Part shown: one piece after another, positions 1-64,000 of the stretch | How the letters are laid out: each line of letters opens with the position of its first letter | Numbering within the stretch: the first letter of the stretch is position 1 | Source: Candidatus Poribacteria bacterium | GTDB lineage: Bacteria > Poribacteria > WGA-4E > WGA-3G | NCBI GenBank assembly: GCA_963668035.1 | Contig: OY764073.1 | Coordinates: 4,743,308-4,807,307, forward strand | Length of the DNA stretch: 64,000 nt | Direction: 5' to 3' | Notes under the pieces: model-generated | The model's input: the letters and a program-made list of their open reading frames with translations, nothing else | The model's database searches: none | Told to the model about the DNA's origin: nothing | Program-made: the position numbers and the translations under genes

Positions 1-307
1 GGAGCAGATCGCTCAACGATATACTTGGCAAAACGCTGCACAGGCACTTTGCCACGTGTTTGCGGAGAGCCTTGAACGGAAGCCGGACGATTTTGGCTCA
101 GAACAAGCGCTGTTCCCGCCAATTTTTTGTCGTCGGTATGAGCCGGAGACGGGGCGGATCGCGTCTTGTGTGTATCGTTTGGGGACGAACAGGTATGATA
201 ATCTTGAAACGGCTTTAGCGGAGGTACTGACAGAAGCGCATACGTCTGCTGAGGTGGAGGCAGTTTTCAAACATTTTCAGGAAAAAAATCATATCGCCGC
301 TGAATAA
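1..307 (+). CDS. 3' end of an upstream gene (partial, hypothetical protein)
   Basis: The frame is open from position 2 with no stop until the TAA at 305-307. The listed ORF 56..307 is only its C-terminal part. Confidence 0.35.
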   Translation, partial: EQIAQRYTWQNAAQALCHVFAESLERKPDDFGSEQALFPPIFCRRYEPETGRIASCVYRLGTNRYDNLETALAEVLTEAHTSAEVEAVFKHFQEKNHIAAE

Positions 308-321
308 AGGAAGATATTTGA

Positions 322-1221
322 ATGTTATATGCTGATTTTGAACGGGTGTTTGAAGCGCGTTTACAGACACGCGCCGACTCCTATGTGAACGCGGTGGAAT
401 ATCATCGCGGTCGATTTGTGCAAACGATTCAGTATCTGTTACACTCTATCTTGGAACAGACAGATACACTGGTTCAACAATCTGATGAGGATTGGGCACG
501 GACAGAAGAAGTTATCAGCGATATTCTCCACTGCACGGATGTAGATGTCCAGCAGCTCTTGACACTCAAAGTTCCGAACGAATTGACAGTGGATAGAGAT
601 TTTGAGGCGGTGAAGACGAAACTCTACGAAACGCAGTATTATCCTATTGGTGAACACCTGAACTATACTTCGTTTCCGCCTGCTCTGGAACGGAAGGCGT
701 TTATTGGCAAGCATTTCAACCGTTTCAGAGAGGATTCATATTTCTGTGATCTCGGTTTCGGCCCTGGGGTGCTAACTGCATTTATTTTACAACGGGACGC
801 TTCATGGCGCGCAGCGGGGGTTGATATTAGCAAGGATTGCCTGCGTCATGCACAGCGACTTTTGGAGAGAAAAGCGGTTTTAGGAAGGAGCGAGCTGTCG
901 GTTGCGGATGTGCGCAACCTCCCGTATCCTGACGATACTTTTGACGTGGTTGTTGCCGTTGAAGTACTTGAGCATATCCCCGACCCTGAAGTGGGTTTAG
1001 CGGAAGCGATGCGCGTGCTGAAACCGGGCGGATACGCGATTACAGCACTCCCGGTGCAATTGCCGCTGTTAATGCACCTCTACGATTTTGATACGCCTGA
1101 TGAGGTTTTAGCACTCTACGAAGAAGTTGGACTTGAGGTCATTGACTTTGAGACAAAGGAGTTTCAACTTCAAGCAGCGAATTCCTTTGTAGATACGTTC
1201 GCGTTGAGTATCAATCCGTGA
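322..1221 (+). CDS. Class I SAM-dependent methyltransferase with an N-terminal domain of unknown function
   Basis: Motif I DLGFGPGVLT and a downstream VLKPGGY motif are typical of Methyltransf_11/12. Length is 299 aa. Confidence 0.65.
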   Translation: MLYADFERVFEARLQTRADSYVNAVEYHRGRFVQTIQYLLHSILEQTDTLVQQSDEDWARTEEVISDILHCTDVDVQQLLTLKVPNELTVDRDFEAVKTKLYETQYYPIGEHLNYTSFPPALERKAFIGKHFNRFREDSYFCDLGFGPGVLTAFILQRDASWRAAGVDISKDCLRHAQRLLERKAVLGRSELSVADVRNLPYPDDTFDVVVAVEVLEHIPDPEVGLAEAMRVLKPGGYAITALPVQLPLLMHLYDFDTPDEVLALYEEVGLEVIDFETKEFQLQAANSFVDTFALSINP

Positions 1222-1242
1222 ACGAAAGGTTTTTATTGTCCA

Positions 1243-2379
1243 ATGTCAGTCTATGAATACTTTCTTATATCTTTAGCATTTATTTTTTGCGGTTATGCAA
1301 GTTGGACCGATCTGAAAACGCAGAAGATACGCAACGTCTGTTCGTTGGGGCTCCTCTATCTAGGAACCTTGAGCCAACTGATGGCATGGTATCTCGGCAC
1401 GACAACGCCGCTCTATATTTTAGTCCTTTTCTTCGGGAGCGGACTCATCGCTTTTGCCTTCTACTGGTTCGGCATCTTCTCACCGGGAGATTCTAAGCTC
1501 TTTTGGGGGTTGTGTCTGATTTTCCCACTATCGCTTTTCAGGGACCTGAGCGGTAGCCTGAGTTTTCCGCCCTTGATCCTTACGCTGAATATCATCATTC
1601 CGTATTCAATCGGTGTGCTTGGGTATCTGCTTTTCAAATTTGCGTCGATGCCAAATAAACTGGCACTCCTTCGCGGTTTTCTGATGTCAAACTTTCAGGG
1701 TGCGGCACTTTTTGAAAAACTGTTCAATCTGCTTATCTTCATCGGTATCGCGACGGCACTGACCTCCCTGCTGGAACTGATCGGATGGCAACCCGACCGG
1801 TTTCTAAGTCTCGTTTTGGTCTTAGCAGCGTTCGCGCTAATACAGAAGTTGCTATCGCCGATTCCGAAAACGCCGGTATATTATACAGTTGTCGGATTTG
1901 CGTGTGTATGGTTCTCAGTGCGGTCAGCACCTTCAGTGCCAGCATTTCTTTCCGGTTTCGCTTTTTTCTTAGGGTTATACCTCGTCGTTTTTCTTCTTGC
2001 GAAGCAGTTGGTTCTCGGTTTAGCGAGTATAGCGTTAGATAATGTCGTTGATGTGAACGGTCTCCAGGTCGGTATGATTCCAGCGGAGCAGATTATTCAG
2101 GTGACACAGCCAGATGGTAGTGTCCGTTATGAGAAAAAACAGGTCGGTTTTTCCAGTGGTCAAGCTGATAACATCATTGTTTCGCCGGATCCAGCGGGAC
2201 TTGATGCAGAGGAGATCGCGCAGTTGCAGCATCTCGCGGCGGCAGGCGCGCTTGCGGAATTTGAGAACCAGATACGGATTCAACCTTCTATCCGTTTCGC
2301 GCCGGTGATCGCTGTCGGTGCCCTGCTCACGGTTCTTTGCCAGGGACCGTTTTATCTAAAGTTGATGCAGCTGTTTTGA
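1243..2379 (+). CDS. Polytopic membrane protein with an N-terminal A24-family (prepilin peptidase CpaA/TadV-like) domain
   Basis: WTDLKTQKIRN resembles the D..T..IPN motif and GDSKLF resembles GGGDVKL, giving the two aspartate motifs of A24 peptidases. Multiple transmembrane helices are present, plus a C-terminal soluble extension. Confidence 0.5.
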   Translation: MSVYEYFLISLAFIFCGYASWTDLKTQKIRNVCSLGLLYLGTLSQLMAWYLGTTTPLYILVLFFGSGLIAFAFYWFGIFSPGDSKLFWGLCLIFPLSLFRDLSGSLSFPPLILTLNIIIPYSIGVLGYLLFKFASMPNKLALLRGFLMSNFQGAALFEKLFNLLIFIGIATALTSLLELIGWQPDRFLSLVLVLAAFALIQKLLSPIPKTPVYYTVVGFACVWFSVRSAPSVPAFLSGFAFFLGLYLVVFLLAKQLVLGLASIALDNVVDVNGLQVGMIPAEQIIQVTQPDGSVRYEKKQVGFSSGQADNIIVSPDPAGLDAEEIAQLQHLAAAGALAEFENQIRIQPSIRFAPVIAVGALLTVLCQGPFYLKLMQLF

Positions 2380-2380
2380 T

Positions 2381-4255
2381 TTGATTTGTCTTATGAAACG
2401 TGCAATTTTAGTCCTAATACTTTTAACGGTGGGTGTGACATTACCACCAATTTATTCACAGTGGGCAGAATCCCAAAGGCTTAAACAGATACAAGCCGTG
2501 AAACAACAGGCGCGCCCGATTGTCGGGGATCGGTGGGAGACGGTGCTATCAGCACTCGAAAGCGGTGTGCCACCTTCCGTAGTGATTTTATATACGGGTG
2601 GGACGCAGAGCCACTTGGAACCGTGTGGGTGTTATCAAGAAGAGTCCGGCGGATTGCCGAGACGTGCCTATGTTGTAGAGCAGTTTCGGAAGCATGGGTA
2701 CCCGACGCTTTTGGTGGATGCCGGGAACATCTTTGATGGGACAGCGGAAATAGATGCACGCCGCTGTGAAACGAATATGAAGACGTTGGCAGCGATAGGG
2801 TATTCAGCAGTAGCACTCAGCGAGTCGGATCTCGGTTATGATGACGCTTATCTGCATCGGCAGCGTGCTGTTGCAACATTTCCATTCTTAGCACCGCCTG
2901 TAGAGAACGCCGATTTCACAGAACCGTTTGTGATTGAGCAAGCTGGACGACACACCATTGCCTTTGTCGCAGGCGCAGCATCTGGAAAAGCAGTATCACA
3001 AGCACATATTGTTGTCGCTTTAGGGGAGCCTGCGGATCCCGAACATATTGATGTCGTCATCTGTCCTGATGAGATAGCGGTGCCGGTGTCTGAAGCTGGC
3101 GTGCTTTATGTCGGTTGTAAACCTGAAGGCAAAACGTTAGGCGTGTTGGCACTCTGGATAGATGCAAATGGAAAACTAACACGCCATTATACAACAGAAT
3201 TAGCGTTGACAGGCGAGGTCGGTGAATCTGAATCGGTGCGTCAGCTGCTAACAGATTTTTACCGAGATGTTGCCGCTGAAAGTCCGTCACAGGATCCACC
3301 GCTCTTTGCGAATCAGTTTTTAGAACAGCAGCACGGAAACGGGTATGTTTCGGCGACGGCGTGTCAGCGATGCCATGAGCAGGAATATCTTCAGTGGTCT
3401 GCGACGCGCCACGCCTTCGCTTACGAAACACTTCTGAAAAAGGAACGCTACTTTGACGCAGCGTGTGTCGCGTGTCATACGACTGGATTTGGTTATCCGA
3501 CAGGTTTTCAGATCGTCGACCCCGATTCAACGCTTAAAGGCGTGCAGTGTGAAACATGCCACGGGCCCGGCAAGCAGCATGTCGGCAACCCGAAAAAGAG
3601 CAATATCCGTAAAGGTGCAGACACATCGCTCTGTTTGCAATGTCACGACCCGAAACATTCGCCCGGCTTCGCGGAAGTGGTCGCACTGCATAGCAAAGAT
3701 GTTGATCACAGCCGCGCACCGATGAATTTGGAAGAACTCTTAGCGTCGCGCATCGCACGGATGGGAAAACCAACCGTAGAACTCTTTGTAATGAGTTATT
3801 GCCGGTTCGCCGTTAAAGCGGAAGAGAAGCTTGTTCCAATCGTGAAGAAGTTCGGTGACCAAATTGATTTCAAGCTGCAGTTTATTGCACAAGAGAAGGA
3901 GGCACCTTCCGCGCAGGATATAACACCCTTTACGAGTCTTCACGGTTACCCGGAAGTGGCAGAAAATATCCGGCAGCTGCTCATAGCACGGGAATACCCA
4001 AAACGGTATCTCGACTATATCTTGTGCCGCGGCAAGAAGTTGGATAAAAGCTGGGAGAAGTGTGCCGAGAAACTCGGTATGGATGTAGAGAGGATTCAAA
4101 AGTTGTTTGATGCACCCGAAGCGGAACAACTTTTCCGGGCAAACATCAAGCGCGCCGCAGAACTCGGGGTTAGAGCCTCTCCTACGATCTTGGTGGATGA
4201 ACATAAATTTAGAGCGAATCAGTTGTTACGGGCGAGTGGAACGCCGTGCCAATAG
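2381..4255 (+). CDS. Secreted multidomain protein: phosphoesterase-like N-terminus, tetraheme cytochrome c segment and a DsbA/thioredoxin-like C-terminus
   Basis: A signal peptide is followed by four CxxCH motifs (CQRCH, CVACH, CETCH, CLQCH). The C-terminal ASPTILVD and SYCRFA region is DsbA-like with a single Cys. The N-terminal YTGGTQSHLEP region resembles the metallophosphoesterase/5'-nucleotidase family. Confidence 0.55.
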   Translation: MICLMKRAILVLILLTVGVTLPPIYSQWAESQRLKQIQAVKQQARPIVGDRWETVLSALESGVPPSVVILYTGGTQSHLEPCGCYQEESGGLPRRAYVVEQFRKHGYPTLLVDAGNIFDGTAEIDARRCETNMKTLAAIGYSAVALSESDLGYDDAYLHRQRAVATFPFLAPPVENADFTEPFVIEQAGRHTIAFVAGAASGKAVSQAHIVVALGEPADPEHIDVVICPDEIAVPVSEAGVLYVGCKPEGKTLGVLALWIDANGKLTRHYTTELALTGEVGESESVRQLLTDFYRDVAAESPSQDPPLFANQFLEQQHGNGYVSATACQRCHEQEYLQWSATRHAFAYETLLKKERYFDAACVACHTTGFGYPTGFQIVDPDSTLKGVQCETCHGPGKQHVGNPKKSNIRKGADTSLCLQCHDPKHSPGFAEVVALHSKDVDHSRAPMNLEELLASRIARMGKPTVELFVMSYCRFAVKAEEKLVPIVKKFGDQIDFKLQFIAQEKEAPSAQDITPFTSLHGYPEVAENIRQLLIAREYPKRYLDYILCRGKKLDKSWEKCAEKLGMDVERIQKLFDAPEAEQLFRANIKRAAELGVRASPTILVDEHKFRANQLLRASGTPCQ

Positions 4256-4409
4256 CAATGCGCTAAGTGGATCAGTTTTTAGACATTTTCGGCGGGATAG
4301 CTCCATGCCCATTTGCGATACAATTCGTGCCGGAAGTAGTTTTCCTAACAACGATTTGGAAACCCATCTCGCTGGCGTGGAGCACCAGCAGAAAGGAGAA
4401 AACCTATAC

Positions 4410-4685
4410 ATGAAAAATAACATCCGTAGTAAAATCAGTGAATTCCTCAAATCCGAAGATGGACGCGTCGGTGCTAAATCGCCGTTAACGTTGGGTGTAG
4501 CAAGCGCGAGCTTGTTGTTAGCTCAGGCAATGGTTACGCCATCTACTCAGGCACACATGCTGTGTTATCCTTGGGCTGATGACTGTGCGGAAGGTGAGTT
4601 TTGTGTGGTTTGGTGTGAGGGAACATGGAATTTAGGAACCTGTATGGGCACATGGCATAGTCACTGTGAACCACTTGATCCTTGA
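4410..4685 (+). CDS. Small secreted cysteine-rich protein (91 aa)
   Basis: ATG at 4410 lies 11 nt after AAAGGAGAA. A hydrophobic segment LTLGVASASLLLAQAMV precedes a six-Cys C-terminus CYPWADDCAEGEFCVVWCEGTWNLGTCMGTWHSHC. The listed ORF 4107..4685 is this gene with an unsupported N-terminal extension. Confidence 0.4.
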   Translation: MKNNIRSKISEFLKSEDGRVGAKSPLTLGVASASLLLAQAMVTPSTQAHMLCYPWADDCAEGEFCVVWCEGTWNLGTCMGTWHSHCEPLDP

Positions 4686-4834
4686 TCAGGTTATCTAAGG
4701 AGATAATCCATCGGCGGTTCGTTGTCTTTGATGGGGAACCGCCATTTCGGCAATCTTGAAAGCATCTGAGGCAGGCAAGAAATAAGATTTCATAGGAGAC
4801 TGACAATTCTGTTCATTAATGATGGAGAATGCTA

Positions 4835-7774
4835 ATGGAAGACAATGATGTTCAGCTGATCTATAGGGTTTTATCGGGCGACGATGAAGCGTTTACTGCG
4901 TTGGTCCGAAAACACCAGAAAAGTGTCCACGCGCTTGTTTGGCGAAGGGTTGGTGATTTTCATTTCGCTGAAGAGATTACACAGGACGCGTTTCTCCGGG
5001 TATACAAGCAACTCCCAACGCTCAAGGATCCGAGTCAGTTTTTTGGGTGGCTGTATGTCATTACAGACCGGCTTTGTAAGGATTGGCTGAAAAAGAACAA
5101 ATCATTAATAAAATCCGTGGAGGATGTTCCCATGGTAGAAATGCAGCGAACGTCTTACGAACGTTATGTATCGGAGGAAAAAGAACAGGAGGCTCACGCG
5201 TTTCGTCAGGAACTTGTCAACAAACTTCTGGGAAAACTGCCGGAAAGCGAACGCACCGTGATGACGCTCTACTATCTCGGCGAAATGACAGCGAAGGAGA
5301 TTAGCAAATTTTTAGGGGTGTCGGTAAACACGATTACGAGTCGGCTCCAGCGAGCGCGGAAGCGTCTACAAAAAGACGAGGAGATGCTTGTTCAGGAGAC
5401 GCTCGGCGGAGTTCAATTGTCCGATAGTCTCACGGAGAACATCGCCCGGAAAGTGGCTGATGTGAAGTTGGCACCGCCTGTGAATTGGAAACCCTTCCTA
5501 CCATGGATCGCTTTTGGCATTGCATCGGTTTTGGTGCTGCTGTTAAGCGCAAGCAGTCAATACCTCCTCCGTTTCCAGAAACCGTATAGTTTTGAGGCAC
5601 AATCTGAACCGACAGTTGCAATTATTGACGCGCCTGTTGTGCTTGATGCCAACGTGAAACCGGCGGTGCGAAGTCAGGCGGGCCGCGCTGTTGTACCCAG
5701 CAAAAGCAGCGGTGATGACGTGCAGGTTTCTGAGTCGGTTTTAGATGCTAATGCACAAAATGAGTTGGTCAGATTTTCCGCGTCGCCGTGGGCACAGACA
5801 TCAGGCCCGCGAGGCGGTTCTGTCCATGATATATTTGCTACGGCTGCGGGAACGCTCTATGCTTTTTCGTCAACAGGGACCTATAGATTAGCGGCGAACG
5901 CGACGCGGTGGGTGCCAGTTGAGATTGATATGCCTATCGGAGCGTCGCGGGTACCTATGGCAGAGCATGAGGGGACGCTCTATCTTGTCTCTAACGATGC
6001 GATATTTGCCTCAACCGATGCCGGTGGGACGTGGAACACATTTTGCGACCGACCCGAGGGAAGTGCTGTTGGAATTGTTATCACGAGACAGCAAACGGGG
6101 CCTACGATGTATCTTGCCCTCCAAGAGAAAGGTGTATTCCAAACGACAGATGCTGGTGGGCAGTGGCGGCTTCTTAACGACAGATTGGTGGACAGGTCTA
6201 TTTCCGCTATAGCCGCGATTGGGGATACAGTATTTGCTGGGACAGACAAAGGGCTCTACCGCCTTGATTCGGGTGTTTGGGTACGGTTACTGGCGGATGT
6301 GCCCGGATCTATCTATTCCTTAGCGGTCTCTGAAGGCAATCTGTATGTTGGAACAGGTCCTGATTTCGTTACACTGCAACAAATTGGATCAAAACCGGCG
6401 AAGGCAGAGCAGGTAAGGTATGGCGAAAATTCAAGCGTGAGCAAAGTTTTCCACTCCGCCAACTTAGGAGCGTTTTGGACTGAGATAACGCCTACAGATG
6501 GATCTCGCCCTATAATAGCACCGGCGGGTATAAACCTGTTGGTGGCGGGGGAGACGATCTTAGCACAAGCGTTCAGCCAGTTTCAATCAAGAGATGGTGG
6601 TAAGACCTGGATTGACCTTAGATTTGGCATGACTTCGTCTATATTGGATCCTTTTCCATCTGTAGCCACAGACGAGTGGACATTTTACAAAGTAGGTCCG
6701 TCTGGTATTCATCGCACAACCGATGGCGGTGAATCGTGGCAGCTGTTCATGGATGGAATGGTGGGAACCGGAATACAGGATTTGGTCGCGATGAATAACA
6801 ACCTCTATACGTATACCAAGGAAGGCATCGTCCAATCGACAGATGGTGGGGAATCGTGGAAAGGTGTTCGGATTGATTTCGGTGAGCAAAAACCTGGCTC
6901 GGGAATAGCCAGAACGTCTCGCGGTAATTTTCCTCTTCATTCAAAATTAGTGGTCGACAGCAATGTTCTTTATGGGATTTGGGCTTCTGTAAAGGGCGAT
7001 CTGCGTATTTTCCGTTTGTCAGCTGATGACAATGTGATCGTTCCGGTACAAGGGTCCCCCGCTTTTGAAGTGGCTGTCCCATCTACAAATGACAAAGGAG
7101 CGAAACAGGTTCCCTTATCTGAGAGGCGTGAAAAAGGGGATGATTTATATGTAGCGTTCCGTAGAGAACATGAGAGAGTTGGTGCATTTGTTGTTAGTGG
7201 TGAGACGTTTTACGTCGAATATAAGCGGAAACTGTTCAGATGGCAGCCTGGCGATTTAAAGTGGAAAGACCTCGGATTGACAGATACCAGTGAACAGTCC
7301 GACCATGATTCAAAATTTGGGTTCAAGTTAGCGGTTTCAGGAGAAACTGTCTACGTCGGGAAACGGAGTGGCGATCTGTTCCAGTCGATTGATAGCGGAA
7401 ACAGTTGGAGAGACATTACGCTAACCCTTCCGCTTCGGTTTACCTATTTCAATGAGATTGTCTTTGCGGGTTCTACGGTTTACATTGCGACGGATGCCGG
7501 GGTCTTAGCCTCCGAAACCGGGGTGTATTGGCGCGTGATCAACGATAAAGTCGTTATAGACAGGTTTGCGGTAGACGGTGCCACGATTTATGGTGTTGGT
7601 GATACCGGTGTCTATCGTTTAGATATTGACGGCGACTGGGAACAGCTTTCGCCGGGTGTTCCGGGTAAAGTGCTTTCTTTCGTTGTGGATCGCAATAGAC
7701 TTTACGTTGCGACCGAACGGCGCGGAATGTTTCACATCTCGCTTGATGCAGAAAATTACCTCGCAAACGATTAA
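4835..7774 (+). CDS. ECF sigma-70 factor fused to one transmembrane helix and a large C-terminal BNR/Asp-box repeat beta-propeller domain
   Basis: Sigma-70 region 2 (DAFLRVYKQL) and region 4 HTH (LGVSVNTITSRLQRARKRL) are present. A transmembrane helix FLPWIAFGIASVLVLLLSAS follows. There are at least six S/T-x-D-x-G-x-T/S-W repeats (STDAGGTWN, TTDAGGQWR, SRDGGKTWI, TTDGGESWQ, STDGGESWK, SIDSGNSWR). ATG 4835 has better RBS spacing than ATG 4829. Confidence 0.7.
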   Translation: MEDNDVQLIYRVLSGDDEAFTALVRKHQKSVHALVWRRVGDFHFAEEITQDAFLRVYKQLPTLKDPSQFFGWLYVITDRLCKDWLKKNKSLIKSVEDVPMVEMQRTSYERYVSEEKEQEAHAFRQELVNKLLGKLPESERTVMTLYYLGEMTAKEISKFLGVSVNTITSRLQRARKRLQKDEEMLVQETLGGVQLSDSLTENIARKVADVKLAPPVNWKPFLPWIAFGIASVLVLLLSASSQYLLRFQKPYSFEAQSEPTVAIIDAPVVLDANVKPAVRSQAGRAVVPSKSSGDDVQVSESVLDANAQNELVRFSASPWAQTSGPRGGSVHDIFATAAGTLYAFSSTGTYRLAANATRWVPVEIDMPIGASRVPMAEHEGTLYLVSNDAIFASTDAGGTWNTFCDRPEGSAVGIVITRQQTGPTMYLALQEKGVFQTTDAGGQWRLLNDRLVDRSISAIAAIGDTVFAGTDKGLYRLDSGVWVRLLADVPGSIYSLAVSEGNLYVGTGPDFVTLQQIGSKPAKAEQVRYGENSSVSKVFHSANLGAFWTEITPTDGSRPIIAPAGINLLVAGETILAQAFSQFQSRDGGKTWIDLRFGMTSSILDPFPSVATDEWTFYKVGPSGIHRTTDGGESWQLFMDGMVGTGIQDLVAMNNNLYTYTKEGIVQSTDGGESWKGVRIDFGEQKPGSGIARTSRGNFPLHSKLVVDSNVLYGIWASVKGDLRIFRLSADDNVIVPVQGSPAFEVAVPSTNDKGAKQVPLSERREKGDDLYVAFRREHERVGAFVVSGETFYVEYKRKLFRWQPGDLKWKDLGLTDTSEQSDHDSKFGFKLAVSGETVYVGKRSGDLFQSIDSGNSWRDITLTLPLRFTYFNEIVFAGSTVYIATDAGVLASETGVYWRVINDKVVIDRFAVDGATIYGVGDTGVYRLDIDGDWEQLSPGVPGKVLSFVVDRNRLYVATERRGMFHISLDAENYLAND

Positions 7775-7839
7775 AATTGAGAGTTTTTCTTTACTTTTCA
7801 AAAAAATCAGAAAAAAGAATACCGCACTCGGAGGCGAAT

Positions 7840-8223
7840 GTGAAAGAATTACTGTTGGCAGATGCGAATAGGCTGTCCGACTCCCGATCTGAATACGAAG
7901 CAACCCGACAGCAGATAGATAGGGCAGACTACAAAACCCTTACGCTGAGTGAGGCAGACTTTTACGACCTCGTTTTCATGGAAGCGAATGACTCCGTCGC
8001 AACAAATCCAAACGCGATTTCTGCCATTTTTTATCAAAACTTTCTACTAAACCTCCGCCGAATTCATTCGGAGTCTGTCACGGCAGCGGTTCGCCTTCGT
8101 TGGCAGTCCGCTCGGCATAAAGTGCCTGCAGCCGAGTCGTTACGGGACCGATGCTTTCGTTTCCAATCTTTCTGCCGTCAACTTCAAGTACTGGACTCAG
8201 CTCACCGACAGTGCCGGTCGTGA
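7840..8223 (+). CDS. Hypothetical small protein; the 3' part runs antisense into ilvE
   Basis: GTG at 7840 lies 5 nt after GGAGG. The N-terminal ~80 aa look protein-like. The frame stays open about 145 bp into the convergent ilvE, so the true stop is uncertain. Confidence 0.25.
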   Translation: MKELLLADANRLSDSRSEYEATRQQIDRADYKTLTLSEADFYDLVFMEANDSVATNPNAISAIFYQNFLLNLRRIHSESVTAAVRLRWQSARHKVPAAESLRDRCFRFQSFCRQLQVLDSAHRQCRS

Positions 8224-8980
8224 AGACTTCATCTGCGGTGTAGACTTCGGTTAATGAAATATTCCGTTCCGTCACTGGGATCCCTGCTTCGCGCGCAATG
8301 CGGATGGCCATACCGCGCGTAATTCCGGGGAGGCAGCTATCGGCGTGTGGTGTCAGGACATGTTCACGTTTTATTACAAAGATGTTCGTCGCATTTGTCT
8401 CTGAAACATATCCGTGGATGTCGAGCATAATCGCATCGTCCACACCAGCGACGTTCGCCTCAATTTTGGCGAGAATGTTGTTAATCAGGTTGTTATGGTG
8501 GATTTTAGAGTCAATACACTGCGGCGGATTCCGTCGGATCGCGGAGGTGATTAAACGGACACCGCTTTTTGAATAGATGGGCGGCTTCCACTCCGCAAGC
8601 ACAATCAGACTCGTGCCGTACTGATTGACGCGCGCGTCCATGCTGGAGGTAACCTTTTTCCCACGGCTGAGCGTCAGGCGGATATGAACACCGTCGCGCA
8701 TGCCGTTGGCTTCAAGCGTCTCAAAAATCGCTTTTTTGACTTCCGCACGCGTCGGGATATTCGCGAACGCCATGGCGTGTGCGGAATCCATGAGTCTGTC
8801 AAGGTGTTCATCCAACGCAAAGATTTTTCCGTTGTAGACGCGCAAACCTTCCCATACGCCGTCTCCACCTTGCACGAGGCTATCAAATACAGAAATTTTT
8901 GCATCTTCACGCGGCAATAGCTCACCGTTGACGTGAATTAAAATGTTTTCATTCCTTACATCAGGTAATTTAGGTGCCAT
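8078..8980 (-). CDS. ilvE: Branched-chain amino acid aminotransferase (class IV PLP aminotransferase)
   Basis: The N-terminus NGELLPREDAKISVFDSLVQGGDGVWEGLRVYNGKIFALDEHLDRLMDSAHAMAF is colinear with IlvE. Length is 300 aa. Confidence 0.8.
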   Translation of the reverse strand: MAPKLPDVRNENILIHVNGELLPREDAKISVFDSLVQGGDGVWEGLRVYNGKIFALDEHLDRLMDSAHAMAFANIPTRAEVKKAIFETLEANGMRDGVHIRLTLSRGKKVTSSMDARVNQYGTSLIVLAEWKPPIYSKSGVRLITSAIRRNPPQCIDSKIHHNNLINNILAKIEANVAGVDDAIMLDIHGYVSETNATNIFVIKREHVLTPHADSCLPGITRGMAIRIAREAGIPVTERNISLTEVYTADEVFTTGTVGELSPVLEVDGRKIGNESIGPVTTRLQALYAERTANEGEPLP

Positions 8981-8992
8981 ATCTCCTCCATT

Positions 8993-9772
8993 CTACCATG
9001 TATCTCGGACGCTCACACCTTCATCCGTTAGATAAGTTTTGATGTTCTCAATCGTGAATTCGCCGTAGTGTGTGATAGAGGCCACGATCGCGGCATCGGC
9101 ACTGCTCTCAACAAAGACATCACGTAGGTGCTGTGGGTTTCCCGCGCCGCCAGAGGCGATCACCGGCACCGGCACCAGCTCCGCAATAGCTCCCGTCAAT
9201 TCCAGTTCATAGCCGGCTTTCGTGCCATCTGCATCGATGCTATTGACGACAATTTCACCCGCGCCAAGTTCAACCCCACGTGCCGACCATTCCAGGGCAT
9301 CCCAACCGACAGGTTTCCTGCCGCCATCTATGTAGATTTCATATCCGCTTGGGATCTGCTCACTTTTCGGGACGCGTTTGACTTGCATGCTCAACACGAC
9401 GCATTGGCTACCGAACGCTCGCGCCCCCTCCGCGATGAGTTCAGGATTCCGTACTGCACCGGAGTCTATACTCACCTTTTCTGCACCGGCGAGCAGGACG
9501 CGTCGCATATCTTCAAGCGTCCGCAGCCCCCCACCGACAGAAAACGGGATAAAGATTTCAGCGGCGACAGCGGAGACCACATCAATCATTATATCGCGGC
9601 GTTCATTGCTCGCCGTGATGTCGTAAAAGACGAGTTCATCGGCACCGCCTTCATAGTAAAAGCGCGCCATCTCAACCGGATCACCGACATCCACATTGCC
9701 CTGAAAAGCGATGCCTTTCGTGACCTTCCCGGCACGTACATCTAAGCATGGAATAATCCGCTTTGTTAGCAA
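8993..9772 (-). CDS. hisF: Imidazole glycerol phosphate synthase cyclase subunit
   Basis: [20 protein letters not shown]...[13 protein letters not shown] is a HisF hallmark; it is a 259-aa TIM barrel. Confidence 0.9.
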
Positions 9773-9795
9773 AATGTCCTCCTATGGGAAACTGA

Positions 9796-11448
9796 CTAAT
9801 TTCCGAATCGTCGTTTAAATATATTTAAAATGTCGTCAAATTCCGAGACCTTCAGAAGTCTATACATCGCCGCGAGTATCAGCAATCCCAGCCCTATAGG
9901 TGCAAAGACCCCGACGGTACGTGCGATGATGCCTTCCGTGCCGAGCCAATCGCTTTCAATGACCCCGTTTGTCAGCCAACAGATGAATCCCATTACCGCT
10001 GAAGCGATTAAGATTTTAAGCGTCAGTGGAACGACCGATCGTAACCCCAATCCCCCGACTTTTCGGCGGAGCAGCAACAATAGGATAGCACAATTGAGCG
10101 TTACCGTCAAAACTGTTGAGAATACCACGGCACGCGGATCCCAGAAGAATCCGCGAAGGATAAACAGATAGTTAAGGCAGATATTGAGCGCGACAGCACA
10201 GATACTAACGATAACAGGGGCGCGAATATCTCTGTAAGCGTAAAATCCATCTGTGACGATTTTTAGTGTTGAGAACCCGCATAGACCGAATGCATAGACG
10301 AACAGAAGTCCAGCTGTTCCGAGTGTGTCCTCTGCCACGGTTACACCCCATTCGTAAAGCAGCCGGCAGATCGGTTCCGACAATACCATTAACCCAATCG
10401 CAGCAGGGACTGTTAGAATCAACATTAAACGAAGTGCGTAAGAGAGGGCATTGCGAAAGTTCTCCGTTTCTCCGGCTGTCGCAAGCCGGGCAAGTTGTGG
10501 GAGTGCCACCGTTGAAATCGCGACACCGAATATCCCGATAGGGAGATGCATGACGCGGTATGCTCTACTAATCCATGTCAACCATCCGGAATCCGAGGTG
10601 ATAAAAAAGGTATTTGTCAGTAGGTTTACTTGCACCGCTGCGACCCCTAACACAGCAGGCCCCATGAGATGGATGACTTGAAGCACTCTCGGATCCCGCA
10701 GGCTGAGCAGCGGACGATAACGAAAGCCGACACGGGACATAGACGGTGCCTGAATTAGGAATTGCAGGATACCCCCTATAATTACGCCGAGTGCCATACC
10801 TGTTACAGGATGAATCTCTATCAGCGGACATAAGTAGTACCCGCCGATCCCGATAGCGAGAGAACTCACGTTAAAGAAGGCAGATGCACACGCAGGGATG
10901 CCGAATTTGTCTTTGCTGTTCAACAGTCCCATCGCAATTGCTGCAAACGATACGAACAGCAGATACGGGAACATCAACTGTGTGAGATAGATTGCCAACT
11001 CGATTTTGCTGTCAAATCCGAAATGTTCAGCAGCGTCTAAATGATTATCAAAATTATCGCGTGCCAATACATTAACAACAAGAGGTGCGAAAGCGATACC
11101 GAGTACGGTGATACCGATTAAGATGAGGAGCGTCAGATTAAAGATGCGGTTCGCAAGATTCCATGCTGCTGTTTCGCCGTCTTCGGCTTCCGTCGCGAGG
11201 AATGTCGTAATAAACGCCTTGCTCAAAATGCCTTCGCCGAACATATCCCGCAGAAAGTTCGGTATGCGGAAGGCGAGGTAAAACGCATCCGCACTGACTT
11301 TTGAAGGGAAGTAGTAACTTATCGCTGTTTCGCGGGCGAGACCCAATATCCGAGATACCATCACAGCGAGGCTGACAATGCCGGCTGCACGCGTGACGTT
11401 TTGATTTTGTTGCTCTACAGATTCCATTTGATTTGACATTTTATGCAT
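9796..11448 (-). CDS. murJ: Lipid II flippase MurJ (MviN family)
   Basis: The N-terminal signature is SRILGLARETAISYYFPSKVSADAFYLAFRIPNFLRDMFGEG. It is about 550 aa with multiple transmembrane helices. Confidence 0.85.
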   Translation of the reverse strand: MHKMSNQMESVEQQNQNVTRAAGIVSLAVMVSRILGLARETAISYYFPSKVSADAFYLAFRIPNFLRDMFGEGILSKAFITTFLATEAEDGETAAWNLANRIFNLTLLILIGITVLGIAFAPLVVNVLARDNFDNHLDAAEHFGFDSKIELAIYLTQLMFPYLLFVSFAAIAMGLLNSKDKFGIPACASAFFNVSSLAIGIGGYYLCPLIEIHPVTGMALGVIIGGILQFLIQAPSMSRVGFRYRPLLSLRDPRVLQVIHLMGPAVLGVAAVQVNLLTNTFFITSDSGWLTWISRAYRVMHLPIGIFGVAISTVALPQLARLATAGETENFRNALSYALRLMLILTVPAAIGLMVLSEPICRLLYEWGVTVAEDTLGTAGLLFVYAFGLCGFSTLKIVTDGFYAYRDIRAPVIVSICAVALNICLNYLFILRGFFWDPRAVVFSTVLTVTLNCAILLLLLRRKVGGLGLRSVVPLTLKILIASAVMGFICWLTNGVIESDWLGTEGIIARTVGVFAPIGLGLLILAAMYRLLKVSEFDDILNIFKRRFGN

Positions 11449-11492
11449 ATTCGTGTAAACTTAGAGAAACTATAACAGAAAGGAAACCAAAG

Positions 11493-11873
11493 ATGCAAGA
11501 AAAACGATATTTTACGGTCGAAGAAGCCAACGCATGTATCCCTGAATTAGTTGACGAGATTTCACTGTTAAGAGCCATCAGAAATGAACTCGCAGTCTAT
11601 CATGCAGAAATTACACCACTCTTAGAGGTGGTCTCCGCTAACGGGGGTAGTAAGCACACCGCCGCGCTCCTCAGAGCGACTGCCCGCTTCGAGGCAGTTT
11701 TGGAACGGATTGCGGCGCGTGGTTGTCACCTGAAAGGACTTGACCCCGGATTGGTCGATTTCCCACATCTCCGCGAGGGTAGAGAGGTCTATCTCTGCTG
11801 GCGAATCGATGAAAAGCGGATCCGCTATTGGCATGAAATCGAGGACGGGTTTGAGGGACGACAACCGTTGTAG
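11493..11873 (+). CDS. Conserved hypothetical protein (126 aa)
   Basis: ATG at 11493 follows AAAGGAAACC. It is protein-like and charged. The family was not confidently recognised. Confidence 0.4.
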   Translation: MQEKRYFTVEEANACIPELVDEISLLRAIRNELAVYHAEITPLLEVVSANGGSKHTAALLRATARFEAVLERIAARGCHLKGLDPGLVDFPHLREGREVYLCWRIDEKRIRYWHEIEDGFEGRQPL

Positions 11874-11896
11874 GGGACAGGTAACCCAGTCCCTAC
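11870..11896. terminator. Inverted-repeat hairpin between convergent genes (GTAGGGGAC...GTCCCTAC)
   Basis: A 7-8 bp stem lies between the end of the 11493..11873 gene and the end of thiD. It belongs to the recurring GTAGGG/CCCTAC hairpin family (see findings). Confidence 0.4.
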
Positions 11897-12675
11897 GTCT
11901 GGAAAAAAGGGTTTGTTGGACCGGGGCCGTGTCCGATATCCAAGGCGTGCTGAATAGCACCCGTAATATACGTCTTCGCTGTCCTAACAGCGTCAATTAG
12001 AGCTTTGCCGTGCCCCAGTTGTGTCGCGATCGCCGCCGAGTAGGTGCAGCCTGTGCCGTGCGTATTTTCTGTTTCGACGCGTTCCGACTGAAAACAGGTC
12101 CACTCGCCGTTGCAATAAAGCACATCGGTTGCGTCAGCTCCGATAAGATGTCCACCTTTGACGAGAACAGCGCGGCAACCGAGTTCCGCGATCGCTTTCG
12201 CAGCATTTTTTGCGTCATCTATGTTTCGGATATCCTGTTGTGTAAGCAATTCCGCCTCGTGGACGTTAGGTGTGATCACCGTGGCAAGCGGAATTAACGT
12301 TGTTTTCAGACTATCAATTGCCTCCACTTTTAAGAGCGGGTATTGACTTGTGGAGATCATCACAGGATCAACGACGATAGCTGGCGGCGAATATTCTTTC
12401 AACTTTCCTGCAACCGCCTCAACGATCCCTGACGAGGAGAGCATGCCTGTTTTGACACTGGCTACCTCAAAATCCGTGAAAACTGCGTCTAACTGTGCTT
12501 CAATCAGTGAAATCGGCAGATCAAACGCGTCGGTTACTGCTACCGTATTCTGCGCTGTAACCGAGGTAATCACGGACATCGCGTAGCCGCCATTTGCCGA
12601 GATCGCCTTGGTATCCGCCTGTATACCGGCACCGCCGCCTGAATCCGAACCCGCAATCGTTAAAATCTGTTTCAT
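11893..12675 (-). CDS. thiD: Hydroxymethylpyrimidine/phosphomethylpyrimidine kinase
   Basis: MKQILTIAGSDSGGGAGIQADTKA is a ThiD/PdxK ribokinase-fold signature. The gene sits beside thiE. Confidence 0.85.
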   Translation of the reverse strand: MKQILTIAGSDSGGGAGIQADTKAISANGGYAMSVITSVTAQNTVAVTDAFDLPISLIEAQLDAVFTDFEVASVKTGMLSSSGIVEAVAGKLKEYSPPAIVVDPVMISTSQYPLLKVEAIDSLKTTLIPLATVITPNVHEAELLTQQDIRNIDDAKNAAKAIAELGCRAVLVKGGHLIGADATDVLYCNGEWTCFQSERVETENTHGTGCTYSAAIATQLGHGKALIDAVRTAKTYITGAIQHALDIGHGPGPTNPFFQT

Positions 12676-12688
12676 AGTTCGTTTGCCG

Positions 12689-13309
12689 TTAGTCTAACGC
12701 ATCAAGATAGCGTCTCGCCTGTTCTCCTGCGTTTTTGGGAGTCATAACCCCGGACATTACAGCGACACCGAAAGCACCGGCAGCCAAGCATTCAGCAACC
12801 CGTGCCGGTGTAATTCCCGCTAACGCGAAGACGGGTATTTTAAGGGTTTCTGATACCTCGGCGAGGCACGCGACACCGACTGCTGGCCCGTATCCGGGCT
12901 TGCTTGCTGTCGGATAGATAGGACTATAGGTTACGAAATCTGCGCCTTCTGCCTCCCGTTTTTGTGCTGCAGCAAGTGAATGCACCGAGCATCCGACATA
13001 AAGGGTGTCCTTTGCCCGTGCTTTTACTGTCGCATTCGCTGGCAGATGAACGCCTGCAGCACCCCGCTGTAGGGGCGAGGTCACCTCGTCCTTACGATCA
13101 GATGTGTTGATGAAAAGTTTCGCCCCATAATTTCGACATAACTCGGCGATCGGTTGTGCCAATTCAATCAACGCGTTATCGTCTAAATCCTTCTCACGCA
13201 ATTGGATAGCCCTGACACCGGCATCTAACAGCTCAGAGACGACATCGGCTAACGGGGTAGGGGCACATCGGTGTCTATCCGTAATAGCATACAACTTAAA
13301 GTCGATCAT
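12689..13309 (-). CDS. thiE: Thiamine-phosphate synthase
   Basis: YAITDR...VRAIQLREKD...GADFVTYSPIYPT motifs of ThiE are present. It lies immediately downstream of rsmB and upstream of thiD on the minus strand. Confidence 0.8.
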   Translation of the reverse strand: MIDFKLYAITDRHRCAPTPLADVVSELLDAGVRAIQLREKDLDDNALIELAQPIAELCRNYGAKLFINTSDRKDEVTSPLQRGAAGVHLPANATVKARAKDTLYVGCSVHSLAAAQKREAEGADFVTYSPIYPTASKPGYGPAVGVACLAEVSETLKIPVFALAGITPARVAECLAAGAFGVAVMSGVMTPKNAGEQARRYLDALD

Positions 13310-14677
13310 CTATTTTGCTGCCCTGTGTCGAAGACGTGCCGCAAACGCGCCATCAACCTCGTGCTCGTGTGGAAAGGTCTGAACGAAACCTTGCGGTGTT
13401 ATCATATTTGGTAGCACATTGGGTAGAAAATCTTTGGCATTTTCTATCGTCCACATCGGGAAATCTGCCAAAAATCGCTGGATGACCGCCTCGTTTTCTA
13501 TCGGTTCGATACTACAGGTACTGTAAACGAGGATGCCGCCGGGTTTGATATGCTGCGCTGCGTTTTTTAATAAACTATATTGCATCTCGCTGAGGGCGCG
13601 TATCTGTTCAAAGGTTTTATTCCATCGGATGTCCGGATGCCGACGAAGTGTCCCGAACCCTGAACACGGTGCGTCAACCAACACGGCATCTGCAGTTTTC
13701 ATGAAATTGAGGTCCGCTTTTGTCGCGTCCAGCACCTGTGTTTCAACGTTACATGCCCCGACACGCCGGCAGTTTTCTTCTAACAGGGCGACCTTTTCGG
13801 CTGAGATATCCACGGCGATAATTTTTCCAGCATTCCCCATGAGATGCGCGAGATGTGTTGTCTTGCCACCCGGTGCAGCGCACAAATCCACGATGAATGT
13901 TGCGTTCTGCGGTGAGAGCAGGTGTGCTACTAACATTGCACTCTCATCTTGCACATAGATGTCCTCGCGATTGAGAATATCCTTTAACGTCCCTTCATCC
14001 GCATCATCAAAAGCGGTGATAGCACCCCTTTCAAGCACCAACCCCTCGGGTGCTATTTTAGATGGACTCGCGGCGATGCCGATTCTCTCTAACGGTTTGT
14101 GGACTTCTTGGGGACTCACGCGGAGCGCGAGCGGTGCGATCTGGTTACTTGCGCGACAGAACGCTAATGTCCACGAAACACCACGCATCTCAAGCCACCG
14201 CTTTACCAGCCACTTTGGATAGGACAACGAAAACGAGATATGGTCAATTGGGTTCGTATCGAGTGAGGGATAGGTAAGGATCGCGCCTTCGCGTTGCACG
14301 GATCGGAGAACGGCATTGATAAACCCTGTAGTTTTCCGTCCCCTGTTGCGGCGCGGGTGGGAAGCCGCGAGTTGGACGGTTTCAAAAATAGCGGCGTGTG
14401 CGGGTATGCCATCAAGATGTAGCAGCTGAAACGCGCCGAGTCGTAAGATATTACGGTGGCGCGCGTCTACTTGAAATCTCGGATTGATAAACTGATCTAA
14501 CACCCAATCCAGCTGTTTCTGCCATCGGATAACACCATAGACGAGTCCGTTGATCAAGCGGCGATCGCGACCGTCGACGCTGTATTTCGCGAATGCACTA
14601 TCAACGACAGATGTGATTGATGTGCTGCTGGAGGAGAGCGTTAGCAAACACTCTAAGGCGACTTCGCGTGCGTTCAT
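13310..14677 (-). CDS. rsmB: 16S rRNA (cytosine967-C5)-methyltransferase RsmB/Sun
   Basis: A NusB-like N-terminus is followed by the SAM motif DLCAAPGGKT and the catalytic DAPCSGFGTLRRHPD (PC and TC cysteines). Confidence 0.85.
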   Translation of the reverse strand: MNAREVALECLLTLSSSSTSITSVVDSAFAKYSVDGRDRRLINGLVYGVIRWQKQLDWVLDQFINPRFQVDARHRNILRLGAFQLLHLDGIPAHAAIFETVQLAASHPRRNRGRKTTGFINAVLRSVQREGAILTYPSLDTNPIDHISFSLSYPKWLVKRWLEMRGVSWTLAFCRASNQIAPLALRVSPQEVHKPLERIGIAASPSKIAPEGLVLERGAITAFDDADEGTLKDILNREDIYVQDESAMLVAHLLSPQNATFIVDLCAAPGGKTTHLAHLMGNAGKIIAVDISAEKVALLEENCRRVGACNVETQVLDATKADLNFMKTADAVLVDAPCSGFGTLRRHPDIRWNKTFEQIRALSEMQYSLLKNAAQHIKPGGILVYSTCSIEPIENEAVIQRFLADFPMWTIENAKDFLPNVLPNMITPQGFVQTFPHEHEVDGAFAARLRHRAAK

Positions 14678-14735
14678 AAATTTTTAAGTTTCGCAAGGTG
14701 TCCAATAACACGAAACGTCTAACAACAGCACTCGC

Positions 14736-15014
14736 CTAAGAGGCATCTGCTGCCGTAGTGATCGCATTCAATTTGTGGGTGAGGCGGGATTTTTGGCGAT
14801 TCGCTGTGCCTTTTTTAATAACGCCTTTACTGGCAGCTCTATCTAAGAGACTCGCCATTGTTTTACACAATTCTTGTGCGGTTTCAACATTGCCTTCAGC
14901 GAGCGCAGTTTCTGTTTGTTTCATGACTGTCCGCAGTGTTGATTTTCGGTGACGGTTGCGTATCTGTTTCGCTTTGTCCGCACGTGCATGTTTCTTTGCT
15001 GATTGTCGATGCAA
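14736..15014 (-). CDS. rpsT: 30S ribosomal protein S20
   Basis: HRQSAKKHARAD...LDRAASKGVIKK...RQKSRL matches S20. The true start is TTG at 15014, preceded by AAAGGAG with a 7-nt spacer. The listed ORF start at 15038 is an unsupported extension. Confidence 0.85.
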   Translation of the reverse strand: MHRQSAKKHARADKAKQIRNRHRKSTLRTVMKQTETALAEGNVETAQELCKTMASLLDRAASKGVIKKGTANRQKSRLTHKLNAITTAADAS

Positions 15015-15137
15015 AATGCTTACTCCTTTTGAAATCAAGGTATTGAATATCTTTACAACGTGTAACGTGTGTACTTAATGATACCACAAAATATCGGGTT
15101 TGTCCATATTTTTTCATATTCCATCCATATTTCCTCC

Positions 15138-16541
15138 TCAATCGTCGTCCCAATTTATGCGGTGGAAGGGGGTGCCTTCTGCTTTCGCTTTTCGGACTTT
15201 TTCAAGTTCGCGCCGAACAGTTTCATTCGGCCAAAGCTCATACTTTGCTTCGTAAAACCGGAGGAATTCATCTTCATCCTCTGGAAATCTAAAGCTGCCA
15301 GCCATCAATTTTTTCTTGCCCGCAATGACGGTAAAAACTTCAGGGAAAGGTCCATATTGTGCGGTGAGGTGGCTTTTGTATTCTCTTTCAAAAGTTTCGG
15401 GATCATCTGTCTTCTTCCAGAGTTCCATCAAGATAGCGTCTGCGTCTTTACGATACGCTTGATTCTCGGATTCTGTAGCGATGTACTGTAGATAAAGTTG
15501 CGCCCGTAGGAACTCGTCACGCTGAGCGTATACCAACCCTGATCGGAACAGGATCTCTTCAGCGGCCTGAATGTAATTTTCGTTCTTCCCATGTTTGATG
15601 ATCCATTGTAAACTCTCCGGTGACACGCTACCCCGGTAGTGGTATACCAACCCTAAGTAGAATCTGTATGTCTCACATTGGTAGATAATGTCCCCGTGCC
15701 GAACCATCTGATAATTATACGCACCCAATAGCTGAATAAGGAACTTGTTATTGCCGGCATAGAATCTTTCGTTATTCAAGACGTAAGCGTTTCCATCCCA
15801 CTCGTAGAGGGTCATCCATTCCAGATGCGGTGCGCCCGGGACATCTTCAATATGTATGCTGTATGGAATTTTAATTTCGTAGGTGCCATCGTTATCCAAG
15901 TCAACGTACTCGGCATCAGATAGAAATCCGGGAACCGTATAGCAGCTAAAGACTGTCTTGAACTCGCCGTTTTGAAAGGCGATCACAGCCACACCGTAGG
16001 TAGATTCGAACCATATATCTAAAATGCCATCGCCTGTCAAATCAAGTAGTCTAACACCTGCATCGCGAGACTTAAGCGCGCTTTTCGGGGGTTGTGTGAA
16101 GACGAAGGGTGGACTCTGAAGTTCAACGGTTTTCGCTGGCACCTGCAAATCACGAGTGCCTGTATCAAAAAGTTTGAAAGCGTCTTTTTTCTGCAGTGCC
16201 CCCGCTTCGTTCTTAGCAATGAAGAGAAACGCTTGGATCCAGTTCCCGGTGTCTGGGTATGTATGCTTTTCCATAATATCATCCACCAGCATTAGAACAA
16301 CGATCTCTTTTTCGAGGGTGTCGTCAATATTTGCGGTGGCTGTCATCCGGGTCAGGTAAAAGAGGCCTTCGGGTGCCGGATCAGGTAAAAACCTGTGATA
16401 CTTTTGTCCCTTATTTGAATAATACCGTTGATACTCGACATCAGGTGTTATCGTTTTAGCGGTATCCGCATTCGCTGGAAAAGAGGTGAGTATCAGCAAA
16501 ATAGCAAGTGCTAAAAGTGCGCCACGAATATGTTGATTCAT
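15138..16541 (-). CDS. Secreted hypothetical protein, paralog A (467 aa), with DxDxDG-like motifs
   Basis: It has a signal peptide. Conserved blocks shared with 16681..17709 include VDLTGDGILDIW, YVDLDNDGTYEIK and LEWxxLYEWDGxxYVLNNERFYA. Confidence 0.5.
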   Translation of the reverse strand: MNQHIRGALLALAILLILTSFPANADTAKTITPDVEYQRYYSNKGQKYHRFLPDPAPEGLFYLTRMTATANIDDTLEKEIVVLMLVDDIMEKHTYPDTGNWIQAFLFIAKNEAGALQKKDAFKLFDTGTRDLQVPAKTVELQSPPFVFTQPPKSALKSRDAGVRLLDLTGDGILDIWFESTYGVAVIAFQNGEFKTVFSCYTVPGFLSDAEYVDLDNDGTYEIKIPYSIHIEDVPGAPHLEWMTLYEWDGNAYVLNNERFYAGNNKFLIQLLGAYNYQMVRHGDIIYQCETYRFYLGLVYHYRGSVSPESLQWIIKHGKNENYIQAAEEILFRSGLVYAQRDEFLRAQLYLQYIATESENQAYRKDADAILMELWKKTDDPETFEREYKSHLTAQYGPFPEVFTVIAGKKKLMAGSFRFPEDEDEFLRFYEAKYELWPNETVRRELEKVRKAKAEGTPFHRINWDDD

Positions 16542-16680
16542 GTTTTTTCTCCGATTCGGTCTTAGAACTTATGCCTCGTATTCATACATCCCCGTGATAA
16601 ATCGTAGGGGTGAGGTCTCCTCGTCCGCTTTTCGCGTAAGTTCCGGGTTTGTTAGATGTCATACACAGTTGGTCTGTTCT

Positions 16681-17709
16681 TCAATAGGATGGGAGTTTTT
16701 TCAGGAGTGATTCAGCGGCTTGGATGTAAACTTGCTGCTCGGCATGTTCAACGACCCGCTGTAGGTGCCTTCGTGCCATTGAGGTGTCGCCTCGATAGTA
16801 ATATACCAACCCTACGTAGAAACTGTATGGTTCGTATTTTCCATACCAAATCAGTGCACTATTATACTGCTGCAATAACCCAATGAGGAACTCGTCATTC
16901 TTGGCATAGAACCTTTCGTTATTCAAGATGTATGTGGTGCCATCCCACTCGTAGAGGTTCGTCCATTCCAGATAGCGCACCCCAGGAATATCAATCATAA
17001 ATATGCTGCTTTGAAGCTTTATTTCGTAGCTGCCATCATTATCCAAGTCAATATACTCAGGAGCCTGCTCCCTGTAATACACGTAGCAGCTAAAAACTTC
17101 CTTGAATTCACCATCCTGAAAAGAAATAACAGCGACACCATAAGCATGATCAATCCAGATGTCTAAAATGCCATCGCCTGTCAAATCAACGAGGTCAAAC
17201 GAAATCCACTTGAACCCCCAAGACTCACCGCTCCACAATTCCCGGAAAACGAAGGGTAGGTTACGAAGTACAACGGTTTTCCCTGGCACATCCAAATCAT
17301 AGGTCCCCGCATCAAAAAGTTTGAAAAGGTCTTTTTGCTGCGGAAGCCCCCCCTCGGTCTCAGCTTCGGTGATGAGGAGAAACGCTTGGCACCATTCGCG
17401 CCATTCTTCGCCTGCTTCAGCTACCATCAGCACAATCGTCTCTTTTTCCTGCGTATTATCAATATTGGCTACGGCTTTCTGCCGGGTATTGTAAGAAACC
17501 CCTTGCGGTGCAGGGAAATGCAGAAACCGGTGATACTTTCGCCCTTCAGGATCAATCGGCAAATCAGGATACGCTTTATACTTGACATCAGAAGTTTCGG
17601 GGGTTAGTGGATTAGCATTCACCGCCAAACAACTCAGTATCAGCAAAATAGCAAGTCCTAAAAGGATGCTCTGAATGTGTTTCGCTACAATTTTTGTTTT
17701 CCTATACAT
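16681..17709 (-). CDS. Secreted or lipoprotein hypothetical protein, paralog B (342 aa)
   Basis: It has a signal peptide with a possible LSC lipobox. It is about 50% identical to paralog A across the shared region. Confidence 0.5.
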   Translation of the reverse strand: MYRKTKIVAKHIQSILLGLAILLILSCLAVNANPLTPETSDVKYKAYPDLPIDPEGRKYHRFLHFPAPQGVSYNTRQKAVANIDNTQEKETIVLMVAEAGEEWREWCQAFLLITEAETEGGLPQQKDLFKLFDAGTYDLDVPGKTVVLRNLPFVFRELWSGESWGFKWISFDLVDLTGDGILDIWIDHAYGVAVISFQDGEFKEVFSCYVYYREQAPEYIDLDNDGSYEIKLQSSIFMIDIPGVRYLEWTNLYEWDGTTYILNNERFYAKNDEFLIGLLQQYNSALIWYGKYEPYSFYVGLVYYYRGDTSMARRHLQRVVEHAEQQVYIQAAESLLKKLPSY

Positions 17710-17765
17710 TGATCAATCCTCCGGTTCGGGGCTCCGCTTGAATCCATTCCCAATGTGAGATGTGC

Positions 17766-19964
17766 TCAGTCCCACAGCAGCACTGTACGGTCCCGTCCGC
17801 CACTTGCGAGTGTCTTGCCATCCGGACTAAACGATACACTATAGACGCTACCCGTATGACCAGCAAGTTTTGCCTTGAGACTACCCGTCTCAACGTCCCA
17901 CAAAAGCACCGTATAATCTGGCCACGCATCTCCACTTGCGAGTGTCTTGCCATCCGGACTAAACGATACACTATAGACGCTACCCGTATGACCAGCAAGT
18001 TTTGCCTTGAGACTACCCGTCTCAACGTCCCACAAAAGCACCGCCTGGTCCCCGGCATCCCGACTTGCACTGACAAGTGTCGTGCCATCCGGACTAAACA
18101 ATACTTGCCTGATTTCACCCTTATGCGCGAGTGTCCTTGTGACCTCACTGGTCGTAACATCCCACAAAAGCACCTTATGTGTATTGTCTATCTCACTTCG
18201 ACTTGCACTTGCGAGTGTCTTACCATCCGGACTAAACAATACGTTGTAGACACTGCCCGTCCGGCTGGTGAGTTTCGCTTTCAGGGTGCCCGTCGTAACG
18301 TCCCACAAATGAAGAACCTTACTGTCCCGAACCGCACTTGCGAGCGTCTTGCCATCCGGACTAAACGATACATTCCAGACGACATCCGTATGCGGTGTCC
18401 TTTTGACCTTACCTGTCGCAACATCCCACAAAAGTACCGTATATTTATAACCCTCCCCATGAATTCGACTCATACAGGCAAGTGTCTTGCCATCCGGACT
18501 AAACGATACACTATAGACCTCCCCTGTACGACCGGTGAGTTTCGTTTTGAGGGTGCCCGTCACAACGTCCCACAAACGCACCTTACCGTCCCAACTTGCA
18601 CTGGCAAGCGTAGCCCCATCCGGACTGAACGACACACTCCTAACTTCACCCATGTGTTCGGTGAGAGTCGCTTTCACAGTCCCTGTCTCAACGTCCCACA
18701 AACGCACTTTATCTTTAGCTCCCCTCTGACTTTGACTCCAATAGGCAAGTGTGTTACCATCTGGACTGAACAACACACGCTTAACCGCATCCGTATGTCC
18801 GGTGAGAACCGCTTTCACAGTCCCTGTCGTAACATCCCACAAACGCACTATATCGTCCTGGTCTCCGCTCTTACTCACAAGCGTTTTGCCATCTGGACTG
18901 AACAACACACGCTTAACCGCATCCGTATGTCCGGTGAGAACCGCTTTCACAGCACCCGTCGTAACGTCCCACAAACGCACTGTTTTGTCTGCACTCCCAC
19001 TTGCGAGTGTTTTGCCATCTGGACTGAACACGATACTACTGACCACATCTGTATGTCCAATGAAGGTTGCTTTTACCGTACCGGTCCCAATGTCCCACAA
19101 ACGCATCCCATACTCTCGGTCCCACTTATTATTGTCGGCACTTGCGAGCGTTTTACCATCTGGGCTGAATGATAAACTATTGACCCAATCCCCAGGTTGA
19201 GTGAGGGTCACTTGTACCTCACCGGTTGCAACGTCCCACAAACGAATTGTTTTGTCATAACTACCTGCAAGCGTTTTGCCATCTGGACTGAACGATAAAT
19301 TCCGAATCGCGAAATCCTCTCCCATGAATTTCGCTTTCAGGGTGCCCGTCACAACGTCCCACAAATGAACCGTACTGTCATAACTCCAACCACCACTCAC
19401 AAGCGTCTTGCCATCCATGCTAAACCAGACACTACCAACCGCGTTCTCAGGCTCGGTGAATTTCGCTTTCAACGAACCCGTCGCAACGTCCCACAAACGC
19501 ACCGTACTGTCATAACTTCCGCTCGCAAGTGTAGCACTATCCGGACTGAACGATAAACTCCCGATCCGACTCGTATGTCCGATGAATGTACCTTTCATAT
19601 TACCCGTCGTAACGTCCCACAAACGCACCATACAGTCCATATCCGCACCGCCGCTGGCAAGTGTCTTACCATCCGGACTAAACGCCAAACTATAGACCCA
19701 ATCCATACCGCCCGCAAGAAATGCCTGTTCTTCGGATGTTTTCGTATCATACAGCCATATACCGATATTACTCCCTACCGCGAGCAACGCACCGTCCGGA
19801 GAATACGTTATTTCTCCTATACTGCCTTTACCGAGACGTGCTTTGGCACCCTCGGGTAAACTGAATTGGGTATATGCCACAGATTGTGCGAACCCCGGAA
19901 AAATACTGACGCTCGAAACTATCAGGAGCGTTAAGGTCAACAAAAACGTTCTTCTTACTTTCAT
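17766..19964 (-). CDS. Secreted WD40-repeat beta-propeller protein (732 aa, about 16 WD repeats)
   Basis: A signal peptide MKVRRTFLLTLTLLIVSSVSIFPGFAQS is present. The repeated units are SFSPDGKTLASG...VRLWDV.TG. The C-terminal repeats are identical at protein and DNA level. Confidence 0.85.
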   Translation of the reverse strand: MKVRRTFLLTLTLLIVSSVSIFPGFAQSVAYTQFSLPEGAKARLGKGSIGEITYSPDGALLAVGSNIGIWLYDTKTSEEQAFLAGGMDWVYSLAFSPDGKTLASGGADMDCMVRLWDVTTGNMKGTFIGHTSRIGSLSFSPDSATLASGSYDSTVRLWDVATGSLKAKFTEPENAVGSVWFSMDGKTLVSGGWSYDSTVHLWDVVTGTLKAKFMGEDFAIRNLSFSPDGKTLAGSYDKTIRLWDVATGEVQVTLTQPGDWVNSLSFSPDGKTLASADNNKWDREYGMRLWDIGTGTVKATFIGHTDVVSSIVFSPDGKTLASGSADKTVRLWDVTTGAVKAVLTGHTDAVKRVLFSPDGKTLVSKSGDQDDIVRLWDVTTGTVKAVLTGHTDAVKRVLFSPDGNTLAYWSQSQRGAKDKVRLWDVETGTVKATLTEHMGEVRSVSFSPDGATLASASWDGKVRLWDVVTGTLKTKLTGRTGEVYSVSFSPDGKTLACMSRIHGEGYKYTVLLWDVATGKVKRTPHTDVVWNVSFSPDGKTLASAVRDSKVLHLWDVTTGTLKAKLTSRTGSVYNVLFSPDGKTLASASRSEIDNTHKVLLWDVTTSEVTRTLAHKGEIRQVLFSPDGTTLVSASRDAGDQAVLLWDVETGSLKAKLAGHTGSVYSVSFSPDGKTLASGDAWPDYTVLLWDVETGSLKAKLAGHTGSVYSVSFSPDGKTLASGGRDRTVLLWD
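17803..18043. repeat. Near-identical tandem DNA duplication (about 130-bp unit, 2 copies) inside the WD40 gene
   Basis: The ~110-bp core CACTTGCGAGTGTCTTGCCATCCGGACTAAACGATACACTATAGACGCTACCCGTATGACCAGCAAGTTTTGCCTTGAGACTACCCGTCTCAACGTCCCACAAAAGCACCG occurs twice, starting at 17803 and at 17937. Confidence 0.8.
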
Positions 19965-20294
19965 GTGCTTATACCCCTTTCAGAGCGAGAGTTTTGGGTT
20001 AAATAACCCTACGGGAATCCGTAAGACAGAAGGGAATCGTTCACAAAAACACGGAACATATTTCTTCTGTTTATTAAAGACACAATTTTGGAGTGGAAAA
20101 CATGTATTTTGCGAAAAAAAATTGGATTTTTTTAGACATTGTCCGGCGAGTGTTGAGATAGACTTTACCGGTTTAGGACTCATCCGCTCAATCTAAATTA
20201 TAACACCCGCCTAAAACGCATTGCAAGAAAAAGTGCTTTCTATTTGATTTCTCCCCGAAAACGCGGTAGAATATACGACAAAGGAGACTTCTCT

Positions 20295-22052
20295 ATGAAA
20301 CTGTTCTCATTTCTACTCGTTTTCGCGATCGGCATCGGACTTTACACGGTTACAGCGGCCAACATACCCCCGTGGCAACCCATAGGAAAATACACACACC
20401 CCGATATCCGAGAGAGCTCCGGTATCGTTGCGAGTCGGCAGTTTGAAGGAGTCTATTGGACACTCAACGACTCCGGTAATCCCGCGACACTTTACGCCAC
20501 AAAACTGAACGGCGAATTGATCCAAGAAATCGCCGTAAAAGGTTCCGGAAACTTTGATTGGGAGGCACTCGGCATTGACGACAAAAATCAGCTCTGGATC
20601 GGCGAAATCGGCAACAATAGCAGACTGCGCTTCGATCTGAAAGTGGTTGTCGTCAAAGAACCGAACCCTTTTACTGAAACTGAAGCGGAAGTCACTGCGA
20701 GTTATCCGTATCGGTACCCGAACGAAAATGTGGATGCGGAAGGGCTCTTTATTGTTAGAGGTATCCCTTATATCGTCTCTAAAGAGAGAGAACGGGCGGT
20801 GCTTTATCGGTTCCCGACTCTGCAAGCCGATAAAAAACAGGTCTTAGAAAGTGTTGGCGAATTCAACAGTGCAAAATTTATCACAGGCGCGGGCGTGTCA
20901 GAAGACGGTGCGCGGCTTGCGGTTTGTACCTACGATGCCCTCTGGGTGTATCACGGCACAGCGGATAATTTAGCGAAAATGATTCAAGGCACGCCGTGGC
21001 ATTTACCTCACAATTTCGCGGGGGAAGCTGTCTGCTTTGATGGCTACACCCTCGTCTTGACAAACGAGGCGCGGGACCTCTATGCGGTACCGCAGTTTTG
21101 GTATGAGAAGGAGTGGACACTACCGCCAAAGAACGCCCAATCGGCAGCTGACCTATTACCTAAGACAGTCGCACACGGCGTAACGGTTCAGGTAGAAAGC
21201 TACCGGGACGAGGGTATTGATATAGGGGGCAGTTATGTGGTTTTCACACCGCAGACTGTTGGAGAGACGGGATCCTTAACCGTACCAATTGCGGCTCCTT
21301 ACAGAGATATTTATGAAATTCGCGCCGTTTTAACACAGGGCCCGGTGTATGGACGCGTTCAATTGTCTATCAACGGGACCGCCGTTGGTCCACCGTACGA
21401 TTGCTATGCTCCTGAGCCGATCGCTGGGACACTGGTTTCGTTTGGGACTGCCGCCTTGACTGCCGGTGAAAATCAGATAACGCTCAGCACCCTCGGGAAG
21501 GCCCCGGAAGCTACAGGCTCTAAAATCGGTGTCGATGCCTATCAGGTGTTACATGCCTCTCCATTCGTCAAACGTTACATGATTTTAGGTCCGTTCCCAA
21601 ATACAGATGTTGACACGATTGCTGAGCTGCTGCGCCTTGAAGGTCAACTGGATTTGAAAAAAGCGTACACGGGTATTGATGGCAAAGCCGTCCACTGGCA
21701 AGAAGCGACTGCCAGAGCCGACGGTTTTCTCGATTTACGTAGAGACCTCAGCCCTAGCCCAATGACCCTCGGATATACGGTGGTATATGTCCACGCCCCA
21801 AAAGCGACCGATTCTGTGATGTTGCTCGGCAGCGATGATGAGATCGCTGTTTGGTTAAACGGCACTGAAATTCACCGAAAGCGTATCAATGCTGGCGCGA
21901 GGGCAGATGCAGACGCAGTTCCGTGTCAGCTGAAAGCAGGATGGAATACGGTTTTATGCCAAAAAGTTGATCTCGGATGGTCATGGGGACTCTATTTGCG
22001 GTTCACGGATGCAGATGGGGTACTCAGATATGCCATCCACCCTGCAGAGTAG
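20295..22052 (+). CDS. Secreted hypothetical protein (beta-propeller-like N-terminus, lectin/jelly-roll-like C-terminus)
   Basis: ATG at 20295 follows AAAGGAGA. The signal peptide is MKLFSFLLVFAIGIGLYTVTAA. No confident family assignment. Confidence 0.45.
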   Translation: MKLFSFLLVFAIGIGLYTVTAANIPPWQPIGKYTHPDIRESSGIVASRQFEGVYWTLNDSGNPATLYATKLNGELIQEIAVKGSGNFDWEALGIDDKNQLWIGEIGNNSRLRFDLKVVVVKEPNPFTETEAEVTASYPYRYPNENVDAEGLFIVRGIPYIVSKERERAVLYRFPTLQADKKQVLESVGEFNSAKFITGAGVSEDGARLAVCTYDALWVYHGTADNLAKMIQGTPWHLPHNFAGEAVCFDGYTLVLTNEARDLYAVPQFWYEKEWTLPPKNAQSAADLLPKTVAHGVTVQVESYRDEGIDIGGSYVVFTPQTVGETGSLTVPIAAPYRDIYEIRAVLTQGPVYGRVQLSINGTAVGPPYDCYAPEPIAGTLVSFGTAALTAGENQITLSTLGKAPEATGSKIGVDAYQVLHASPFVKRYMILGPFPNTDVDTIAELLRLEGQLDLKKAYTGIDGKAVHWQEATARADGFLDLRRDLSPSPMTLGYTVVYVHAPKATDSVMLLGSDDEIAVWLNGTEIHRKRINAGARADADAVPCQLKAGWNTVLCQKVDLGWSWGLYLRFTDADGVLRYAIHPAE

Positions 22053-22188
22053 AGACAGCCAATCAAATTCCGCCACCCATAATCCTATCTGTACCCATTT
22101 CTGTCAATTCAACGTTAATCAAGTAGGTAAATATACCATCAAGGTTGAAATAGGACAAACAGACATATCATTAAGGTTGAAAACAGCA

Positions 22189-24156
22189 ATGGGGTGTAAT
22201 CCGATGCAATTCACTTTTCTTAGACGCAGCAGAAGAAACTTGCTGCTGCAAATTATACGAAAGCTCGTTTTAGTTGGCGTAATTTTAGCAGTCGTCCCTC
22301 TTAATGTCGGTGCTTCGAGCATAGTGCACCGTGATATTTTTGTCGGCGCGAGTGCACGTGCAGTCGGCATGGGGAGTGCTTTTACGGCGGGTCCCTCCGC
22401 AAACAACGGTTTCCTCTGGAACCCATCTTCATTAGGATTTATGGAGGGTGCGGAAGTGAACATGGGAGGGATGCCGTTTGCGCGAAGGACATCAAGTAGT
22501 GAGCAGGCGTTCTCTGTCGCCGCGAACCCGAATGCTCTCGGTATAACGGACAGAAATTTTGGGAACCTCTCCTTCGCGACATGGCTTGACGGTTGGGGTA
22601 GCAACATAACTGAATCCACACAGATCGTGCTTTTAGGATATGGCTTTGCGTTCGGACAAAACGCCTCGGCAGGCGCGAACCTACGCTACTATCAGAACAA
22701 CACACCCATCAGAACGAATTTTCTATGGAGCGTAGATTTAGGGATGCAGTTCGCCTATCCATTGGAAAAATGGGGCGATACGGTGCGCGTCGGTCTCAAC
22801 TTCTCCGAATTGAGTAACGGTATTCGGGAAGACGGCGTACTCCTTGAGAGTATCCCCTTAGCTGCACGCTTCGGCACGACGTACGAATTAGGCAAGCACA
22901 CCCTTTTTTCTGCTGATTTCGCTGTTCGAGGTGAGAACAACATAAACTGGGGCGAACGCCTCCGGTTCCATGTCGGTGCGGAACGCTGGCTTATCAATGG
23001 ACACTTCGGGTTACGCCTCGGTTATACCACTTTAACCGCTTATGATACATTCTGGAATGGCGAATTGGCACGCGGATTCAGCTTCCGAAATTCCATAGGA
23101 CAACTCGATTATGCTTATGTGACCGGCAGTGAATTAGAGCAAAATATCCACTGGCTCTCTGCGACTTTACGTTGGGGCGGAAGTGCCGCGAAACCTGTAT
23201 CGACAGCCACGCCGCCAGAAGTCGTTAAAACCGATGAAACGCCAGCGGCTCCGATCCTAATGCCGGCGACCCTTACACCGACTGTAACACCTGAGACGAG
23301 TGTGGTAGAATTACAACTTTCAGCACACACAATTTCACCCAATAACGACGGTATTGCCGATAACACGACCCTTCGCTTCGGTGACAATTCGCAACAGGTT
23401 TTAAAATGGCAGTTGAATATCCGTGATGAATATACCGAAAGTATCTGGGAGAAATCTGGGATAGGCGTCCCTACAGCGGGTATCGTCTGGGATGGCATCG
23501 CGAACACAGGCAGCTTGGTGCCTGATGGTAACTATGAGGTGGAACTACACGTGCTTGACGCGCAAGGGAAACCGCAGTTAAAAGATAGCGAGAAACTTGT
23601 GGTAGACCTCATGCCTACGACATTAGAACTCTCTCGGAAAACACCGACAACCGTCGGCGTGAAAACGTGGGATATGAGTCCGCTTGCCCATTGGAAACTT
23701 GAAATCTTTGACACGGCGAATACACTTATTGAACAGTTAGACGGAGAAGGCTCCCCACCTGATGAAATCGTTTTAAGTAAAGTGAAAACACAGCCAGTGG
23801 CGACTTACACCTGTAAGCTGCACGTTCAAGACATCGCTGGCAATCAGAGCACACAACAGGCGGAGCTACAACTCGGTACAGAGAGTCAACCGGCATCAGC
23901 ACCGACAACACCGACAAAAACATTGACGTTGATGGTCGGTTCTTTTGCAGAACCCCACAATGCCGAAATGATGGCTGAAAATTTGCGGCTTTTAATTCCG
24001 GACGAGAAGGTCGAGATATATACAGTTGACGTTGATGCAAGAACACTGCATCGGGTAACGATTGGGGAGTTCAAAGCGCGTGCAGAAGCGGCGGAGCTCA
24101 AGCAACATATCCAAGAGACACAAGGAATTGATCCGGTGTTGATTACGGTGCAATAA
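22189..24156 (+). CDS. Secreted multidomain protein: N-terminal barrel-like domain, FlgD-Ig/CHU_C-like domain and a C-terminal SPOR peptidoglycan-binding domain
   Basis: A signal peptide is present. ISPNNDGIADNTT is a FlgD-Ig-like motif. A T/P-rich linker follows. The C-terminal LMVGSFAEPHNAEMMAENLRLL...HRVTIGEFKARAEAAELKQHI is SPOR-like. The start is uncertain (22189 or 22204). Confidence 0.5.
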   Translation: MGCNPMQFTFLRRSRRNLLLQIIRKLVLVGVILAVVPLNVGASSIVHRDIFVGASARAVGMGSAFTAGPSANNGFLWNPSSLGFMEGAEVNMGGMPFARRTSSSEQAFSVAANPNALGITDRNFGNLSFATWLDGWGSNITESTQIVLLGYGFAFGQNASAGANLRYYQNNTPIRTNFLWSVDLGMQFAYPLEKWGDTVRVGLNFSELSNGIREDGVLLESIPLAARFGTTYELGKHTLFSADFAVRGENNINWGERLRFHVGAERWLINGHFGLRLGYTTLTAYDTFWNGELARGFSFRNSIGQLDYAYVTGSELEQNIHWLSATLRWGGSAAKPVSTATPPEVVKTDETPAAPILMPATLTPTVTPETSVVELQLSAHTISPNNDGIADNTTLRFGDNSQQVLKWQLNIRDEYTESIWEKSGIGVPTAGIVWDGIANTGSLVPDGNYEVELHVLDAQGKPQLKDSEKLVVDLMPTTLELSRKTPTTVGVKTWDMSPLAHWKLEIFDTANTLIEQLDGEGSPPDEIVLSKVKTQPVATYTCKLHVQDIAGNQSTQQAELQLGTESQPASAPTTPTKTLTLMVGSFAEPHNAEMMAENLRLLIPDEKVEIYTVDVDARTLHRVTIGEFKARAEAAELKQHIQETQGIDPVLITVQ

Positions 24157-24527
24157 TACCATTTTCATTTTCTCCGACGGGTTAGGGTCTGTTGGTTTAG
24201 GTTCGGGGTGCGACAGAATGTCGACCTTTCGTCAATTGAATAGCCCTGCTATTTTGCGTCCGTCCTATAATTGTTTTCCATCGCGTTGGAGGCGTCTATC
24301 CTACAGACGACGTAAAGTCTCCCTGAACCGGTGCGCAAAGGCACCAGTGGATGTGGGGGTTCAGTGCATCCGTATGGAGAGGCACTGAACAGTGTGGAAT
24401 GCAAGGCACAATAACGACCTTACGAATTCCCGTTTTACGAACTGGGAATGCAGACTTCGTGAAGCACGTTCGGGTTGAAAAATCCCTCTGCCACTATACG
24501 ATCCCGAGATCCTGCCGTGTCTCGGAA

Positions 24528-25125
24528 CCCTCCACGACTCAGTGAGATTTTAAACAGTCTTTTTACGTGGGCATCAAATCCGTCAGGTTGCTGTAAGACT
24601 GTTAGCACCAAACAACCTGCCCACGACTCTTTGAGATTTTGATGGAACCTTTTACAGACTACAGGAAAATCAACAGGTTGACGAGAGGGATACCTTTTTT
24701 ATTTTAAGAATAGATATCATACACCGCTTTTTCAGACGGGGTACACGATGCAAAAACTGTTCGTTGATGCAGGGTGCATGTTGATATGTATTGATTAAAA
24801 CGGTATGAGAACTTCGTTCCAGTGCAGGCAGATATGTGAACACTGCTCACTGAAAGAACCCCTGCTTTCCATTTTCCTGTAACGTAGGTGTTCGCTGATG
24901 CCATCAGTGTCAGTTCGACCTTCTGTACTCTGTGAGATTTTAGACGACATGTTCTTATGGGATAGTATCTATCGGTGGTTGTGTTGATGTCGACCAGCAA
25001 CTCCCACTCCCACGACCGTGTAGGTATTTACGCGACGTTCCTCCATGTTGGTATTTTTCCGTCTCCATTTGGTGTCGCGCGTTCCAAGGAGACTGCCCAC
25101 GGACTCTTATTTCGAGATTTCGAGC
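24528..25125. repeat. Degenerate dispersed repeat motif CCCACGACTC-n-TGAGATTTT(A/G) (4 copies) in a 1.6-kb non-coding stretch
   Basis: Copies lie at about 24531-24556, 24613-24640, 24925-24946 and 25094-25125. There is no convincing ORF between 24157 and 25800. Confidence 0.4.
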
Positions 25126-25803
25126 GACGGTTTGCGGTGTAAAAGTTGGGTTCCCGTGTTGTCGCTGCGTCAGGGAGCCGCCCGCACCTCTAAAGAGTAT
25201 CGCACCTCGCAAAAGTCGTATTGGGCGTTGCATTCTCAATCACGTGTTAATTATACGATATTTTTTGGGTGTAGGGAAATAGAAAATGCGTCAAAATATT
25301 GTGATTCTATTGTTTATCTATGTATGATTCAATTTTTGTGCATTTTTTTCGGCGGTCAGTTATCAGTAAGTTGGCTATCAGCAGAGAAAAAATATATTGT
25401 TGTCTGCGTTTCTGTGAAAGTTATGAAATTTCACAGTATTTCACAGTAAGGATTCAAAAAAGTGTTTCGGTTACGGCTACGAAGTAAGGTGTGGCAAGGG
25501 TTTTGAAGGGACTATGAACCTTATCAATTTTTTGCGTACCTGTGAAATTATGATTTTAATGTGCGGGTTGTTTTGCTGACAAACGCAGTGGCGGGACGGG
25601 TTTACGGGCGTTTCTATTTTTGACACTTAAAACGAGTTGCTGTGAAATGTTTGTTGATGTGTCTAAGGTTCTGGGATCGTTGTTTTGCGGCGCGTTGTTA
25701 TGTTGTTAGGATGTGGTGCACTGCACGTCGGATCGCTGCCAAAAACTTTACACACCCGCAGTGTTACGTTTCTTAGCCATTACGCCCCTCCCATAAGTTA
25801 GGT

Positions 25804-26523
25804 TTAAAGTGTTTCTGTCTTTAGATAGCGTTTTAGAAATTCATCCAGGTTGAAGCAACATTCTTTGTACTTCTTGCCGCTTCTGCACAGACACGAACTA
25901 TTTAGGCAGGACTTTATAGGTTCAACGTCGTTAAAGTGACATTTTTTGTATTTCTTGCCACTATCACAAGGACACAAGTCGTTTCTACCAAGGTCGTACC
26001 GCGCGTAATTGATCATTTCAGCGAGGTACTCTCTGATCCCTTCGTCACCATGTGAGTATTCTTCCCAACGATCATTGTTACTCACATCAGTACCGAATTT
26101 TTCCACGTAAGAAAGACGATAGAAAAATGGAATTACGCGTTCGTGCATAAAAGATTTAATTCTAAGAGTTTGGTTCTCAGGACGTTTTATGCCTAGACAA
26201 CAAGTATTATCCTCTGGATTGATATGCAAATCAATGATATTAACGTTGCATTTTTGGGCGATTTCACGGTGCCTTTTACCGACTTCATATACTTTTGGCC
26301 ACCCATTCATGTCCAAATCTTCTAAGCATATTTCAACCTCAAAAACATCGCGAATCAAGAAACCTATTTCATCAGCAAAATTGCCAATTATCACTTTTCT
26401 CGCCTTGTCATCGTACACAGCACAGAAGTCAAGTTCACCTATGATTTTCCGGCATTTTTCGTCATATTGCAGGTTGGGAAAATGTCTATTTAACCATTTG
26501 ATTTCATCGGTACTTATCTTCAT
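25804..26523 (-). CDS. E2 (UBC)-like protein with two C-terminal SEC-C zinc-finger motifs; candidate CBASS Cap2-short partner
   Basis: LHINPEDNTCCLGI resembles the UBC HPN...ICL catalytic motif. CPCDSGKKYKKCH and CLCRSGKKYKECC are SEC-C motifs. It lies 6 bp downstream of the SMODS cyclase gene. Confidence 0.45.
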   Translation of the reverse strand: MKISTDEIKWLNRHFPNLQYDEKCRKIIGELDFCAVYDDKARKVIIGNFADEIGFLIRDVFEVEICLEDLDMNGWPKVYEVGKRHREIAQKCNVNIIDLHINPEDNTCCLGIKRPENQTLRIKSFMHERVIPFFYRLSYVEKFGTDVSNNDRWEEYSHGDEGIREYLAEMINYARYDLGRNDLCPCDSGKKYKKCHFNDVEPIKSCLNSSCLCRSGKKYKECCFNLDEFLKRYLKTETL

Positions 26524-26529
26524 GGCACA

Positions 26530-27498
26530 TTACCTTGCGTAGAGTTTTGGAGGACTTACGATAACAGGAGCAACCCCTTTATTTCCGTTATTATCTTTAA
26601 GTTCTCCAAAATTGTCACCGAACAACTCTCTCCACTTTTTGACACTTGCATTATGTTCCTTGGCATCAAACGCTTCGTTTATCTTAGCGTTGTAAAGGTC
26701 GAACATTTCTCGAAAGTGACGATATTTGTCTTGGTCCCAGTGTCTTGTAAAACTTTCTGTGGATAAGACTGGATTGCAAATTTCCGGCATAAAGACATTA
26801 GACTGCAAAAAACTGTTTATCCTGTTTGAAACCGTTTTTAGGGACATTGGAATATCCTTAAAACCTTCGCTACCTTCATCGCTAGCATAAACACTGTTAC
26901 CAATCAGGGTGGTTAGAAGGATTGATTTTACAGAAAAGTTACCTTTGTGGTCACGGAGAAATTTTAACAACCGCGTAACCCGCTTTAGGTTTCCATTAGT
27001 CATTCTTGTTTTTTCATTGAACCAATCTCTATAGCCAGTGCCATCAGTGAGTTCAAATTCATTTTCCTTGTTATTACAGATGAAGTACTTTTCCTCTTGC
27101 GTGAGCCAATCTTGTTGGGTAATGCATGGGACAATATCTAAGTGGAAGTCACCAGCATAATCGATATAGACACATCTCGTTCTTCTATGTACCTTATCCT
27201 TATAATTGTCGTTTCCTTTCAAACAATTATAGACATCATTAATGTAATCCCTAGGTTCTTTGTCCTCATCGTACGTCATGTACAAGAGCAGATCCGCGTC
27301 ATATTCGCGCGTCCCGACTGGTTTGATAATTGTTTTCAAACCGTAAGATCCCTGTCGCTCCGTTTTTTCGTACAAATCTAAATTTCCACTGAGGAACGTA
27401 TTCACAGCCGAGGAACTATTATTCAATCTTTGAAGCCTACTCTCATTGAGGTTTACCTCTTGGGAAAGGAAGTCTTGGAAATACTTTATATGCTTCAT
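26530..27498 (-). CDS. SMODS-domain nucleotidyltransferase (second CD-NTase-like cyclase, 322 aa)
   Basis: The GS motif QGSYGLKT, the DxD motif YDADLLLYM and a third acidic residue in CVYIDYAGDFHLDIVP form a pol-beta-type NTase core typical of CBASS cyclases. Confidence 0.65.
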   Translation of the reverse strand: MKHIKYFQDFLSQEVNLNESRLQRLNNSSSAVNTFLSGNLDLYEKTERQGSYGLKTIIKPVGTREYDADLLLYMTYDEDKEPRDYINDVYNCLKGNDNYKDKVHRRTRCVYIDYAGDFHLDIVPCITQQDWLTQEEKYFICNNKENEFELTDGTGYRDWFNEKTRMTNGNLKRVTRLLKFLRDHKGNFSVKSILLTTLIGNSVYASDEGSEGFKDIPMSLKTVSNRINSFLQSNVFMPEICNPVLSTESFTRHWDQDKYRHFREMFDLYNAKINEAFDAKEHNASVKKWRELFGDNFGELKDNNGNKGVAPVIVSPPKLYAR

Positions 27499-27640
27499 TG
27501 ATTTGATTCTCCTTATCTATTAATTGAAAACTCAAAAAAGATCAATGCTGTGTGCCAATTTGCCACTTTTGGGAGGGGGCGTAAAGCCTTTGACACTAAA
27601 TTCGGCACGGCGTTTGTTTTCTAAGGCTCCTCACATAGCA

Positions 27641-27800
27641 CTCCGCTAGAGTGCAAGGAGGGTACCTGTCTTTTCTATAGACATATTGCTCCGCTGGAGC
27701 AAAGAGACCTCTTTACAGATAACGACTTCTTCACGCCAGAGGCGTGATATGTCTATAGAAATCAATATCATTCGTAGCTGCACTCCAGCGGAGCGCTATG
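27641..27800. repeat. Degenerate inverted-duplicate member of the MITE-like TCTATAGACATAT repeat family
   Basis: TCTATAGACATATTGCTCCGCTGGAGC and GTGATATGTCTATAGAAA...GCACTCCAGCGGAGCG form inverted repeats. It shares the CATAGCACTCC(GCT/TAC)GGAGTGC palindrome with the copies at 44226 and 46909. Confidence 0.55.
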
Positions 27801-27865
27801 TGTTGACGAAGGATCGATCGATGGAAACCCCTCTATAACGAGACACTGCCGAAATATTTACACCC

Positions 27866-29032
27866 TTACTTGATTTTGAGCACTGTTCTTAATCCATTCC
27901 GGTCATCATATTCACATGCGAAAATCTCGGGGTCTGATTTTGGCAGAAGAACTCGCCCACATTCAACTGCAATCGGTGCTGGAACTGCTGGGATAATGGA
28001 GATCTTGCAGGAGTCTCCATGGACAGTCTGAATTTCGTTCAGCAATTTCCTATATTCTCGACTGAATCCTTCCAACTGCTTACGAGATTTCAAAAAATAT
28101 ACAGAAGGTTCGTCAATGGTTATTTCATAAATGCTGAAATTCTCCGAAATCAACCCTTCGTATCGGGTGCTATCAATTTTGCCGCTTAGAGACAATACGA
28201 TTGCAACGTTCCCACCACTCTTGTTAATATGGAGAGGGTTCACAATATAACATGTTTCTGTACCTTTTTCTTCCTCGGGCCAGGACCAGGTATGGTTTGT
28301 GTCATCAATATTTCTGTGTGACTGGTACAAATCCGCTGGAAGAGTATCACCAATGCACTTTCCCAAGGACATTAATAGTGGCATGGGACCGATGGCGAAC
28401 ACAGAAAGATGTTTAATCTTTCCTTCATCTACTCCTTCCTCAAAGTGCCACTTGATTTTTTGCTGAATCTCGCTTGCAAAAATCTGCCAGTACTCTGAGT
28501 CTCTATGACCGTCAAAATTGTTATTAATGATGTTAATTCCTTTTTCATCAGTTGGGTATTTGGGAAACATTGCATTACGATATGTCTCGGAGTTAATCGG
28601 AACAATTCTATCGCCTATATTCACGGAGAATAATAGGACAGTAGATTTATGAATATCCTCTGGATGTCTGGTTTGAATTTCAATTCTGTCCTCATGCTTC
28701 CATTTCCACTCGCTCAACAACTCTGGTGGGTATTTATCGGGATTATCATCAATTTCCTTATGGCATCGTCGGCACAGCAGCATGAGATTAGAGAATTCAA
28801 TTTGTAGATTCGTAGACTCTTTGTTCCCTCTTGGGCCATCTTGACTCGCTGCGATAATGTGCGTTACCTCCCCAAAATTTCCATCGGTTAACGTCAGGTC
28901 ATTACGCCAAACGAGTTTGTTACAGCCGCTAAATTCACAACGTCCTGCCGACCTGCCGAATAATTTCAACTTAGTATGCAGCGGAACGTTTTTGCGCGTA
29001 ATTTTGGGTTCTGGTTTCTTATCCTTAGCCAT
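27866..29032 (-). CDS. cap5: Cap5-like CBASS effector: N-terminal HNH endonuclease fused to a C-terminal SAVED domain
   Basis: HNH motif GRCEFSGC...EVTHIIA...NLMLLCRRCHKEID is present. A ~250-aa C-terminal domain consistent with SAVED follows. The gene is immediately downstream of a CD-NTase gene. Confidence 0.65.
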   Translation of the reverse strand: MAKDKKPEPKITRKNVPLHTKLKLFGRSAGRCEFSGCNKLVWRNDLTLTDGNFGEVTHIIAASQDGPRGNKESTNLQIEFSNLMLLCRRCHKEIDDNPDKYPPELLSEWKWKHEDRIEIQTRHPEDIHKSTVLLFSVNIGDRIVPINSETYRNAMFPKYPTDEKGINIINNNFDGHRDSEYWQIFASEIQQKIKWHFEEGVDEGKIKHLSVFAIGPMPLLMSLGKCIGDTLPADLYQSHRNIDDTNHTWSWPEEEKGTETCYIVNPLHINKSGGNVAIVLSLSGKIDSTRYEGLISENFSIYEITIDEPSVYFLKSRKQLEGFSREYRKLLNEIQTVHGDSCKISIIPAVPAPIAVECGRVLLPKSDPEIFACEYDDRNGLRTVLKIK

Positions 29033-29223
29033 ATGTTCAATCTCCTTTTTTCTGTTGTGATAGGTTCAGAATTTGGTTGTTTAATACCTACTGATAATCC
29101 TTTTGAATGAAAGGCAATTCAAAAAATACTACTCTTCAAAAAAATGGCCATGGAAAACCAAAAGTTATGTGTTGCAGCAGATCCGTTAATTATCAAAGCG
29201 ATAGTCTACAAAGCGTCCCTAAA

Positions 29224-30783
29224 CTACTCGATATTTACAACGAATTCTCCACTCCGTGCACAGCATATACTGTCTTTGACAATAAAGCATTCAATCCAAT
29301 GGACACCTTTGTATCGGGTACTTTCTTTCCGTATCGCACCCTCTGTTTCAATAGTGCCTTGGTAGAAGCCTCCACGAAGCCCATTTTCTTTATATGCCTC
29401 GGGTCCAGTATTTACAACTTGCCAATGAACTTTGTAAGGTCTCGGGACATTCGTTTTTGCCTCAAACCGTAATGAACAGGACTTCGGTAATGGTGTTGAA
29501 TCACTTTTGATTTGCCATGGCCGGAATCCTTTTCGAGAAACTGTCCCTGTAATTGTTACTTGCCCATTTGGAATCACGGGCCATTTTGGTTTCTGCCGAT
29601 GAGACACATTAAAACGAGTCAATTCCCAAGAGAGGCTTGCGGCAAGCGTAGAACCATAGTGGATCTTTCCTTCAGAGAGATTTCGCATTGCTTTGTCGAC
29701 AATTTGTTCTCCCAAGTGCGGTTTTAGTGATTTCCTAACGCTCTGGATATCACTGATTTCTAACGCGTAGGTTAGATCTAACTGTGCCTGTTTAATCCAA
29801 TCCATGAAACACTCCTTTCGGATAGGATGTTCCTGCCATTTATCGGCAAAGTTCTCAAGTGGATTTACTGGATTGCGTATGAGAGTCATGCCATTATCAT
29901 CACGTTTAATATGCTTATGCATGTTACTTACGACATTTAACAGGGCTTCTTGAAGGTCGGCTTCGTTGTTGTAAGCAAGAGCGGCGAGTGTCGTAATGAT
30001 GATAGAAATCGGTTTAGCCTTTTCATCGTAATGAGATTTGTTTTCTTCAAACCAGATGTCACGGTGTCGTTTTAATATCTGAATTGTTCGCTGAAGTGGC
30101 GTTTTGATTTTATACTCCGGAACATCCTCAACTCGCAGTTGAATCGATTCAGCAAGAGACTTTCGGATCGCGTTGAATTGAATTTCCATACAATTTTTGA
30201 ACCATTCTGCATATCCCTTTGGATTACTACAAGGCCAGTCTGGATGGATTCGCATGTAATTAGGATAAGTCCTATCGGTGATGGCAATCGCGAAATCTGA
30301 CCAGTTAGACTTTGGATAACCTTTTGATTCAAGAAGTTGTCTGAATGACTCTGAGTCTGGAATCGCGGGCAAAATATCCATGTGGAATTGGACATCATCA
30401 GCGTAATGAAGCGTCCAACAACGTCGCCCTTCTTCTGCTGGCGAATTCATGTTGCGCGCGTTAGCATAAAGCTTGATTTCCTCACCAACTAAATTCTTTA
30501 GATATGCTTGGCTAATTGTGTTTTTCTGAAGACTCAACTCGCTGACAAGGTCTATGTCATACTCCTCGGCATCGGAAATAGGTTTAGTGACCGTACCAAG
30601 TAGGAACGAACCTTGGGGATAAACTTCGGGATTGTCCTGAACAACTCCAGATTTATCCCGTTCAAGCCAATCACCGATAGATTTATAGCGTTCTACGGCA
30701 CGTTCGTAATAACTTGTAGGGATATCCAATGCATCAGATATAGCTTCAAGCAGTGGACTGAACTGTTCTGAATAAATGTGCAT
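29224..30783 (-). CDS. cGAS/DncV-like nucleotidyltransferase (CD-NTase, 519 aa)
   Basis: PQGSFLLGT is the GS motif, EEYDIDLV the DxD motif and a later DVQFHMDILPA supplies the third Asp. The gene lies between capV and cap5. Confidence 0.65.
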   Translation of the reverse strand: MHIYSEQFSPLLEAISDALDIPTSYYERAVERYKSIGDWLERDKSGVVQDNPEVYPQGSFLLGTVTKPISDAEEYDIDLVSELSLQKNTISQAYLKNLVGEEIKLYANARNMNSPAEEGRRCWTLHYADDVQFHMDILPAIPDSESFRQLLESKGYPKSNWSDFAIAITDRTYPNYMRIHPDWPCSNPKGYAEWFKNCMEIQFNAIRKSLAESIQLRVEDVPEYKIKTPLQRTIQILKRHRDIWFEENKSHYDEKAKPISIIITTLAALAYNNEADLQEALLNVVSNMHKHIKRDDNGMTLIRNPVNPLENFADKWQEHPIRKECFMDWIKQAQLDLTYALEISDIQSVRKSLKPHLGEQIVDKAMRNLSEGKIHYGSTLAASLSWELTRFNVSHRQKPKWPVIPNGQVTITGTVSRKGFRPWQIKSDSTPLPKSCSLRFEAKTNVPRPYKVHWQVVNTGPEAYKENGLRGGFYQGTIETEGAIRKESTRYKGVHWIECFIVKDSICCARSGEFVVNIE

Positions 30784-30799
30784 ATTTCAAAATTCCTTC

Positions 30800-31735
30800 T
30801 TATTTATGGAAAGCATTGAAGGGTTCAGTGGGATTACGCAAAAAAACCTCGCGGAGTTTAGGCAACGCGTGCCGAGCTTGAAACGTCCCAAGACCTTTCA
30901 AGGAGTCAATTTCTTCTATTCCGTCCAAACTAAATTTCCCTTTGGACACATCTTCGTCAATTCTGATGATGTTATCGTGTCCTGCAAGAAGTTGTGCTGT
31001 TCCGAGAGACGCACTAGATTGTGCATGCATAAATACATCAAGAAGCTTAAATGCCCAATATGATTTACCGAGCGGACTTTTTCGTCCTCTGTTAACGTTC
31101 AATGGCTCAGTGGTACAACCTAAACTTAAGACCTTTAGAGAATCCCTCGGCCAGTCAAGCACCGTAATTGCCTCAACAACAGACATTCCAACAGGGTTAT
31201 TTGCCCATACACCGCCATCTATCAAAGGAGTTCCAACAGGAGAACGATGAGTGGGAAAGTAAGTTGGAGCGGCAGTGGCTGCTAGAGCTACATCAACTAC
31301 TTTTTCCTTGTAGTCTGTTTCTAATCGTGGATGATGGGCAGTTTTGTATATGCGAACTTTGCCGTTCTCAAGATTTAACGACGGAACAACGAGCCGATTC
31401 CTACTATCGCCCAGTTTCTTATCACCGAAACAGGTTTCTAATGCTTCCTTAAGCGGAGCACTACTATACTTAGTAGTCCCAGGCCACCTGAATTGACGGA
31501 TCCCACGGTTTCCACCAAAGATGACAGGGCCAAACTCCTCGTAAAAATTTAATAATTCCTTTGCAGACAACCCTAGACCTAGACCAAGGGCAATAATTCC
31601 ACCTGTTGAGGTGCCAACGATTAGGTCGAAATAATTCGCTACATTGTCCCCAATAGTATCTTCAACAGTAGCGAGAAAAGATGCGGGACACACGCCCTTA
31701 ATTCCACCACCGTCAATTGTTAGAATCCGTTTCAT
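30800..31735 (-). CDS. capV: Patatin-like phospholipase (CapV-like CBASS effector)
   Basis: DGGGIKG oxyanion motif, GTSTGG serine-hydrolase motif and DGGVWANNP (Asp of the dyad) are present. It sits 16 bp upstream of the CD-NTase gene, as in capV-dncV. Confidence 0.8.
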   Translation of the reverse strand: MKRILTIDGGGIKGVCPASFLATVEDTIGDNVANYFDLIVGTSTGGIIALGLGLGLSAKELLNFYEEFGPVIFGGNRGIRQFRWPGTTKYSSAPLKEALETCFGDKKLGDSRNRLVVPSLNLENGKVRIYKTAHHPRLETDYKEKVVDVALAATAAPTYFPTHRSPVGTPLIDGGVWANNPVGMSVVEAITVLDWPRDSLKVLSLGCTTEPLNVNRGRKSPLGKSYWAFKLLDVFMHAQSSASLGTAQLLAGHDNIIRIDEDVSKGKFSLDGIEEIDSLKGLGTFQARHALPKLREVFLRNPTEPFNAFHK

Positions 31736-31884
31736 CAGTTTACCTCCATTTACAGAGAGGTCATTTGGAAAAAACTAATTGATTTTCTTGCGATTTCATT
31801 AATTTTTGGAATCTTTAGTCAAGTGTCACAAGAGCCGGATATGGTCCCGCTCTTCCAACGACGAAAACCAACTGGCTCTGATTG

Positions 31885-32193
31885 TTAAGGTTTCCTTGGT
31901 TTTGTGACAACCAATTCAAATTCTCTATTCTCTCGTTGAGCGGCACTACGTCTGAACGTGGAATGCTGCTCTTGATGAGCATCAACAGTACTGGGAGTTT
32001 CAACCTCAACAATCTTGGTTCGATTCCTTCGTGTTGCCAGAATGTCAGGAATTCTTCCATTGTTACCGATTGGATCCGGCTGATCGAAATTCGGTAGATC
32101 AGCCTGAACTTTCCACCCTTTTTCTTTAAGCTCTTTTGCAAGAGTCCGAACTCTATTATCATGGGTGGATTGGTTTCTACTTTGCCTCCTCAT
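31885..32193 (-). CDS. Small PD-(D/E)xK (Hjc/restriction-endonuclease-like fold) protein leading the CBASS operon
   Basis: ELKEKGWKV...RIPDILA...KIVEVET matches the Hjc-like motif order (PDI..A ... hEVE). The overlapping ORF 31815..32162 on the same strand looks non-protein-like. Confidence 0.35.
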   Translation of the reverse strand: MRRQSRNQSTHDNRVRTLAKELKEKGWKVQADLPNFDQPDPIGNNGRIPDILATRRNRTKIVEVETPSTVDAHQEQHSTFRRSAAQRENREFELVVTKPRKP

Positions 32194-32254
32194 TGCAAAT
32201 CCTCCTATTTGTAGGGTAAGATATATGTGTATATAATACCATTAATAAATTCAT

Positions 32255-32281
32255 GTGTCAAGGAAAATTTAAAATTTGACA
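32255..32281. promoter_or_regulatory. Palindromic candidate operator GTGTCAA-N13-TTGACAC in the AT-rich divergent promoter region
   Basis: A perfect 7-bp inverted repeat lies in the ~310-bp, very AT-rich gap between the CBASS operon start (32193, minus) and the HTH-peptidase regulator start (32507, plus). Confidence 0.4.
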
Positions 32282-32506
32282 CTTTTTAATTGGAAAATTA
32301 TTACTCTTATATTTTTGTATTATATTTTAATTTTAATATATATTTTAATTTTTATTTAAACAATTATAATATATATTAAAAAATATGTCAAAAAATTAGG
32401 TGAATTCCCTAAAAAAAACCGATGTGTTTTTTGTCTTTACTTAAAAGTGTGTTTTCTGATATATTATATTTGCATGTATATTATCATTTGGGAGGAAGTA
32501 ACTGTC

Positions 32507-33745
32507 ATGAAATTAGGAGAGCGTCTTCGTCTCATTCGTAAAGAGAAAAAGTTGACCCTGAAAGATTTGGGTGAACTCGCGGATCTATCCGTGCCTTATC
32601 TTTCAGGTATGGAGCGTGGTGTTGTTAACCCTTCTGTAGAAACCCTACACAAAGTTGCCAAAGCTTATAATATGACAGTCCAAGACCTTTTTAGTGGTGT
32701 GGAAGAATTAGGGGAATCGACACATACTACGTATCCTACAGGATTTGAATCCTTTCTAAGGGACTTCGAGTCTAGTTATGAGATTATTAGTGATGACTGG
32801 AAAGAATTACTGCTAAAAATCAACTTTCGCGGCAGGCGGCCGTCCTCTCAAACGGAATGGCTTGAATTATATCTTTCTCTCAGACGAATTCTTTCACCCA
32901 AGGAGGAAAAGGTGAACGATCCGAAAAAGCATGTTATCAAATTGGTTCAGGATACTGTGAAAGAATATAGTTCAACTCAGTTGCCTAATTTTGGCGAAAT
33001 ATGCACTGGCTTGGGGTTAGATGTACAAGAAGTCTCGTTACCAGACGGGATAGACGGGATGCATAGAGGAAGAATAATTTTTATTAATTCCCAGATTCAG
33101 AATGAAGAGCGTAAGCGATTTACCCAATTTCATGAAGTCACACATTATTTGATTGAGAAGGATGGAGATATAATCTCTGATCTTCACGATACTACTTGGA
33201 ACCAGGATGATGGATACGAAAGGCAATTAGAACAGTTTTGCAATATTGGTGCGGCTGAGTTTTTGATGCCTAGGAAAATATTCGCGGGACTCTATAAAGA
33301 AAGGGAGTTTAATATTGAACTGATACCATATGCTGCGCGTTACTTTGGGAGTTCGACAACAGCGACAACTATACAACTTGCTCAAGTTGCCCCAAATTCG
33401 TGCATTACTGCTGTTTGTGAATTAATAGATAGTGATGCAGAATCGTCGCAAACTCGTCTTTCTGGCGCAAAGGATAACTCCACCAAGCAAAAATTGCATG
33501 TAACCTATTCTGCCTCGGCCCCCTCAACTAAATATTTGTTAGCAAAATACACAGAGATTCCTGGGGACCATCTGATCAATCAAGCATTTTCGCAAAGCCA
33601 ATCGGTTGGAGGGGAGAGTTACGTCCCCTTTCGAAGCGGTAAGAAAATGCCTTGCTATTGTGAAGCTTTGGCAGATGGTGATAGGGTTTATGTATTATTT
33701 CATTTGACACCCCCACCGGACCCTAACCAAATGTCATTGTTGTGA
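32507..33745 (+). CDS. Fused XRE-family HTH plus ImmA/IrrE (M78) zinc metallopeptidase regulator (CapH-CapP-like)
   Basis: ATG 32507 follows GGGAGGAAG. The N-terminal HTH is LTLKDLGELADLSVPYLSGMERG. The central HEVTHY (HExxH) lies in an ImmA/IrrE-like context. It is divergent from the CBASS operon. Confidence 0.7.
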   Translation: MKLGERLRLIRKEKKLTLKDLGELADLSVPYLSGMERGVVNPSVETLHKVAKAYNMTVQDLFSGVEELGESTHTTYPTGFESFLRDFESSYEIISDDWKELLLKINFRGRRPSSQTEWLELYLSLRRILSPKEEKVNDPKKHVIKLVQDTVKEYSSTQLPNFGEICTGLGLDVQEVSLPDGIDGMHRGRIIFINSQIQNEERKRFTQFHEVTHYLIEKDGDIISDLHDTTWNQDDGYERQLEQFCNIGAAEFLMPRKIFAGLYKEREFNIELIPYAARYFGSSTTATTIQLAQVAPNSCITAVCELIDSDAESSQTRLSGAKDNSTKQKLHVTYSASAPSTKYLLAKYTEIPGDHLINQAFSQSQSVGGESYVPFRSGKKMPCYCEALADGDRVYVLFHLTPPPDPNQMSLL

Positions 33746-33792
33746 TCATATTCCACTACACTAGTAGATAGTCACAAATTACTCCCACTGAC

Positions 33793-36750
33793 TTAATCAA
33801 CATACCAACTCGGAAAAGGGGTACCCTTCAGTTTAAGCTTCGCCAACTCCGCGTCAAGATCACACTTAGACTTCTTCCCGCCGTGGATACTTGGTTCAGC
33901 ACAGAGCATCTCGCGTAGCGTTTGCATTGACTCCAAAACGTTAGCACTCGTAATTCCTAACACCTTAGTTAACAGACCGCGATCCAATTCTTTGCGTACA
34001 GGGTCGTGGTTACATTCGTTAAGAGGCAACATCCGCTTATATTTTAAGCGTTCAAAGAGTGCCTCAGCGTTTGCTAACGCTGCATCCGAAAGTTCACGCA
34101 CATCCAGTGTCGGCAGACTACTTAAGGTTTTTAACCTCAATTTCCCGCGTCCAGCAGTCTGTTTGCCGCTGTGCAACCAGTGGCAGAAGAGTCCTAAGGT
34201 TGAATTGCACCACAGGGTCCATGGAATTTCATGCCGTGGATTTTCAAAAGCCACGTTCGTTATTAGGGTTGGACCGATAGCAGGTTTCTCAGTGAAAAGA
34301 GCCATTATTGAACAAGCGGTGAATCGCGGCACCATGTTGTAATGTGCTTTGCTATTTCGATCCATTCGCTTTTGCACCGCGATTTCGGCTTTGGGAAGGG
34401 GAATCGCGCGTGAATCTGGGAGGACGAGCATTGAGCGTTGGACTTCACTGTTTGCATTCCAGATACAAGGATACCCGTCGCTGTCAGGTTTATATCCGTT
34501 CTCTTTACGAAAGACACCTCTCACCTCAGCGAGGCCCAAAGTCGCAATATCTCCCACACGACAGATAGGAATTTTAATAATCGTTTCTTGTCGTTTTTGC
34601 ATCGGTAATTCTAATCTACCCCTTTTCAGGCGTTGTGCAGATTGGAGGAGTGCCATTGACTTGACGCGCGTTGCAACCCAGCCTTCATCTGCCGGTAATG
34701 GGCAATCGAGTGTATGTCCGAGGGTCTCCTCGCCGATCTTCATCGCATCGCCGCCGCTGGGAGTATCTTCTAACCGGTACGCCCCATTACTTCGGATGAT
34801 TCGGTTTGTAATCTCAAAAGCCTCAAGTAGACTCTGTGGACGTTGATTTAGACAGACAAATTTGCCACGCCCTGTGCTATCGCCTTTCCCCTTTGTTGCT
34901 ACAATGATACACTCCGCCATGTCCGTATCGGCAGAAAAAGCACAGTCAGTACCTTTTGCTTCAGCGATAGTTATGACAACTACATCGTGATATTCTGTTG
35001 CCCATAGATCACGGACCTTTTGCGAAGTCGGTGAGGCGAGTACCGTAGCAGGTAATATAAAACCCATCGTTCCGTTTCGTTTAAGCATCCTATCCGCTAA
35101 TTCTATAAAGTATGCGCTCAGACCTGCTTGTCCATCGGCAACCTGTGTTTTTTTCTTCCTGAGTATTGTTTGCATGATTTTTGTATATTCTTGAGGTCGG
35201 TCGCTGCCTTGAAAGGGGGATTTCGCGCCATCTATACCAGCAGGGTATGCGCCTGGTTTCGTAAAAGGAGGATTTTGAATAACGACATCAAATTTTCCGT
35301 ACGGAAAAGCGCGTTGAAGGTCAACTATCCTGTTTTCTTCGCCGCCGATCTGTTCAGCATCCGTATCAAATAACTTTATATCATCAAGCAATTCAAGTGA
35401 ACCAACTGCGTAATCACCGTTGTCTAATTTACCATAAGGTGCGGTGAGAATACGTGTTCCTCCCAATTTCATATCGGCATACCTACTTGCTAGGGCAGCA
35501 GCCGTTAGGTGTGTGGCATTCGGCATAACATCTGCACCAGCGATGTTTTCCTCAAGCATCTTTTGATGGATATCCCTACCGTTTCCGCCTCGCTGTTCGT
35601 ATAGGGTTAAAATACGTTGATATACACCATTGAGAAGCGCGCCTGTTCCACAAGCAAAATCCGCCACTTTCGGAAGCTTGCCTTTCGGCAGTTCAGGCAT
35701 CACGAGGGTTGATAACAACACCGCGCTCTCTGGTAGCGTATAGTTCGCCTTGAGGTATTTCCTATCGGTGATCAATTTTTGAAAGACTATGCCCGCGAGT
35801 TCATGGATTTGCGCGATGCCGGTGTCAACGAGGTCTTTTGCAGCTTCACACAGGAGCATTAAGATAGGCTTAACCAGTCTATCGTCGGTAGCCAGTGCTT
35901 CAACGAGATTAAGAGCATCTCCAAAGATCGGACGATAGTTGACCTTGAGAATCGTATTCCAGTCCGCGATAACATCCGCGTAATCAATTGTAGGTAGGAG
36001 TTGGCGGAGTGAACGGACCGATCCCATCTCCACTTTACCGGCGAGAGAACTCTGAAATACAAAGGCATCGGTGATAATTAGGGCTGCCATGCGGAGGGTT
36101 TGGATGTTCAGTTTTTCTGCTGTATCGCCATCTTTTTTAGAGAAAACCTCTTGCTGCAGAATTGTCTCAATTTTCGTACCAACGGCACGGTGTTCAGTGA
36201 TAGCGTTTTCAAGTAAGTAGGCTGCCTTGTTGACACTTTTTTCCATCTCTTCTGCTGCCTGTTCCAATTGCGCGTTTGGCATTGCGCCGACGTAGAGTGG
36301 ATTGGCGATGTCTTCTACCGTGCCAGTTGCCCATCCATTTTTTGGAAAGTGTCCGATGATGTCTCCGAAGGTACTAATGAGTTTATATTGTAGGTCATCT
36401 GCGGTGTTTAGTTGTGGTGTAATATCTTTTCCGCGCAGTGTTTTAAAACGGTCAGGATATAGAATCGCCATAACATTGTCGAGGGTTTTCGCGGCGGTAA
36501 AGTACTCCGCTTCCAATTCGTAAACAAGTCTTGATTCTGCTTGTTCGATGAGTTTTTTGGCATTGGTAGCAGTAGCGAATTTAGCCTCAATCCCGATGGG
36601 TTCTCTACCTCGCTCGATCACAAGCGCGTCAAGTTCGCTGTTGCCTTTGATGAAGGCATGGATAGCCGTTTCGACTTCCCAGTCGTGGCGCATGTTTCGT
36701 AGGATATTCACCAAGTGATTTGTAATTGTGGTTTCGTGTTGACTCGGCAT
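33793..36750 (-). CDS. Type IIG/IIL-like restriction-modification fusion enzyme (N-terminal PD-ExK-like nuclease region, gamma-class N6-adenine methyltransferase, C-terminal TRD)
   Basis: SAM motif I VADFACGTGALLNG precedes motif IV VIQNPPF. The N-terminal DALVIERGREPIGIEAK is a putative D...ExK. It is a 985-aa single polypeptide. Confidence 0.65.
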   Translation of the reverse strand: MPSQHETTITNHLVNILRNMRHDWEVETAIHAFIKGNSELDALVIERGREPIGIEAKFATATNAKKLIEQAESRLVYELEAEYFTAAKTLDNVMAILYPDRFKTLRGKDITPQLNTADDLQYKLISTFGDIIGHFPKNGWATGTVEDIANPLYVGAMPNAQLEQAAEEMEKSVNKAAYLLENAITEHRAVGTKIETILQQEVFSKKDGDTAEKLNIQTLRMAALIITDAFVFQSSLAGKVEMGSVRSLRQLLPTIDYADVIADWNTILKVNYRPIFGDALNLVEALATDDRLVKPILMLLCEAAKDLVDTGIAQIHELAGIVFQKLITDRKYLKANYTLPESAVLLSTLVMPELPKGKLPKVADFACGTGALLNGVYQRILTLYEQRGGNGRDIHQKMLEENIAGADVMPNATHLTAAALASRYADMKLGGTRILTAPYGKLDNGDYAVGSLELLDDIKLFDTDAEQIGGEENRIVDLQRAFPYGKFDVVIQNPPFTKPGAYPAGIDGAKSPFQGSDRPQEYTKIMQTILRKKKTQVADGQAGLSAYFIELADRMLKRNGTMGFILPATVLASPTSQKVRDLWATEYHDVVVITIAEAKGTDCAFSADTDMAECIIVATKGKGDSTGRGKFVCLNQRPQSLLEAFEITNRIIRSNGAYRLEDTPSGGDAMKIGEETLGHTLDCPLPADEGWVATRVKSMALLQSAQRLKRGRLELPMQKRQETIIKIPICRVGDIATLGLAEVRGVFRKENGYKPDSDGYPCIWNANSEVQRSMLVLPDSRAIPLPKAEIAVQKRMDRNSKAHYNMVPRFTACSIMALFTEKPAIGPTLITNVAFENPRHEIPWTLWCNSTLGLFCHWLHSGKQTAGRGKLRLKTLSSLPTLDVRELSDAALANAEALFERLKYKRMLPLNECNHDPVRKELDRGLLTKVLGITSANVLESMQTLREMLCAEPSIHGGKKSKCDLDAELAKLKLKGTPFPSWYVD

Positions 36751-37190
36751 AATGTTCCTTAGAATTGCTTTTAATGGTGCGTGGATCAGGTGCGGCTAGG
36801 AATACAGATCGCATTTAGGCAAAACAGCATCATAGCGTCAATTTAGCAACTATAAATATAAACATGTCGCCCCAGAGACATTCAATTGTACAATTTGGAT
36901 CTTGGTTTTGCTTTACATAAGTGAACGTTCTTGGGAAAAAATCGCGAGCACAGCTCGCTCCTACAGGCGAAAAAATTCACATATATAAAGTGAATAGGTA
37001 CAATTGAATGGCTCTGCATGTCGCCCCTACAGGGCTTGATTCTTTGCTCACAGACGTTGCTATAAACATACCGTCCCTACGGGACTAAAAAAGAATCGAA
37101 AGATTTCTGCCTGAAACCAGGGACGGTTAGGCATACAGATTGTACCTTGGCAAGTCGGCCGCAAAACCACACCTGCCGGGCCGAAAGTTT

Positions 37191-38030
37191 CTATACCGAA
37201 TAGAATGCCGAGGCGTTTTCGTAAAAGAGCCTGTTTTTCTCCGCATCCGATACCTCTTCAATAGCCCATGAGAGTGCGTCTACCCACTCCTGATATGTAG
37301 CCGCCAGCGTGCAGACGGGCCAATCACTCCCAAACATCAGTCGCTCATAACCGAATGATTCCACGAGGTGTCGGATGTACGGTTTGAGCTCCTCGCGCGT
37401 CCAATTCTCGCTTGCAGTCGTTACGATTCCCGATACCTTGCAGTGGACGTTCTCAAAAGCGGCGAGTTCACGGATATGGGTCGCCCACGGCTCAAATTGC
37501 CTGCCTTTTATATCGGGTCCCCCGCAGTGATTGAGTGCGTGCCGTACATCCGGTGTCGCTTTGACGAGTGCGATCGCCGCGGGCAGCTGCGCTTGGTTTG
37601 CACACAATTCAAATGAGAGATCAAACTTCGTCAGCAATTTCACACCCTTAATCAGTTCAGGACTCGCGTAGAACTGCGGATCGGGATGATGCCACGCCAT
37701 CCGGCGTACGCCCACGACGAGTCCGAATCCGACGAGCTGCGCAAGGATCGTCTCGGCGTTCGGTTTTTCCAACGGTGCTGCTGCCGCGATCGCGCCAATC
37801 ATGCCATCTGTCTCGGCGATCTGCGTTAACCACGCGACCTCTTTGACGACCTCTGTTTCAGCGGGGTCACCTTCAACGTGGACAGACTTGACGACGTTAA
37901 GGTCGCCAATTGCTTCGCGATAGTCTTGCGCTGTATACTGCTTCCTCAGTAGGTCAAATCCGTCTAACCAAGGGTATTCCAAATTAGTGGTATCCCAGAG
38001 GTGTTGGTGTGTATCAATTATTTTAAGCAT
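37191..38030 (-). CDS. Amidohydrolase-2 family metal-dependent hydrolase (TIM barrel)
   Basis: The N-terminal IDTHQHLWD metal-binding motif is present. Length is 279 aa. Confidence 0.65.
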   Translation of the reverse strand: MLKIIDTHQHLWDTTNLEYPWLDGFDLLRKQYTAQDYREAIGDLNVVKSVHVEGDPAETEVVKEVAWLTQIAETDGMIGAIAAAAPLEKPNAETILAQLVGFGLVVGVRRMAWHHPDPQFYASPELIKGVKLLTKFDLSFELCANQAQLPAAIALVKATPDVRHALNHCGGPDIKGRQFEPWATHIRELAAFENVHCKVSGIVTTASENWTREELKPYIRHLVESFGYERLMFGSDWPVCTLAATYQEWVDALSWAIEEVSDAEKNRLFYENASAFYSV

Positions 38031-38220
38031 CTATCTTTCCTCATTTTCTGCAGGTTAGGCACGTTCTTACGGCAGAGTATAGCACGGGATAGCATAGATG
38101 TCAAATATAGTTAGCCGACGCTAAAAATGATTTGAATTTCACAGAAATATCTCGTATAATTTCCTTAAGCCAATAGATATTCAAGAACAAGAATAAAAAC
38201 AGAGTTTGGAGGTGTTTATC

Positions 38221-38919
38221 ATGTTTTGGGCTTTAATTGACCCGCTCTATATTATTATTCTCGCGCCCGGTCTGGCATTGTCTCTCTACGCGACGTTTCG
38301 CACAAAATCGACATTTTCAAAATATTCACAAGTTGGTTCGCTGAGTGGGATGACAGGTGCGCAAGCAGCTGCCCACATGCTAAAAAGACACGGCGTTACC
38401 GATGTTCGGATCGAACGTTCAAGCGGCTGGTTAAGCGACCACTACGATCCGAGCCAGAAGGCACTCAGGTTGTCTGACGATGTCTATTCCAGTCAATCGC
38501 TCTCTGCGATAGGAGTCGCCTGCCACGAGGCTGGACACGCGATGCAGGATGCACACGGCTATGCGATGTTAAGTCTACGGACTGCACTTGTGCCTGCAAC
38601 GAACTTCGGTTCAACTTTCGGGTATATTGCAATGATAGCAGGATTCATTCTCCAGGTGGCAAATCTGATTTTCGTAGGTGTATGCCTATTTGCGGTGGGT
38701 GTCGTTTTTTCGTTGATAACGCTGCCTGTTGAGTGGGATGCAAGCAGGCGTGCGAAAATCGCGATGGACGAAGCAGGAATGCTCACCCCTGAAGAGAATA
38801 AACACGCGAGTAAGGTACTCAACGCTGCGTTTCTGACGTATCTCGCGGCGGCAGTGACAAGTATCCTCACATTGGCGTATTACCTGATACGGATGGGTGT
38901 GTTAGGCGGGGACGAATAA
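38221..38919 (+). CDS. Membrane-associated putative neutral zinc metallopeptidase
   Basis: HEAGHAMQ (HExxH) is flanked by transmembrane helices. ATG 38221 follows GGAGGTG. Confidence 0.65.
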   Translation: MFWALIDPLYIIILAPGLALSLYATFRTKSTFSKYSQVGSLSGMTGAQAAAHMLKRHGVTDVRIERSSGWLSDHYDPSQKALRLSDDVYSSQSLSAIGVACHEAGHAMQDAHGYAMLSLRTALVPATNFGSTFGYIAMIAGFILQVANLIFVGVCLFAVGVVFSLITLPVEWDASRRAKIAMDEAGMLTPEENKHASKVLNAAFLTYLAAAVTSILTLAYYLIRMGVLGGDE

Positions 38920-38926
38920 TGATTTG

Positions 38927-38978
38927 GGCACCCGTTGGGGGTCCGTTTGGACCCCCAACGGGTGCCCGTAAGGGAAAC
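38927..38978. terminator. Perfect 16-bp-stem hairpin GGGCACCCGTTGGGGG-loop-CCCCCAACGGGTGCCC between convergent genes
   Basis: The perfect inverted repeat starts 8 bp after the metallopeptidase stop and is followed by another GGGGTAACCCAGCCCCTAC element. No U-tract follows, so it is either a bidirectional structural terminator or a REP-like element. Confidence 0.5.
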
Positions 38979-39003
38979 GGGGTAACCCAGCCCCTACAAA
39001 GGC

Positions 39004-39432
39004 TTAAGCCTTGCTTTCGATATCAACCCCGGGCCACTGATCATCTTGCTCGGTAATGTCCACGACGATGCCGTCTGGGTCTTCCACTTTGAAGGCTTCT
39101 GAAGGCAGTTCGTCTGAATTCGGGTCGTAAGGTTTGCTGCCGTCTAAGCCTTCCCAAACGATTTCGAAGCCGAGGTTTTCACACCGTTGTGCGGCTTCTC
39201 GCAAGTTCGGAACCCGAACACCGATGTGGAGGTAGTCTAACATTCCGCCGACATGCTCCGGCCGTTCGGGACCGCGGTGTTGAAATACACGGAAATTGTG
39301 ATAACCATCGGTGAGGTCATAGCAGCCGTTCATCGTCGAGAAGACGCGCAATCCGAGTGCGTCGCGCCAGAAACGGATGCTCTCCTCCAGATCGGTCGTG
39401 CGGACACCGATGTGTACAAGTGTTGTTGACAT
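39004..39432 (-). CDS. VOC family protein (glyoxalase / bleomycin-resistance fold)
   Basis: HIGVRTTDLEESIRFW and HIGVRVPNLREA are paired beta-alpha-beta-beta-beta modules. Length is 142 aa. Confidence 0.7.
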   Translation of the reverse strand: MSTTLVHIGVRTTDLEESIRFWRDALGLRVFSTMNGCYDLTDGYHNFRVFQHRGPERPEHVGGMLDYLHIGVRVPNLREAAQRCENLGFEIVWEGLDGSKPYDPNSDELPSEAFKVEDPDGIVVDITEQDDQWPGVDIESKA

Positions 39433-39515
39433 AAGAGATTTCCTTTTGTTACGTTGTTACGGTTACGGCACACGGCGCGTGCCTACTATGTTGTTACGGC
39501 ACACGGCGCGTGCTT

Positions 39516-40340
39516 TTAGATCCAAACAGTCGGTTCTCGGTTTTCTGCACGATGCTCGTAGAGTAACTTGACATCGTCCGGGAAATTATCAAACGTTTCA
39601 CCGGGAATCGTGGCAGTGTTGACACCGAAGAGTTCCAAGTTCAGCCACCACGGTGCGTATCTGACAACGACGGCTGTGCGTTTACCGGCACTCGGGTTTT
39701 CTGCGTTGGAATGCCAAATTCGGCTGTCCATGATAAGGACGCTCCCGGCACTTCCGATGGCTTGCATTTCACCCTCAATCGGGTTCCGGTCGCCGATACC
39801 GTCCGCTTTGCCTCTGGGGTTGCGAAGGTCTACATGCGTTTTAGGCACGATCCAAGTCCCACCGTTTTCCGTCGTAAACTCAGAGAGCATCCAGAGGGTT
39901 GTGATACCGATGACAGCAGTCGGGAACGGTTGCGGGATGTGCCACTTCTGGTTCAGGTCATAAGGGAAATCGGAGTGATACGCACGCACTAATTCATAAT
40001 GCGGGGGCCGAATCTTATATTCAGTCTGTGAGATACGCACCTGCGGTCCTAACAGTTGACAGATGGTAGCGAGGAGTCGCTCGTTGGCGAGATGCTCAGC
40101 AAACTTCGGCATGAAGCTAATAACATTGCGTTCCCATCTGCCGTGTTCTTTGCTGAATGCGTTATAGTCCGCTTCCGAGGTTTCGACCTCTTCACGCACT
40201 GCATCAACGACCTCGGCGGGAATAGCATTCTCCAAGACGCACCAGCCTTCTTCCCGCAACTGCGTAACATAAGGTTCAACTGTTTCTAACTTTTGTGTAG
40301 CAAGTTCTGGCTTGCAAGCTGTGCCAAAATTGTCTGCCAT
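39516..40340 (-). CDS. Phytanoyl-CoA dioxygenase (PhyH) family Fe(II)/2-oxoglutarate oxygenase
   Basis: AYHSDFPY (HxD) and a distal IWHSNAEN histidine fit the PhyH family. Confidence 0.55.
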   Translation of the reverse strand: MADNFGTACKPELATQKLETVEPYVTQLREEGWCVLENAIPAEVVDAVREEVETSEADYNAFSKEHGRWERNVISFMPKFAEHLANERLLATICQLLGPQVRISQTEYKIRPPHYELVRAYHSDFPYDLNQKWHIPQPFPTAVIGITTLWMLSEFTTENGGTWIVPKTHVDLRNPRGKADGIGDRNPIEGEMQAIGSAGSVLIMDSRIWHSNAENPSAGKRTAVVVRYAPWWLNLELFGVNTATIPGETFDNFPDDVKLLYEHRAENREPTVWI

Positions 40341-40358
40341 TAAGGTCTCCTTAGCATG

Positions 40359-40757
40359 TTAAGGCTTGCAACTGGTTTCTCGGTCACGATTATAGCGAAC
40401 TGCGGTCTTAATGAGCGGGGCAAGTCGCATCACCTTACCAAGGGAGCCGATGACACCAATTTCGCGCATAGTGATGGCAGCCATGACGTTGAGTTCGCCT
40501 GTCCAAAATTTGTAGGCAACATCACCGGTCATCGTGAGCTCAACATCCGGCGTTAGGTTATCACACGCACCATAGGTGATGCTATATCCGCCATTTGCCG
40601 CTGTGAGTGTCATCGTACAATCAGGCACAGTGTAGTTAAACTGAACACTAAGTGTCAAGGATTTGAGCGCCTCTTGTGTTTCCGGTAGCGTTGCGATTTC
40701 TGCAAACAGCTCACGCATATAACTATAGAGTTGTTCAGATGTTTCAAATATAGCCAT
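40359..40757 (-). CDS. SCP2 sterol-carrier-like domain protein
   Basis: KFWTGELNVMAAITMREIGVIGSLGKVMRLAPL is SCP2-like. Length is 132 aa. Confidence 0.5.
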   Translation of the reverse strand: MAIFETSEQLYSYMRELFAEIATLPETQEALKSLTLSVQFNYTVPDCTMTLTAANGGYSITYGACDNLTPDVELTMTGDVAYKFWTGELNVMAAITMREIGVIGSLGKVMRLAPLIKTAVRYNRDRETSCKP

Positions 40758-40789
40758 AGTTTACGGTATAGCATACCGTAATCATACTT

Positions 40790-41371
40790 ATGAAGTCAAG
40801 TAACTTTTTTGATAAAAAAATGAAAAAATCAAATCCTTCTGAACAAATGCACGATCAGCGTTTGAGAGAATTACCAGATGGTATTGGCATCTCTAATTTC
40901 TGTTATGAGTCCCCTATAGGATGGATAGACATTATCGCCGAGGGGAACGATCTTTTGCGGACTACTTTCAGCGAAGGGCCGCTTTTTGATTCGCTATCTC
41001 CGCCGGCTGCTCCCGTAGTCGTTGAAGTGATTGAACGCCTTGATCGCTATTTTGCTGCGGCACCGGTTAATTTTTCCGATATTCCGATGCAATTAACACA
41101 CAAAACAGACTTCCAAGAGCACGTCTGGCACATCATCGATCAGATTCCTTATGGAGAGGTGCGAAGTTATCTGTGGATTGCAGAACAGATGGGAAAACCG
41201 AAGTCAGTCCGTGGCGTTGGCAATGCCGTTGGTGCGAACCCCTTCTCTATTCTTAGACCGTGCCATCGTGTGATTAGGAGTAATGGTACATTAGGTGGGT
41301 ACGGCGGCGGATTAGACCGGAAACGTCAATTGTTAGCACTTGAAGGACACGATACCGAAAAATTTAAGTAG
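40790..41371 (+). CDS. ogt: Methylated-DNA-protein-cysteine methyltransferase (Ogt/MGMT family)
   Basis: Active-site PCHRVI and the downstream GGYGGGLDRKRQLLALEG are present. The start codon is uncertain (40790, 40820 or 40847). Confidence 0.75.
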   Translation: MKSSNFFDKKMKKSNPSEQMHDQRLRELPDGIGISNFCYESPIGWIDIIAEGNDLLRTTFSEGPLFDSLSPPAAPVVVEVIERLDRYFAAAPVNFSDIPMQLTHKTDFQEHVWHIIDQIPYGEVRSYLWIAEQMGKPKSVRGVGNAVGANPFSILRPCHRVIRSNGTLGGYGGGLDRKRQLLALEGHDTEKFK

Positions 41372-41418
41372 CGCAGGTCGCGAGTAAGACTCACGCCTAC
41401 AGAAAGAGGAAGCTCTTA

Positions 41419-42624
41419 ATGGCATCTGAAAAGAAATTAGGGAAAGCAACGCAAGCCATCCATGCGGGGGAGAGACCGACATCTGCCACTGAAAAAAGTG
41501 GCATACCCCTCCTACCGCCTATCTATCAAAACAGTACTTTCCGTTTCACGACAGCCGCTGAATGTGCGGAGGCGTTCGGAGACGAGGAGAGTGGTTATGT
41601 GTATACGCGTTGGGGTAACCCGACACAAACAGTATTAGAACAGAAACTTGCCGTCCTTGAGGCAGGTGAAGCGGCACTCGCGACAGGGTCAGGGATGGGA
41701 GCGGTAAGCACGGCACTGTTGACTGCCCTATCCGAGGGTGGACACGTTGTCGCCATGGAAAACCTCTATTCCGCGACGTTCCAGATACTTAATGAAGACC
41801 TCCGCCGCTTCGGCATTGAGACGACATTCGTTGATGCCACCGATCCCTCACAAATTGTGCACGCCATCAGAGCGGATACGAAGGTTCTCTACCTTGAAAG
41901 CCCAACAAACCCACTCCTAAAACTGATTGACTTACGGACAGCCGCCGAGATTGCGAAAACACACGGCTTAACCTCAATTATTGATAATACGTTCGCGACA
42001 CCGTGCGGGCAGCAACCGATCGCCCTCGGTATTGATGTCGTCGTCCACAGCATGACGAAATATTTGAGTGGTACGGGGGCAGTGATTGCCGGCGCGATTG
42101 TCGGGCAGAAAGAATTCATTACGGACGCTAAAACAGGGGCACTACGCAACTTCGGGGCAGTTATCAGTCCATTCAACGCGTGGTTAACACTACACGGGAT
42201 TACAACGCTGCCTTTGCGATTTGCGCGACACTGCGAAAACGCGATGCACGTTGCAGCGTTTCTGGAGACACACCCGGGGGTAGCGTGGGTCCGTTATCCG
42301 GGTCTGCCGAGCCATCCGCAACATGAACTCGCTAAACATCAAATGGAAGCGTTCGGGGGTATGATCACACTGGAACTGAAAGGCGGACGTGCCGCGGGCG
42401 AACACCTCGTCAACCGCCTCCAACGCTGCGCGCTTGCGGTCAGTCTCGGAGATGTGCGCACCCTCATCTGTCATCCGGCATCAACAACACATTCGCACGT
42501 GCCGGCAGAAATCCGTCAGCGGATCGGCGTTACAGACGGTTTGGTCAGAATCTCCGTCGGTCTGGAGGACGTTGAAGATATTCTTGCTGACCTTGAACAG
42601 GCGTTAGAGCCCTGTGCTCCTTAG
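41419..42624 (+). CDS. Cys/Met-metabolism PLP-dependent enzyme (cystathionine gamma-synthase/lyase or O-acetylhomoserine sulfhydrylase family)
   Basis: The PLP-lysine context VVHSMTKYLSGTGAVIAG is present. Length is 401 aa. Confidence 0.8.
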   Translation: MASEKKLGKATQAIHAGERPTSATEKSGIPLLPPIYQNSTFRFTTAAECAEAFGDEESGYVYTRWGNPTQTVLEQKLAVLEAGEAALATGSGMGAVSTALLTALSEGGHVVAMENLYSATFQILNEDLRRFGIETTFVDATDPSQIVHAIRADTKVLYLESPTNPLLKLIDLRTAAEIAKTHGLTSIIDNTFATPCGQQPIALGIDVVVHSMTKYLSGTGAVIAGAIVGQKEFITDAKTGALRNFGAVISPFNAWLTLHGITTLPLRFARHCENAMHVAAFLETHPGVAWVRYPGLPSHPQHELAKHQMEAFGGMITLELKGGRAAGEHLVNRLQRCALAVSLGDVRTLICHPASTTHSHVPAEIRQRIGVTDGLVRISVGLEDVEDILADLEQALEPCAP

Positions 42625-43839
42625 CGTTTGGATATGATTCTCATTGATATTATTTGACTGATGGGTTGCGTCGCTATGCGGTTCCGGGAATTCTGTGAGC
42701 AGTTTCTGGTATGCCGCGACTGCTAAATCCGTTTCACCATTGTCCTCATGAATTTTTCCGACTGAATATTGTGCCATCCGTCGCGTGTCATAATGGTAGG
42801 TCGCATTATCCGCCACTTTTTGAAACGCATCAACAGCAGTCGTTATATCCTTGTTTGCAAGGGCGATTTGTGCGATGTAAACCTGCGCGTTGGCAGCATT
42901 TTCGTTACGTGGAAATAGTTCAATTCCCTGTTCAAGTTGGGCAATGGCTTCGTCGTACTTCTCAAGCCGTTCATAAGCCCATCCCATATAAAAGTAGGCA
43001 TCTTCCCCGGCTTTGGTGTCTGGATAGAGGTCAATGACCTTTTGGTAACCGTCAAGTGCCTCCTGATATTTTCCCTCTGCGAGATAGGCTTGCGGGATCC
43101 CGAAACTTGCGAGGGGCGCGAGGGCTGGGTCCCCGGAGTCCACGACGTTCGTGAATTCCACGCGCGCATTTTCGTATTCATGCTTCTTGAGATATATTTC
43201 GCCGGTTACATATAGAATCTGATAGAGCAGCGGACTATCGCTGAAAGGGACTCGGAGTGTGTCAAAATGCGCGAGGGCGTTGTTCAATTCACCTTTTCCA
43301 TAGTAGCACATTGCCGTATTAAACTGTGATTGTTCGGACAGATCACTGCCAGGATAGGTTGTGATTAATTGATGGAAAAGCGCGAGGGCCCGGTCATAGT
43401 AAGCATCAATGGATTCAAGTGTGCCAGTCTTCTTCAACTCCTCAGCAATCTTATAGGAGGCGAAAGCGATAGCGTACATGGAATCGTCAGCCCACTCACT
43501 GTCGGGATAGTTGTTAATGAGTCGACGGAAGAGCGCGAACGCTTCTTCATCGGTGCGCGAGCGTAAGGCGAGCTGATAGATCGCATCATCTGCCCAGAGG
43601 CTGTCTGGATAGTTCTCGAAAACTTCACGGTATGCGGCTCGGACTTTGCGCAACAGGCTTTTATCGGGACTATCAATTTCTACGGGGGGTGAGTCGAGTT
43701 GTTTTACGGCTGTCCACGCCTTGTCTGCGTTGTCGTAGTAGTGTGCGAAGCTGGTGTTGTTCGCCGTGAGACGCCCCACCCAAAACCCACCAGCGAGCGC
43801 GAGCAGAACGCAGATTTCTGCGATTATGAACTTTTTCAT
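42604..43839 (-). CDS. TPR-repeat protein with an N-terminal membrane anchor/signal
   Basis: The ATG whose reverse complement CAT lies at 43837-43839 follows AAGGAGAAGAACA. The N-terminus is MKKFIIAEICVLLALAGGFWVG. Multiple TPR-like Y/A-rich repeats follow. Confidence 0.6.
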   Translation of the reverse strand: MKKFIIAEICVLLALAGGFWVGRLTANNTSFAHYYDNADKAWTAVKQLDSPPVEIDSPDKSLLRKVRAAYREVFENYPDSLWADDAIYQLALRSRTDEEAFALFRRLINNYPDSEWADDSMYAIAFASYKIAEELKKTGTLESIDAYYDRALALFHQLITTYPGSDLSEQSQFNTAMCYYGKGELNNALAHFDTLRVPFSDSPLLYQILYVTGEIYLKKHEYENARVEFTNVVDSGDPALAPLASFGIPQAYLAEGKYQEALDGYQKVIDLYPDTKAGEDAYFYMGWAYERLEKYDEAIAQLEQGIELFPRNENAANAQVYIAQIALANKDITTAVDAFQKVADNATYHYDTRRMAQYSVGKIHEDNGETDLAVAAYQKLLTEFPEPHSDATHQSNNINENHIQTLRSTGL

Positions 43840-44225
43840 TGTTCTTCTCCTTGCCAAGTATTTATTCGTAAGTATACTAACAAGACTTCTAAAATATGTC
43901 AAGTACAATAGGTTTGTTTGCAGAGCCATTCAATGCAAGGGGTTTCCGTGCGGTTAGGAAACCGCACCTACCGGGCCCGGGGGTGAAAATTTGATCGAAA
44001 AATGGACAATTGAATGTCTCTGGTTTGTTTGCCGGAGACATTCATATCAGCAAGTAGCAAGTTTTGTGCCAATTTGAAGTATTAAGTTCCGATGGGGTTC
44101 CGATGGGTTTTCTGCAAAGGACGCCTAAGGGTCCTGCACAAAATCGGGCAGATTTCCTTATCAGTTGCCCCCAATAGTGCGGAATTAACACATCGTTAGT
44201 GCTATGGCGCGTTCACACTTTAATT

Positions 44226-44380
44226 AACCTAAGTTGCCACCTATTGATAGACATAGCACTCCTACGGAGTGCGGTCGCTTAGATACACCGTTTCTATAGA
44301 CATATCACCCCGACGGGGTGAGGAAAGTGCCTGACAAGTTTTGTGAAAACGTTAAAAACTTGTTAGTAGCAACTTGGGTT
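44226..44380. repeat. 155-bp MITE-like intergenic repeat, copy 1 (upstream of the ABC transporter binding-protein gene)
   Basis: It is near-identical to 46909..47063, with 2 mismatches and 1 indel seen by eye. It contains the palindromes CACTCCTACGGAGTG and CACCCCGACGGGGTG, plus TCTATAGACATAT. Confidence 0.85.
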
Positions 44381-44571
44381 TAATTAATATCTTGACAATA
44401 TAAGGACAGACTGTTATAATGTATAAAAGACAATATGGACTTCTCTGATTGCCAGAGGGGCATAAATACAATATTGATATGTTATGTTAACAACGATAAC
44501 TAAATTGAATCATGTTGCCTTGTTGCAACGACCTTTTTAATAGAGGTCACATCATAAAGAGAGGGTTTTTC

Positions 44572-45588
44572 GTGCGTAAATACTTGTTTCAAACAGCCTC
44601 GTTAGTTTTAGCGATCTTATTGGTAACACCGTTTGTCGCGAACAGTCAAGAGAGTATATTGGACAAAGTTAAAAATAGAGGAAGATTGATCTGTGGTGCG
44701 AATAAAGAATTGCCCGGTTTCGGTTACCTCAGTCAGGATGGTACATGGAAAGGCTTTGACGTAGATTATGGTCGGGCGATTGCTGCCGCTGTTTTGGGCG
44801 ATCCGAACAAAGTCGAGTTCCGCCCCTTAAAGGCACCAGATCGTTTTCCTGCTCTTCAAACAGGTGAAATAGATGTTTTAATCCGCAACACCACTTGGAC
44901 GCTGACTCGTGATACCGACTTAGGTGCTGACTTCTGTCCGCCCACCTTCTACGACGGGCAAGGTTTCATGCTCCCCAAGGCCCTAGGGATAACATCACTC
45001 AAGGAGTTGGCTGGTGCAACTATCGGCGTTACTGCTGGCAGTACGACGGAGTTAAATCTCGCCGATACCACCCGCGCCTTAGGGATCGAAGTTGAACCTA
45101 TTGTTTTTGCAGAAACGGAGACGCTTTACCAGAGTTACGATCAGGGACGTTGCGACGCGGTGACAAGCGATAAGTCGCAATTGGTCTCCCGCCGCCAATC
45201 CTTAAAAAATCCGGACGACCATGTTATTCTTGACATAACGGTTTCAAAGGAACCTTTGGGGCCTGTCACTGTCCACGGGGATAACAAGTGGAATGATGTG
45301 GTGAGTTGGGTTGTATACGCCACGTTCTTTGCCGAAGAGCACGGTATTACGCAAGCCAACGTCAACACCTTTGAAACAGAGAACCCGGAAATCAAGCGTT
45401 TCTTGGGAGAGTCTGGAGATATAGGAGCGAAGCTCGGTTTACCGAAAGATTGGGCGCGTCAAGTTATTGCTGCTGTCGGCAACTATGGCGAGATTTTTGA
45501 ACGCAACCTGGCACCGTTAGGTCTACCGCGTGGGGTCAACAAACCGTGGACGCAGGGCGGTTTACTCTACGCAATACCATTCCGTTAG
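44572..45588 (+). CDS. Amino-acid ABC transporter substrate-binding protein (family 3, AapJ/BztA-like)
   Basis: GTG 44572 is followed by the signal peptide LFQTASLVLAILLVTPFVANS. It sits with the permease and ATPase genes downstream. Confidence 0.75.
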   Translation: MRKYLFQTASLVLAILLVTPFVANSQESILDKVKNRGRLICGANKELPGFGYLSQDGTWKGFDVDYGRAIAAAVLGDPNKVEFRPLKAPDRFPALQTGEIDVLIRNTTWTLTRDTDLGADFCPPTFYDGQGFMLPKALGITSLKELAGATIGVTAGSTTELNLADTTRALGIEVEPIVFAETETLYQSYDQGRCDAVTSDKSQLVSRRQSLKNPDDHVILDITVSKEPLGPVTVHGDNKWNDVVSWVVYATFFAEEHGITQANVNTFETENPEIKRFLGESGDIGAKLGLPKDWARQVIAAVGNYGEIFERNLAPLGLPRGVNKPWTQGGLLYAIPFR

Positions 45589-45612
45589 ATAGTCTTTGTG
45601 CGTGAGTAAAAT

Positions 45613-46797
45613 ATGGAAAATAATTCACTTACAACAGGATCGGGAAAAATCCCCTTCTGGCGAGATGTCCGAGTTTTGCGAGTGCTGTTTCAGGTTGTCT
45701 TCCTGTTCGGTGTGATTCTGCTGTTGGCTATTCTTTATAGGAACATGTTAGAGGGACTTCGTGGGCTTGGACTGACGTTGAATCTCAATTTCCTCCAAAA
45801 TGAAGCCGGGTTTGACATTTCAGAGGGGATCCCTTATGAACCTTCGGATACTTATCTCAAAGCATTCTGGGTTGGAATCCTGAACACCCTCAAAGTTAGT
45901 ATCATAGGGATCGTCTGTGCGACATTTATCGGTCTCCTTTTCGGTATCGCGCGATTGTCAACTAACTGGTTAATCCGGACGATAGCCGCTGCTTATGTGG
46001 AATGTTTCCGCAACATTCCCCTTCTACTCCAGATTATATTTTGGTATACTGCTGTAGTCGCACAACTTCCACAGGTCCGGGAGAGCATTTCGCTTTTTGA
46101 AGGCGTGTTCATTAACAACCGGGGGATATACCTCCCTTCGCCTGAACCGACTTCAAGTCTGAAAATTTGGCTATGGTTTCTCTGTGCCGGTTTACTCCTT
46201 GCTGTGTTCCTCTATGTGCTGCGGTGGCGACAGCTGCAACGATTGGATCGTCCCGGTTTTCGTGCGAAGTGGGCCCTACCTGCGTTCCTTATCGTTGCGC
46301 TCTGTGGATGGTTTTTAACACCCGGTAGACCTTTTACGCTGGATTTACCAGCATGGCAAGGCTTCAACTACCAAGGCGGGATGCGCTTTTCACCAGAGTT
46401 TTCTGCCCTTTTAATTGGACTCTTCATATATACAAGCGCGTTTATTGCCGAAGTCGTGCGAAGCGGTATACAATCGGTGGTCAAGGGACAACGGGAAGCC
46501 GCGAGAGCCGTCGGTTTGAAGGAGGGGCAGACCTTACGCTTAGTTGTTCTCCCTCAGGCGATTCCTATCATCGTGCCGCCGCTCACAAGTCAGTATTTGA
46601 ACCTCGCGAAAAATTCAAGTCTGGCTACTGCAGTTGCTTTCCCCGATCTATTTCACGTAGGAGATACTATGATGAATCAGACGGGACAATCAATTCCGGT
46701 TTTTGCGATGATTATGGTCAGCTATCTGGTGATGAGTTTAACGACATCAGCAGCCATGAATTGGTATAACCGTTGGATTACCCGAATCGGACGATGA
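45613..46797 (+). CDS. Amino-acid ABC transporter permease (AapQ-like)
   Basis: It is polytopic, and the EAA-like loop is REAARAVGLKEGQTLRLVVLPQAIP. Confidence 0.8.
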   Translation: MENNSLTTGSGKIPFWRDVRVLRVLFQVVFLFGVILLLAILYRNMLEGLRGLGLTLNLNFLQNEAGFDISEGIPYEPSDTYLKAFWVGILNTLKVSIIGIVCATFIGLLFGIARLSTNWLIRTIAAAYVECFRNIPLLLQIIFWYTAVVAQLPQVRESISLFEGVFINNRGIYLPSPEPTSSLKIWLWFLCAGLLLAVFLYVLRWRQLQRLDRPGFRAKWALPAFLIVALCGWFLTPGRPFTLDLPAWQGFNYQGGMRFSPEFSALLIGLFIYTSAFIAEVVRSGIQSVVKGQREAARAVGLKEGQTLRLVVLPQAIPIIVPPLTSQYLNLAKNSSLATAVAFPDLFHVGDTMMNQTGQSIPVFAMIMVSYLVMSLTTSAAMNWYNRWITRIGR

Positions 46798-46908
46798 CAG
46801 AGGAATGGCTATCGGAAACCATCGGTTTTCAGTTAATATCTTGTGGCAGTTACAACATATCTGCCTGCCACAAGGAGTCTCTTTAACGGACAACTGGAAA
46901 CTAATAAT

Positions 46909-47063
46909 AACCTAAGTTGCCACCTATTGATAGACATAGCACTCCTACGGAGTGCGGTCGCTTAGATACACCGTTTCTATAGACATATCACCCCTACGGG
47001 GTGAGGAAAGTGCCTGACAAGTCTTGTGAAAACGTTAAAAACTTGTTAGTAGCAACTTGGGTT
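46909..47063. repeat. 155-bp MITE-like intergenic repeat, copy 2 (between the two permease genes)
   Basis: It is near-identical to 44226..44380. Confidence 0.85.
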
Positions 47064-47088
47064 AATAATAAGAAAGGGACATCACACA

Positions 47089-48276
47089 GTGGAAGATCAA
47101 GAGCTCACACAAGAAATAGAAATTAAACCCCCCGCCAACACAAAAGGGGCAGTGCGATGGCTCAAGGACAACCTATTTAACACTTGGTACAATACGCTTT
47201 TGACCTGTTTGGCACTTGTGTTCCTATTCTTTGCTTTTAAAGGGTTTCTGACTTGGGCGTTCACCGAAGCGGAATGGGATGTGATTCCAGCGAATTTTCG
47301 GCTCTTTATGGTCGGATCTTATCCACAAGAACAGGTGTGGCGTGTATGGAACTCGATTTATATCTTAAGTGTGCTCATAGGTTTGAGTGCTGGGCTCTGG
47401 GGCGGTTTGGTCTTCCGATTTGCTGTTGCTCTCAGTGGTGTTTGGTTTATCAGCGCCCTTCTCCCCTTTGAACTCTCAACACGGGGATGGTGTTTAGGCG
47501 CGATCGCTATGATAGTGGTTTCGTTCTTCCTTGGACGCGGCAGAACAGGTTTACGACCTTGGATTTTGGGAGGGTGGATACTCTCTTTCCCAGTAATCAT
47601 GGTGGTGTTACGTGGGTTCGGGGAGAATGGCGTTCTGACAAGCAATTGGGGCGGACTGCTTCTCACGTTGATCTTAGCGGTCGTAGGTATCGTCGTCTCT
47701 TTCCCGCTTGGCGTATTTTTAGCACTCTGTCGCCAGAGCAATCTCCCCGCTATCCGATGGGTTTCAACGACTTACATTGAGACGGTTCGCGGGGTCCCGT
47801 TGATAACAATCTTATTCATGGGCAACGTCCTCATACCGATATTCATGCCGGGTCTTGATATTAACCAAGTTTTACGGATGATGATCGGCATAACCTTCTT
47901 TTCCGCCGCCTACATGGCGGAGAATGTGCGTGGCGGACTTCAAGGGATTCCAAGGGGACAACATGAAGCTGCACAAGCCGTAGGACTTAACTATGTGCAG
48001 ACGACGCTATTTATCGTCTTACCGCAAGCACTCCGATCCGTCATTCCAGCGATTGTTGGACAATTCATCGCATTGTTTAAGGACACCTCTCTCGTCTCTA
48101 TCATCGGACTCATTGATCTCTTGGGGGTCGCTAAAAGCGTCATCGCTAATCCGGACTGGCTCGGACTGCAAGCGGAAGTCTATCTGTTCGCCGCAGTTAT
48201 CTATTTTGTTTTCTGTTATGCGATGTCCTATGCCAGCCAAGACATTGAGACAGACTTGGGCGTTGGAAAGCACTAA
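47089..48276 (+). CDS. Amino-acid ABC transporter permease (AapM-like)
   Basis: It is polytopic, and the EAA-like loop is QHEAAQAVGLNYVQTTLFIVLPQALR. Confidence 0.8.
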   Translation: MEDQELTQEIEIKPPANTKGAVRWLKDNLFNTWYNTLLTCLALVFLFFAFKGFLTWAFTEAEWDVIPANFRLFMVGSYPQEQVWRVWNSIYILSVLIGLSAGLWGGLVFRFAVALSGVWFISALLPFELSTRGWCLGAIAMIVVSFFLGRGRTGLRPWILGGWILSFPVIMVVLRGFGENGVLTSNWGGLLLTLILAVVGIVVSFPLGVFLALCRQSNLPAIRWVSTTYIETVRGVPLITILFMGNVLIPIFMPGLDINQVLRMMIGITFFSAAYMAENVRGGLQGIPRGQHEAAQAVGLNYVQTTLFIVLPQALRSVIPAIVGQFIALFKDTSLVSIIGLIDLLGVAKSVIANPDWLGLQAEVYLFAAVIYFVFCYAMSYASQDIETDLGVGKH

Positions 48277-48288
48277 AGTTTGTAGAGT

Positions 48289-48308
48289 ACGGGCGAGGTG
48301 ACCTCGCC
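48289..48308. terminator. Hairpin GGGCGAGGTGACCTCGCCC flanked by GTAGAG...CCCTACAAGAG after the permease gene
   Basis: A 7-bp GC-rich stem lies 12 bp after the stop at 48276. No U-tract follows. Confidence 0.4.
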
Positions 48309-48340
48309 CCTACAAGAGTATCTAACAAGGAATAAAAAAA

Positions 48341-49102
48341 ATGGCAGCACAAGCAAACGCGTTGAACGATCCGATTATTATGTGCGAGGATGTACATAAA
48401 TGGTTTGACGATTTCCATGTCCTCAAAGGAATTACAACCTCGTTCCAAAAAGGCGAAAGGGCAGTAATATGCGGCCCTTCCGGATCAGGCAAATCCACAT
48501 TCATTCGGACCCTGAACCGTCTGGAAGAACATCAACGCGGCACAATTATCATTGATGGCGTAGAACTCACCGATGATCTCCGCAATATTAATCTTATTCG
48601 TCAAGAAGTCGGTATGGTGTTCCAACAGTTCAACCTATTCCCGCATCTGACGAACCTACAGAATATCACCTTAGGACCTATCCGCGTTAGGAAGATGACG
48701 AAAACTGAAGCGGAAGAGGTCGCTTTATCGCTTTTAGAGCGGGTGGATATTGCGGATCAGGCGTACAAGTATCCCGCAGAAATTTCGGGTGGACAGCAGC
48801 AGCGCGTTGCGATCGCAAGGGCATTGGCAATGGAACCTAAGATTATGCTCTTTGATGAACCGACAAGTGCTCTCGATCCGGAAATGATTTCGGAAGTGTT
48901 AGATGTGATGCGGGAGCTTGCACACTCCGGTATGACAATGCTCGTTGTTACACATGAAATGGGGTTTGCACGTGAAGTTGCTAATCGGGTCCTTTTCTTC
49001 GATGAGGGAATGATTGTAGAGGAGGCACCGCCTGCAGATTTCTTTGATAATCCGCAGCACGAACGCACAAAACTTTTCATCTCACAAACGCTGCAGCATT
49101 AG
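48341..49102 (+). CDS. Amino-acid ABC transporter ATP-binding protein (GlnQ/AapP-like)
   Basis: Walker [10 protein letters not shown], the [15 protein letters not shown] signature, Walker [12 protein letters not shown] and the H-loop VTHEM are present. Confidence 0.9.
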
Positions 49103-49246
49103 AAGATTATGATAAAATTGCGTATCTTCTGTAGATCAGATCCGTTGTGCGGCTGCCGCTTGCAAAAGCGTAATCGGTATCGTTTCGGAGATTGAGGGCG
49201 TGTATGATGAAAGCAAACTATGATTTTTCAAGATGTAGGACCAAAA

Positions 49247-50005
49247 ATGCGGTTGAATAACAAAACAGCCATTGTTACAGGAGGTGGACGCGGTATCGGT
49301 AGAGCAGTAGCTCTTCGGTTTGCCGAGGAAGGTGCTAAAGTCGTCGTTGATGACGTAAACGAGGCTATTGGAACCGGGACCGTTGCTGCGATCACCGATG
49401 CAGGCGGCGAAGCAATATTTGTTAACGCCGATGTCTCCAACACCGACGATGCCGAGAGACTAATCACGGAGACCCTTGACGCTTACGGCACAGTTGATAT
49501 TTTGGTAAACAACGCTATCTGTGCCACAGCCGATGTGTTGAACAATAATTGGGAAGCGAACTTAGCAGTCGCTCTGCGCGGCACCGGTAACTGTTCAGAT
49601 GCGGTTATTCCTGTGATGCAACAGGGGGGCGGGGGCAGTATCGTTAATATTGCCTCGGTCAACGGACTCATCGGATTGCAAGCGATTCACGCCTATTCTG
49701 CTGCAAAAGGTGGCGTTATCGCGTTGACGCGATCTATGGCAGTCGCGCATGGCAAAGACAATATCCGTATCAACTGCATCTGTCCGGGGACAATTCAGAC
49801 CGAAGTCTGGGAGCCGATGCTTGAACGTAACCCGCAGATCTTGGACGAAATCACGCCGTGGTATCCGCTCGGGCGGATCGGACAACCCGTTGACATCGCG
49901 AACGCTGCGCTCTTCCTCGCCTCCGATGAAGCCAGTTTTGCGACGGGTGCAGTTTTCGTCATTGATGGTGGATTGACTGCAGGCAATCACCAGTTTCCAA
50001 TCTAA
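49247..50005 (+). CDS. SDR family oxidoreductase
   Basis: TGGGRGIGRA cofactor motif, NAI and the catalytic YSAAKGGV (YxxxK) are present. Confidence 0.85.
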   Translation: MRLNNKTAIVTGGGRGIGRAVALRFAEEGAKVVVDDVNEAIGTGTVAAITDAGGEAIFVNADVSNTDDAERLITETLDAYGTVDILVNNAICATADVLNNNWEANLAVALRGTGNCSDAVIPVMQQGGGGSIVNIASVNGLIGLQAIHAYSAAKGGVIALTRSMAVAHGKDNIRINCICPGTIQTEVWEPMLERNPQILDEITPWYPLGRIGQPVDIANAALFLASDEASFATGAVFVIDGGLTAGNHQFPI

Positions 50006-50031
50006 CGGTTCGTAGGAAAGGAGGAAAACAG

Positions 50032-50661
50032 ATGGCATTTACGGATTTCACATCTATTGCACAGGTGCAGGAAACCTTTGACATCAAATATGTTGAAGAA
50101 GAATACATCCGATACGATGTTGATATTGAACCTTCCTCGGCGTTTTTGGAAGAGTTCACGTTTAGCCAGCAATATATTGACGTGTTGGCTTCAGAAACGT
50201 CCCGTTGTGAGAATGTTATCTATCCGATTCTCAGAGATGTTTACAAAAAATATGCTGACCGTTTTTCGCTGTGGAGCCATAAATCTATTGCTTACGACGC
50301 GCAACTCAGTGGTACCCCGGACTACCTCATTTCAACAAAATCAGCGTTGGGAAAAACGGTGCTTGGCACCCCCATCATTGTTGTTGTTGAGGCGAAACGA
50401 AATGACTTTATAGTAGGCTGGGGGCAGTGTTTAGCGGAACTCGTTGCGATTCAACGGATCAATGATGACGCTTTGCAGCCTGTTTCTGGTATTGTAACAG
50501 ATGGTGAGATGTGGCAATTCGGCAAATTAGCTGGGGACCTATTTACGCGAAACACGTCTCCTCTCGCTATCGGCGAGTTGCGGAAGGTATTTGGAGCGAT
50601 TGGGCATTTAATGCAAGCTAATTTACCTGAAACCGCAGAGCCAAATACCCACACAGCCTAA
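50032..50661 (+). CDS. Hypothetical protein with a PD-(D/E)xK nuclease-like motif
   Basis: GTPDYLIS...IIVVVEAKRND matches a PD..(D/E)xK arrangement. Length is 209 aa. Confidence 0.35.
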   Translation: MAFTDFTSIAQVQETFDIKYVEEEYIRYDVDIEPSSAFLEEFTFSQQYIDVLASETSRCENVIYPILRDVYKKYADRFSLWSHKSIAYDAQLSGTPDYLISTKSALGKTVLGTPIIVVVEAKRNDFIVGWGQCLAELVAIQRINDDALQPVSGIVTDGEMWQFGKLAGDLFTRNTSPLAIGELRKVFGAIGHLMQANLPETAEPNTHTA

Positions 50662-50760
50662 ATTCTCTCATATCAGTATAGAAAGGACATGACTCTATGT
50701 CAATAGCGGATGAGACGTTTGCGGTCAGTGAAGCAGATAAGGCGTTGAATAGGAAATTTC

Positions 50761-51606
50761 ATGGAGAATAAACAAACCTCAACTTCAACCCGTTACTATT
50801 TTGTAGATGAGGGCGGTGATAGCACCCTCTTTTCCCGTAAAGGAAAGGCGATTGTGGGTACAGAGGGATGTTCCCGGTTTTTTGTTCTCGGTTTACTGGA
50901 CGTATTGGATCCAATAGCACTAAAAGAGCGTTTTGATCGATTGCGGGCACAACTCATGGGTGATTCCTATTTCAAGAGTGTACCCTCTATGCAACCGTCC
51001 AATAGAAAAACTGCCCTTGCCTTTCATGCCAAAGATGACCTACCTGAAGTACGGAGAGATGTTTTCAGGCTTTTGCACGACACTGAGGGGTTACGCTTTT
51101 TCGCTGTCGTTGCGGATAAAATGAACGTGCTTGAATACGTGCGCCAACGCAACAAACGAGAACCCGATTACCGTTATCACCCTAACGAACTTTACGACTA
51201 TTTGACAGGATGTTTGTTCAAAAGAAGATTACGTCAGCATTGTAGATATGATATTATCTTCTCAAAACGCAGCAAATCTGGGCGCATCCATTCCTTGCGT
51301 CAAGCAATTGAAGCGGCACCGAACCTACTACAAAATCAGGACAATTTACAAAACCATATACTAACCGATGTGTCTCTGAATATATCTGCAGCAACGCCAA
51401 AAGAATATGCTGGTTTGCAAGCCGTTGATTATTTTATCTGGGCATTACAGAGGTTTTATGAACGAGATGAAGATCGATATTTAGCCTATCTATGGAAGGC
51501 TTTCGGGCTTGTACACGATATTGATGACACACGCGAGACAGATTATGGTGTTTATTATACACAAAACAAGCCGCTCACATTAGAAGCATTAAAGGGGAGA
51601 AAATAA
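50761..51606 (+). CDS. DUF3800-like hypothetical protein
   Basis: The N-terminal YYFVDEGGDSTLF resembles the DUF3800 YxFxDESG start motif. Length is 281 aa. Confidence 0.4.
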   Translation: MENKQTSTSTRYYFVDEGGDSTLFSRKGKAIVGTEGCSRFFVLGLLDVLDPIALKERFDRLRAQLMGDSYFKSVPSMQPSNRKTALAFHAKDDLPEVRRDVFRLLHDTEGLRFFAVVADKMNVLEYVRQRNKREPDYRYHPNELYDYLTGCLFKRRLRQHCRYDIIFSKRSKSGRIHSLRQAIEAAPNLLQNQDNLQNHILTDVSLNISAATPKEYAGLQAVDYFIWALQRFYERDEDRYLAYLWKAFGLVHDIDDTRETDYGVYYTQNKPLTLEALKGRK

Positions 51607-51983
51607 AAATGCCAGGGATATAGGATTGTTCTGGGCCGTAGCCTCCCAATCACGCGGCATGGAGCCGCATTTCGTCCCTGACAATTATATTATACTATAA
51701 AATAGTATAGATGTCAAGTAGAAGTCGAATAATTTTTTTCGGAGGCAGGCAAATTAGGAGACCCTTTTGAAGGTGCTCTCCCAAATTTTACAGATGTTGC
51801 GTTTTCGGTATAAGTTTGCCCGGAGTTTTCTCAACAATTGTTGATTTTTTGGCAATTTATGACGTTTTTTTCATTTTATGCACGAAATGGACTCAAAAAA
51901 GGAGTCTATATAAGATAGCGTTGGGCGAATGTTTAGACTTAAGTGTTCACTTGTGTGTTGTTGAAACAGCGGGGTTTTGATCA

Positions 51984-53720
51984 GTGGGTGAATTGTTTCA
52001 ATTTATTTTTAACCTTGACGATCCAGTGGGAAGGAACATCGTACGGATTATTCTTGTCTGCTTTATGGCCGGAGTTTTAAACTATCTTTGGCACATCGCA
52101 GTGAGGTTGCCGTGGGAATGGTGGAATCTCCACCAAGCCAAAACCTATATTGAAAAAAAATCAGGAATAGGTGATATATCGGATTTACTTCAGAATCTCC
52201 GCGACGCGGGGATCCGGGTCCGTAGCGTCATTTACCAGCGAATCGCAGATTTCGTTCGCATTAAACAGAGTGGGGGCCACATAGATAACGATGCTCTGGC
52301 TGACATCCTCACGGGTAGAGAAAGTAGAAAAGCGAGTCTGGCGAACCATACTTTGGGCATCCTAATTATTCTCGGTTTGATAGGAACGTTATGGGGATTA
52401 ATTACCGCGCTTATTAAAGTGCAACCGCTGCTAACAGGTATCCAAGATTTTGAGCAGCTCCCCGAAATTTCCGAAACCCTTAAGGCGACTGTTGCCAGTA
52501 TGAGCACGGCATTTGCGACAACACTAACAGGATTAGGAACATCGCTCCTTTTGGGTTTTTTCGGTTGGGGTTTTAATCGTTTCCAATCCACGTTTCTGAC
52601 GCGTTTTGAAACTTATATCTCAACGGTGCTCATACCCGAATTTACACAGAGGGCAGATACGTCCATTGAGTCCGCTGTTGAGCATCTTTCCGCGGCTGCC
52701 AATATGCTGGAATTTGCAACGAAAGAAAATGTAAGGGTTATACAACAGGCGATTCAGCAATTAACGGATACGTCATGGGGCGGACGGCTGGAGCAGCAGT
52801 ACATATTGGCAAATCAATTTGGCACCACTGCTGAGAGCCTCCTTAAGAGTTTGACAGGGATCAATGAATATCAGGTTCTCATCAAAACCGCCGTTGCGCA
52901 ATTTCAGGATTTGACCACAGAGTCAATGTCTCAGATTAAGGCGTATCAAGTAACACTGCGTCAAGGGTTGGAGGATTCGGTGCCAAAACTGCAAGAAGAG
53001 AGTGAGGCGTTAAAGGAAGCAATTAGCGCGTATCAGCAGTCACAATCCCGATTTATTGACGAACTTTCGGATACTTTACAACGGCAGCTACAATCTATCA
53101 CAGAAAATCAGCAGCACATGGTTCATGTGCTTACCGAATTGGCAAAGCAACTCCAGATTCTTCCGATCCTTGAGACACAGAACCAAATTTTCGAGCGGAT
53201 CGAAATCCAGTTAGCAGAAAATCAAGAAGAAGCGATCCATACTTTTAAACAATTAGAAGGTACATTCCAAAGCAGTCTTCGCTCGGCATTTGCGGCACAA
53301 AATGAGGTGTTTATGGATATACAGGCCCAATTGATAGAAAATCGACGGGAGACTGTTGAAGCTCTTACGCACTTAACAGGTGAGCTCCAGATTCGCTCTA
53401 CGCTTGAGGCACAAAATCAAGTTTTTGAACGTATTGAAAACCATTTGATTGGGCGTAGAGAATTGGATTCTGAACAGAGACAGCTCATGCAAACGCTCAT
53501 CACAAAAATTCAGCAATTGGCGGAAGTCCCCGCGGTGGAGATAAATTCGACCGCAGGGAGAGATGCATCACAGCAAATATCGCCACAGTTGCTCAGCCAG
53601 ATATCTCTTAAACTTGAGACATTGAATCAAAAATTTGATATACTTAACAACACGACGCGGCAGCCCGGCCTTTATCGTTGGTTTTCGGAAATCCGCCGCT
53701 GGTTCGGGGGTTCTCCTTAA
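51984..53720 (+). CDS. MotA/TolQ/ExbB-family proton-channel protein with a long C-terminal coiled-coil tail (ZorA-like)
   Basis: The GTG start at 51984 is tentative. The transmembrane signatures are LGLIGTLWGL and STAFATTLTGLGTSLL. A ~350-aa heptad-rich tail with internal repeats follows (QLQILPILETQNQIFERIEIQL versus ELQIRSTLEAQNQVFERIENHL). Confidence 0.6.
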   Translation: MGELFQFIFNLDDPVGRNIVRIILVCFMAGVLNYLWHIAVRLPWEWWNLHQAKTYIEKKSGIGDISDLLQNLRDAGIRVRSVIYQRIADFVRIKQSGGHIDNDALADILTGRESRKASLANHTLGILIILGLIGTLWGLITALIKVQPLLTGIQDFEQLPEISETLKATVASMSTAFATTLTGLGTSLLLGFFGWGFNRFQSTFLTRFETYISTVLIPEFTQRADTSIESAVEHLSAAANMLEFATKENVRVIQQAIQQLTDTSWGGRLEQQYILANQFGTTAESLLKSLTGINEYQVLIKTAVAQFQDLTTESMSQIKAYQVTLRQGLEDSVPKLQEESEALKEAISAYQQSQSRFIDELSDTLQRQLQSITENQQHMVHVLTELAKQLQILPILETQNQIFERIEIQLAENQEEAIHTFKQLEGTFQSSLRSAFAAQNEVFMDIQAQLIENRRETVEALTHLTGELQIRSTLEAQNQVFERIENHLIGRRELDSEQRQLMQTLITKIQQLAEVPAVEINSTAGRDASQQISPQLLSQISLKLETLNQKFDILNNTTRQPGLYRWFSEIRRWFGGSP

Positions 53721-53748
53721 TTCTACCTAAGTCATCGGAGGTATCGTA

Positions 53749-54426
53749 ATGGATCTGCGGATGCGGAAGACATCCGTTTTGAACGTCTGGCCCGCTTTTA
53801 CTGATGTCGCTATCACGATGCTCCTTATCCTGCTATTTTTCCTGTTCATTCAGTTCCTTTCTGACATCAAACCCATCCAACAGATGCGACGGGAAAAAAA
53901 ACAGGAAGTCATGCAACGTGAATTTGAGAAACGGTTTGCAGATGAGATAGAACGTGGTATCATCGGTATTAACGTCGATGGTAACTTACAAAGTTTCAGC
54001 TTTAGCGACCGGATCCTCTTTGAAACAGCGAAGGCAGAATTACAGCCTCTCGGACGTGCGACCCTCACCGATGTCGGGAGATTATTGTTGCAACGCTACA
54101 CCGAAGGCGACAAAGGGCAATGGCAACGTGCTACAGCAGCCGAAGGCGGCGAAATCTTGTATCAAAGCGTCCAAATCAACGGACATACAGACAATGTACC
54201 GATTGAGACCTTGCAATTCCCATCAAACTGGGAACTGTCATCCGCGCGTGCCATCGCTGTCTTACGCCTTTTCGTTGATGACTTACAAATGGATCCGCTC
54301 ACTTTGCTTGCGACAGGGTATGGCAAGTACCACCCTGTCGCTTCAAATGCGTCTGTGGCAGGACGTGCGAAAAACCGCCGAATTGAGATTATACTCGTTT
54401 ACTCCGAAACCGGTGAGACCGAATGA
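53749..54426 (+). CDS. MotB/OmpA-family peptidoglycan-binding membrane anchor (ZorB-like)
   Basis: The N-terminal transmembrane helix carries a conserved Asp (FTDVAITMLLILLFF). The C-terminal OmpA-like region is NGHTDNVPI...SNWELSSARA...GYGKYHPVASNASVAGRAKNRRIEI. Confidence 0.7.
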   Translation: MDLRMRKTSVLNVWPAFTDVAITMLLILLFFLFIQFLSDIKPIQQMRREKKQEVMQREFEKRFADEIERGIIGINVDGNLQSFSFSDRILFETAKAELQPLGRATLTDVGRLLLQRYTEGDKGQWQRATAAEGGEILYQSVQINGHTDNVPIETLQFPSNWELSSARAIAVLRLFVDDLQMDPLTLLATGYGKYHPVASNASVAGRAKNRRIEIILVYSETGETE

Positions 54427-55847
54427 ATTCAGAAACGGGGAACACAATGGATACTTGTCCGTTTACGCACGAAAATACTGCCTGTGATTTGCTATCAACC
54501 GAGCTCAAACGGGACATTGGACAGATGCCGAAAGCGGCTTATTGCCAACAATGTTCCGCGGTCGCCTTTCGGTGTTCTGATGGCCATTGGAACCGTACCT
54601 TTGCCCGTTTTTGCACACAATGTGGCGAAAAGCTTGAAAAACCGCGAGTATGGGAGATGGCTTCCGCGAATTCACAGCGCACAGCCACAGTTACATCGGA
54701 AGGGTTGGTGGATTCACTGTCCAGTGATTTCGGTTTCACTTCTTGGTCGCTGGACATACCGAGGGTGGAAACTCGCGAGAATTTGCCGGCTTTGTTGGCA
54801 ATTGATGGAATCGTTGTTGTACCAAATCCGGGTGCAGGTAGGCTTGATGTTTACCCGATTGCTAAATCATCTGCACAGCGGCGGATACGTCCGGAATGGA
54901 GCATCGAGCTTAATGCACCAGGGACATACGGTTCAACACCTATCTATCATGACCTCCATCTCTTTTACGTTATATCCGGCAGCATTCAGAAAAAGTCAAT
55001 TCTGGGCGGAGAGGCGGAACCTGTCCCGTTAGCAGGCGTGGATGCTGCAGAGATCGAACCCGCGCCCGAAGCCGCTCCTTTAAAATTTGAGATAGATGAT
55101 AAATATTTTATGCTTGCACCCATGAAACAACATGGGGTATTATTGTTTGACCTCACGGACTATAAAAAACTTTACATTAAGGATAAATTCTTTGCATCGG
55201 AGAACAGACCGATGTCGCCGACGATCTGTGGCAAGTACGCAATTTTCACATCTCACGAAGGCGGTATTTTTTCTCTCAACACGGAGACTCTTAAGTCGTG
55301 GTCCAAAACCTGGACGAGTTTGTCGTTTTCAGCCCCCGTTTCGCTTAACGGTTCGGTCTACTTTGAAGTCCTGGATAACAGCGGTGCCCGCAGCCTCGCG
55401 TGTTATGGACCCCAGAACAATGAATTATCGAAAATCTATGATTTAGATTGCGAACCACCAAACGCTTTAGACCAACGCAGGTCGCTTTTTATCCACCCGC
55501 CGCTCACAGATGGAAAGCGATTGTTTTTAGCCGATAGATTCGCAGAGACGGTCTATACCTATCATAGCGAGCATCGGTACGATGAAAAGAGACCGCTGCG
55601 TAAGGATAACCGTCAACCTTTATTTATCCCGCACCGATCGGTTGTAGTGGGCAATCAAATTTATTCCGCACATTCAGCGGGGTTGACTGTTATTGATGTC
55701 AATAGAGACTACACGCATTCATATCAATCGTTAGCGGTGGGGAGCCCGCGCAACCCGTCGCCTGTCGCTCCACCGATTCGTTATGGAGACAAGTTATTCA
55801 TCCTCTGTAAGGAGCAATTAGTTTGTCTGAATACCCGGAGAAATTGA
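54423..55847 (+). CDS. Zinc-ribbon-containing protein with a PQQ-like beta-propeller-like C-terminal region
   Basis: It overlaps the zorB-like stop (ATGA). The N-terminal Cys clusters are CPFTHENTAC and CQQCSAVAFRC...CTQCG. The remainder shows repeated G-x-hydrophobic blades. Confidence 0.4.
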   Translation: MNSETGNTMDTCPFTHENTACDLLSTELKRDIGQMPKAAYCQQCSAVAFRCSDGHWNRTFARFCTQCGEKLEKPRVWEMASANSQRTATVTSEGLVDSLSSDFGFTSWSLDIPRVETRENLPALLAIDGIVVVPNPGAGRLDVYPIAKSSAQRRIRPEWSIELNAPGTYGSTPIYHDLHLFYVISGSIQKKSILGGEAEPVPLAGVDAAEIEPAPEAAPLKFEIDDKYFMLAPMKQHGVLLFDLTDYKKLYIKDKFFASENRPMSPTICGKYAIFTSHEGGIFSLNTETLKSWSKTWTSLSFSAPVSLNGSVYFEVLDNSGARSLACYGPQNNELSKIYDLDCEPPNALDQRRSLFIHPPLTDGKRLFLADRFAETVYTYHSEHRYDEKRPLRKDNRQPLFIPHRSVVVGNQIYSAHSAGLTVIDVNRDYTHSYQSLAVGSPRNPSPVAPPIRYGDKLFILCKEQLVCLNTRRN

Positions 55848-55851
55848 AGTG

Positions 55852-57786
55852 ATGAAGCTTTCAAGAAATCCATTTATGATAGCGGTTTTACTTGCTTTTA
55901 TTTTTTTCGTGCCTGCTGTGAATGCCAAACACATCATCGTGACTTACGATGTGTCTGGCAGTATGTTGCGTCATCATAACAAAACGTATATGAGATCCGA
56001 GGATATCAGCAGGCTCAATACATACTTGACAAAACTGATTTTCACAGATATGTCGCACCCTTTGCTGGATAACAGTAAGGACAAATTCATCAAGGAATGC
56101 GATTCCGCGTACGCTGGCAGAAGCCTCTATCAGGCGGGTGATGTCCTCACCTACGCTGAGTATGCCGAGGATCGACGCGAGAAAATAAGCAGATCACCGG
56201 TGAACGCTAACGAATTTCAGGAACAGCTGCCTGATCCGACGAATTTAAGGCGGTCCTTTTATGGGATGGTATCTTACTTATTGCGCGCCGAAGTCGAGGT
56301 ATACGATGAATTGTTCAAAGAGGCGGATGACGAAACGTATTGGATCTTTGTGACGGACGGCGACATTGATCGTAGTGAAGAAAGTGATTCTGAAATCCGC
56401 CAAGTTTTACAGCGGCATGCGCAAATTGAAGAGGGATTCCATTCTCCGCTGATTTGCAGTATCCTTTTCAATGATCGTGTCAAAATCGAAGTGAGACGAA
56501 TCCAGAGGCGCGTAGTTATTGACACAATCTTCGTTGCCAATCAGACACACGCGAAGACAGAGATTCAAGACATCCAATTTGGAAGGGATGATACGGGACA
56601 ATTGGATGATATTGGACAGTTTACCAGCGAAACCTTGATTATTAACACGGAAAGCTCCGAAAAAACGGCATTCACATTGGGCAGTGTCACCGTTAAAGTT
56701 ACCGATAAAAACGGTAGCCCGCTTCAAATTGTTGGCGAGGATAATAGCACAAAGCCTCTACAGATTGCGCCTATCTCACTCCAAGGAAAATCACCACCGG
56801 CTATGTTCCGCATCTCACTCCCAGCATACTCCGAATTTACAGCACCTGAGAATTTATTGAGCCTTGAGGTCTTCTATAGTTATAACGGGGTTGACAGCGT
56901 GCATCAGGTACTGCCGGTCAGTTATACTGCGGTGATTGATAACATCTATTTGTCAGCGGGAACACTCCGCGTCCTATCTCCGGAAGACGCATCCATACCT
57001 TTCGGAGAACGCGGATGGCGAGGCGGAGAATTGGAACTATGGCTTCTGGACGACACTTACCTCGGAGAGCTTGTTGTTCAGAGCGAAAGCCGGAACAAAG
57101 CGGCTTTTCAGATCAAAGAAATTCTGTGTTATGTTCAAGATAAAGCCGGTCAAAAACTTTGCGATGCAAGTGTTTCAAATTCTCCAGAGAGTTTAGGGGA
57201 GCGGTTTCAAATTGCGGTTCCGAAACGCGAACGTTTGGATTGGTTTGGAAACAGTTTGACTTTGGAAATTAAATACCAATATGACGAGAAACCCAAAACT
57301 GTAGATGTTTTGATCCCCTTTAAACTCCGGTCAAACAGCGGTTTTCCGACATGGCTGCTGATTATTCTGCTATGTGTCGTGGTAATTCTTCTACTGTTTT
57401 TTGTGATCCGTGGGGTGCAAAGTTTGATAACACCGGATCCCGTGGAGATTAGGTTAGCTGAAGTTGGTGGAGATGGTATTGAGCGGAGTTTTAACCTCAC
57501 ACACAAGGCACATCTTGAATTTGGTCCCGGTGACGACGAGACATTGCGTTTTGATGTCGGCAGTTCTGCCCTCTTACGCTGCCGCCACGGAAGAATTTCG
57601 CTTTATGAAAACGCCCTTGCCGAGGAAGGAGAAGTATTAAGCACCAGTCAAACACTCACAGTGCGGCGCGACAGCGACGACGAACAGATTTCCATCAGTT
57701 TTGAAATTGTGGATGACGAACCGCAAGAAACCTTTGAGGATGACATCACCGAAGAGACTGAAGAGGATGACCCACTCCCTTATTAG
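55852..57786 (+). CDS. Membrane-anchored von Willebrand factor A (vWA) domain protein
   Basis: A signal peptide is followed by the MIDAS motif IIVTYDVSGSM (DxSxS). A late transmembrane helix FPTWLLIILLCVVVILLLFFVI and an acidic C-terminal tail EDDITEETEEDDPLPY follow. Confidence 0.55.
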   Translation: MKLSRNPFMIAVLLAFIFFVPAVNAKHIIVTYDVSGSMLRHHNKTYMRSEDISRLNTYLTKLIFTDMSHPLLDNSKDKFIKECDSAYAGRSLYQAGDVLTYAEYAEDRREKISRSPVNANEFQEQLPDPTNLRRSFYGMVSYLLRAEVEVYDELFKEADDETYWIFVTDGDIDRSEESDSEIRQVLQRHAQIEEGFHSPLICSILFNDRVKIEVRRIQRRVVIDTIFVANQTHAKTEIQDIQFGRDDTGQLDDIGQFTSETLIINTESSEKTAFTLGSVTVKVTDKNGSPLQIVGEDNSTKPLQIAPISLQGKSPPAMFRISLPAYSEFTAPENLLSLEVFYSYNGVDSVHQVLPVSYTAVIDNIYLSAGTLRVLSPEDASIPFGERGWRGGELELWLLDDTYLGELVVQSESRNKAAFQIKEILCYVQDKAGQKLCDASVSNSPESLGERFQIAVPKRERLDWFGNSLTLEIKYQYDEKPKTVDVLIPFKLRSNSGFPTWLLIILLCVVVILLLFFVIRGVQSLITPDPVEIRLAEVGGDGIERSFNLTHKAHLEFGPGDDETLRFDVGSSALLRCRHGRISLYENALAEEGEVLSTSQTLTVRRDSDDEQISISFEIVDDEPQETFEDDITEETEEDDPLPY

Positions 57787-58032
57787 TACCGATGTGATAG
57801 GGGTTCAGACTGTACGGAGAAGTCTGCTCCCCTTACGCGCTGCGAACACATTGACAAACTATTGACAATGTGATACTATTCATACAGTGCTTGCGATTGG
57901 AAGGACTACTGCTACGCATAAAGCGATGGAGTATGCAGTGTCCAAGTGTGAGCGTTCCAATAAACATTTGCTTTTGGTAAACGATTTAGCTTGTGCAAAT
58001 ATCGCCAACTTTGCCAAATTTAAGGAGATCAA

Positions 58033-58395
58033 GTGCAGAATTTTGACTTTCTTGCCAATTCGCTGGTTTGGCCGGTTTACTTCGGCCTCGTTACTTACAT
58101 TCTCGCGTGGGTTGGCGCGCGTTTCTTTGCCGGTATACTTGCAAAGCGAATCGGTAGTGAACGCGGCGGCACTGAACGCGGGACAATTCAAGCATGGCGC
58201 ATGATGATTATTCTGCATCTGATCGCGTCGGCAATTTTTGTCGGTTATCTCTGCTTTCGTGCACTCCCGCGGGTTGAGGAATGGACAGATACCCTCTGGC
58301 ATCTGGTTCCATTTCTACCGTTTCTCGTTTTGGATGTATGCTTGTTAATATCATTGGCGTCCCAGGGTCCGAAAAAGCAAAAGAAAAAACAATGA
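58033..58395 (+). CDS. Small 3-transmembrane membrane protein with a lysine-rich tail
   Basis: GTG 58033 lies 5 nt after AAGGAGA. Three hydrophobic helices are followed by the C-terminal GPKKQKKKQ. Confidence 0.45.
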   Translation: MQNFDFLANSLVWPVYFGLVTYILAWVGARFFAGILAKRIGSERGGTERGTIQAWRMMIILHLIASAIFVGYLCFRALPRVEEWTDTLWHLVPFLPFLVLDVCLLISLASQGPKKQKKKQ

Positions 58396-58413
58396 ATTTA
58401 GGAGGAGTATATT

Positions 58414-61400
58414 ATGGTGCAACCAACGTTGTTTATTGGCCTCGGAACAACCGGATTGAATATTCTTAAAACGCTCCGTCAGTTCATGTTTGAGGAATAT
58501 GCGACGGGCGGTTTGCCGGTGTTTCGCTATGTTGCGATCGAGACTGACGAAAGAAATACAGACTCACAACAGGGCGAAGCTTACGAGCAAATTGACGTGG
58601 TTCACGCTACGATTGGAAGCACTAACCCCATTGGCCTCAAACTGAATCGTGATGAGACATCTTATTACAACCCTGATTTGGAAGACTGGCTTGAGGCCTC
58701 CCTTCTAACTGAAATTACAAGCTTTCGAGAGGGGGCGCGCAACATTCGCATGGCCGGTAGGTTGTGTTTGTGGGAAAACTGGAACGACATGCGTGATACG
58801 ATCCATCGTGCCTATACGGATATGGTAGCAGACGAATCACGCCGTGAAACTGAGCGGATTTTGACCCAATACTATAACACCAAAGGTTTGGAGTGTCCTG
58901 CACAACTGGTAGATCTGGGAAATATTAATGCTTATGTCGTCGGTTCGCTTTGCGGTGGTTCTTGCAGTGGTATGCTCATTGAGGTCGCATACTTCCTCAG
59001 AAATCTTTTGGGTGACCCTAAAACTACCCAAATTTACGGTATGTTCACTATGTTCGACAAGGATCTAGTGATGGAACCGGGGAAAGATGCTGCGGTGCGT
59101 GCAGCCAATTGCTATGCCAGTCTTTGGGAACTCAATTACTACAGTCATATCGATACGACTTACAGCGTTACCACGCCGAATGGAGAACGGCTTGCCGAGG
59201 CGGCGCAGCGGCCTTTCAATTACACAATGCTGGTCTCTCGTACTGGGAAAAATCCTAACATCAAATTCACGAGACCTGGTATCTCTTTTGATGAGGAAGG
59301 TTTGAACCTGATGGTCGCTCTGAATCTCTTTGCCGAAACCGCCGGAGATACGGTTGAGACCAAGGGGGCTATCCGTACAGATTGGGCAGGTTTCGCCGGT
59401 TATGGCGAATTAAAATCTGGTGCAATGGGTGAAATTCCTGTCATGATAAGAGATATGGCGAGTTTTGGGTTAACCGCAGTATGGTATCCGAAATATAGGA
59501 TTGCCAATGCTGCTGCCTGCTTAGTTAGCAAAAGCTTATGTGAGAGTTGGTTGGACCAACATACATCTAAGGCTGATATTGCTGCAGATGTTGAAAAGGC
59601 ACAAGATACGATCATCCGCGGGAATCTGGGTATCCTCGCGCGTCCGGCAGTAGCCGGAAGACCCTCACTGGATTCAGAAATCGAAAATCTGCTTAACGAG
59701 GTGCGTACACGGTTTAGTCAGGCACCCTCCAATACATTGGAATCCGAGGTGCGTGCGTTTCCAAAGGGTGAAGGGGGTGCTTTCAGAGCCAGATTTGCCG
59801 AAGGCGGAACCTATTTCAAAGCGATGCAAGAAAATCTCGCTGCGTGCAAAGCCGCATTGCTTAATGAAATTGATGAGTCTTTCAACAACCAGTTAGCAAG
59901 GATTGATTTAGAGGGGACATACGGTTTAGGCGATGTGCGGGTCTTCTTTAGGGAATTAGCAGATGCTATCACCAGAACGAGGGACCAATATCCTGCGGAG
60001 CCGCCTACTTTAGAGTTCAGCCAACTTGATTTTGGACCGATGCGGGGTGCTGAAAAGAATTTTTGGACGAAAATTACCGGTAATCAAGAGGATGCCGTGA
60101 ACGAACACCGGGAAAATTTAATGCAGAGCTATAGGCAGTTGATTACCGGAGACCGGGGAATCTTCCGAAAACTCCGCGGTTACTTTCTGCGCCAAGCTTT
60201 GGATGCCGTGCTCGCTAAACTCGGTTTTCAGGTTCACACCGATGATTCATCTGAATCCACAATCCAACAGGAATTGGATGAACTTCAGAGAACGCTCAAT
60301 AATTGCGTTCAGACATTTGAGGAGACGTACCAAGATAGTGTGCAACCGCCAAGCTCTGAATGTGTCCGAATTGTGACGCTCAATCCTGAAAACGAAATTA
60401 GCAAGGATACCGAGGACCTGAGCAAAACCGTTAACGGAAATCGAGCGAACGCGGGATTGTTCGATCGAGATGGGACGGCCTCTTTCTTGAAGAAAGGGCA
60501 TGAGGACATCACATATCACCTGAGTGAAACCTATCGTCGTTCGGCGTTGCGCGAACTCGATCGGGGAGGCGCAGGAAGAGCACAAGTTGTTGCAAAGGCA
60601 CGGGAACTTTTAGATGCCGAGGGTAACCAGATTGAAGCGTTGGCTGTCCGATCCAATCCTTACCAAAAGTTTGCTGACACCTACCAACCCTTTAAATTGG
60701 CAGTAGAGCCGAAGATTATCTTTGGACATGACTCAACAGGTGAACATTTAGCACACCTCAGAGAACGTCTGCAGTTTGACCGTATCGGCAGTTCTCCTAT
60801 TGACCACCTTCTCTTTTTCTACGAGGAGGAAGCCGGTTTTGCCTTAGATGACTTGGATGCATACGCAGCCCTTAGATCTCAATTTGAGGCTTGCCCAGGG
60901 AAATACGGCCATTCTACGCATCAAGATGTGAACTTTTACGATTTGGAAATTCCGCACCGAAGCAAACGGTTAGAGCGTTGGTGTCAGGCACTCACGGCTC
61001 TTGTTCCTTTAATCTCGGCATCTGATCCGGAGGCGTTCGTAGGCGTATTTACGCAGACACCGAGCGACGATATCTTGTTTGAATACCAGATTGATGGCGT
61101 AAATAGAGCACTTTCTTTGTTCAATGAAGAAGGGATTAGGGAACTCTGCCAGGCAGAAAACGAGAGCACTTATGACAGGTTTTTTGAATCAGTAGAGGCA
61201 GCATTGAAACGACTGGGGCGTGAACGAATTGAAAAGGTCGTCAATGAAAGACTACTGACCAAAGTTGAAAATATTGAGGAACGGAATACGTTGTCCGTTT
61301 TCTACGCTGAGTTTTTGAAGGATGTCTATCCAGATGCTGGATTCGAGACACATGATAATGCAGGTTCACAAGACGATGCACATGCTAACGTTGAATCCGA

Positions 61401-61704
61401 GGCCCCGGCAGCTTCCGAAACTGAGGACAGTGCTTTTAAATTTGAAGACATACTCTATCTCCAAACGGTTGTCCAAAAGCCGATGGGAGATTGGACAACG
61501 GAAGAACAAGCGTTGATGCGGAACTTTACTTTTGAAGATGTGCTGCGGCTCCAAGCCGTTTTCCAAAAACCGATGGGAGAATGGACACCAGAGGATCAGG
61601 CGTTAATGCAGCGTTTTAAACAAAATTCTGCAAGCACCGAACCTTCAGATGGATATGACTCAGAGGGCACTGAAGGCACTGAGTCTCACGGCACTTTGGC
61701 GTAG
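58414..61704 (+). CDS. Giant (1096 aa) protein with an N-terminal tubulin/FtsZ-like GTPase-like region and a C-terminal tandem repeat
   Basis: A strong RBS AGGAGG precedes the start. LFIGLGTTGLNIL resembles the T1 loop IGVGGGGNN. GGSCSGM resembles the T4 loop GGGTGSG. The C-terminal repeat FKFEDILYLQTVVQKPMGDWTTEEQALM / FTFEDVLRLQAVFQKPMGEWTPEDQALM appears twice. Confidence 0.45.
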   Translation: MVQPTLFIGLGTTGLNILKTLRQFMFEEYATGGLPVFRYVAIETDERNTDSQQGEAYEQIDVVHATIGSTNPIGLKLNRDETSYYNPDLEDWLEASLLTEITSFREGARNIRMAGRLCLWENWNDMRDTIHRAYTDMVADESRRETERILTQYYNTKGLECPAQLVDLGNINAYVVGSLCGGSCSGMLIEVAYFLRNLLGDPKTTQIYGMFTMFDKDLVMEPGKDAAVRAANCYASLWELNYYSHIDTTYSVTTPNGERLAEAAQRPFNYTMLVSRTGKNPNIKFTRPGISFDEEGLNLMVALNLFAETAGDTVETKGAIRTDWAGFAGYGELKSGAMGEIPVMIRDMASFGLTAVWYPKYRIANAAACLVSKSLCESWLDQHTSKADIAADVEKAQDTIIRGNLGILARPAVAGRPSLDSEIENLLNEVRTRFSQAPSNTLESEVRAFPKGEGGAFRARFAEGGTYFKAMQENLAACKAALLNEIDESFNNQLARIDLEGTYGLGDVRVFFRELADAITRTRDQYPAEPPTLEFSQLDFGPMRGAEKNFWTKITGNQEDAVNEHRENLMQSYRQLITGDRGIFRKLRGYFLRQALDAVLAKLGFQVHTDDSSESTIQQELDELQRTLNNCVQTFEETYQDSVQPPSSECVRIVTLNPENEISKDTEDLSKTVNGNRANAGLFDRDGTASFLKKGHEDITYHLSETYRRSALRELDRGGAGRAQVVAKARELLDAEGNQIEALAVRSNPYQKFADTYQPFKLAVEPKIIFGHDSTGEHLAHLRERLQFDRIGSSPIDHLLFFYEEEAGFALDDLDAYAALRSQFEACPGKYGHSTHQDVNFYDLEIPHRSKRLERWCQALTALVPLISASDPEAFVGVFTQTPSDDILFEYQIDGVNRALSLFNEEGIRELCQAENESTYDRFFESVEAALKRLGRERIEKVVNERLLTKVENIEERNTLSVFYAEFLKDVYPDAGFETHDNAGSQDDAHANVESEAPAASETEDSAFKFEDILYLQTVVQKPMGDWTTEEQALMRNFTFEDVLRLQAVFQKPMGEWTPEDQALMQRFKQNSASTEPSDGYDSEGTEGTESHGTLA

Positions 61705-61727
61705 TCATAAAAGAGATAATTGATTAT

Positions 61728-64000
61728 GGCAAACACGATATGTCCGAAATGCAATGTCGATTGGGAAATTCTCGCGCAGGATCAATATTGCGGTTATTGC
61801 GGTCATAAAGTTTTTGATTTTTCGGTGGAATGGGATGGCAAGAAAGAACCGCTCTTTTATGAAAGTCAAAGTGGAGGCGAACAGTCACTGACACTTCTCG
61901 TAAAAAATACGGGTGTTGCCCCGATTACGTTTGAACCGCTTCAGATGCCCCCGGGAGAAGCGGTTCAGGTGTTAGGCGAGAATAAAAAATTTAAAGTCGC
62001 GGCTAACCAAGCCCGCGCGCTTGCACTTTCTATTAATTCCGGAAAGTTGACGAGCGAGCCGCTTCAGATGCTGACAGTGCGGCCACAAAAAACGTCCGCC
62101 GAACTTAAAGAGGCGCGATTGACATTTCGGGCGTTACGGCATCCCGACTTTAAGCTGACACCCAGTTTTCTCCCGATTCGTTATCACAAAAACACGAAAA
62201 CGAAGACAGTGGACCTGCGGCTTGAGGTCGCGCGCAGCGAATTTTATATCTACAAGATTGAATCCGCGCAGGCATGGATCAAAGACATTGCGTTTGTTGA
62301 CTTTACGCCGCAAGAGCGTCTTGGCGAAAAACAGACACCGAAAAGCATCCGCCTGGAGATTGATTGCAACGCTCTCAAAGACGGACTCAATAAAGCGATG
62401 TTAGTTGTTCAGCTGCGCGGGATTCCTGAGCCCATACAACAGGAAATTCGCTTCAATGCGGAGGTGCAACCTGACCCCCCGGCACTATCTGTCCAGCTGC
62501 CGACATCACATCTTGAAGTCCATCAGAACAGGAAAAAAAGTTACCCTTTGACGCTTAAGAATGAAGGGGAGCTGCGGTTGGACATTTCAAACATTAGTTT
62601 CAGCGATTCTCCGTACCTCGTCCAATTGGCGGATGTCGACCTTCCCATACATATTGAGGGAGGGAAAGAGCTGCAGCTGGACTTGATGGTATCTCCGGCG
62701 GACATTCAACCGCAAACGTACCCTATCGACTTCGTTGTTACCTCCAATTGTGAGCGCGCACAGCAGTATCAAGATGTGCTGCATGTAACAGTCAAACCCC
62801 AAGAAGTGTATCCACATCATCTCGCGATTGATTTTGGGACAACAAATTCCTGTTGTGCCTACATCGATACAGATTATAAAATAATACTTCTCCCACTCGA
62901 TAGCGAAGCGGATCCACCGGATATTATGCCTTCATCCATTATTTACCACGACCACCCTGAAAACGAAAAGACATACCAGGTTGGATACGACGCTGAGACG
63001 CAACGGACGGGTGCTGATAGTCCGTATTATGTCTCTTCTGTGAAAAGGTGGTTAGGGTATGGATGGCATCGGCAATTTCCGAACAACATGGCGTTGCAAC
63101 CGCGCGATGTGGTCTCGGATATCCTCAAACACATCATCAACACGGCAGCAGATTATCTGGAGCAACAACACCTCCCTTCGAAGGTTCAGAGATGTGTCGT
63201 TACATACCCGACGATGTTTACCCGACAGCAGCAGGACGACTTGAAAGAAGCTTTTAAGAATATCGGTATCTCCGAACTCATCCTTATTGATGAAGCTTCA
63301 GCAGCCTCCATGGAGATCATCTTTAAAAAACAGGAAACCTTACAAAATAACTACAGACTGTTGGTCTATGATTTCGGAGGTGGCACCATTGATATCGTTC
63401 TCTCTCAGGTAACAATTGATGACAACGATATCACCATTGAACCGATCGCCCGCGGCGGAAGTCGCAGATACGGCGGCGACGACGTAACACACGCAATCGT
63501 TGACTTTATCCTCCAGGAATTCAAGGCGCGAATCCAAAAGGCACATCCAGACCTCAATTTCGACATCCCATATTTTAAACCCAAGCAGATTGTGAAAATC
63601 ACTGGAAATGAGGAGATTGATAGAGCGACATACAGTAACGTCGCTAGCTTGTTCCGACGCGCGGAGGAGATGAAAAAAGAACTGAATACACAAACGGAGA
63701 CAGAATTCTTTTTTCCTTTGGAGGTTAGCATCGAAAATGAGGTACGTAGCTCTAATGAACTCACCCAAGACGTTTCAGGTGTGAAACTTTCAGCGGAACA
63801 ATTTCGAGCGTTTATTGAACCTGAACTCAAGGAAACTTTCGCAAATATTGATGCAATGCTTGCTGAAAATGACGAGCTTTTACCCGATACCGTAGTCCTT
63901 GCCGGTCAGTCATCCAGAATGCAATTAGTTAAAGATATGATGGCAACCCATTTCCAGGAAAAATATGGGAAAGCGGTTGAGATCGAACTTAATCAACAGC
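61728..64000 (+). CDS. Hsp70/DnaK-family ATPase with an N-terminal zinc ribbon and Ig-like region (3'-truncated by the window end)
   Basis: The N-terminal CPKC...CGYCG is a zinc ribbon. The phosphate-1 motif AIDFGTTNSCCAY, phosphate-2 VYDFGGGTIDIVL and adenosine motif VVLAGQSSRMQLVKDMM are all present. The ORF is open to position 64000, which is why it is not in the complete-ORF track. Confidence 0.75.

What the first reader, a model, noticed from the sequence alone, without database searches (positions are those of the whole stretch)
27590..27810. MITE-like repeat family (TCTATAGACATAT core with CACTCC-TAC-GGAGTG palindromes) present three times, one copy inside the CBASS locus
Two 155-bp copies (44226-44380 and 46909-47063) are almost identical. 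They sit in front of the ABC-transporter binding-protein gene and between its two permease genes. A degenerate copy with internal inverted duplication lies between cap5 and the second cyclase. All three contain stable palindromes and a possible -35/-10 arrangement (CTGACAAGT...TTAAAAACT). This is a small non-autonomous mobile element or a shared regulatory cassette. The copy inside CBASS may supply a promoter or terminator that uncouples the two halves.
Basis: seen in the sequence. Interest (0 to 1): 0.55.

Follow-up and report, generated by a model that had tools for sequence, protein, structure and literature searches.

The report
Two MITE families sharing hairpin modules
The three repeats are small non-coding jumping elements of two related families, common in sponge-symbiont (Poribacteria) genomes, and they carry the same pair of DNA hairpins that flank an IS200-like transposase gene; this is largely ordinary selfish DNA, although one copy sits exactly where one anti-phage CBASS operon has been spliced into another.

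Summary
Two 153-nt copies (44227-44379, 46910-47062) differ at 2 positions. The third locus shares only a ~75-nt internal module with them. The two identical copies are a true MITE (family 1). They have 14-bp terminal inverted repeats and 7-bp A/T-rich target duplications. They are present in a 99% relative and precisely absent from 93% and 90% relatives. Copies of 150-156 nt occur in many Candidatus Poribacteria MAGs.

The CBASS copy belongs to a different MITE family (family 2). It spans 27575-27865 (291 nt), wider than reported, and has 22-bp inverted repeats. Sister copies carry 9-bp target duplications. Its core is a head-to-head pair of the shared module.

That module ("A-B doublet") is two tagged hairpins: ACATAG plus a stem-loop, then TTTCTATAGACATAT plus a stem-loop. 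The stems covary strongly and the modules are almost always extragenic. Inverted A-B doublets flank a 153-161-aa Y1 (IS200-like) transposase gene in every lineage examined, as REPs flank a RAYT gene.

I found no promoter or terminator in any copy. A perfect, conserved operon promoter lies just downstream of copy 1. The CBASS copy marks the seam where a cyclase-Cap5 pair interrupts a patatin-cyclase-E2 operon.

Verdict: a new variant of known kinds (MITE and REP), of moderate interest.

The parts
44227..44379 (+). Family-1 MITE, copy 1 (153 nt), inserted 5 nt upstream of the -35 box of the ABC-transporter operon promoter.
   Evidence: 99% identical to copy 2. Aligns end to end with 13 copies from other Poribacteria MAGs. 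Absent from the orthologous site in the 93% and 90% relatives.
44227..44240 (+). Left terminal inverted repeat of copy 1, ACCTAAGTTGCCAC. The right repeat, GTAGCAACTTGGGT, lies at 44366-44379.
   Evidence: Read. The ends are conserved in all aligned copies.
44220..44226 (.). Target-site duplication TTAATTA. The second copy lies at 44380-44386.
   Evidence: 7/7 match. The relatives' empty site reads CAATTAATTCGCTTGACA.
46910..47062 (+). Family-1 MITE, copy 2 (153 nt), in the spacer between the two permease genes.
   Evidence: Absent from the 93% and 90% relatives, present in the 99% relative.
46902..46909 (.). Flanking direct repeat TAATAATA. The second copy lies at 47063-47070. Both abut the element. 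It is 8 nt, or 7 nt offset by one base in a low-complexity run.
   Evidence: Read. The 7-nt register test scores only 2/7 because of the one-base offset.
27575..27865 (.). Family-2 MITE (291 nt). It fills most of the cap5-cdn2 gap. Its right end abuts the cap5 stop codon (TTA at 27866-27868 on the + strand). Its left end lies 76 nt from the cdn2 start codon.
   Evidence: Aligns over its whole length with 10 sister copies and with L014. megablast matches to L014 (87%) and L101 (81%) run to 27863.
27575..27596 (+). Degenerate left inverted repeat GGGGGCGTAAAGCCTTTGACAC (family consensus GGGTGTGTAAAGTTTTTGGCAG). The right repeat, CACTGCCGAAATATTTACACCC, lies at 27844-27865.
   Evidence: 4 substitutions over the first 18 nt of the consensus.
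27631..27705 (+). A-B hairpin doublet, left arm. A is ACATAGCACTCCGCTAGAGTGC at 27633-27654. B is TTTCTATAGACATAT followed by TGCTCC-GCT-GGAGCA at 27672-27705.
   Evidence: nhmmer E = 1.3e-18..
27728..27803 (-). A-B hairpin doublet, right arm, inverted. Its B hairpin is CACGCC-TCT-GGCGTG.
   Evidence: nhmmer E = 2.2e-19. (I3). The same left/right asymmetry in the B stems is seen in the sister copies.
44247..44324 (+). A-B doublet inside copy 1. The A stem is CACTCC-TAC-GGAGTG and the B stem is CACCCC-GAC-GGGGTG.
   Evidence: nhmmer E = 8.4e-19.
46930..47007 (+). A-B doublet inside copy 2.
   Evidence: nhmmer E = 8.6e-19.
44392..44420 (+). Context: the operon promoter TTGACA-17-TATAAT (12/12 match, with an extended TG). 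It is not part of the MITE.
   Evidence: Conserved in relatives that lack the MITE.
25736..25757 (+). A solo, exact family-2-type end (CTGCCAAAAACTTTACACACCC), 46 nt downstream of the E2 gene stop. The cdn2-E2 pair is therefore bracketed by ends of this type.
   Evidence: Only the terminal ~29 nt matches any locus held.
25804..31735 (-). Context: CBASS genes on the minus strand. Patatin 30800-31735, CD-NTase+AGS_C 29224-30783, HNH-SAVED Cap5 27866-29032, CD-NTase 26530-27498, E2-like/SEC-C 25804-26523.
   Evidence: Compared with L127-L129.

Best explanation
[quoted passage not shown] Both families are widespread in Candidatus Poribacteria, the sponge-symbiont phylum the window most likely comes from.

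Family 1 is 150-156 nt long. It has 14-bp terminal repeats (ACCCAAGTTGCYAC) and duplicates 7 bp of A/T-rich target. It inserted twice, recently, in the amino-acid ABC-transporter operon: once 5 nt upstream of the -35 box and once between the permease genes.

Family 2 is about 291 nt long. It has 22-bp terminal repeats (GGGTGTGTAAAGTTTTTGGCAG) and duplicates 9 bp. One older, eroded copy lies between cap5 and the next cyclase gene.

Terminal repeats combined with fixed-length duplications of variable sequence are the signature of cut-and-paste or copy-out transposition by a DDE-type transposase supplied in trans. That step is inferred, because no transposase with matching ends was found.

Both families carry the same cargo, a ~75-nt 'A-B doublet' of two short hairpins. 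Each hairpin is preceded by a conserved tag: ACATAG for A and TTTCTATAGACATAT for B. Family 1 carries one doublet. Family 2 carries two, head to head. The same doublets, in inverted orientation, immediately flank a small Y1/HUH transposase gene of the IS200 type in Poribacteria and in some Bacteroidota. The stem sequences track the transposase lineage. The modules are therefore most likely the DNA hairpins that this enzyme recognises, in the way REPs relate to a RAYT (inferred).

The window copies are thus chimeras: REP-like hairpin modules packaged inside conventional MITEs. Their effect on neighbouring genes is probably limited to adding strongly folding RNA to the transcripts (inferred). 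The CBASS copy marks a recombination or insertion seam (inferred).
For: Family 1:
- 15 full-length copies align end to end with conserved ends.
- 19 end pairs lie 152-158 nt apart.
- 10 of 16 have perfect 7/7 flanking duplications and 12 of 16 have at least 6/7. A control shifted by 10 nt scores 5/7 at most.
- Both window copies are present in a 99% relative and precisely absent in the 93% and 90% relatives.

Family 2 and its end type:
- 11 copies align, with 22-nt inverted ends.
- 7 of 20 +/- end pairs have perfect 9/9 duplications and 10 of 20 have at least 8/9.
- This end occurs 80 times in 41 of the fetched loci.

Distribution:
- There were no matches in viral contigs.

Hairpins:
- Among 142 unique B modules, the stem pairs that the search pattern did not constrain covary.
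- Pair 2 is A-T 69 / G-C 62, 94% paired against 72% after shuffling.
- Pair 4 is C-G 54 / T-A 49 / G-C 21 / A-T 4, 93% paired against 51% after shuffling.
- The modules are extragenic: only 9 of 161 lie in open frames of 150 or more codons, although such frames cover 78% of the DNA.

Link to the Y1 transposase:
- Clustering the ORFs of the loci recovered a 153-161-aa protein beside module arrays in 6 loci.
- It matches Pfam Y1_Tnp at E = 1e-27.
- It scores 73.7 bits against the NCBIfam IS200 model, whose cut-off is 55.
- Its HUH motif (HIH) and its YIENQ tyrosine align with the ISDra2 TnpA.
- The gene is flanked by an inverted A-B doublet and a TTGACA/TATAAT promoter upstream, and by a direct A-B doublet downstream.
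- Two of the three independent loci chosen through the protein rather than the repeat show inverted doublets on both sides, with lineage-specific stems. The third has a single A module upstream and a doublet downstream.
- A homologue (P0013, 83% identical) is recorded on a contig of the same length (5,239,836 bp) as the contig that carries the window's permease at 100% identity.
Against: - No autonomous element with either type of terminal repeat was found in about 1 Mb of fetched DNA. The trans-acting transposase is therefore hypothetical.
- The window's family-2 copy has eroded ends and no detectable 9-bp duplication.
- Copy 2 of family 1 has an 8-nt or offset duplication.
- About one third of the B modules (53 of 165) lie near neither end type nor a Y1 gene. 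Other vehicles, or naked REP-type spread, must exist.
- By sequence the Y1 protein is of the IS200 type. It scores 30 bits against the NCBIfam REP-associated tyrosine transposase model, whose cut-off is 80. The solved E. coli RAYT is not among the PDB matches even at E<=10.
- Most loci were selected through the repeat itself, which biases the context counts.
- Nothing here shows transcription, protein binding or activity.
Confidence: 0.78

Rival explanations
1. The window copies are REPIN/REP-type elements that the Y1 (IS200-like) transposase moves as single-stranded DNA. On this view the 'terminal repeats' are incidental flanks.
For: Inverted A-B doublets flank the Y1 gene. The core of the CBASS copy is a head-to-head doublet pair, like a REPIN. 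A naked core without family-2 ends lies beside the Y1 gene in L006. 53 of 165 modules have no recognisable terminal repeats nearby.
Against: Y1/HUH transposition leaves no target duplication and needs no terminal inverted repeats (established knowledge of IS200/IS605 and RAYTs). Family 1 shows 7-bp duplications and family-2-type ends show 9-bp duplications, of variable sequence, that directly abut conserved inverted ends. The insertion boundaries seen against the empty sites coincide with those ends, not with the hairpins.
Confidence: 0.1
2. A shared regulatory cassette (promoter, terminator or operator), duplicated locally and kept by selection because it controls the transporter and CBASS genes.
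For: All copies are intergenic and lie next to operon starts or internal junctions. They fold strongly.
Against: The same elements sit in dozens of unrelated gene contexts in many genomes and in both orientations. Close relatives have the same operon and the same 12/12 promoter without the element. The scan finds no terminator-like site and no promoter inside the elements. The putative -35/-10 is not conserved within the family.
Confidence: 0.05
3. A family of structured small RNA genes or cis-acting RNA elements, with the hairpin covariation reflecting RNA function.
For: Strong compensatory variation in the stems. Low folding energies relative to shuffles.
Against: There is no Rfam match at gathering score over the whole window, nor at E<=1 over the elements. 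The only hit is a weak lncRNA match at E = 0.097, 16 bits against a 50-bit cut-off. Copies occur in either orientation relative to flanking genes, inside transposon ends, and as tandem arrays beside a transposase gene. Covariation of a DNA hairpin recognised by an HUH enzyme explains the same data.
Confidence: 0.05

Closest known systems
Bacterial MITEs (for example Correia/NEMIS of Neisseria, RUP of Streptococcus pneumoniae, Nezha of cyanobacteria; listed in PMC3733652 and PMC10969869)
   Same: Small and non-coding. Terminal inverted repeats. Fixed-length target duplications. Many dispersed intergenic copies. Often inserted next to or inside operons and co-transcribed. Fold into stable structures.
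   Different: No parent insertion sequence has been identified. The host is an uncultivated phylum. The interior is not a deleted transposase remnant. It is a pair of tagged hairpins that also flank an unrelated (Y1) transposase gene. Two, and probably three, families with different ends carry the same cargo.
REP / REPIN elements and their RAYT transposases (PMC3116915, PMC3337134, PMC5581495, PMC3479197)
   Same: Short G+C-rich hairpins with a conserved 5' tag. Extragenic. Abundant. Singlets, inverted doublets and arrays all occur. A Y1/HUH gene is flanked by the repeats in inverted orientation. The stem sequence covaries with the transposase lineage.
   Different: The tag is 13-15 nt (TTTCTATAGACATAT) rather than the tetranucleotide GTAG or CGTC. 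The unit is a doublet of two different hairpins. The protein scores as IS200-type, not as a RAYT. Two paralogues can lie 1.8 kb apart (L091). Many dispersed copies travel inside elements with terminal repeats and target duplications, which RAYT-type mobility does not produce.
BIMEs of E. coli and BOX elements of S. pneumoniae (mosaic, modular repeats; PMC3049150 for BOX; BIME from general knowledge)
   Same: A mosaic build from a few short modules in variable number and orientation, including tandem arrays (101-nt units in L006, 51-nt units in L116).
   Different: Different sequences and hosts. Here the modules are linked to a neighbouring transposase gene and are embedded in MITEs.
IS200/IS605 insertion sequences and their palindrome-associated derivatives (PATEs)
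   Same: The associated protein is a clear IS200-type Y1 transposase with HUH and Tyr motifs. Subterminal hairpins act as recognition elements.
   Different: In IS200/IS605 the left- and right-end hairpins lie in the same orientation on one strand, and there are no terminal inverted repeats or duplications. Here the flanking doublets are inverted and the window copies have both features.

Membership tests
MITE | Short (under ~500 bp) and without coding capacity | tested here: met
   The elements are 153 nt and 291 nt. No ORF of 80 or more aa is listed inside them.
MITE | Terminal inverted repeats | tested here: met
   Family 1 has 14-bp repeats conserved in 15 copies. Family 2 has 22-bp repeats conserved in sister copies. 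The window copy's repeats are eroded.
MITE | Target-site duplication of fixed length | tested here: met
   Family 1: 7 bp, perfect in 10 of 16 copies, and 7/7 for window copy 1. Family-2-type ends: 9 bp, perfect in 7 of 20 pairs. The window's family-2 copy itself has none.
MITE | Multiple dispersed copies, and insertion polymorphism (empty sites) | tested here: met
   110 or more blocks across many MAGs. Empty sites for both family-1 copies in the 93% and 90% relatives. No closely related empty site was found for the CBASS copy.
MITE | A cognate autonomous insertion sequence with the same terminal repeats | tested here: inconclusive
   None was found among 130 fetched loci. Whole genomes could not be scanned. 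IS982-like features (AC termini, 7-bp duplication) are a lead from memory only.
REP/REPIN-RAYT system | Short extragenic palindromes with a conserved tag, in high copy number | tested here: met
   The tag is 93-100% conserved. The stems covary. Only 9 of 161 modules lie in long open frames. Per-genome counts are lower bounds, for example at least 8 blocks in CBDBFT010000001.1.
REP/REPIN-RAYT system | A Y1 transposase gene flanked by the repeats in inverted orientation | tested here: met
   Inverted modules on both sides in L007, L029, L111, L116 and L130. L006, L060 and L091 have the tagged modules on one side only; L006 and L091 carry divergent hairpin modules downstream.
REP/REPIN-RAYT system | The transposase belongs to the RAYT (TnpA-REP) sequence family | tested here: not met
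   NCBIfam REP_Tyr_transpos scores 30.1 bits against a cut-off of 80. The IS200 model scores 73.7 bits against a cut-off of 55. The PDB matches are ISDra2 and IS608 TnpA, not the E. coli RAYT.
REP/REPIN-RAYT system | The transposase is single-copy and vertically inherited | tested here: inconclusive
   P0096 lies in one conserved neighbourhood in 9 assemblies, and most clusters are on 1 to a few contigs. Against that, L091 holds two paralogues, several paralogues share one contig, and neighbourhoods differ between species.
REP/REPIN-RAYT system | Copies spread without terminal repeats or target duplication | tested here: not met
   The window copies and most dispersed sister copies have terminal repeats and duplications.
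IS200/IS605-derived PATE | No terminal inverted repeats, no duplication, end hairpins in the same orientation | tested here: not met
   Terminal repeats and duplications are present. The doublets that flank the Y1 gene are inverted.
Rfam RNA family | A match to a curated covariance model | tested here: not met
   No hit at gathering score. Nothing meaningful at E<=1.

The most novel reading that the evidence does not exclude
The A-B doublets are a previously undescribed class of REP-like elements, with four distinguishing features. (1) The tag is long (13-15 nt) and conserved between Poribacteria and Bacteroidota while the stems diverge. (2) They are maintained by an IS200-type Y1 transposase rather than a RAYT-type one, which has taken on a RAYT-like lifestyle. 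(3) They have been captured repeatedly by at least two DDE-type MITE families, giving elements that two unrelated transposition machineries could move. (4) Recombination at such MITEs shuffles defence cassettes, here nesting a cyclase-Cap5 CBASS inside a patatin-cyclase-E2 CBASS.
Probability: 0.3. Interest if true: 0.55.

Novelty: new variant of a known kind. Interest (0 to 1): 0.4.

Why it matters
- For annotation: these elements explain many long, strongly folding intergenic regions in Poribacteria genomes. They should not be mistaken for regulatory RNAs or promoters.
- For mobile-element biology: hairpin modules that belong to an HUH transposase but ride inside conventional MITEs would link REP-type and MITE-type repeats. 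It would also be a second, independent case of an IS200-like enzyme living as RAYTs do.
- For defence-island biology: one copy lies exactly at the breakpoint where one CBASS operon interrupts another, and a second end of the same type lies just beyond the E2 gene. Small non-coding transposons may therefore provide the homology or the ends that reshuffle anti-phage cassettes in sponge symbionts.

None of this changes a major paradigm. The element types themselves are ordinary.

Tried and rejected
- A cyanobacterial origin (HIP1 sites, Nezha or SDR elements) was my first guess. The genome scan showed Poribacteria instead. The Elhai SDR paper could not be read.
- Rfam: nothing at gathering score or at permissive thresholds.
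- I looked for the same CBASS context in L014 and L101, because they match the window up to the cap5 stop. tblastn found no CBASS genes there, so the match is simply the element.
- I looked for an autonomous insertion sequence between distant end pairs. The L095 pairs (2.7-2.9 kb apart) hold no transposase-sized ORF. No family-1 end pair is more than 350 nt apart.
- Exact-protein look-ups failed for the window's binding protein, for P0121 and for P0013, so the source record could not be fetched.
- No closely related empty site was found for the CBASS copy. L129 has an unrelated 437-nt spacer and L128 has the patatin gene there.
- Viral contigs: no match.
- The sequence beside the solo end at 25736-25757 matches nothing held.
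- Literature searches for Poribacteria repeats, REPs or MITEs found no description of these elements.
Full report
**1. Checking the observation**

The window contains two near-identical copies at 44225-44380 and 46908-47063, 99% identical (family D7). The 13-mer TCTATAGACATAT occurs exactly four times: 27674+, 27747-, 44293+ and 46976+. Even with two mismatches allowed, dinucleotide shuffles give 0.88 matches on average, and none of 100 shuffles reaches the observed six.

An alignment of the three loci shows that the third shares only an internal stretch with the other two:
- hairpin A: ACATAGC(A/G)CTCC-nnn-GGAGTGC;
- a variable spacer of about 16 nt;
- hairpin B: TTTCTATAGACATAT followed by a second 6-bp-stem, 3-nt-loop hairpin whose stem differs between copies but stays paired (CACCCC/GGGGTG, TGCTCC/GGAGCA, CACGCC/GGCGTG).

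I call this ~75-nt unit the A-B doublet. A profile built from 82 such units finds exactly four in the window, each at E about 1e-19, and nothing else at E<=10. There is one unit in each of the two identical copies and two, head to head, in the third locus.

- an SBP_bac_3 binding-protein gene, two BPD_transp_1 permease genes and an ABC ATPase gene on the + strand;
- on the - strand, patatin (30800-31735), CD-NTase with AGS_C (29224-30783), HNH-SAVED Cap5 (27866-29032), a second CD-NTase (26530-27498) and an E2-like/SEC-C protein (25804-26523).

**2. Where the sequence comes from and how common the repeat is**

One scan of 185,579 species genomes used TTTCTATAGACATAT-N4-CC-N3-GG, for which I estimated about four chance matches. 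Nearly all are Candidatus Poribacteria MAGs and single-cell genomes. A handful are Bacteroidota MAGs (Lentimicrobium, Bacteroidales, Cyclobacteriaceae). Viral contigs gave no match.

The window's permease is 100% identical to a protein on a 5,239,836-bp contig. Relatives at 86-90% identity are named Candidatus Poribacteria by NCBI. I could not retrieve the source record itself.

**3. Family 1: the two identical copies**

Fifteen full-length copies from different MAGs, 75-85% identical, align end to end. All start with ACCCAAGTTGCCACC and end with GTAGCAACTTGGGT, a 14-bp terminal inverted repeat. Nineteen end pairs are 152-158 nt apart. Flanks:
- Ten of 16 testable copies have identical 7-nt sequences abutting both ends, and 12 of 16 match at 6/7 or better. 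A control with the right 7-mer shifted by 10 nt never exceeds 5/7.
- The duplications are A/T-rich and differ from copy to copy (TAACATA, TATATTA, TATACTA, TATTCTT and others). They are therefore target-site duplications and not part of the element.

In the window:
- Copy 1 is 44227-44379, flanked by TTAATTA on both sides.
- Copy 2 is 46910-47062, flanked by TAATAATA on both sides (8 nt, or 7 nt offset by one base in a repetitive run).

Empty sites confirm insertion. A 99% relative (L122/L123) has both copies. The 93% (L124) and 90% (L126) relatives have the same operon but lack exactly the element at both positions.

Copy 1 landed 5 nt upstream of a perfect TTGACA-17-TATAAT promoter (44392-44420, 12/12 match). 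That promoter is conserved in the relatives without the MITE.

**4. Family 2: the CBASS copy**

Eleven loci with the head-to-head arrangement align well beyond the reported coordinates. The element is about 291 nt, bounded by GGGTGTGTAAAGTTTTTGGCAG and its inverse. In all sister copies the left arm carries B(TGCTCC) and the right arm carries B(CACGCC).

Ends of this type are very common, with 80 hits in 41 of the loci. They bound elements of several size classes, from 274 to 713 nt. Seven of 20 +/- pairs have perfect 9/9 flanking duplications and 10 of 20 have at least 8/9.

The window copy runs from 27575 to 27865. Its left end is eroded (GGGGGCGTAAAGCCTTTGACAC). Its right end abuts the cap5 stop codon. 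It has no recognisable duplication. The third locus is therefore a different MITE family that shares cargo with family 1.

**5. What the shared A-B module is**

Among 142 unique B modules the tag is 93-100% conserved, while the four stem pairs that the search pattern did not constrain covary:
- pair 2: A-T 69 / G-C 62, 94% paired against 72% after shuffling;
- pair 4: C-G 54 / T-A 49 / G-C 21 / A-T 4, 93% paired against 51% after shuffling.

The modules are extragenic. Only 9 of 161 lie in open frames of 150 or more codons, although such frames cover 78% of the DNA.

Clustering all ORFs of the fetched loci gave one unexpected recurrent neighbour. It is a 153-161-aa protein next to module arrays in L006, L007, L029, L060, L091 (two copies) and the Cyclobacteriaceae locus L036.
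- It matches Pfam Y1_Tnp at E = 1e-27.
- It passes the NCBIfam IS200 model (73.7 bits, cut-off 55) but not the REP-associated tyrosine transposase model (30 bits, cut-off 80).
- Its HIH and YIENQ motifs align with the HUH and catalytic-tyrosine regions of ISDra2 TnpA. The E. coli RAYT structure is not matched even at E<=10.

In gene orientation the arrangement is: inverted B, inverted A, a TTGACA/TATAAT promoter, the gene, then direct A and direct B. Tandem arrays often extend further out.

Those loci were selected through the repeat, so I also fetched three loci through the protein:
- L111 (P0008);
- L113-L121 (P0096, 75% identical, found in one conserved neighbourhood in nine assemblies);
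- L130 (P0023, 75% identical).

L116 and L130 show inverted flanking modules with the same tag but lineage-specific stems: AGCTCC in L116 and CGCTCC/CGCCCC in L130. L111 has a single inverted A module upstream and an A-B doublet downstream, with the common CACTCC and TGCTCC stems. A homologue (P0013) is recorded on a contig of the same length as the source genome.

This is the REP-RAYT architecture (PMC3116915, PMC5581495), carried out by an enzyme that is IS200-type by sequence.

**6. How the pieces fit**

A rough census of 165 B modules gives 39 inside family-1 ends, 45 within 260 nt of a family-2-type end, 28 within 1 kb of a Y1 gene, and 53 in none of these. Some of the last group sit next to a third end type, TATAGTTTGGACAATTTT.

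What is shown:
- the window copies have the hallmarks of DDE-type transposition (inverted ends, fixed-length duplications, boundaries at those ends);
- their interior is the hairpin doublet that flanks the Y1 gene.

What is inferred:
- a DDE transposase acts in trans, although none with matching ends was found;
- the Y1 enzyme recognises the hairpins;
- the MITEs captured the doublets once each and then spread.

IS982-like properties (AC termini, 7-bp duplications) are only a recollection and were not tested.

**7. Effects on neighbours**

Both element types fold far better than shuffles: -54.9 kcal/mol (z = -5.0) for family 1, and -118 kcal/mol (z = -7.6) for family 2 on the transcribed strand. 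The scans find no terminator-like site within the elements and no convincing promoter in 27350-28000. Any effect is therefore likely to be on mRNA structure or stability, as is known for REPs in the malEFG operon (general knowledge). It is untested here.

**8. The CBASS seam**

Comparison with relatives shows two separate gene sets:
- L127 has the CD-NTase(AGS_C)-Cap5 pair.
- L128 has a contiguous patatin-CD-NTase(322 aa)-E2 operon. Its proteins are 85%, 88.5% and 78% identical to the window's patatin, second cyclase and E2.

In the window the first pair plus the family-2 MITE (about 3.2 kb) lies between patatin and the second cyclase. Homology to L128 upstream of that cyclase resumes exactly at the MITE's end, at 27574/27575. 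The MITE has no duplication, and an exact solo end of the same type lies 46 nt beyond the E2 gene at 25736-25757.

I infer that the MITE marks a recombination or insertion junction. It does not demonstrate a regulatory one. L129 has the same Cap5 | cyclase-E2 junction with an unrelated spacer, so the element is not required for that arrangement.

**9. Comparison with known systems, and verdict**

The elements are MITEs by every testable criterion except a known parent insertion sequence. Their cargo behaves like REP/REPIN sequences, with four differences:
- the tag is long;
- the unit is a two-hairpin doublet;
- the partner enzyme is IS200-type;
- dispersal occurs inside elements that carry terminal repeats and target duplications.

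They are not IS200/IS605 derivatives in the PATE sense, and they match no Rfam family. I found no published description of them.

I rate this a new variant of known kinds and of moderate interest. It is two families, not one. It has no support as a promoter or terminator cassette.

Noticed in passing
window 13068-13095 and 48287-48314: A GTAG-tagged perfect palindrome (GTAGGGGCGAGGTCACCTCGCCCCTAC), 93% complementary between the two sites. The second lies between the permease-2 stop (48276) and the ATPase start (48341) of the same ABC operon. It looks like a classical GTAG-type REP, that is, a second and unrelated repeat class in this genome.
   Followed up: no
window 25736-25757: An exact family-2-type terminal repeat (CTGCCAAAAACTTTACACACCC) 46 nt downstream of the E2 gene. 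Only the last ~29 nt match any locus held, so it is a solo end or belongs to an unsampled family. Together with the element at 27575-27865 it brackets the cdn2-E2 pair.
   Followed up: partly
window 25804-31735; L127, L128, L129: The CBASS cluster is a mosaic. A patatin-cyclase-E2 operon, contiguous in L128, is interrupted in the window by a cyclase(AGS_C)-Cap5 pair, which is itself a conserved pair in L127. The 284-aa gene that follows E2 in L128 and L129 is absent from the window.
   Followed up: partly
L066 1745-1610 (minus strand); similar junctions in L075 and L080: A further ~135-nt element with its own inverted ends (ATGAAGATTAAGAATTTAAATGGGTAATT ... AATTACCCAATTTATTTATTAAACCTCAT) sits inside the loop of B hairpins. 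Its two flanking half-stems are of different types (TGCTCC and GGCGTG). This suggests an element that targets these hairpin loops.
   Followed up: no
L022, L078, L084, L109, L115 7233-7260: A third end type, TATAGTTTGGACAATTTTTAGA, directly adjoins A modules. This suggests at least one more vehicle family carrying the same doublets.
   Followed up: no
L036, L043, L045, L055, L077 (Bacteroidota MAGs): The same 15-nt tag, with entirely different stems (GATGCC, AATCCC, GACCCC) and the same head-to-head architecture, occurs in Bacteroidota MAGs. In L036 it lies next to a Y1 gene 52% identical to the Poribacteria one. Either this is an old and widespread system, or it spread by horizontal transfer, or the MAGs are mis-binned.
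   Followed up: partly
L006 1130-1543; L007 5935-6957; L116 3436-3982: Tandem arrays of the modules (units of 101 nt, of 103/189 nt, and of 51 nt) lie directly beside Y1 genes. Gene callers annotate them as strings of 30-95-aa ORFs.
   Followed up: partly
L111 4905-6028; L128 9490-10170: IS630-type (HTH_32 / DDE_3) transposase genes lie next to a Y1 gene and next to a CBASS island. They were not linked to either MITE family, since IS630 elements duplicate TA and not 7 or 9 bp.
   Followed up: no
window 17779-19709 and 15631-17681: Twelve tandem repeats of 126-141 nt (a WD40-like period) lie inside a long ORF. Two ~1147-nt tandem paralogous segments are 76-80% identical.
   Followed up: no

What the first reader, a model, noticed from the sequence alone, without database searches (positions are those of the whole stretch)
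32194..33745. Fused HTH-ImmA/IrrE regulator divergent from CBASS, with a palindromic operator in an extremely AT-rich promoter
CapH (HTH) and CapP (M78 peptidase) are usually separate genes that derepress CBASS after DNA damage. Here they are one polypeptide with an extra ~130-aa C-terminal domain. The shared ~310-bp promoter region is about 80% AT and contains the GTGTCAA-N13-TTGACAC palindrome (32255-32281). This points to damage- or phage-inducible control of the whole composite operon.
Basis: partly seen in the sequence, partly recalled or inferred. Interest (0 to 1): 0.55.

Follow-up and report, generated by a model that had tools for sequence, protein, structure and literature searches.

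The report
Fused repressor-protease switch beside CBASS
One gene joins a DNA-binding repressor to the protease that normally destroys it and sits head-to-head with an anti-phage CBASS operon. This kind of fusion is already described, the "extra" domain is a normal part of the protease, and the proposed palindromic operator is not conserved in relatives.

Summary
The gene is real: 32507-33745 (+), 412 aa. It has an XRE-type HTH, an intact HExxH M78 peptidase, and a divergent six-gene CBASS cluster.

It is best described as an end-to-end fusion of a DdrO-like repressor and an IrrE-like protease:
- aa 1-130 are 50% identical to Deinococcus DdrO, and the DdrO cleavage site aligns to F107|R108.
- aa ~136-412 match IrrE.

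The "extra" C-terminal ~130 aa is IrrE/CapP's own GAF-like domain. It is also present in unfused relatives.

Most relatives, nearly all Candidatus Poribacteria, carry two overlapping genes. Small frame-shifting indels or loss of the stop fused them several times. The former ribosome-binding site and start codon survive inside the fused ORF.

XRE-COG2856 fusions (Makarova 2009) and CapH-CapP fusions in CBASS (Lau 2022, 15 systems) are already reported.

The palindrome exists at 32255-32282, with a 14-nt spacer, not 13. Its left arm is the conserved -35 box of the defence-operon promoter. Its right arm is absent from all nine close relatives aligned. A weak RDRM-like 17-mer at 32396-32412 is a better, still unproven, operator candidate.

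Verdict: a new member of a known kind, of modest interest.

The parts
32507..33745 (+). Fused repressor-protease gene, 412 aa including the stop codon
   Evidence: ORF and translation; Pfam and PADLOC domains; 50-odd full-length fused homologues at 57-92% identity
32507..32896 (+). DdrO-like part, aa 1-130: XRE HTH (aa 1-66), flexible linker, three-helix dimerisation domain
   Evidence: Aligns end to end with DdrO 6rnx (E 1.5e-32); 50% identity over 130 aa; Foldseek hits to DdrO 6jq1/6rnx; helices at 80-90, 96-104 and 115-129 in the model
32825..32830 (+). Codons F107-R108: predicted scissile bond, aligned to DdrO L106|R107
   Evidence: Alignment SRIEL|RGKRP against KINF|RGRRP. The DdrO cleavage site is taken from PMC12828697. 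[F/L/Y]-R-G is conserved in all fused homologues aligned.
32900..32914 (+). AAGGAGG-N5-GTG inside the ORF: former intergenic Shine-Dalgarno and peptidase start codon, now read as K-E-E-K-V136. Possible internal start.
   Evidence: Sequence. In split relatives the peptidase starts at the homologous GTG/ATG, overlapping the repressor's stop. The SD and start are also retained in an independent fusion type.
32912..33742 (+). IrrE-like part, aa 136-412: M78 peptidase, HTH-like linker domain, GAF-like C-terminal domain (strands from aa ~299)
   Evidence: phmmer hits 8slm (4e-32) and 3dte (2e-29), aligned to aa 403; Foldseek 3dte/8slm E about 1e-19 with target TM 0.66-0.73; AF2 mean pLDDT 82
33131..33145 (+). 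HEVTH zinc-binding and catalytic motif (H209, E210, H213). The third ligand, E242, is at 33230-33232.
   Evidence: Sequence; invariant in 77 homologues; no cysteine-switch Cys: DIISDLHD resembles IrrE's DLLSDLHD
32194..32506 (.). 313-bp AT-rich divergent control region
   Evidence: GC 0.197; 13 promoter-like sites across 31700-33900 against 5.7 expected, the four best in this 313-bp region
32255..32282 (.). The left arm is the -35 of P1; the right arm is specific to this window.
   Evidence: Right arm absent in L001, L002, L003, L040, L041, L043-L046. As RNA it folds at only -7 kcal/mol, z = -2.0.
32233..32261 (-). P1: TTGACA-17-TATTAT with TG, proximal promoter of the AHJR-like/CBASS genes
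   Evidence: 11 of 12 matches; both hexamers conserved in close relatives
32363..32391 (-). P2: TTGACA-17-TATAAT (12 of 12), distal promoter. It holds the position that the single CBASS promoter holds in most relatives.
   Evidence: alignments
32396..32412 (.). TTAGGTGAATTCCCTAA: RDRM-like 17-bp palindrome (TTAGG-N7-CCTAA), the best operator candidate
   Evidence: One of two matches in the window to TTANG-N7-CNTAA; the other (25780) is not conserved. Same position in L040/L041 (identical), L001, L012 (TTACGAAAATTCCGTAA) and L013. Canonical RDRMs occur upstream of the Chloroflexota homologues. Weak: 1.9 bits on the Deinococcus matrix, and 4.3% of shuffles give such a palindrome.
32436..32465 (+). 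Regulator promoter: TTTACT-18-TG-n-TATATT
   Evidence: CTTTAC(T/C)TAAAA and TGnTATA(C/A)T are the best-conserved blocks across 23 loci.
31885..32193 (-). 102-aa AHJR-like (PD-(D/E)xK-type) gene, the first gene divergent from the regulator
   Evidence: Pfam PF18743, E 1e-5, just below the cut-off. Same position in L002, L007, L044-L048. 77 homologue clusters.
25804..31735 (-). Mosaic CBASS cargo: patatin (30800-31735), CD-NTase+AGS_C (29224-30783), HNH-SAVED (27866-29032), CD-NTase (26530-27498), E2/SEC-C (25804-26523)
   Evidence: Pfam and PADLOC. Relatives carry the sub-units separately.

Best explanation
This is a single-chain version of the DdrO/IrrE (= CapH/CapP-class) repressor-protease switch. 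It guards a defence island in a Candidatus Poribacteria-like genome.

Shown by sequence:
- aa 1-130 form a full DdrO-type repressor: HTH, dimerisation domain, and the D97...R108 pair and F107|R108 loop that correspond to DdrO's buried cleavage site.
- aa 136-412 form a full IrrE-type metallopeptidase with a GAF-like domain.
- The two halves are joined by five residues that are the translated ribosome-binding site of a formerly separate, translationally coupled peptidase gene.

Inferred by homology:
- Dimers bind an operator in the 313-bp divergent region. They repress the minus-strand promoters P1/P2 (AHJR-like gene plus CBASS) and probably the regulator's own promoter.
- DNA damage or phage replication, sensed as ssDNA by the peptidase/GAF part as in IrrE/PprI and CapP, activates cleavage at F107|R108. 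The tether suggests this occurs within the same chain or within a 1:1 complex.
- Cleavage separates the HTH from most of the dimerisation domain, so DNA binding is lost and the defence genes are induced.

The operator is more likely the RDRM-like 17-mer at 32396-32412 than the 32255-32282 palindrome. An internal SD+GTG may additionally yield free peptidase.
For: - Domains and motifs.
- End-to-end similarity to DdrO (E 1.5e-32, 50% identity) and IrrE (E about 1e-32, through the GAF-like domain).
- Fold match to IrrE, DdrO, then CapP.
- Cleavage-site residues conserved.
- The mechanism of DdrO/IrrE and CapH/CapP comes from the literature.
- Divergent defence cargo is conserved: CBASS in 18 of 22 informative Poribacteria loci and in Chloroflexota.
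- The fusion is real and selected. There are about 50 fused clusters from independent assemblies and three junction types.
- Canonical RDRM sits over the -10/TSS of the CBASS promoter in Chloroflexota relatives, and an RDRM-like site sits at a fixed position in several Poribacteria loci.
Against: - Nothing has been tested biochemically.
- The RDRM-like site scores only 1.9 bits on a Deinococcus matrix. G/C at positions 4/14 never occurs in Deinococcus sites.
- That site lies just upstream of both -35 boxes rather than over a promoter core.
- In many relatives only its right half (ATTCCGTAAAA) is conserved.
- Covalent attachment could interfere with DdrO-type dimerisation. The model's inter-domain geometry is uncertain (pTM 0.62).
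- Internal gaps of 191 and 367 nt leave open whether the distal CBASS genes are co-transcribed.
Confidence: 0.6

Rival explanations
1. The GTGTCAA-N14-TTGACAC palindrome (32255-32282) is the operator. Its half-sites, two helical turns apart, would be bound by a dimer or tetramer of the fused protein, occluding the -35 of P1.
For: A perfect 7-bp inverted repeat with G/C-containing arms is rare by composition alone (1.8% of shuffles; none in whole-window shuffles). It overlaps a promoter -35. Deinococcus RDRMs of the TTATGTCA-T-TGACATAA type contain TGTCA/TGACA.
Against: The right arm is absent in every close relative (L001 TTTTTACTAC, L002 TTTTCCCTAC, L040, L041, L043-L046), although the regulator is 80-92% identical there. 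The left arm is fully explained as a conserved TTGACA -35. The 21-bp centre-to-centre spacing does not fit the 17-bp DdrO site. The Deinococcus matrix gives a negative score.
Confidence: 0.1
2. The protein is a non-proteolytic regulator. The peptidase-like and GAF-like part acts only as a ligand sensor (as in M. tuberculosis PrpR/RamB-type HTH-M78-like proteins), or blocks oligomerisation without cleavage (as in Rir/Crh).
For: Foldseek also hits Mtb PrpR structures (6cyy, E 3e-6). Non-cleaving COG2856/XRE pairs exist. Four invariant or near-invariant cysteines (C245, C299, C383, C385) could form a sensor site.
Against: The HExxH motif and the third Glu ligand are invariant in 77 homologues. 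The DdrO cleavage loop and its D...R partner are conserved. There is no DUF2083/PrpR C-terminal domain, and RamB matches only at the HTH (E 0.007). The match to proteolytic IrrE is far stronger than to PrpR.
Confidence: 0.12
3. The regulator is the organism's general DNA-damage (RDR-like) regulator, as DdrO/IrrE is in Deinococcus. Its adjacency to CBASS merely reflects a defence-island insertion hot spot.
For: It is closer to DdrO/IrrE than to CapH/CapP. The scan returned one locus per Poribacteria genome record. It keeps a fixed chromosomal position between conserved housekeeping genes while the cargo varies: CBASS types, AbiTii, AriA/PtuA-like ATPase, CoiA-like.
Against: The divergent arrangement with shared promoter architecture is conserved across Poribacteria and Chloroflexota. 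No conserved additional RDRM-like sites were found in the 64-kb window or in 27 loci; hits occur at the background rate. Local control of whatever defence cargo is present fits the CapH/CapP literature.
Confidence: 0.1
4. The fusion is an assembly or frameshift artefact, or a decaying pseudogene.
For: Fused and split forms differ by a small frame-shifting indel or a stop codon at the junction.
Against: About 50 fused clusters at 57-92% identity come from many independent assemblies, including Illumina MAGs and a single-cell genome. Both halves are fully conserved with no other disruptions. There are three distinct in-frame junction types.
Confidence: 0.03

Closest known systems
Deinococcus DdrO / IrrE (PprI) radiation-desiccation response switch
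   Same: The N-terminal 130 aa align with the whole of DdrO (50% identity), including the recognition helix, the CTD, D96/R107 and the L|R cleavage loop. The C-terminal 277 aa align with IrrE's peptidase, linker and GAF-like domains. An RDRM-like 17-mer lies in the control region, and canonical RDRMs occur in Chloroflexota relatives.
   Different: It is one polypeptide instead of two unlinked genes. It sits next to anti-phage genes, not a DNA-repair regulon. It comes from a different phylum (Poribacteria). The operator match is weak.
CapH / CapP of CBASS (Lau et al. 2022), including the 15 reported CapH-CapP fusions
   Same: An HTH repressor and M78 protease are placed divergently from CBASS. 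PADLOC capH and capP models hit. The protease has the same three-domain layout with a GAF domain. The fusion state is already reported for 15 CBASS systems, and capH/capP-like genes are reported next to other defence systems, including a fusion-like protein beside a DISARM system.
   Different: Sequence similarity to the solved Thauera/E. coli proteins is only distant (E 8e-5 and 3e-4). There is no cysteine-switch loop. The repressor's C-terminal domain is of the DdrO type.
Generic XRE-COG2856 fusion proteins (Makarova et al. 2009; e.g. M. tuberculosis Rv2515c)
   Same: HTH and zincin-like peptidase lie in one chain. That paper already proposed a LexA-like autoproteolytic logic.
   Different: Those proteins are mostly linked to RelE/PIN toxin genes, and the COG2856 domain described there is only about 160 aa. 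This protein carries a complete DdrO CTD with a recognisable cleavage site.
ImmR / ImmA of ICEBs1
   Same: An M78 protease cleaves an XRE repressor in a loop between its last helices after DNA damage.
   Different: ImmA has no GAF-like domain, the two are separate genes, and similarity is very low.
LexA / lambda CI (analogy only)
   Same: A repressor whose DNA-binding and dimerisation parts are separated by damage-triggered cleavage, carried out by a protease domain in the same chain.
   Different: The fold and catalytic type are unrelated (Ser-Lys dyad against zinc metallopeptidase). The trigger is RecA*, not direct ssDNA binding.

Membership tests
XRE-HTH + M78/COG2856 (ImmA/IrrE) repressor-protease modules | XRE-type helix-turn-helix DNA-binding domain | tested here: met
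   HTH_3 E 4.4e-13, aa 7-61; the model superposes on the DdrO NTD 6rnz with target TM 0.96
XRE-HTH + M78/COG2856 (ImmA/IrrE) repressor-protease modules | M78 domain with HExxH and a downstream Glu zinc ligand | tested here: met
   Peptidase_M78 E 2.6e-15; H209, E210, H213 and E242 invariant in 77 sequences
DdrO/IrrE (Deinococcus type) | DdrO-specific C-terminal dimerisation domain with a basic cleavage loop (L106|R107) and D96 | tested here: met
   Full-length alignment. D97-W98 and F107|R108-G-R-R-P correspond to D96-W97 and L106|R107-G-K-R-P. Conserved in fused homologues.
DdrO/IrrE (Deinococcus type) | Protease with peptidase, HTH-like linker and GAF-like domains | tested here: met
   phmmer alignment to 8slm/3dte through aa 403; Foldseek target TM 0.66-0.73 over about 265-270 columns
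DdrO/IrrE (Deinococcus type) | Repressor and protease are separate proteins | tested here: not met
   Single 412-aa ORF. Split in L009-L024, fused in the window clade.
DdrO/IrrE (Deinococcus type) | 17-bp RDRM operator (TTAYGY-N5-RCRTAA) in target promoters | tested here: inconclusive
   The site at 32396-32412 has the right length and symmetry but scores 1.9 bits. L012, L013 and L001 score about 8 bits, and L025/26 score 19.6 bits.
DdrO/IrrE (Deinococcus type) | Controls a DNA-repair regulon | tested here: not met
   Within the window and 27 related loci. The neighbours are defence genes. No conserved extra sites in 455 kb scanned. A genome-wide test was not possible.
CapH/CapP (CBASS regulator) | Encoded next to, and divergent from, a CBASS operon | tested here: met
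   Conserved in 18 of 22 informative Poribacteria loci and in L025/26.
CapH/CapP (CBASS regulator) | Matches the capH and capP family models | tested here: met
   PADLOC capP 5.5e-25 and capH 1.6e-8. Only distant from solved CapP 7t5t and CapH 7t5u.
CapH/CapP (CBASS regulator) | Internal cysteine-switch loop (present in only 33% of CapP, so not strictly defining) | tested here: not met
   There is no Cys at the position of the CapP cysteine-switch segment ('FQCSD' in the 7t5t alignment). The segment reads DIISDLHD, as in IrrE.
CapH/CapP (CBASS regulator) | ssDNA-stimulated cleavage of the repressor and damage-induced CBASS expression | not testable with these tools
   Requires biochemistry or reporters; known for E. 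coli MS115-1
PrpR/RamB-type HTH-M78-like metabolic regulators | C-terminal DUF2083/Fe-S CoA-sensing domain; no proteolysis | tested here: not met
   No such Pfam domain. The RamB model hits only the HTH at E 0.007. Structural similarity is distant (6cyy, TM 0.4-0.5).

The most novel reading that the evidence does not exclude
The fused protein is a LexA-like, self-cleaving, single-chain DNA-damage switch of the DdrO/IrrE lineage. It has arisen at least five times in sponge-symbiont Poribacteria, through small indels or stop loss at a translationally coupled gene overlap. Because the old Shine-Dalgarno and start codon are kept inside the ORF, the locus would make two products: a tethered repressor-protease and a free protease. 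It would use an RDRM-type operator outside Deinococcus to couple genome-damage sensing to whatever defence cargo occupies the island (CBASS, AbiTii, PARIS/Septu-like ATPase).
Probability: 0.3. Interest if true: 0.5.

Novelty: new member of a known kind. Interest (0 to 1): 0.3.

Why it matters
It extends the DdrO/IrrE switch, usually presented as a Deinococcus speciality, to uncultured sponge symbionts and Chloroflexota. There it regulates anti-phage islands. This supports the view that CapH/CapP and DdrO/IrrE are one continuous family.

The repeated toggling between two-gene and one-gene forms is a natural experiment. It suggests the protease acts on its repressor in a 1:1, probably intramolecular, complex, which matches the recently described IrrE-DdrO heterodimer.

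For annotation, the practical points are these:
- The C-terminal domain is not new.
- The conspicuous palindrome is promoter hexamers, not an operator.

Tried and rejected
- **Palindrome as operator.** Rejected by comparison with 9 close and 20 more distant orthologous control regions.
- **Palindrome as RNA hairpin or terminator in the P2 leader.** It folds at only -7 kcal/mol, z = -2.0, with no U-tract.
- **C-terminal domain as a novel addition.** Rejected by the IrrE alignment, the fold search and unfused homologues.
- **Cysteine-switch regulation as in Thauera CapP.** The Cys is absent.
- **Deinococcus-RDRM matrix scan of the window.** The top hit (25780-25796, 13-15 bits) lies just past the last CBASS gene. 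It is not conserved in relatives and occurs at the background rate of 16 hits per 455 kb, so it is chance.
- **Chloroflexota L025/26 as fusions.** They first looked fused in tblastn but are split by an in-frame TGA.
- **NCBIfam.** It gave only generic HTH hits.
- **Strong internal promoters or terminators inside the CBASS cluster.** Nothing above background, so co-transcription is unresolved.
- **Other candidate operators.** AT-only palindromes near -10/TSS and a CAAATT-N10-AATTTG repeat in the L017-L024 group could not be separated from chance in 80% AT DNA.
- **tRNA or integration-site search at the island edge.** None found.
Full report
**The observation**

The region holds one ORF on the + strand. 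Its biologically sensible start is the ATG at 32507, preceded by GGGAGG at 32491-96, and its N-terminus MKLGERLR matches DdrO's MKLHERLR. The ORF ends at 33745 and encodes 412 aa.

- Pfam finds HTH_3 at aa 7-61 and Peptidase_M78 at aa 168-287.
- PADLOC finds capH at aa 1-102 and capP at aa 143-303.

The divergent minus-strand cluster is:
- an AHJR-like 102-aa protein,
- a patatin phospholipase,
- a CD-NTase with an AGS_C domain,
- an HNH-SAVED nuclease,
- a second CD-NTase,
- an E2-like SEC-C protein.

The intergenic region 32194-32506 is 313 bp with GC of about 0.20. The palindrome is real but has a 14-nt spacer: GTGTCAA-N14-TTGACAC at 32255-32282. The N13 form does not occur.

**What the protein is**

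A sequence search of the PDB gave a clearer identity than "HTH-ImmA":
- aa 1-130 align end to end with Deinococcus DdrO (129 aa, E 1.5e-32). Identity is 50%.
- aa 158-403 align with IrrE/PprI (8slm at 6e-32, 3dte at 5e-29).
- The solved CapP (7t5t) and CapH (7t5u) reach only 8e-5 and 3e-4.

DdrO is cleaved by IrrE between L106 and R107, in the loop between its last two helices. That bond is buried in the dimer, with D96 contacting R107. Here the aligned residues are F107|R108 (KINF|RGRRP against SRIEL|RGKRP) and D97. [F/L/Y]-R-G is conserved in every fused homologue aligned.

An AlphaFold model built on 77 homologues has mean pLDDT 82. Confidence is low only in the DdrO inter-domain linker (68-74), the fusion joint (132-134), one GAF loop (309-326) and the C-terminus.

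Foldseek against the PDB ranks the hits as follows:

| Hit | E-value | Note |
|---|---|---|
| IrrE/PprI | about 1e-19 | target TM 0.66-0.73 over about 265-270 columns, i.e. the whole IrrE including its GAF-like domain |
| DdrO | about 5e-10 | |
| Thauera CapP | 6e-7 | |
| M. tuberculosis PrpR | 3e-6 | |

The catalytic residues H209, E210 and H213 and the third ligand E242 are invariant in 77 homologues. There is no cysteine-switch Cys. The segment reads DIISDLHD, like IrrE's DLLSDLHD.

**The "extra" C-terminal domain**

It is not extra. Lau et al. describe CapP, like IrrE, as peptidase plus HTH-like linker plus C-terminal GAF domain. In the homology search, about 50 full-length fused proteins (57-92% identity) are followed by dozens of 276-288-aa stand-alone proteins. 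These are 60-76% identical over aa ~137-412 and include this domain.

**How the fusion arose**

A scan of species-representative genomes returned 39 loci. Of these, 24 are close relatives, nearly all Candidatus Poribacteria MAGs, and 3 are Chloroflexota.

- In L009-L024 the repressor and peptidase are two genes whose stop and start overlap or abut. An example is ...GAGGACAAAAGTGAATGA..., where the peptidase GTG lies in the +1 frame.
- In the window clade the junction is one base shorter (AAGGAGGAAAAGGTGAAC), so the frames coincide.
- L007 carries an in-frame TAG.
- The Chloroflexota pair has an in-frame TGA.

Three distinct junction types exist among fused proteins: SPKEEK-VND, FPQRGTK-MQLSVND and SPKEEIIDRKAI-MNHM. 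In an NJ tree of the peptidase part, fused and split forms interleave at five or more places. In the second junction type the old stop TAA is still present but out of frame (ACT AAA ATG).

In all types the former Shine-Dalgarno and start codon persist. In the window these are AAGGAGG at 32900-06, 5 nt, then GTG at 32912. This internal site is at least as good as the gene's own ribosome-binding site, so internal initiation of a free peptidase is plausible but unproven.

The fusion is clearly functional rather than an artefact. It occurs in many independent assemblies, and both halves are under conservation.

**Genomic association**

tblastn of the window's proteins against the loci shows CBASS genes immediately divergent from the regulator in 18 of 22 informative Poribacteria loci. 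The units are patatin-CD-NTase-E2, CD-NTase-E2-HNH-SAVED, or CD-NTase+AGS_C-HNH-SAVED.

The Chloroflexota homologue is divergent from a PNP-SAVED effector plus CD-NTase.

Other relatives have different cargo in the same position:
- AbiTii (L040, L045),
- a CoiA-like nuclease (L044),
- AriA/PtuA-like ATPases (L010, L049/50, the latter followed by a type I R-M).

Synteny (L003, L005, L009) places the whole island between conserved housekeeping genes. The module therefore behaves as a portable or generic defence-island regulator, most often paired with CBASS. This matches what Lau et al. reported for CapH/CapP-like genes.

The window's cluster is a mosaic. A CD-NTase+AGS_C/HNH-SAVED unit sits between the patatin gene and the CD-NTase/E2 of the common unit, leaving gaps of 191 and 367 nt. 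No strong internal promoters or terminators were detected. Control of the entire cluster from the divergent region is therefore plausible but unshown.

**The control region and the palindrome**

The consensus scan finds two strong minus-strand promoters and one plus-strand promoter:

| Promoter | Strand | Sequence | Coordinates |
|---|---|---|---|
| P1 | - | TTGACA-17-TATTAT with TG | 32261..32233 |
| P2 | - | TTGACA-17-TATAAT, perfect 12 of 12 | 32391..32363 |
| Regulator promoter | + | TTTACT-18-TGnTATATT | 32436-32465 |

TTGACA/TGTCAA occurs three times in 313 bp against 0.17 expected (p about 0.001).

The left arm of the palindrome is P1's -35. It is conserved, with its -10, across relatives. 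The right arm TTGACAC is replaced by TTTTTACTAC, TTTTCCCTAC, TTTTCATAC and similar sequences in all nine close relatives aligned, whose regulators are 77-92% identical to this one.

A 7-bp G/C-containing inverted repeat is rare by composition alone (1.8% of shuffles). Even so, this one is best read as two oppositely oriented -35-like hexamers, one of which is window-specific. As an RNA hairpin it is weak: -7 kcal/mol, z = -2.0.

**A better operator candidate**

The recognition helix is nearly identical to DdrO's (LSVPYLSGMERG against ISVPYLSDLERG). I therefore built a symmetric matrix from 22 D. radiodurans RDRM sites, which follow TTAYGY-N5-RCRTAA (Table 2 of PMC8533742).

- The Chloroflexota loci carry a canonical RDRM, TTACGCTCTAAACGTAA, at 19.6 bits. 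It is the only such site in 17 kb. By my reading of the sequence it overlaps the -10/TSS of the divergent CBASS promoter. Two weaker sites overlap the two -35 boxes.
- L027 carries TTACGGTGTCAACGTAG.
- In Poribacteria a 17-mer occupies a fixed position about 95-111 nt before the start codon.

| Locus | 17-mer |
|---|---|
| window (32396-32412), L040, L041 | TTAGGTGAATTCCCTAA |
| L001 | TTAGGTAAATTCCGTAA |
| L012 | TTACGAAAATTCCGTAA |
| L013 | TTACGAATATTACATAA |
| L045 | TTAAGAAAATTCCGTAA |

Many other loci keep only the right half, ATTCCGTAAAA.

The window site is perfectly symmetric in its outer 5 bp. However:
- It scores only 1.9 bits on the Deinococcus matrix.
- It sits 4 bp upstream of P2's -35 and 23 bp upstream of the regulator's -35, rather than over a core promoter.
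- A perfect 5-N7-5 palindrome with at least 2 G/C per arm appears in 4.3% of shuffles.

I rate it the best candidate, at about one in three, not a demonstrated operator.

**Mechanism proposed**

Shown: the domain content, the conserved catalytic and cleavage-site residues, the promoter architecture and the conserved divergent arrangement.

Inferred from DdrO/IrrE and CapH/CapP biochemistry:
1. Dimers formed through the DdrO-type CTD repress P1/P2 and the regulator's own promoter.
2. ssDNA produced by damage or phage replication activates the peptidase/GAF moiety.
3. Cleavage at F107|R108 detaches the HTH from the last CTD helix, and now also from the protease.
4. Dimerisation and DNA binding are lost, and the AHJR-like gene and CBASS are induced.

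Two observations make an intramolecular, LexA-like cleavage attractive. IrrE forms a 1:1 heterodimer with monomeric DdrO. Lineages also switch freely between split and fused forms.

**Comparison with the known, and novelty**

- XRE-COG2856 fusions were described in 2009 as the majority state of that pairing, already with the LexA analogy.
- Lau et al. list 15 CBASS systems with an apparent CapH-CapP fusion and a fusion-like protein next to DISARM.

The architecture and its reading are therefore known.

What this locus adds:
- A clear DdrO/IrrE-grade member, with cleavage site and GAF domain, outside Deinococcus-Thermus and tied to defence islands.
- Evidence for recurrent fusion at a coupled overlap, with the internal start signals retained.
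- RDRM-type sites in Chloroflexota CBASS promoters.

I class it as a new member of a known kind, with interest 0.3.

Noticed in passing
window 31885-32193 (-): A 102-aa AHJR-like (PD-(D/E)xK-type) protein is the first gene divergent from the regulator here. It holds the same position in L002, L007 and L044-L048 whatever the cargo behind it (CBASS, AbiTii, CoiA-like). It is decayed in L001 and L003. There are 77 homologue clusters, almost all from Poribacteria-type metagenomes. It may be a conserved third component of the module.
   Followed up: partly
window 33793-36750 (-): A 985-aa Eco57I/N6-methylase-like protein lies convergent with the regulator, 47 bp downstream. It gives weak PglX, MAD2 and type IIG hits, and its N-terminal ~300 aa are unassigned. 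It is conserved in the same position in L001, L002, L003, L009, L010, L012, L013 and, judging by a convergent gene of similar size or with an Eco57I domain, probably L040, L041 and L043-L045. It is probably a separate defence or modification gene.
   Followed up: partly
window 25804-31735 (-): The CBASS cluster is a mosaic with two CD-NTases and two effectors. A CD-NTase+AGS_C/HNH-SAVED unit appears inserted between the patatin gene and the CD-NTase/E2 of the unit that is common in relatives. L020 and L022 carry two separate CBASS units on either side of the regulator.
   Followed up: partly
window 27499-27865: The 367-nt gap between HNH-SAVED and the second CD-NTase has normal GC. It carries short repeated words (CTATAGA..., CCAGCGGAG/CTAGCGGAG) and no strong promoter or terminator.
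   Followed up: no
window 24200-25800: An ORF-poor stretch of about 1.6 kb lies between the conserved 729-aa gene and the end of the CBASS cluster. It has no tRNA and is possibly the decayed edge of the island.
   Followed up: no
window 25780-25796: TTACGCCCCTCCCATAA is the best match in the whole window to the Deinococcus RDRM matrix (13-15 bits). It lies 8 nt past the stop of the last CBASS gene. It is not conserved in relatives and occurs at the background rate, so it is judged chance.
   Followed up: yes
L025/L026 7844-7860 / 3265-3281 (Chloroflexota): A canonical RDRM, TTACGCTCTAAACGTAA, overlaps the -10/TSS of a CBASS operon (PNP_UDP-SAVED effector plus CD-NTase). The operon is divergent from a split DdrO/IrrE-like pair, and two weaker RDRM-like sites lie over the two -35 boxes.
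   Followed up: partly
L024 about 7660-7900; L015 about 7900-7960: L024 has a tandem duplication of the whole CBASS promoter module. L015 has a TGTATAATTAC tandem just after the regulator's -10. The window, L001 and L002 likewise carry two copies of the promoter module (P1 and P2). The control region is prone to duplication.
   Followed up: no
L049/L050 1900-9266; L010 6115-7692: An independently fused (type-2 junction) regulator sits between an AriA/PtuA-like AAA ATPase (divergent) and a type I R-M operon (co-directional). L010, a split form, also has the ATPase.
   Followed up: partly
window protein aa 245, 299, 383, 385: Three cysteines invariant (C299, C383, C385) and one near-invariant (C245) in 77 homologues. 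C383 and C385 (MPCYCEAL) are Ala and Val in Deinococcus IrrE. This may be a metal or redox site in the GAF-like domain. It could not be checked without model coordinates.
   Followed up: no

What the first reader, a model, noticed from the sequence alone, without database searches (positions are those of the whole stretch)
51984..64000. ZorAB-like stator module clustered with vWA, tubulin/FtsZ-like and Hsp70-like genes: candidate undescribed system
Seven co-directional, tightly spaced genes, some with overlapping or RBS-coupled starts, combine three kinds of module. The first is a MotA/ExbB-type channel with a ~350-aa coiled-coil tail plus a MotB/OmpA-type anchor, which is the ZorA/ZorB architecture of Zorya. 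The second is a zinc-ribbon beta-propeller-like protein, a membrane-anchored vWA protein and a small transmembrane protein. The third is two cytoskeletal-fold NTPases: a 1096-aa tubulin/FtsZ-like candidate and a zinc-ribbon-fused Hsp70/actin-fold ATPase. I know of no Zorya type (I: ZorC/ZorD; II: ZorE; III: ZorF/ZorG) or other named system with this partner set. The locus sits beside a PD-(D/E)xK protein and a DUF3800-like protein, a defence-island-like context. It could be a novel proton-motive-force-coupled defence or membrane-remodelling machine. The cluster continues past the window end.
Basis: partly seen in the sequence, partly recalled or inferred. Interest (0 to 1): 0.9.

Follow-up and report, generated by a model that had tools for sequence, protein, structure and literature searches.

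The report
Zorya-like motor with tubulin-like operon
A real, strongly conserved operon (seven genes here, at least twelve in relatives) of Poribacteria-like bacteria joins a Zorya-type proton-driven membrane motor to a tubulin-like GTPase and an Hsp70-type ATPase; comparative genomics catalogued its core gene pairing in 2010, but its function has never been tested.

Summary
The seven genes exist as described and form one tightly coupled operon. HMMs confirm four of them. These are a MotA/ExbB-type channel with a ~380-aa helical tail (best hit PADLOC ZorA3), a MotB/OmpA anchor (ZorB3), an FtsZl1 protein (Pfam Tubulin_2, 2e-43) and a zinc-ribbon-fused Hsp70. A structure model shows that the "vWA" protein is signal peptide, vWA-like domain, two Ig-like domains, a TM helix and a cytoplasmic FHA domain.

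A relative shows the cluster continuing past the window with five more conserved genes. The 11-12-gene order is kept in 16 Poribacteria species genomes, plus one contig-truncated locus, at 42-50% identity. Flanks are syntenic within subclades. In Deinococcus, Armatimonadota, Actinomycetota and Verrucomicrobiota, FtsZl1 again sits next to ZorA/ZorB-like genes. Hsp70-like genes are present in 15 of 43 assessable loci.

The system is not undescribed. Makarova and Koonin (2010) catalogued vWA-FtsZl1-"B7"-MotB and FtsZl1-MotA-OmpA operons. Kaur et al. (2020) described tubulin/vWA and Hsp70 conflict systems. It is not Zorya, because ZorC-G are absent and tail length varies. It contains no DO-GTPase.

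Function is untested. I favour an envelope-triggered conflict machine (0.4) over a constitutive remodelling or adhesion machine (0.35). Verdict: new variant of a known, uncharacterised kind. Interest 0.6.

The parts
51984..53720 (+). G1: ZorA-like subunit. It is a MotA/ExbB/TolQ-type channel (two TM segments by hydropathy plus a third read by eye; ExbB/TolQ-like LGLIGTLWG signature, as I recall that signature). It carries a ~380-aa all-helical cytoplasmic tail containing three ~39-aa repeats.
   Evidence: Pfam MotA_ExbB 7.3e-5 and PADLOC ZorA3 1.3e-12. TM segments. AF2 model all-helical but pLDDT 50; the top Foldseek hits are ExbB, MotA, PomA and TolQ, none significant. Repeats and orthologue lengths of 568-776 aa among full-length orthologues. 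Invariant G131, G134, T135, G138, A176 and F177.
53749..54426 (+). G2: ZorB/MotB-like subunit. It has an N-terminal TM helix with an invariant aspartate (D19) and a C-terminal OmpA-type peptidoglycan-binding domain.
   Evidence: Pfam OmpA 3.3e-12 and PADLOC ZorB3 4.5e-23. The orthologue profile hits MotS, MotB and PomB PG-binding domains (1e-26 to 1e-17). It also hits full-length Zorya B subunits 8vvn_B (9e-14) and 8qyd_F (7e-11); I identify these entries as ZorB from memory. Invariant residues.
54423..55847 (+). G3: cytoplasmic protein with an N-terminal zinc ribbon followed by a beta-rich domain, possibly a PQQ-type beta-propeller.
   Evidence: Invariant C41/C44/C64/C67. Weak Zn_Ribbon_1 and Beta-prop_ACSF4 hits in orthologues. 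No PDB sequence hit. Homologues sit next to FtsZl1 in L022, L025, L035 and L040.
55849..57786 (+). G4: bitopic envelope protein. The order is signal peptide, periplasmic vWA-like domain (MIDAS-like DxSxS...TDGD), two Ig-like beta-sandwiches, TM helix (501-527) and cytoplasmic FHA domain (532-620).
57787..58032 (.). The only long intergenic gap of the operon (246 nt; about 230 nt in relative L001). It contains a TG-extended sigma70-like site at 57851-57879 (+), a possible internal promoter.
   Evidence: The number of promoter-like sites in the region is not above the shuffle expectation. No Rfam match.
58033..58395 (+). G5: small three-TM protein immediately upstream of FtsZl1. It is a candidate membrane anchor or partner of FtsZl1.
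   Evidence: Three hydrophobic segments. A 105-130-aa three-TM ORF lies directly upstream of FtsZl1 in Poribacteria, Deinococcus, Armatimonadota, Actinomycetota, Verrucomicrobiota, Lentisphaerae, Bacteroidota and Omnitrophota loci.
58414..61704 (+). G6: FtsZl1-family tubulin/FtsZ-like GTPase. It has the Tubulin_2 domain (6-371), a conserved ~600-aa extension, and an acidic low-complexity tail carrying two copies of a short WT-E-QALM motif.
   Evidence: Pfam Tubulin_2 2.1e-43. Invariant GLGTTG and CGGSCSG nucleotide-binding motifs and conserved D293/E294. Tails. The profile finds 1321 cluster representatives at E<=1e-10, and most full-length matches cover ~950 or more positions. No PDB sequence relative.
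61726..64000 (+). G7 (cut by the window end): zinc ribbon, about three Ig-like (HYDIN/ASH-type) domains, then the Hsp70 ATPase domain. Full-length orthologues add SBD-beta. In this clade they also add a coiled-coil extension homologous to downstream genes D2/D3.
   Evidence: Pfam HSP70 1.1e-26. The full-length 1167-aa orthologue in L001. The profile hits DnaK at 1e-53, with one stretch covering DnaK 5-497. Invariant DFGTTNS, K440, DE(522-523) and DFGGGTID motifs. The C-terminus is homologous to D2/D3.

Best explanation
This is the Poribacteria-type, expanded version of the FtsZl1-centred envelope system.

Shown (sequence and fold level). The cluster encodes a peptidoglycan-anchored MotB/ZorB-like subunit and a MotA/ZorA-like subunit with a long cytoplasmic helical tail, that is, a Zorya-type motor of the MotAB family (5:2 in solved members). 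It also encodes a trans-envelope protein with a periplasmic vWA-like domain and a cytoplasmic FHA domain, a small three-TM protein, an FtsZl1 tubulin-like GTPase with intact nucleotide-binding motifs, and an Hsp70 with intact ATPase motifs. In relatives it adds a LapG-like periplasmic cysteine protease, TM coiled-coil proteins and a large Ig-repeat protein. All are inherited as one operon.

Inferred. The ZorAB-like unit works as in Zorya. Perturbation of the envelope or peptidoglycan lets protons flow, and the ZorA pentamer with its tail turns around the PG-fixed ZorB dimer. The vWA-FHA protein relays a periplasmic binding event to the cytoplasm. Instead of recruiting a nuclease, these inputs control GTP-dependent assembly of FtsZl1 at the membrane, tethered by the small TM protein or the FHA domain. 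The Hsp70 binds the FtsZl1 tail or partner peptides to load or dismantle the assembly. The output is local membrane or envelope remodelling, or containment.

Most likely role: a threshold-controlled response to envelope breach (phage or other conflict) rather than routine growth.
For: Operon coupling is shown. The cluster extends to at least 12 genes in L001 and L075.

The same order is kept in 16 Poribacteria genomes, plus one contig-truncated locus. The numbers of 90%-identity clusters found for G6, G4 and G1 are near equal (216, 208, 201).

Cross-phylum adjacency is common. FtsZl1 lies next to ZorA/B-like genes in 23 of 38 loci that have at least 3 kb of downstream sequence. Hsp70-like genes are present in 15 of 43. 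The small TM partner is widespread.

Conflict-type hallmarks:
- The best HMM matches of G1 and G2 are Zorya models.
- FHA and vWA signalling modules are present.
- The ZorA tail, the FtsZl1 tail, the Hsp70 extension and the D2/D3 copy number all vary.
- FtsZl1 is duplicated in tandem in some genomes, and a second, divergent FtsZl1 sits beside XPB-helicase/DUF790/AAA_35 genes (L028).
- A GmrSD gene lies two genes upstream of FtsZl1, directly upstream of the vWA-PKD gene, in L034.
- Different defence-like cargo lies directly upstream of G1 in the window (PD-(D/E)xK, DUF3800) and in its 86%-identical relative (MTase-HNH, FRG-TPR).
- The family is sparse overall, with 1321 representatives at E<=1e-10 among 1.84 billion. 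It is plasmid-borne in D. deserti.
- Kaur et al. interpret tubulin/Hsp70/vWA systems as conflict systems.
Against: No experiment exists for any FtsZl1 system (searches found none).

No recognisable toxic effector (nuclease, NADase or pore) is in the cluster.

Within Poribacteria the cluster looks vertically inherited. Flanks are syntenic and D1 and D4 are very conserved (69-73% mean column identity). This fits a housekeeping machine equally well.

No relative was found in viral contigs.

Tail length varies widely, unlike Zorya, where uniform length is reported as essential.

The ZorA assignment rests on a borderline Pfam score, one PADLOC profile and a low-confidence model (pLDDT 50).

Physical coupling between the ZorA tail, FtsZl1 and Hsp70 is pure inference.
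Confidence: 0.4

Rival explanations
1. It is a constitutive cell-biological machine. The PMF motor and two NTPases would drive inner-membrane or envelope remodelling, as in the original Makarova-Koonin proposal. Alternatively they would drive an adhesion or gliding-type surface apparatus. In that version the periplasmic vWA protein is the adhesive or ligand-binding part and the LapG-like protease releases it.
For: The 11-12-gene order and the flanks are conserved across Poribacteria subclades. D1 and D4 are very conserved. No toxin-like effector is present, and PADLOC hits nothing except ZorA/B. The components span cytoplasm, inner membrane and periplasm. D4 resembles PDB 4fgo (7e-5), which I recall to be the Legionella adhesin-releasing protease LapG. 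Makarova & Koonin argued for membrane remodelling. From my own knowledge, the Myxococcus Agl-Glt gliding machinery also combines a MotAB/TolQR-like motor, a cytoskeletal NTPase (MreB) and a vWA adhesin (CglB).
Against: FtsZl1 is sporadic across bacteria. It occurs as multiple divergent paralogues with different partner sets and is plasmid-borne in one Deinococcus. The G1-proximal junction collects defence-like genes. The ZorA and FtsZl1 tails evolve fast. The fraction of Poribacteria carrying the cluster could not be measured.
Confidence: 0.35
2. It is a member of the DO-GTPase/GAP1-N2 conflict systems of Kaur et al. 2020, in their tubulin or Hsp70 'theme'.
For: It shares tubulin-family, vWA, Ig/FNIII-like and Hsp70 components and membrane-proximal organisation with them.
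Against: None of the 12 conserved proteins has a Walker-A P-loop, so the defining DO-GTPase is absent. No GrpE or DnaJ was found. Those systems are described from Firmicutes and Actinobacteria and without a MotA/ZorA partner. GAP1 itself could not be tested because no model was available.
Confidence: 0.05
3. The channel/anchor pair is an ordinary TolQR, ExbBD or flagellar MotAB stator that merely lies next to unrelated genes.
For: The G2 PG-binding domain scores best against flagellar MotS, MotB and PomB structures. The top Foldseek hits of the G1 model are ExbB, MotA and TolQ.
Against: G1 matches no NCBIfam TolQ, ExbB, MotA or PomA model. All G2 hits are 3-10 fold below the curated cutoffs. 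G1 carries a ~380-aa tail that those stators lack. No Tol, Ton or flagellar partner genes were seen among the window genes scanned (about 25.8-51.6 kb). The pair is co-inherited with FtsZl1 in several phyla.
Confidence: 0.02

Closest known systems
FtsZl1-centred predicted 'membrane remodelling system' (Makarova & Koonin 2010, Biol Direct 5:33, PMC2875224)
   Same: It shares the FtsZl1 (Pfam Tubulin_2) core next to a membrane-associated vWA protein and an OmpA/MotB-family protein. Their Additional file 5 lists vWA-FtsZl1-B7-COG1360 in Anabaena, Cyanothece and Microcystis. It also lists FtsZl1-MotA/TolQ/ExbB-OmpA in Deinococcus, a 108-109-aa ORF just upstream of FtsZl1, and a DnaK-like neighbour in Magnetospirillum.
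   Different: The Poribacteria cluster unites all these partners in one operon. It adds a ZnR/beta-rich protein, an FHA tail on the vWA protein, D1, D2/D3, a LapG-like protease and an Ig-repeat protein. It lacks the GTPase and Ser/Thr kinase that the paper stresses. The paper read the OmpA partner as a membrane or porin-type protein and left B7 unassigned. The reading of the pair as a Zorya-type tailed stator is made here.
Zorya anti-phage systems types I-III (ZorAB plus ZorCD, ZorE or ZorFG)
   Same: It shares a MotA-like subunit with a long C-terminal helical tail plus a MotB-like subunit with a TM aspartate and a PG-binding domain. The best PADLOC matches are ZorA3 and ZorB3. The B-subunit profile aligns full length to solved ZorB chains (chain identities from memory).
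   Different: No ZorC, D, E, F or G is present. Partners are cytoskeletal and chaperone NTPases, not nucleases. The tail is shorter (~380 aa) and its length varies (total length 568-776 aa in full-length Poribacteria orthologues, ~400 aa in Deinococcus). Zorya tail length is reported as uniform and essential. There is no detectable sequence match of the G1 motor domain to solved ZorA.
DO-GTPase/GAP1-N2 systems with tubulin, vWA and Hsp70 themes (Kaur, Burroughs, Iyer & Aravind 2020, eLife 9:e52696)
   Same: It shares tubulin-family plus vWA plus Ig/FNIII-type proteins, or Hsp70, in membrane-proximal multi-gene conflict-type neighbourhoods.
   Different: There is no P-loop GTPase and no GrpE or DnaJ. 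A ZorAB-like motor is present. The phyla differ.
FtsZ-FtsA divisome core (established knowledge)
   Same: A tubulin-fold GTPase with a disordered tail ending in short conserved peptides is encoded beside an actin/Hsp70-superfamily ATPase and small membrane tethers.
   Different: G7 is a true Hsp70 with a substrate-binding domain, not FtsA. FtsZl1 is about 1100 aa with a large extra domain. Makarova & Koonin note that FtsZl1 typically co-occurs with a conventional FtsZ. No binding has been shown.
Myxococcus Agl-Glt gliding machinery and the Lap (LapD/LapG/LapA) adhesion switch (own knowledge, not tested here)
   Same: These combine a PMF-driven MotAB/TolQR-like motor, a cytoskeletal NTPase and a vWA-domain surface protein (Agl-Glt). 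They also include a periplasmic transglutaminase-like cysteine protease (the LapG fold, matched by D4 at 7e-5).
   Different: No Glt, MglA or LapD homologues were identified. The vWA protein is anchored in the inner membrane. The resemblance is functional analogy only.

Membership tests
Zorya anti-phage system | ZorA: MotA/ExbB-type three-TM channel subunit with a long C-terminal helical tail | tested here: met
   PADLOC ZorA3 1.3e-12 (residues 120-516), Pfam MotA_ExbB 7.3e-5. Two TM segments by hydropathy plus a third read by eye, and an all-helical tail. The top Foldseek hits are ExbB, MotA and TolQ, but the model is low confidence.
Zorya anti-phage system | ZorB: MotB-like subunit with a TM aspartate and an OmpA-type peptidoglycan-binding domain | tested here: met
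   PADLOC ZorB3 4.5e-23, Pfam OmpA 3.3e-12. Invariant D19, GHTD, LS..RA and R..E motifs. PDB ZorB chains hit at 9e-14 and 7e-11 (chain identities from memory).
Zorya anti-phage system | Type-specific soluble partners: ZorC+ZorD (I), ZorE (II) or ZorF+ZorG (III) | tested here: not met
   PADLOC scans of G3-G7 and of the downstream genes D1-D4 and F0 found no Zor model. They gave only unspecific coiled-coil matches for D2 and D3.
Zorya anti-phage system | Uniform ZorA tail length within a type | tested here: not met
   Full-length Poribacteria orthologues are 568-776 aa with 0-5 copies of the 39-aa repeat motif. The Deinococcus version is ~400 aa. Zorya tails are reported as consistent in length.
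Zorya anti-phage system | Protection against phage infection | not testable with these tools
   This needs phage-challenge assays.
FtsZl1-centred predicted system (Makarova & Koonin 2010) | FtsZl1-family protein (Pfam Tubulin_2, ~1000-1100 aa) | tested here: met
   Tubulin_2 2.1e-43 over residues 6-371. Conserved GLGTTG and CGGSCSG motifs.
FtsZl1-centred predicted system (Makarova & Koonin 2010) | Adjacent, often membrane-associated vWA-domain protein with an intact MIDAS motif | tested here: met
FtsZl1-centred predicted system (Makarova & Koonin 2010) | OmpA/MotB-family partner, with a MotA or 'B7' membrane protein in some lineages | tested here: met
   G2 and G1. The same pairing occurs in Deinococcus, Armatimonadota and Actinomycetota loci. 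Identity of family B7 with ZorA-like proteins is inferred and was not tested.
FtsZl1-centred predicted system (Makarova & Koonin 2010) | Diverged P-loop GTPase and/or Ser/Thr kinase in the operon (frequent, not universal) | tested here: not met
   No Walker A motif in the 12 conserved proteins. No kinase Pfam hit. An FHA domain implies a kinase encoded elsewhere.
DO-GTPase/GAP1 conflict systems (Kaur et al. 2020) | One or two TRAFAC-clade DO-GTPases | tested here: not met
   No P-loop motif in any cluster protein.
DO-GTPase/GAP1 conflict systems (Kaur et al. 2020) | GAP1 protein (GAP1-N/M/C domains) | not testable with these tools
   No GAP1 profile or reference sequence was available.
Tol-Pal, Ton or flagellar stators | Match to curated TolQ/ExbB/MotA and TolR/ExbD/MotB family models, and presence of their partner genes | tested here: not met
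   NCBIfam gives nothing for G1. G2's best hit scores 114.9 bits against a cutoff of 283. No Tol, Ton or flagellar genes were seen among the window genes scanned, about 25.8-51.6 kb.
Hsp70 chaperones | Actin-fold NBD with catalytic motifs plus the beta-sandwich substrate-binding domain | tested here: met
   The orthologue profile hits DnaK at 1e-53, with one stretch equal to DnaK 5-497. Invariant phosphate-1, phosphate-2, K and DE motifs. The window copy is cut after the NBD.

The most novel reading that the evidence does not exclude
A peptidoglycan-anchored, proton-driven rotary stator is mechanically coupled through its long cytoplasmic tail to a membrane-tethered tubulin-like polymer, with a dedicated Hsp70 as assembly/disassembly factor. 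This would be a previously unrecognised kind of prokaryotic cytomotive machine. It could act as a nuclease-free 'Zorya type' that walls off or remodels the membrane at a site of envelope breach. Alternatively it could be the apparatus behind intracellular membrane organisation in Poribacteria.
Probability: 0.3. Interest if true: 0.9.

Novelty: new variant of a known kind. Interest (0 to 1): 0.6.

Why it matters
FtsZl1 has been an orphan branch of the tubulin/FtsZ superfamily for 15 years. I found no solved structure and no experimental paper.

Reading its recurrent OmpA and 'B7'/MotA neighbours as a Zorya-type tailed stator gives the first concrete, testable mechanistic handle. Candidate tests are PMF dependence, the D19 proton site, PG binding, tail length and FHA-phosphothreonine signalling.

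If the motor really acts on a tubulin-like filament, it would link two major classes of bacterial machinery, MotAB-family ion motors and cytoskeletal GTPases. It would also extend the Zorya principle beyond nuclease effectors.

The Poribacteria cluster is the most complete version seen here. Deinococcus radiodurans (DR_0534-0540) offers a genetically tractable minimal version.

Tried and rejected
1. An exact look-up of the window's own FtsZl1 (and of P0001) to extend the contig found nothing on record. The extension came from an 86%-identical relative instead.
2. Profile searches of G3, G4, D1 and FtsZl1 against PDB sequences returned nothing useful.
3. I suspected that D1 is a degenerate actin/Hsp70 fold. 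hhalign aligned the expected motifs but gave probability 0.8% and E 0.07. Pfam on 12 orthologues gave nothing. This is left unresolved.
5. The G1 monomer model had pLDDT 50, so its fold hits are only indicative.
6. The G1 profile against PDB gave only coiled-coil matches, with a weak tail match (0.016) to chain 8vvn_C, deposited as a MotA/TolQ/ExbB-domain protein and recalled to be a ZorA.
8. No FtsZl1 relative was found in viral contigs. There was no Rfam family and no DNA tandem repeat in the region.
9. Literature searches for ZorAB plus tubulin, for the locus tags and for anti-phage plus tubulin plus vWA found no relevant paper.
10. Rejected readings: an ordinary Tol/Exb/Mot stator, bona fide Zorya I-III, and a DO-GTPase system. 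See the membership tests.

Full report
OBSERVATION

The region 51984-64000 carries seven co-directional ORFs on the + strand:
- G1 51984-53720 (578 aa)
- G2 53749-54426 (225 aa)
- G3 54423-55847 (474 aa)
- G4 55849-57786 (645 aa)
- G5 58033-58395 (120 aa)
- G6 58414-61704 (1096 aa)
- G7 from 61726, running off the window (758 aa read)

The junctions are operon-like. G1/G2 have a 28-nt gap with GGAGG. G2/G3 share an ATGA overlap. G3/G4 have a 1-nt gap. G5, G6 and G7 each follow an AGGAG-type site. One 246-nt gap separates G4 from G5. Nothing on the opposite strand competes with these ORFs. There is no Rfam family and no tandem DNA repeat.

WHAT THE PROTEINS ARE

G1 is a MotA/ExbB-superfamily channel subunit.
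- It hits Pfam MotA_ExbB at 7.3e-5, just at the gathering score, and PADLOC ZorA3 at 1.3e-12 over residues 120-516. It has weaker ZorA1 hits.
- Two TM segments pass the hydropathy threshold, and I read a third by eye at residues ~175-197.
- It has the LGLIGTLWG and A-F-x-TT-x-GL signatures, which I recall as typical of ExbB/TolQ. G131, G134, T135, G138, A176 and F177 stay invariant even against Deinococcus and Armatimonadota homologues.
- Residues ~200-575 are predicted entirely helical. The monomer model is poor (pLDDT 50). Its best PDB matches are nevertheless all ExbB, MotA, PomA and TolQ chains (E 0.06-0.4, not significant).
- The tail holds three ~39-aa repeats. Full-length orthologues range from 568 to 776 aa.
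- No NCBIfam TolQ, ExbB, MotA or PomA model matches G1.

G2 is MotB/ZorB-like.
- It hits Pfam OmpA at 3.3e-12 and PADLOC ZorB3 at 4.5e-23, full length.
- All NCBIfam MotB-type hits are far below cutoff.
- The TM aspartate D19 and the PG-binding motifs are invariant.
- An orthologue profile matches MotS, MotB and PomB PG-binding domains. It also matches 8vvn_B and 8qyd_F full length; I identify these as Zorya B subunits from memory.

G3 has an invariant CxxC...CxxC zinc ribbon. There is only weak beta-propeller evidence.

G4 has no Pfam hit.
- It has an invariant DxSxS...TDGD motif set.
- A 34-sequence AF2 model (pLDDT 73.6) shows a signal peptide, an alpha/beta domain (28-220), two beta-sandwiches, a TM helix (501-527) and a C-terminal beta domain.
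- G4 is therefore a periplasmic vWA-like sensor or adaptor wired to a cytoplasmic phosphothreonine-binding module.

G5 is a three-TM mini-protein.

G6 is an FtsZl1 protein.
- Pfam Tubulin_2 scores 2.1e-43.
- The GLGTTG and CGGSCSG nucleotide-binding motifs are invariant. A conserved acidic pair (D293/E294) sits where a T7 loop would be; this placement is inferred.
- A ~600-aa conserved extension follows, then an acidic disordered tail ending in short clade-specific peptide motifs.
- No PDB chain is detectably related by sequence.

G7 is a zinc ribbon plus Ig-like domains plus a genuine Hsp70.
- Pfam HSP70 scores 1e-26.
- The orthologue profile hits DnaK at 1e-53 over NBD plus SBD-beta.
- The catalytic motifs are intact.

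BEYOND THE WINDOW

The window's own contig could not be retrieved. An 86%-identical relative (L001) shows the operon continuing:
- Full-length Hsp70 of 1167 aa. Its C-terminal extension is homologous to D2/D3.
- D1, 409 aa, very conserved, fold unresolved.
- D2 and D3, coiled-coil paralogues. D2 has an N-terminal TM hairpin; no TM segment passed the threshold in D3.
- D4, a probable N-terminal signal sequence (read from the alignment consensus), a transglutaminase-like Cys protease domain, a Pro-rich linker and a TM anchor.
- A large downstream protein: an Ig-repeat protein of ~870 aa (F0) in most loci, and a TM+PEGA+TPR protein (D5) in L001.

D4 matches PDB 4fgo at 7e-5. I recall 4fgo to be Legionella LapG.

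CONSERVATION

A scan of one genome per species with an FtsZl1 alignment gave 73 loci.
- 16 Poribacteria genomes keep the order ZorA-ZorB-G3-G4-G5-FtsZl1-Hsp70-D1-D2(-D3)-D4 at 42-50% FtsZl1 identity, plus one contig-truncated locus, L017. The F0 family follows in 17 loci.
- L075 and L006 carry two tandem FtsZl1 genes. L075 even tolerates an IS element between G3 and G4.
- Database-wide, G6, G4 and G1 return near-identical numbers of 90%-identity clusters (216, 208, 201).
- Flanks are syntenic within subclades. The window, L005 and L016 share the upstream ABC transporter and SDR.
- The PD-(D/E)xK + DUF3800 pair is a 1.6-kb, lower-GC insertion found only in the window. L001 carries MTase-HNH and FRG-TPR genes at the same junction.

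Outside Poribacteria, iterated profiles give the following.
- ZorA/ZorB-like genes lie next to FtsZl1 in 23 of 38 loci with at least 3 kb downstream. These include all seven assessable Deinococcus loci, Armatimonadota and Actinomycetota. In Verrucomicrobiota only a ZorA-like gene was detected, on the opposite strand.
- Hsp70-like genes occur in 15 of 43 loci.
- G3 and G4 homologues occur in Lentisphaerae, a deltaproteobacterium and unclassified MAGs.

A ~105-130-aa three-TM ORF directly upstream of FtsZl1 is the most universal partner. In L034 the gene upstream of FtsZl1 has Pfam VWA_2 + PKD, and a GmrSD gene lies directly upstream of that vWA gene. FtsZl1 as a whole is a small family. It has 3107, 1321 and 192 representatives at E<=1e-3, 1e-10 and 1e-30 among 1.84 billion, and most full-length matches are full-length. 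None was found in viral contigs.

WHAT IS KNOWN

Makarova & Koonin (2010) defined FtsZl1 and proposed an FtsZl1-centred membrane-remodelling system with vWA, a GTPase, kinases and OmpA-family proteins. Their Additional files list:
- vWA-FtsZl1-B7-COG1360 (cyanobacteria)
- FtsZl1-MotA/TolQ/ExbB-OmpA-LRR-STK (Deinococcus)
- vWA-FtsZl1-vWA-vWA-DnaK (Magnetospirillum)

B7 is annotated only as 'membrane-associated protein'.

Kaur et al. (2020) placed tubulin+vWA and Hsp70 themes within DO-GTPase/GAP1-N2 conflict systems. No protein of this cluster has a P-loop.

I found no paper linking ZorAB to tubulin-like proteins. I found none on the Deinococcus, Anabaena or Magnetospirillum locus tags.

The Zorya papers describe ZorAB as a PG-anchored 5:2 motor whose tail is essential and of uniform length.

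INTERPRETATION

Shown:
- The composition, topology and co-inheritance of a ZorAB-type stator with FtsZl1, Hsp70 and a vWA-FHA trans-envelope protein.
- The absence of Zorya effectors, of GTPases and of recognisable toxins.

Inferred:
- The stator senses or powers envelope events as in Zorya.
- Its tail, the FHA domain and the small TM protein organise GTP-dependent FtsZl1 assembly at the membrane.
- Hsp70 remodels that assembly.

Two biological roles remain open.

I give 0.4 to a triggered conflict or envelope-breach response. The reasons are:
- The family distribution is sparse, includes paralogues and is plasmid-borne in one case.
- The tails are variable.
- The logic is FHA/vWA signalling.
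- Defence cargo accumulates at the junction upstream of G1.
- The best HMM matches of G1 and G2 are Zorya models.

I give 0.35 to a constitutive remodelling or adhesion machine. The reasons are:
- Inheritance in Poribacteria is vertical and syntenic.
- The accessory genes are highly conserved.
- There is no toxic effector.
- The cluster includes a LapG-like protease.

The 'ordinary stator with unrelated neighbours' reading is excluded.

VERDICT

The cluster is a real, uncharacterised, PMF-linked multi-NTPase system. It is a new, expanded variant of a gene-neighbourhood type catalogued since 2010, not a categorically new one. Its defence-island context is weak. Interest is 0.6.

Noticed in passing
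window 25804-36750: A low-GC (0.39-0.43) defence island. It holds a SEC-C-motif protein, SMODS cyclase + SAVED-HNH effector (CBASS), SMODS-AGS_C cyclase + patatin phospholipase (a second CBASS), an HTH-IrrE/M78 regulator and an Eco57I-like type IIG restriction-modification enzyme. About 13 kb of housekeeping genes separate it from the operon.
   Followed up: partly
window 50032-51606: A PD-(D/E)xK protein (PADLOC PD_DExK 1e-43) and a DUF3800 protein (DUF3800_VII 3e-13) form a 1.6-kb lower-GC insertion between the conserved SDR gene and G1. The 86%-identical relative L001 has an N6_N4 MTase-HNH, an integrase fragment and an FRG-TPR protein at this junction instead. The junction looks like a hotspot for defence-like cargo.
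   Followed up: partly
window 51689-51717 (- strand): A perfect sigma70 consensus (TTGACA-17 nt-TATAAT, 12/12) points leftwards in the DUF3800-G1 intergenic region. No ORF of 60 aa or more lies immediately downstream of it. It may drive an antisense or small RNA, or it may be chance.
   Followed up: no
window 61420-61630 (G6 residues ~1003-1070): The acidic C-terminal tail of FtsZl1 carries two copies of F-x-FED-x-L-x-LQ-x-V-x-QKPMG-x-WT-x-E-x-QALM-x-x-F. Other Poribacteria clades instead end in a VW-x-E-x-EP motif and a terminal F[SN]VADVD peptide. This is reminiscent of the FtsZ linker plus C-terminal peptide that binds membrane tethers.
   Followed up: partly
window 53150-53450 (G1 residues ~390-490): Three ~39-aa repeats (QN[QE]xFxxI[EQ] at residues 399, 439, 477) lie in the ZorA-like tail. 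Close relatives have up to five copies and are up to ~760 aa long, so tail length evolves by repeat gain and loss. No repeat is detectable at the DNA level.
   Followed up: partly
L075 2842-3790 and 6612-12946; L006 10001-15847: In one Poribacteria contig an IS element (HTH_Tnp_4 + DDE_Tnp_1) sits between G3 and G4 without disrupting either. That contig, and also L006, carry two tandem FtsZl1 paralogues. One is ~1077 aa with the acidic tail and the other ~981 aa without it. This hints at a heteropolymer.
   Followed up: no
L008 4862-14688: A compact alternative arrangement occurs in one Poribacteria genome: ZorA-like (780 aa, Pfam MotA_ExbB + apolipoprotein-like tail), ZorB-like, LapG-like D4, a small ORF, FtsZl1 and F0. 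It lacks G3, G4, Hsp70 and D1-D3.
   Followed up: partly
L028 6083-17360; L034 5973-9933: A second, divergent Poribacteria FtsZl1 lies among XPB-type helicase, DUF790 and several AAA_35 ATPase genes. In a Limisphaerales genome a GmrSD type IV restriction enzyme directly precedes the vWA-PKD gene upstream of FtsZl1.
   Followed up: no
L001 13298-16798, L013 19803-22403, L035 3304-5730: Ig-like domains of the Hsp70-like protein, F0 and a deltaproteobacterial neighbour hit Pfam models built from eukaryotic cilium and centrosome proteins (HYDIN/CFA65 Ig, ASH, Cep192 D4/D6). These proteins sit next to a tubulin homologue. This is probably only the shared PapD/MSP-like fold, but it is curious.
   Followed up: no
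L001 16917-18143 (D1): D1 (409 aa) is among the most conserved proteins of the cluster (69% mean column identity) yet matches no Pfam, PADLOC or PDB sequence. hhalign places its VITPYQW and LIDF-x-x-x-D motifs on the Hsp70 'TYPTMF' and 'YDFGGGTID' motifs, but without significance.
   Followed up: partly
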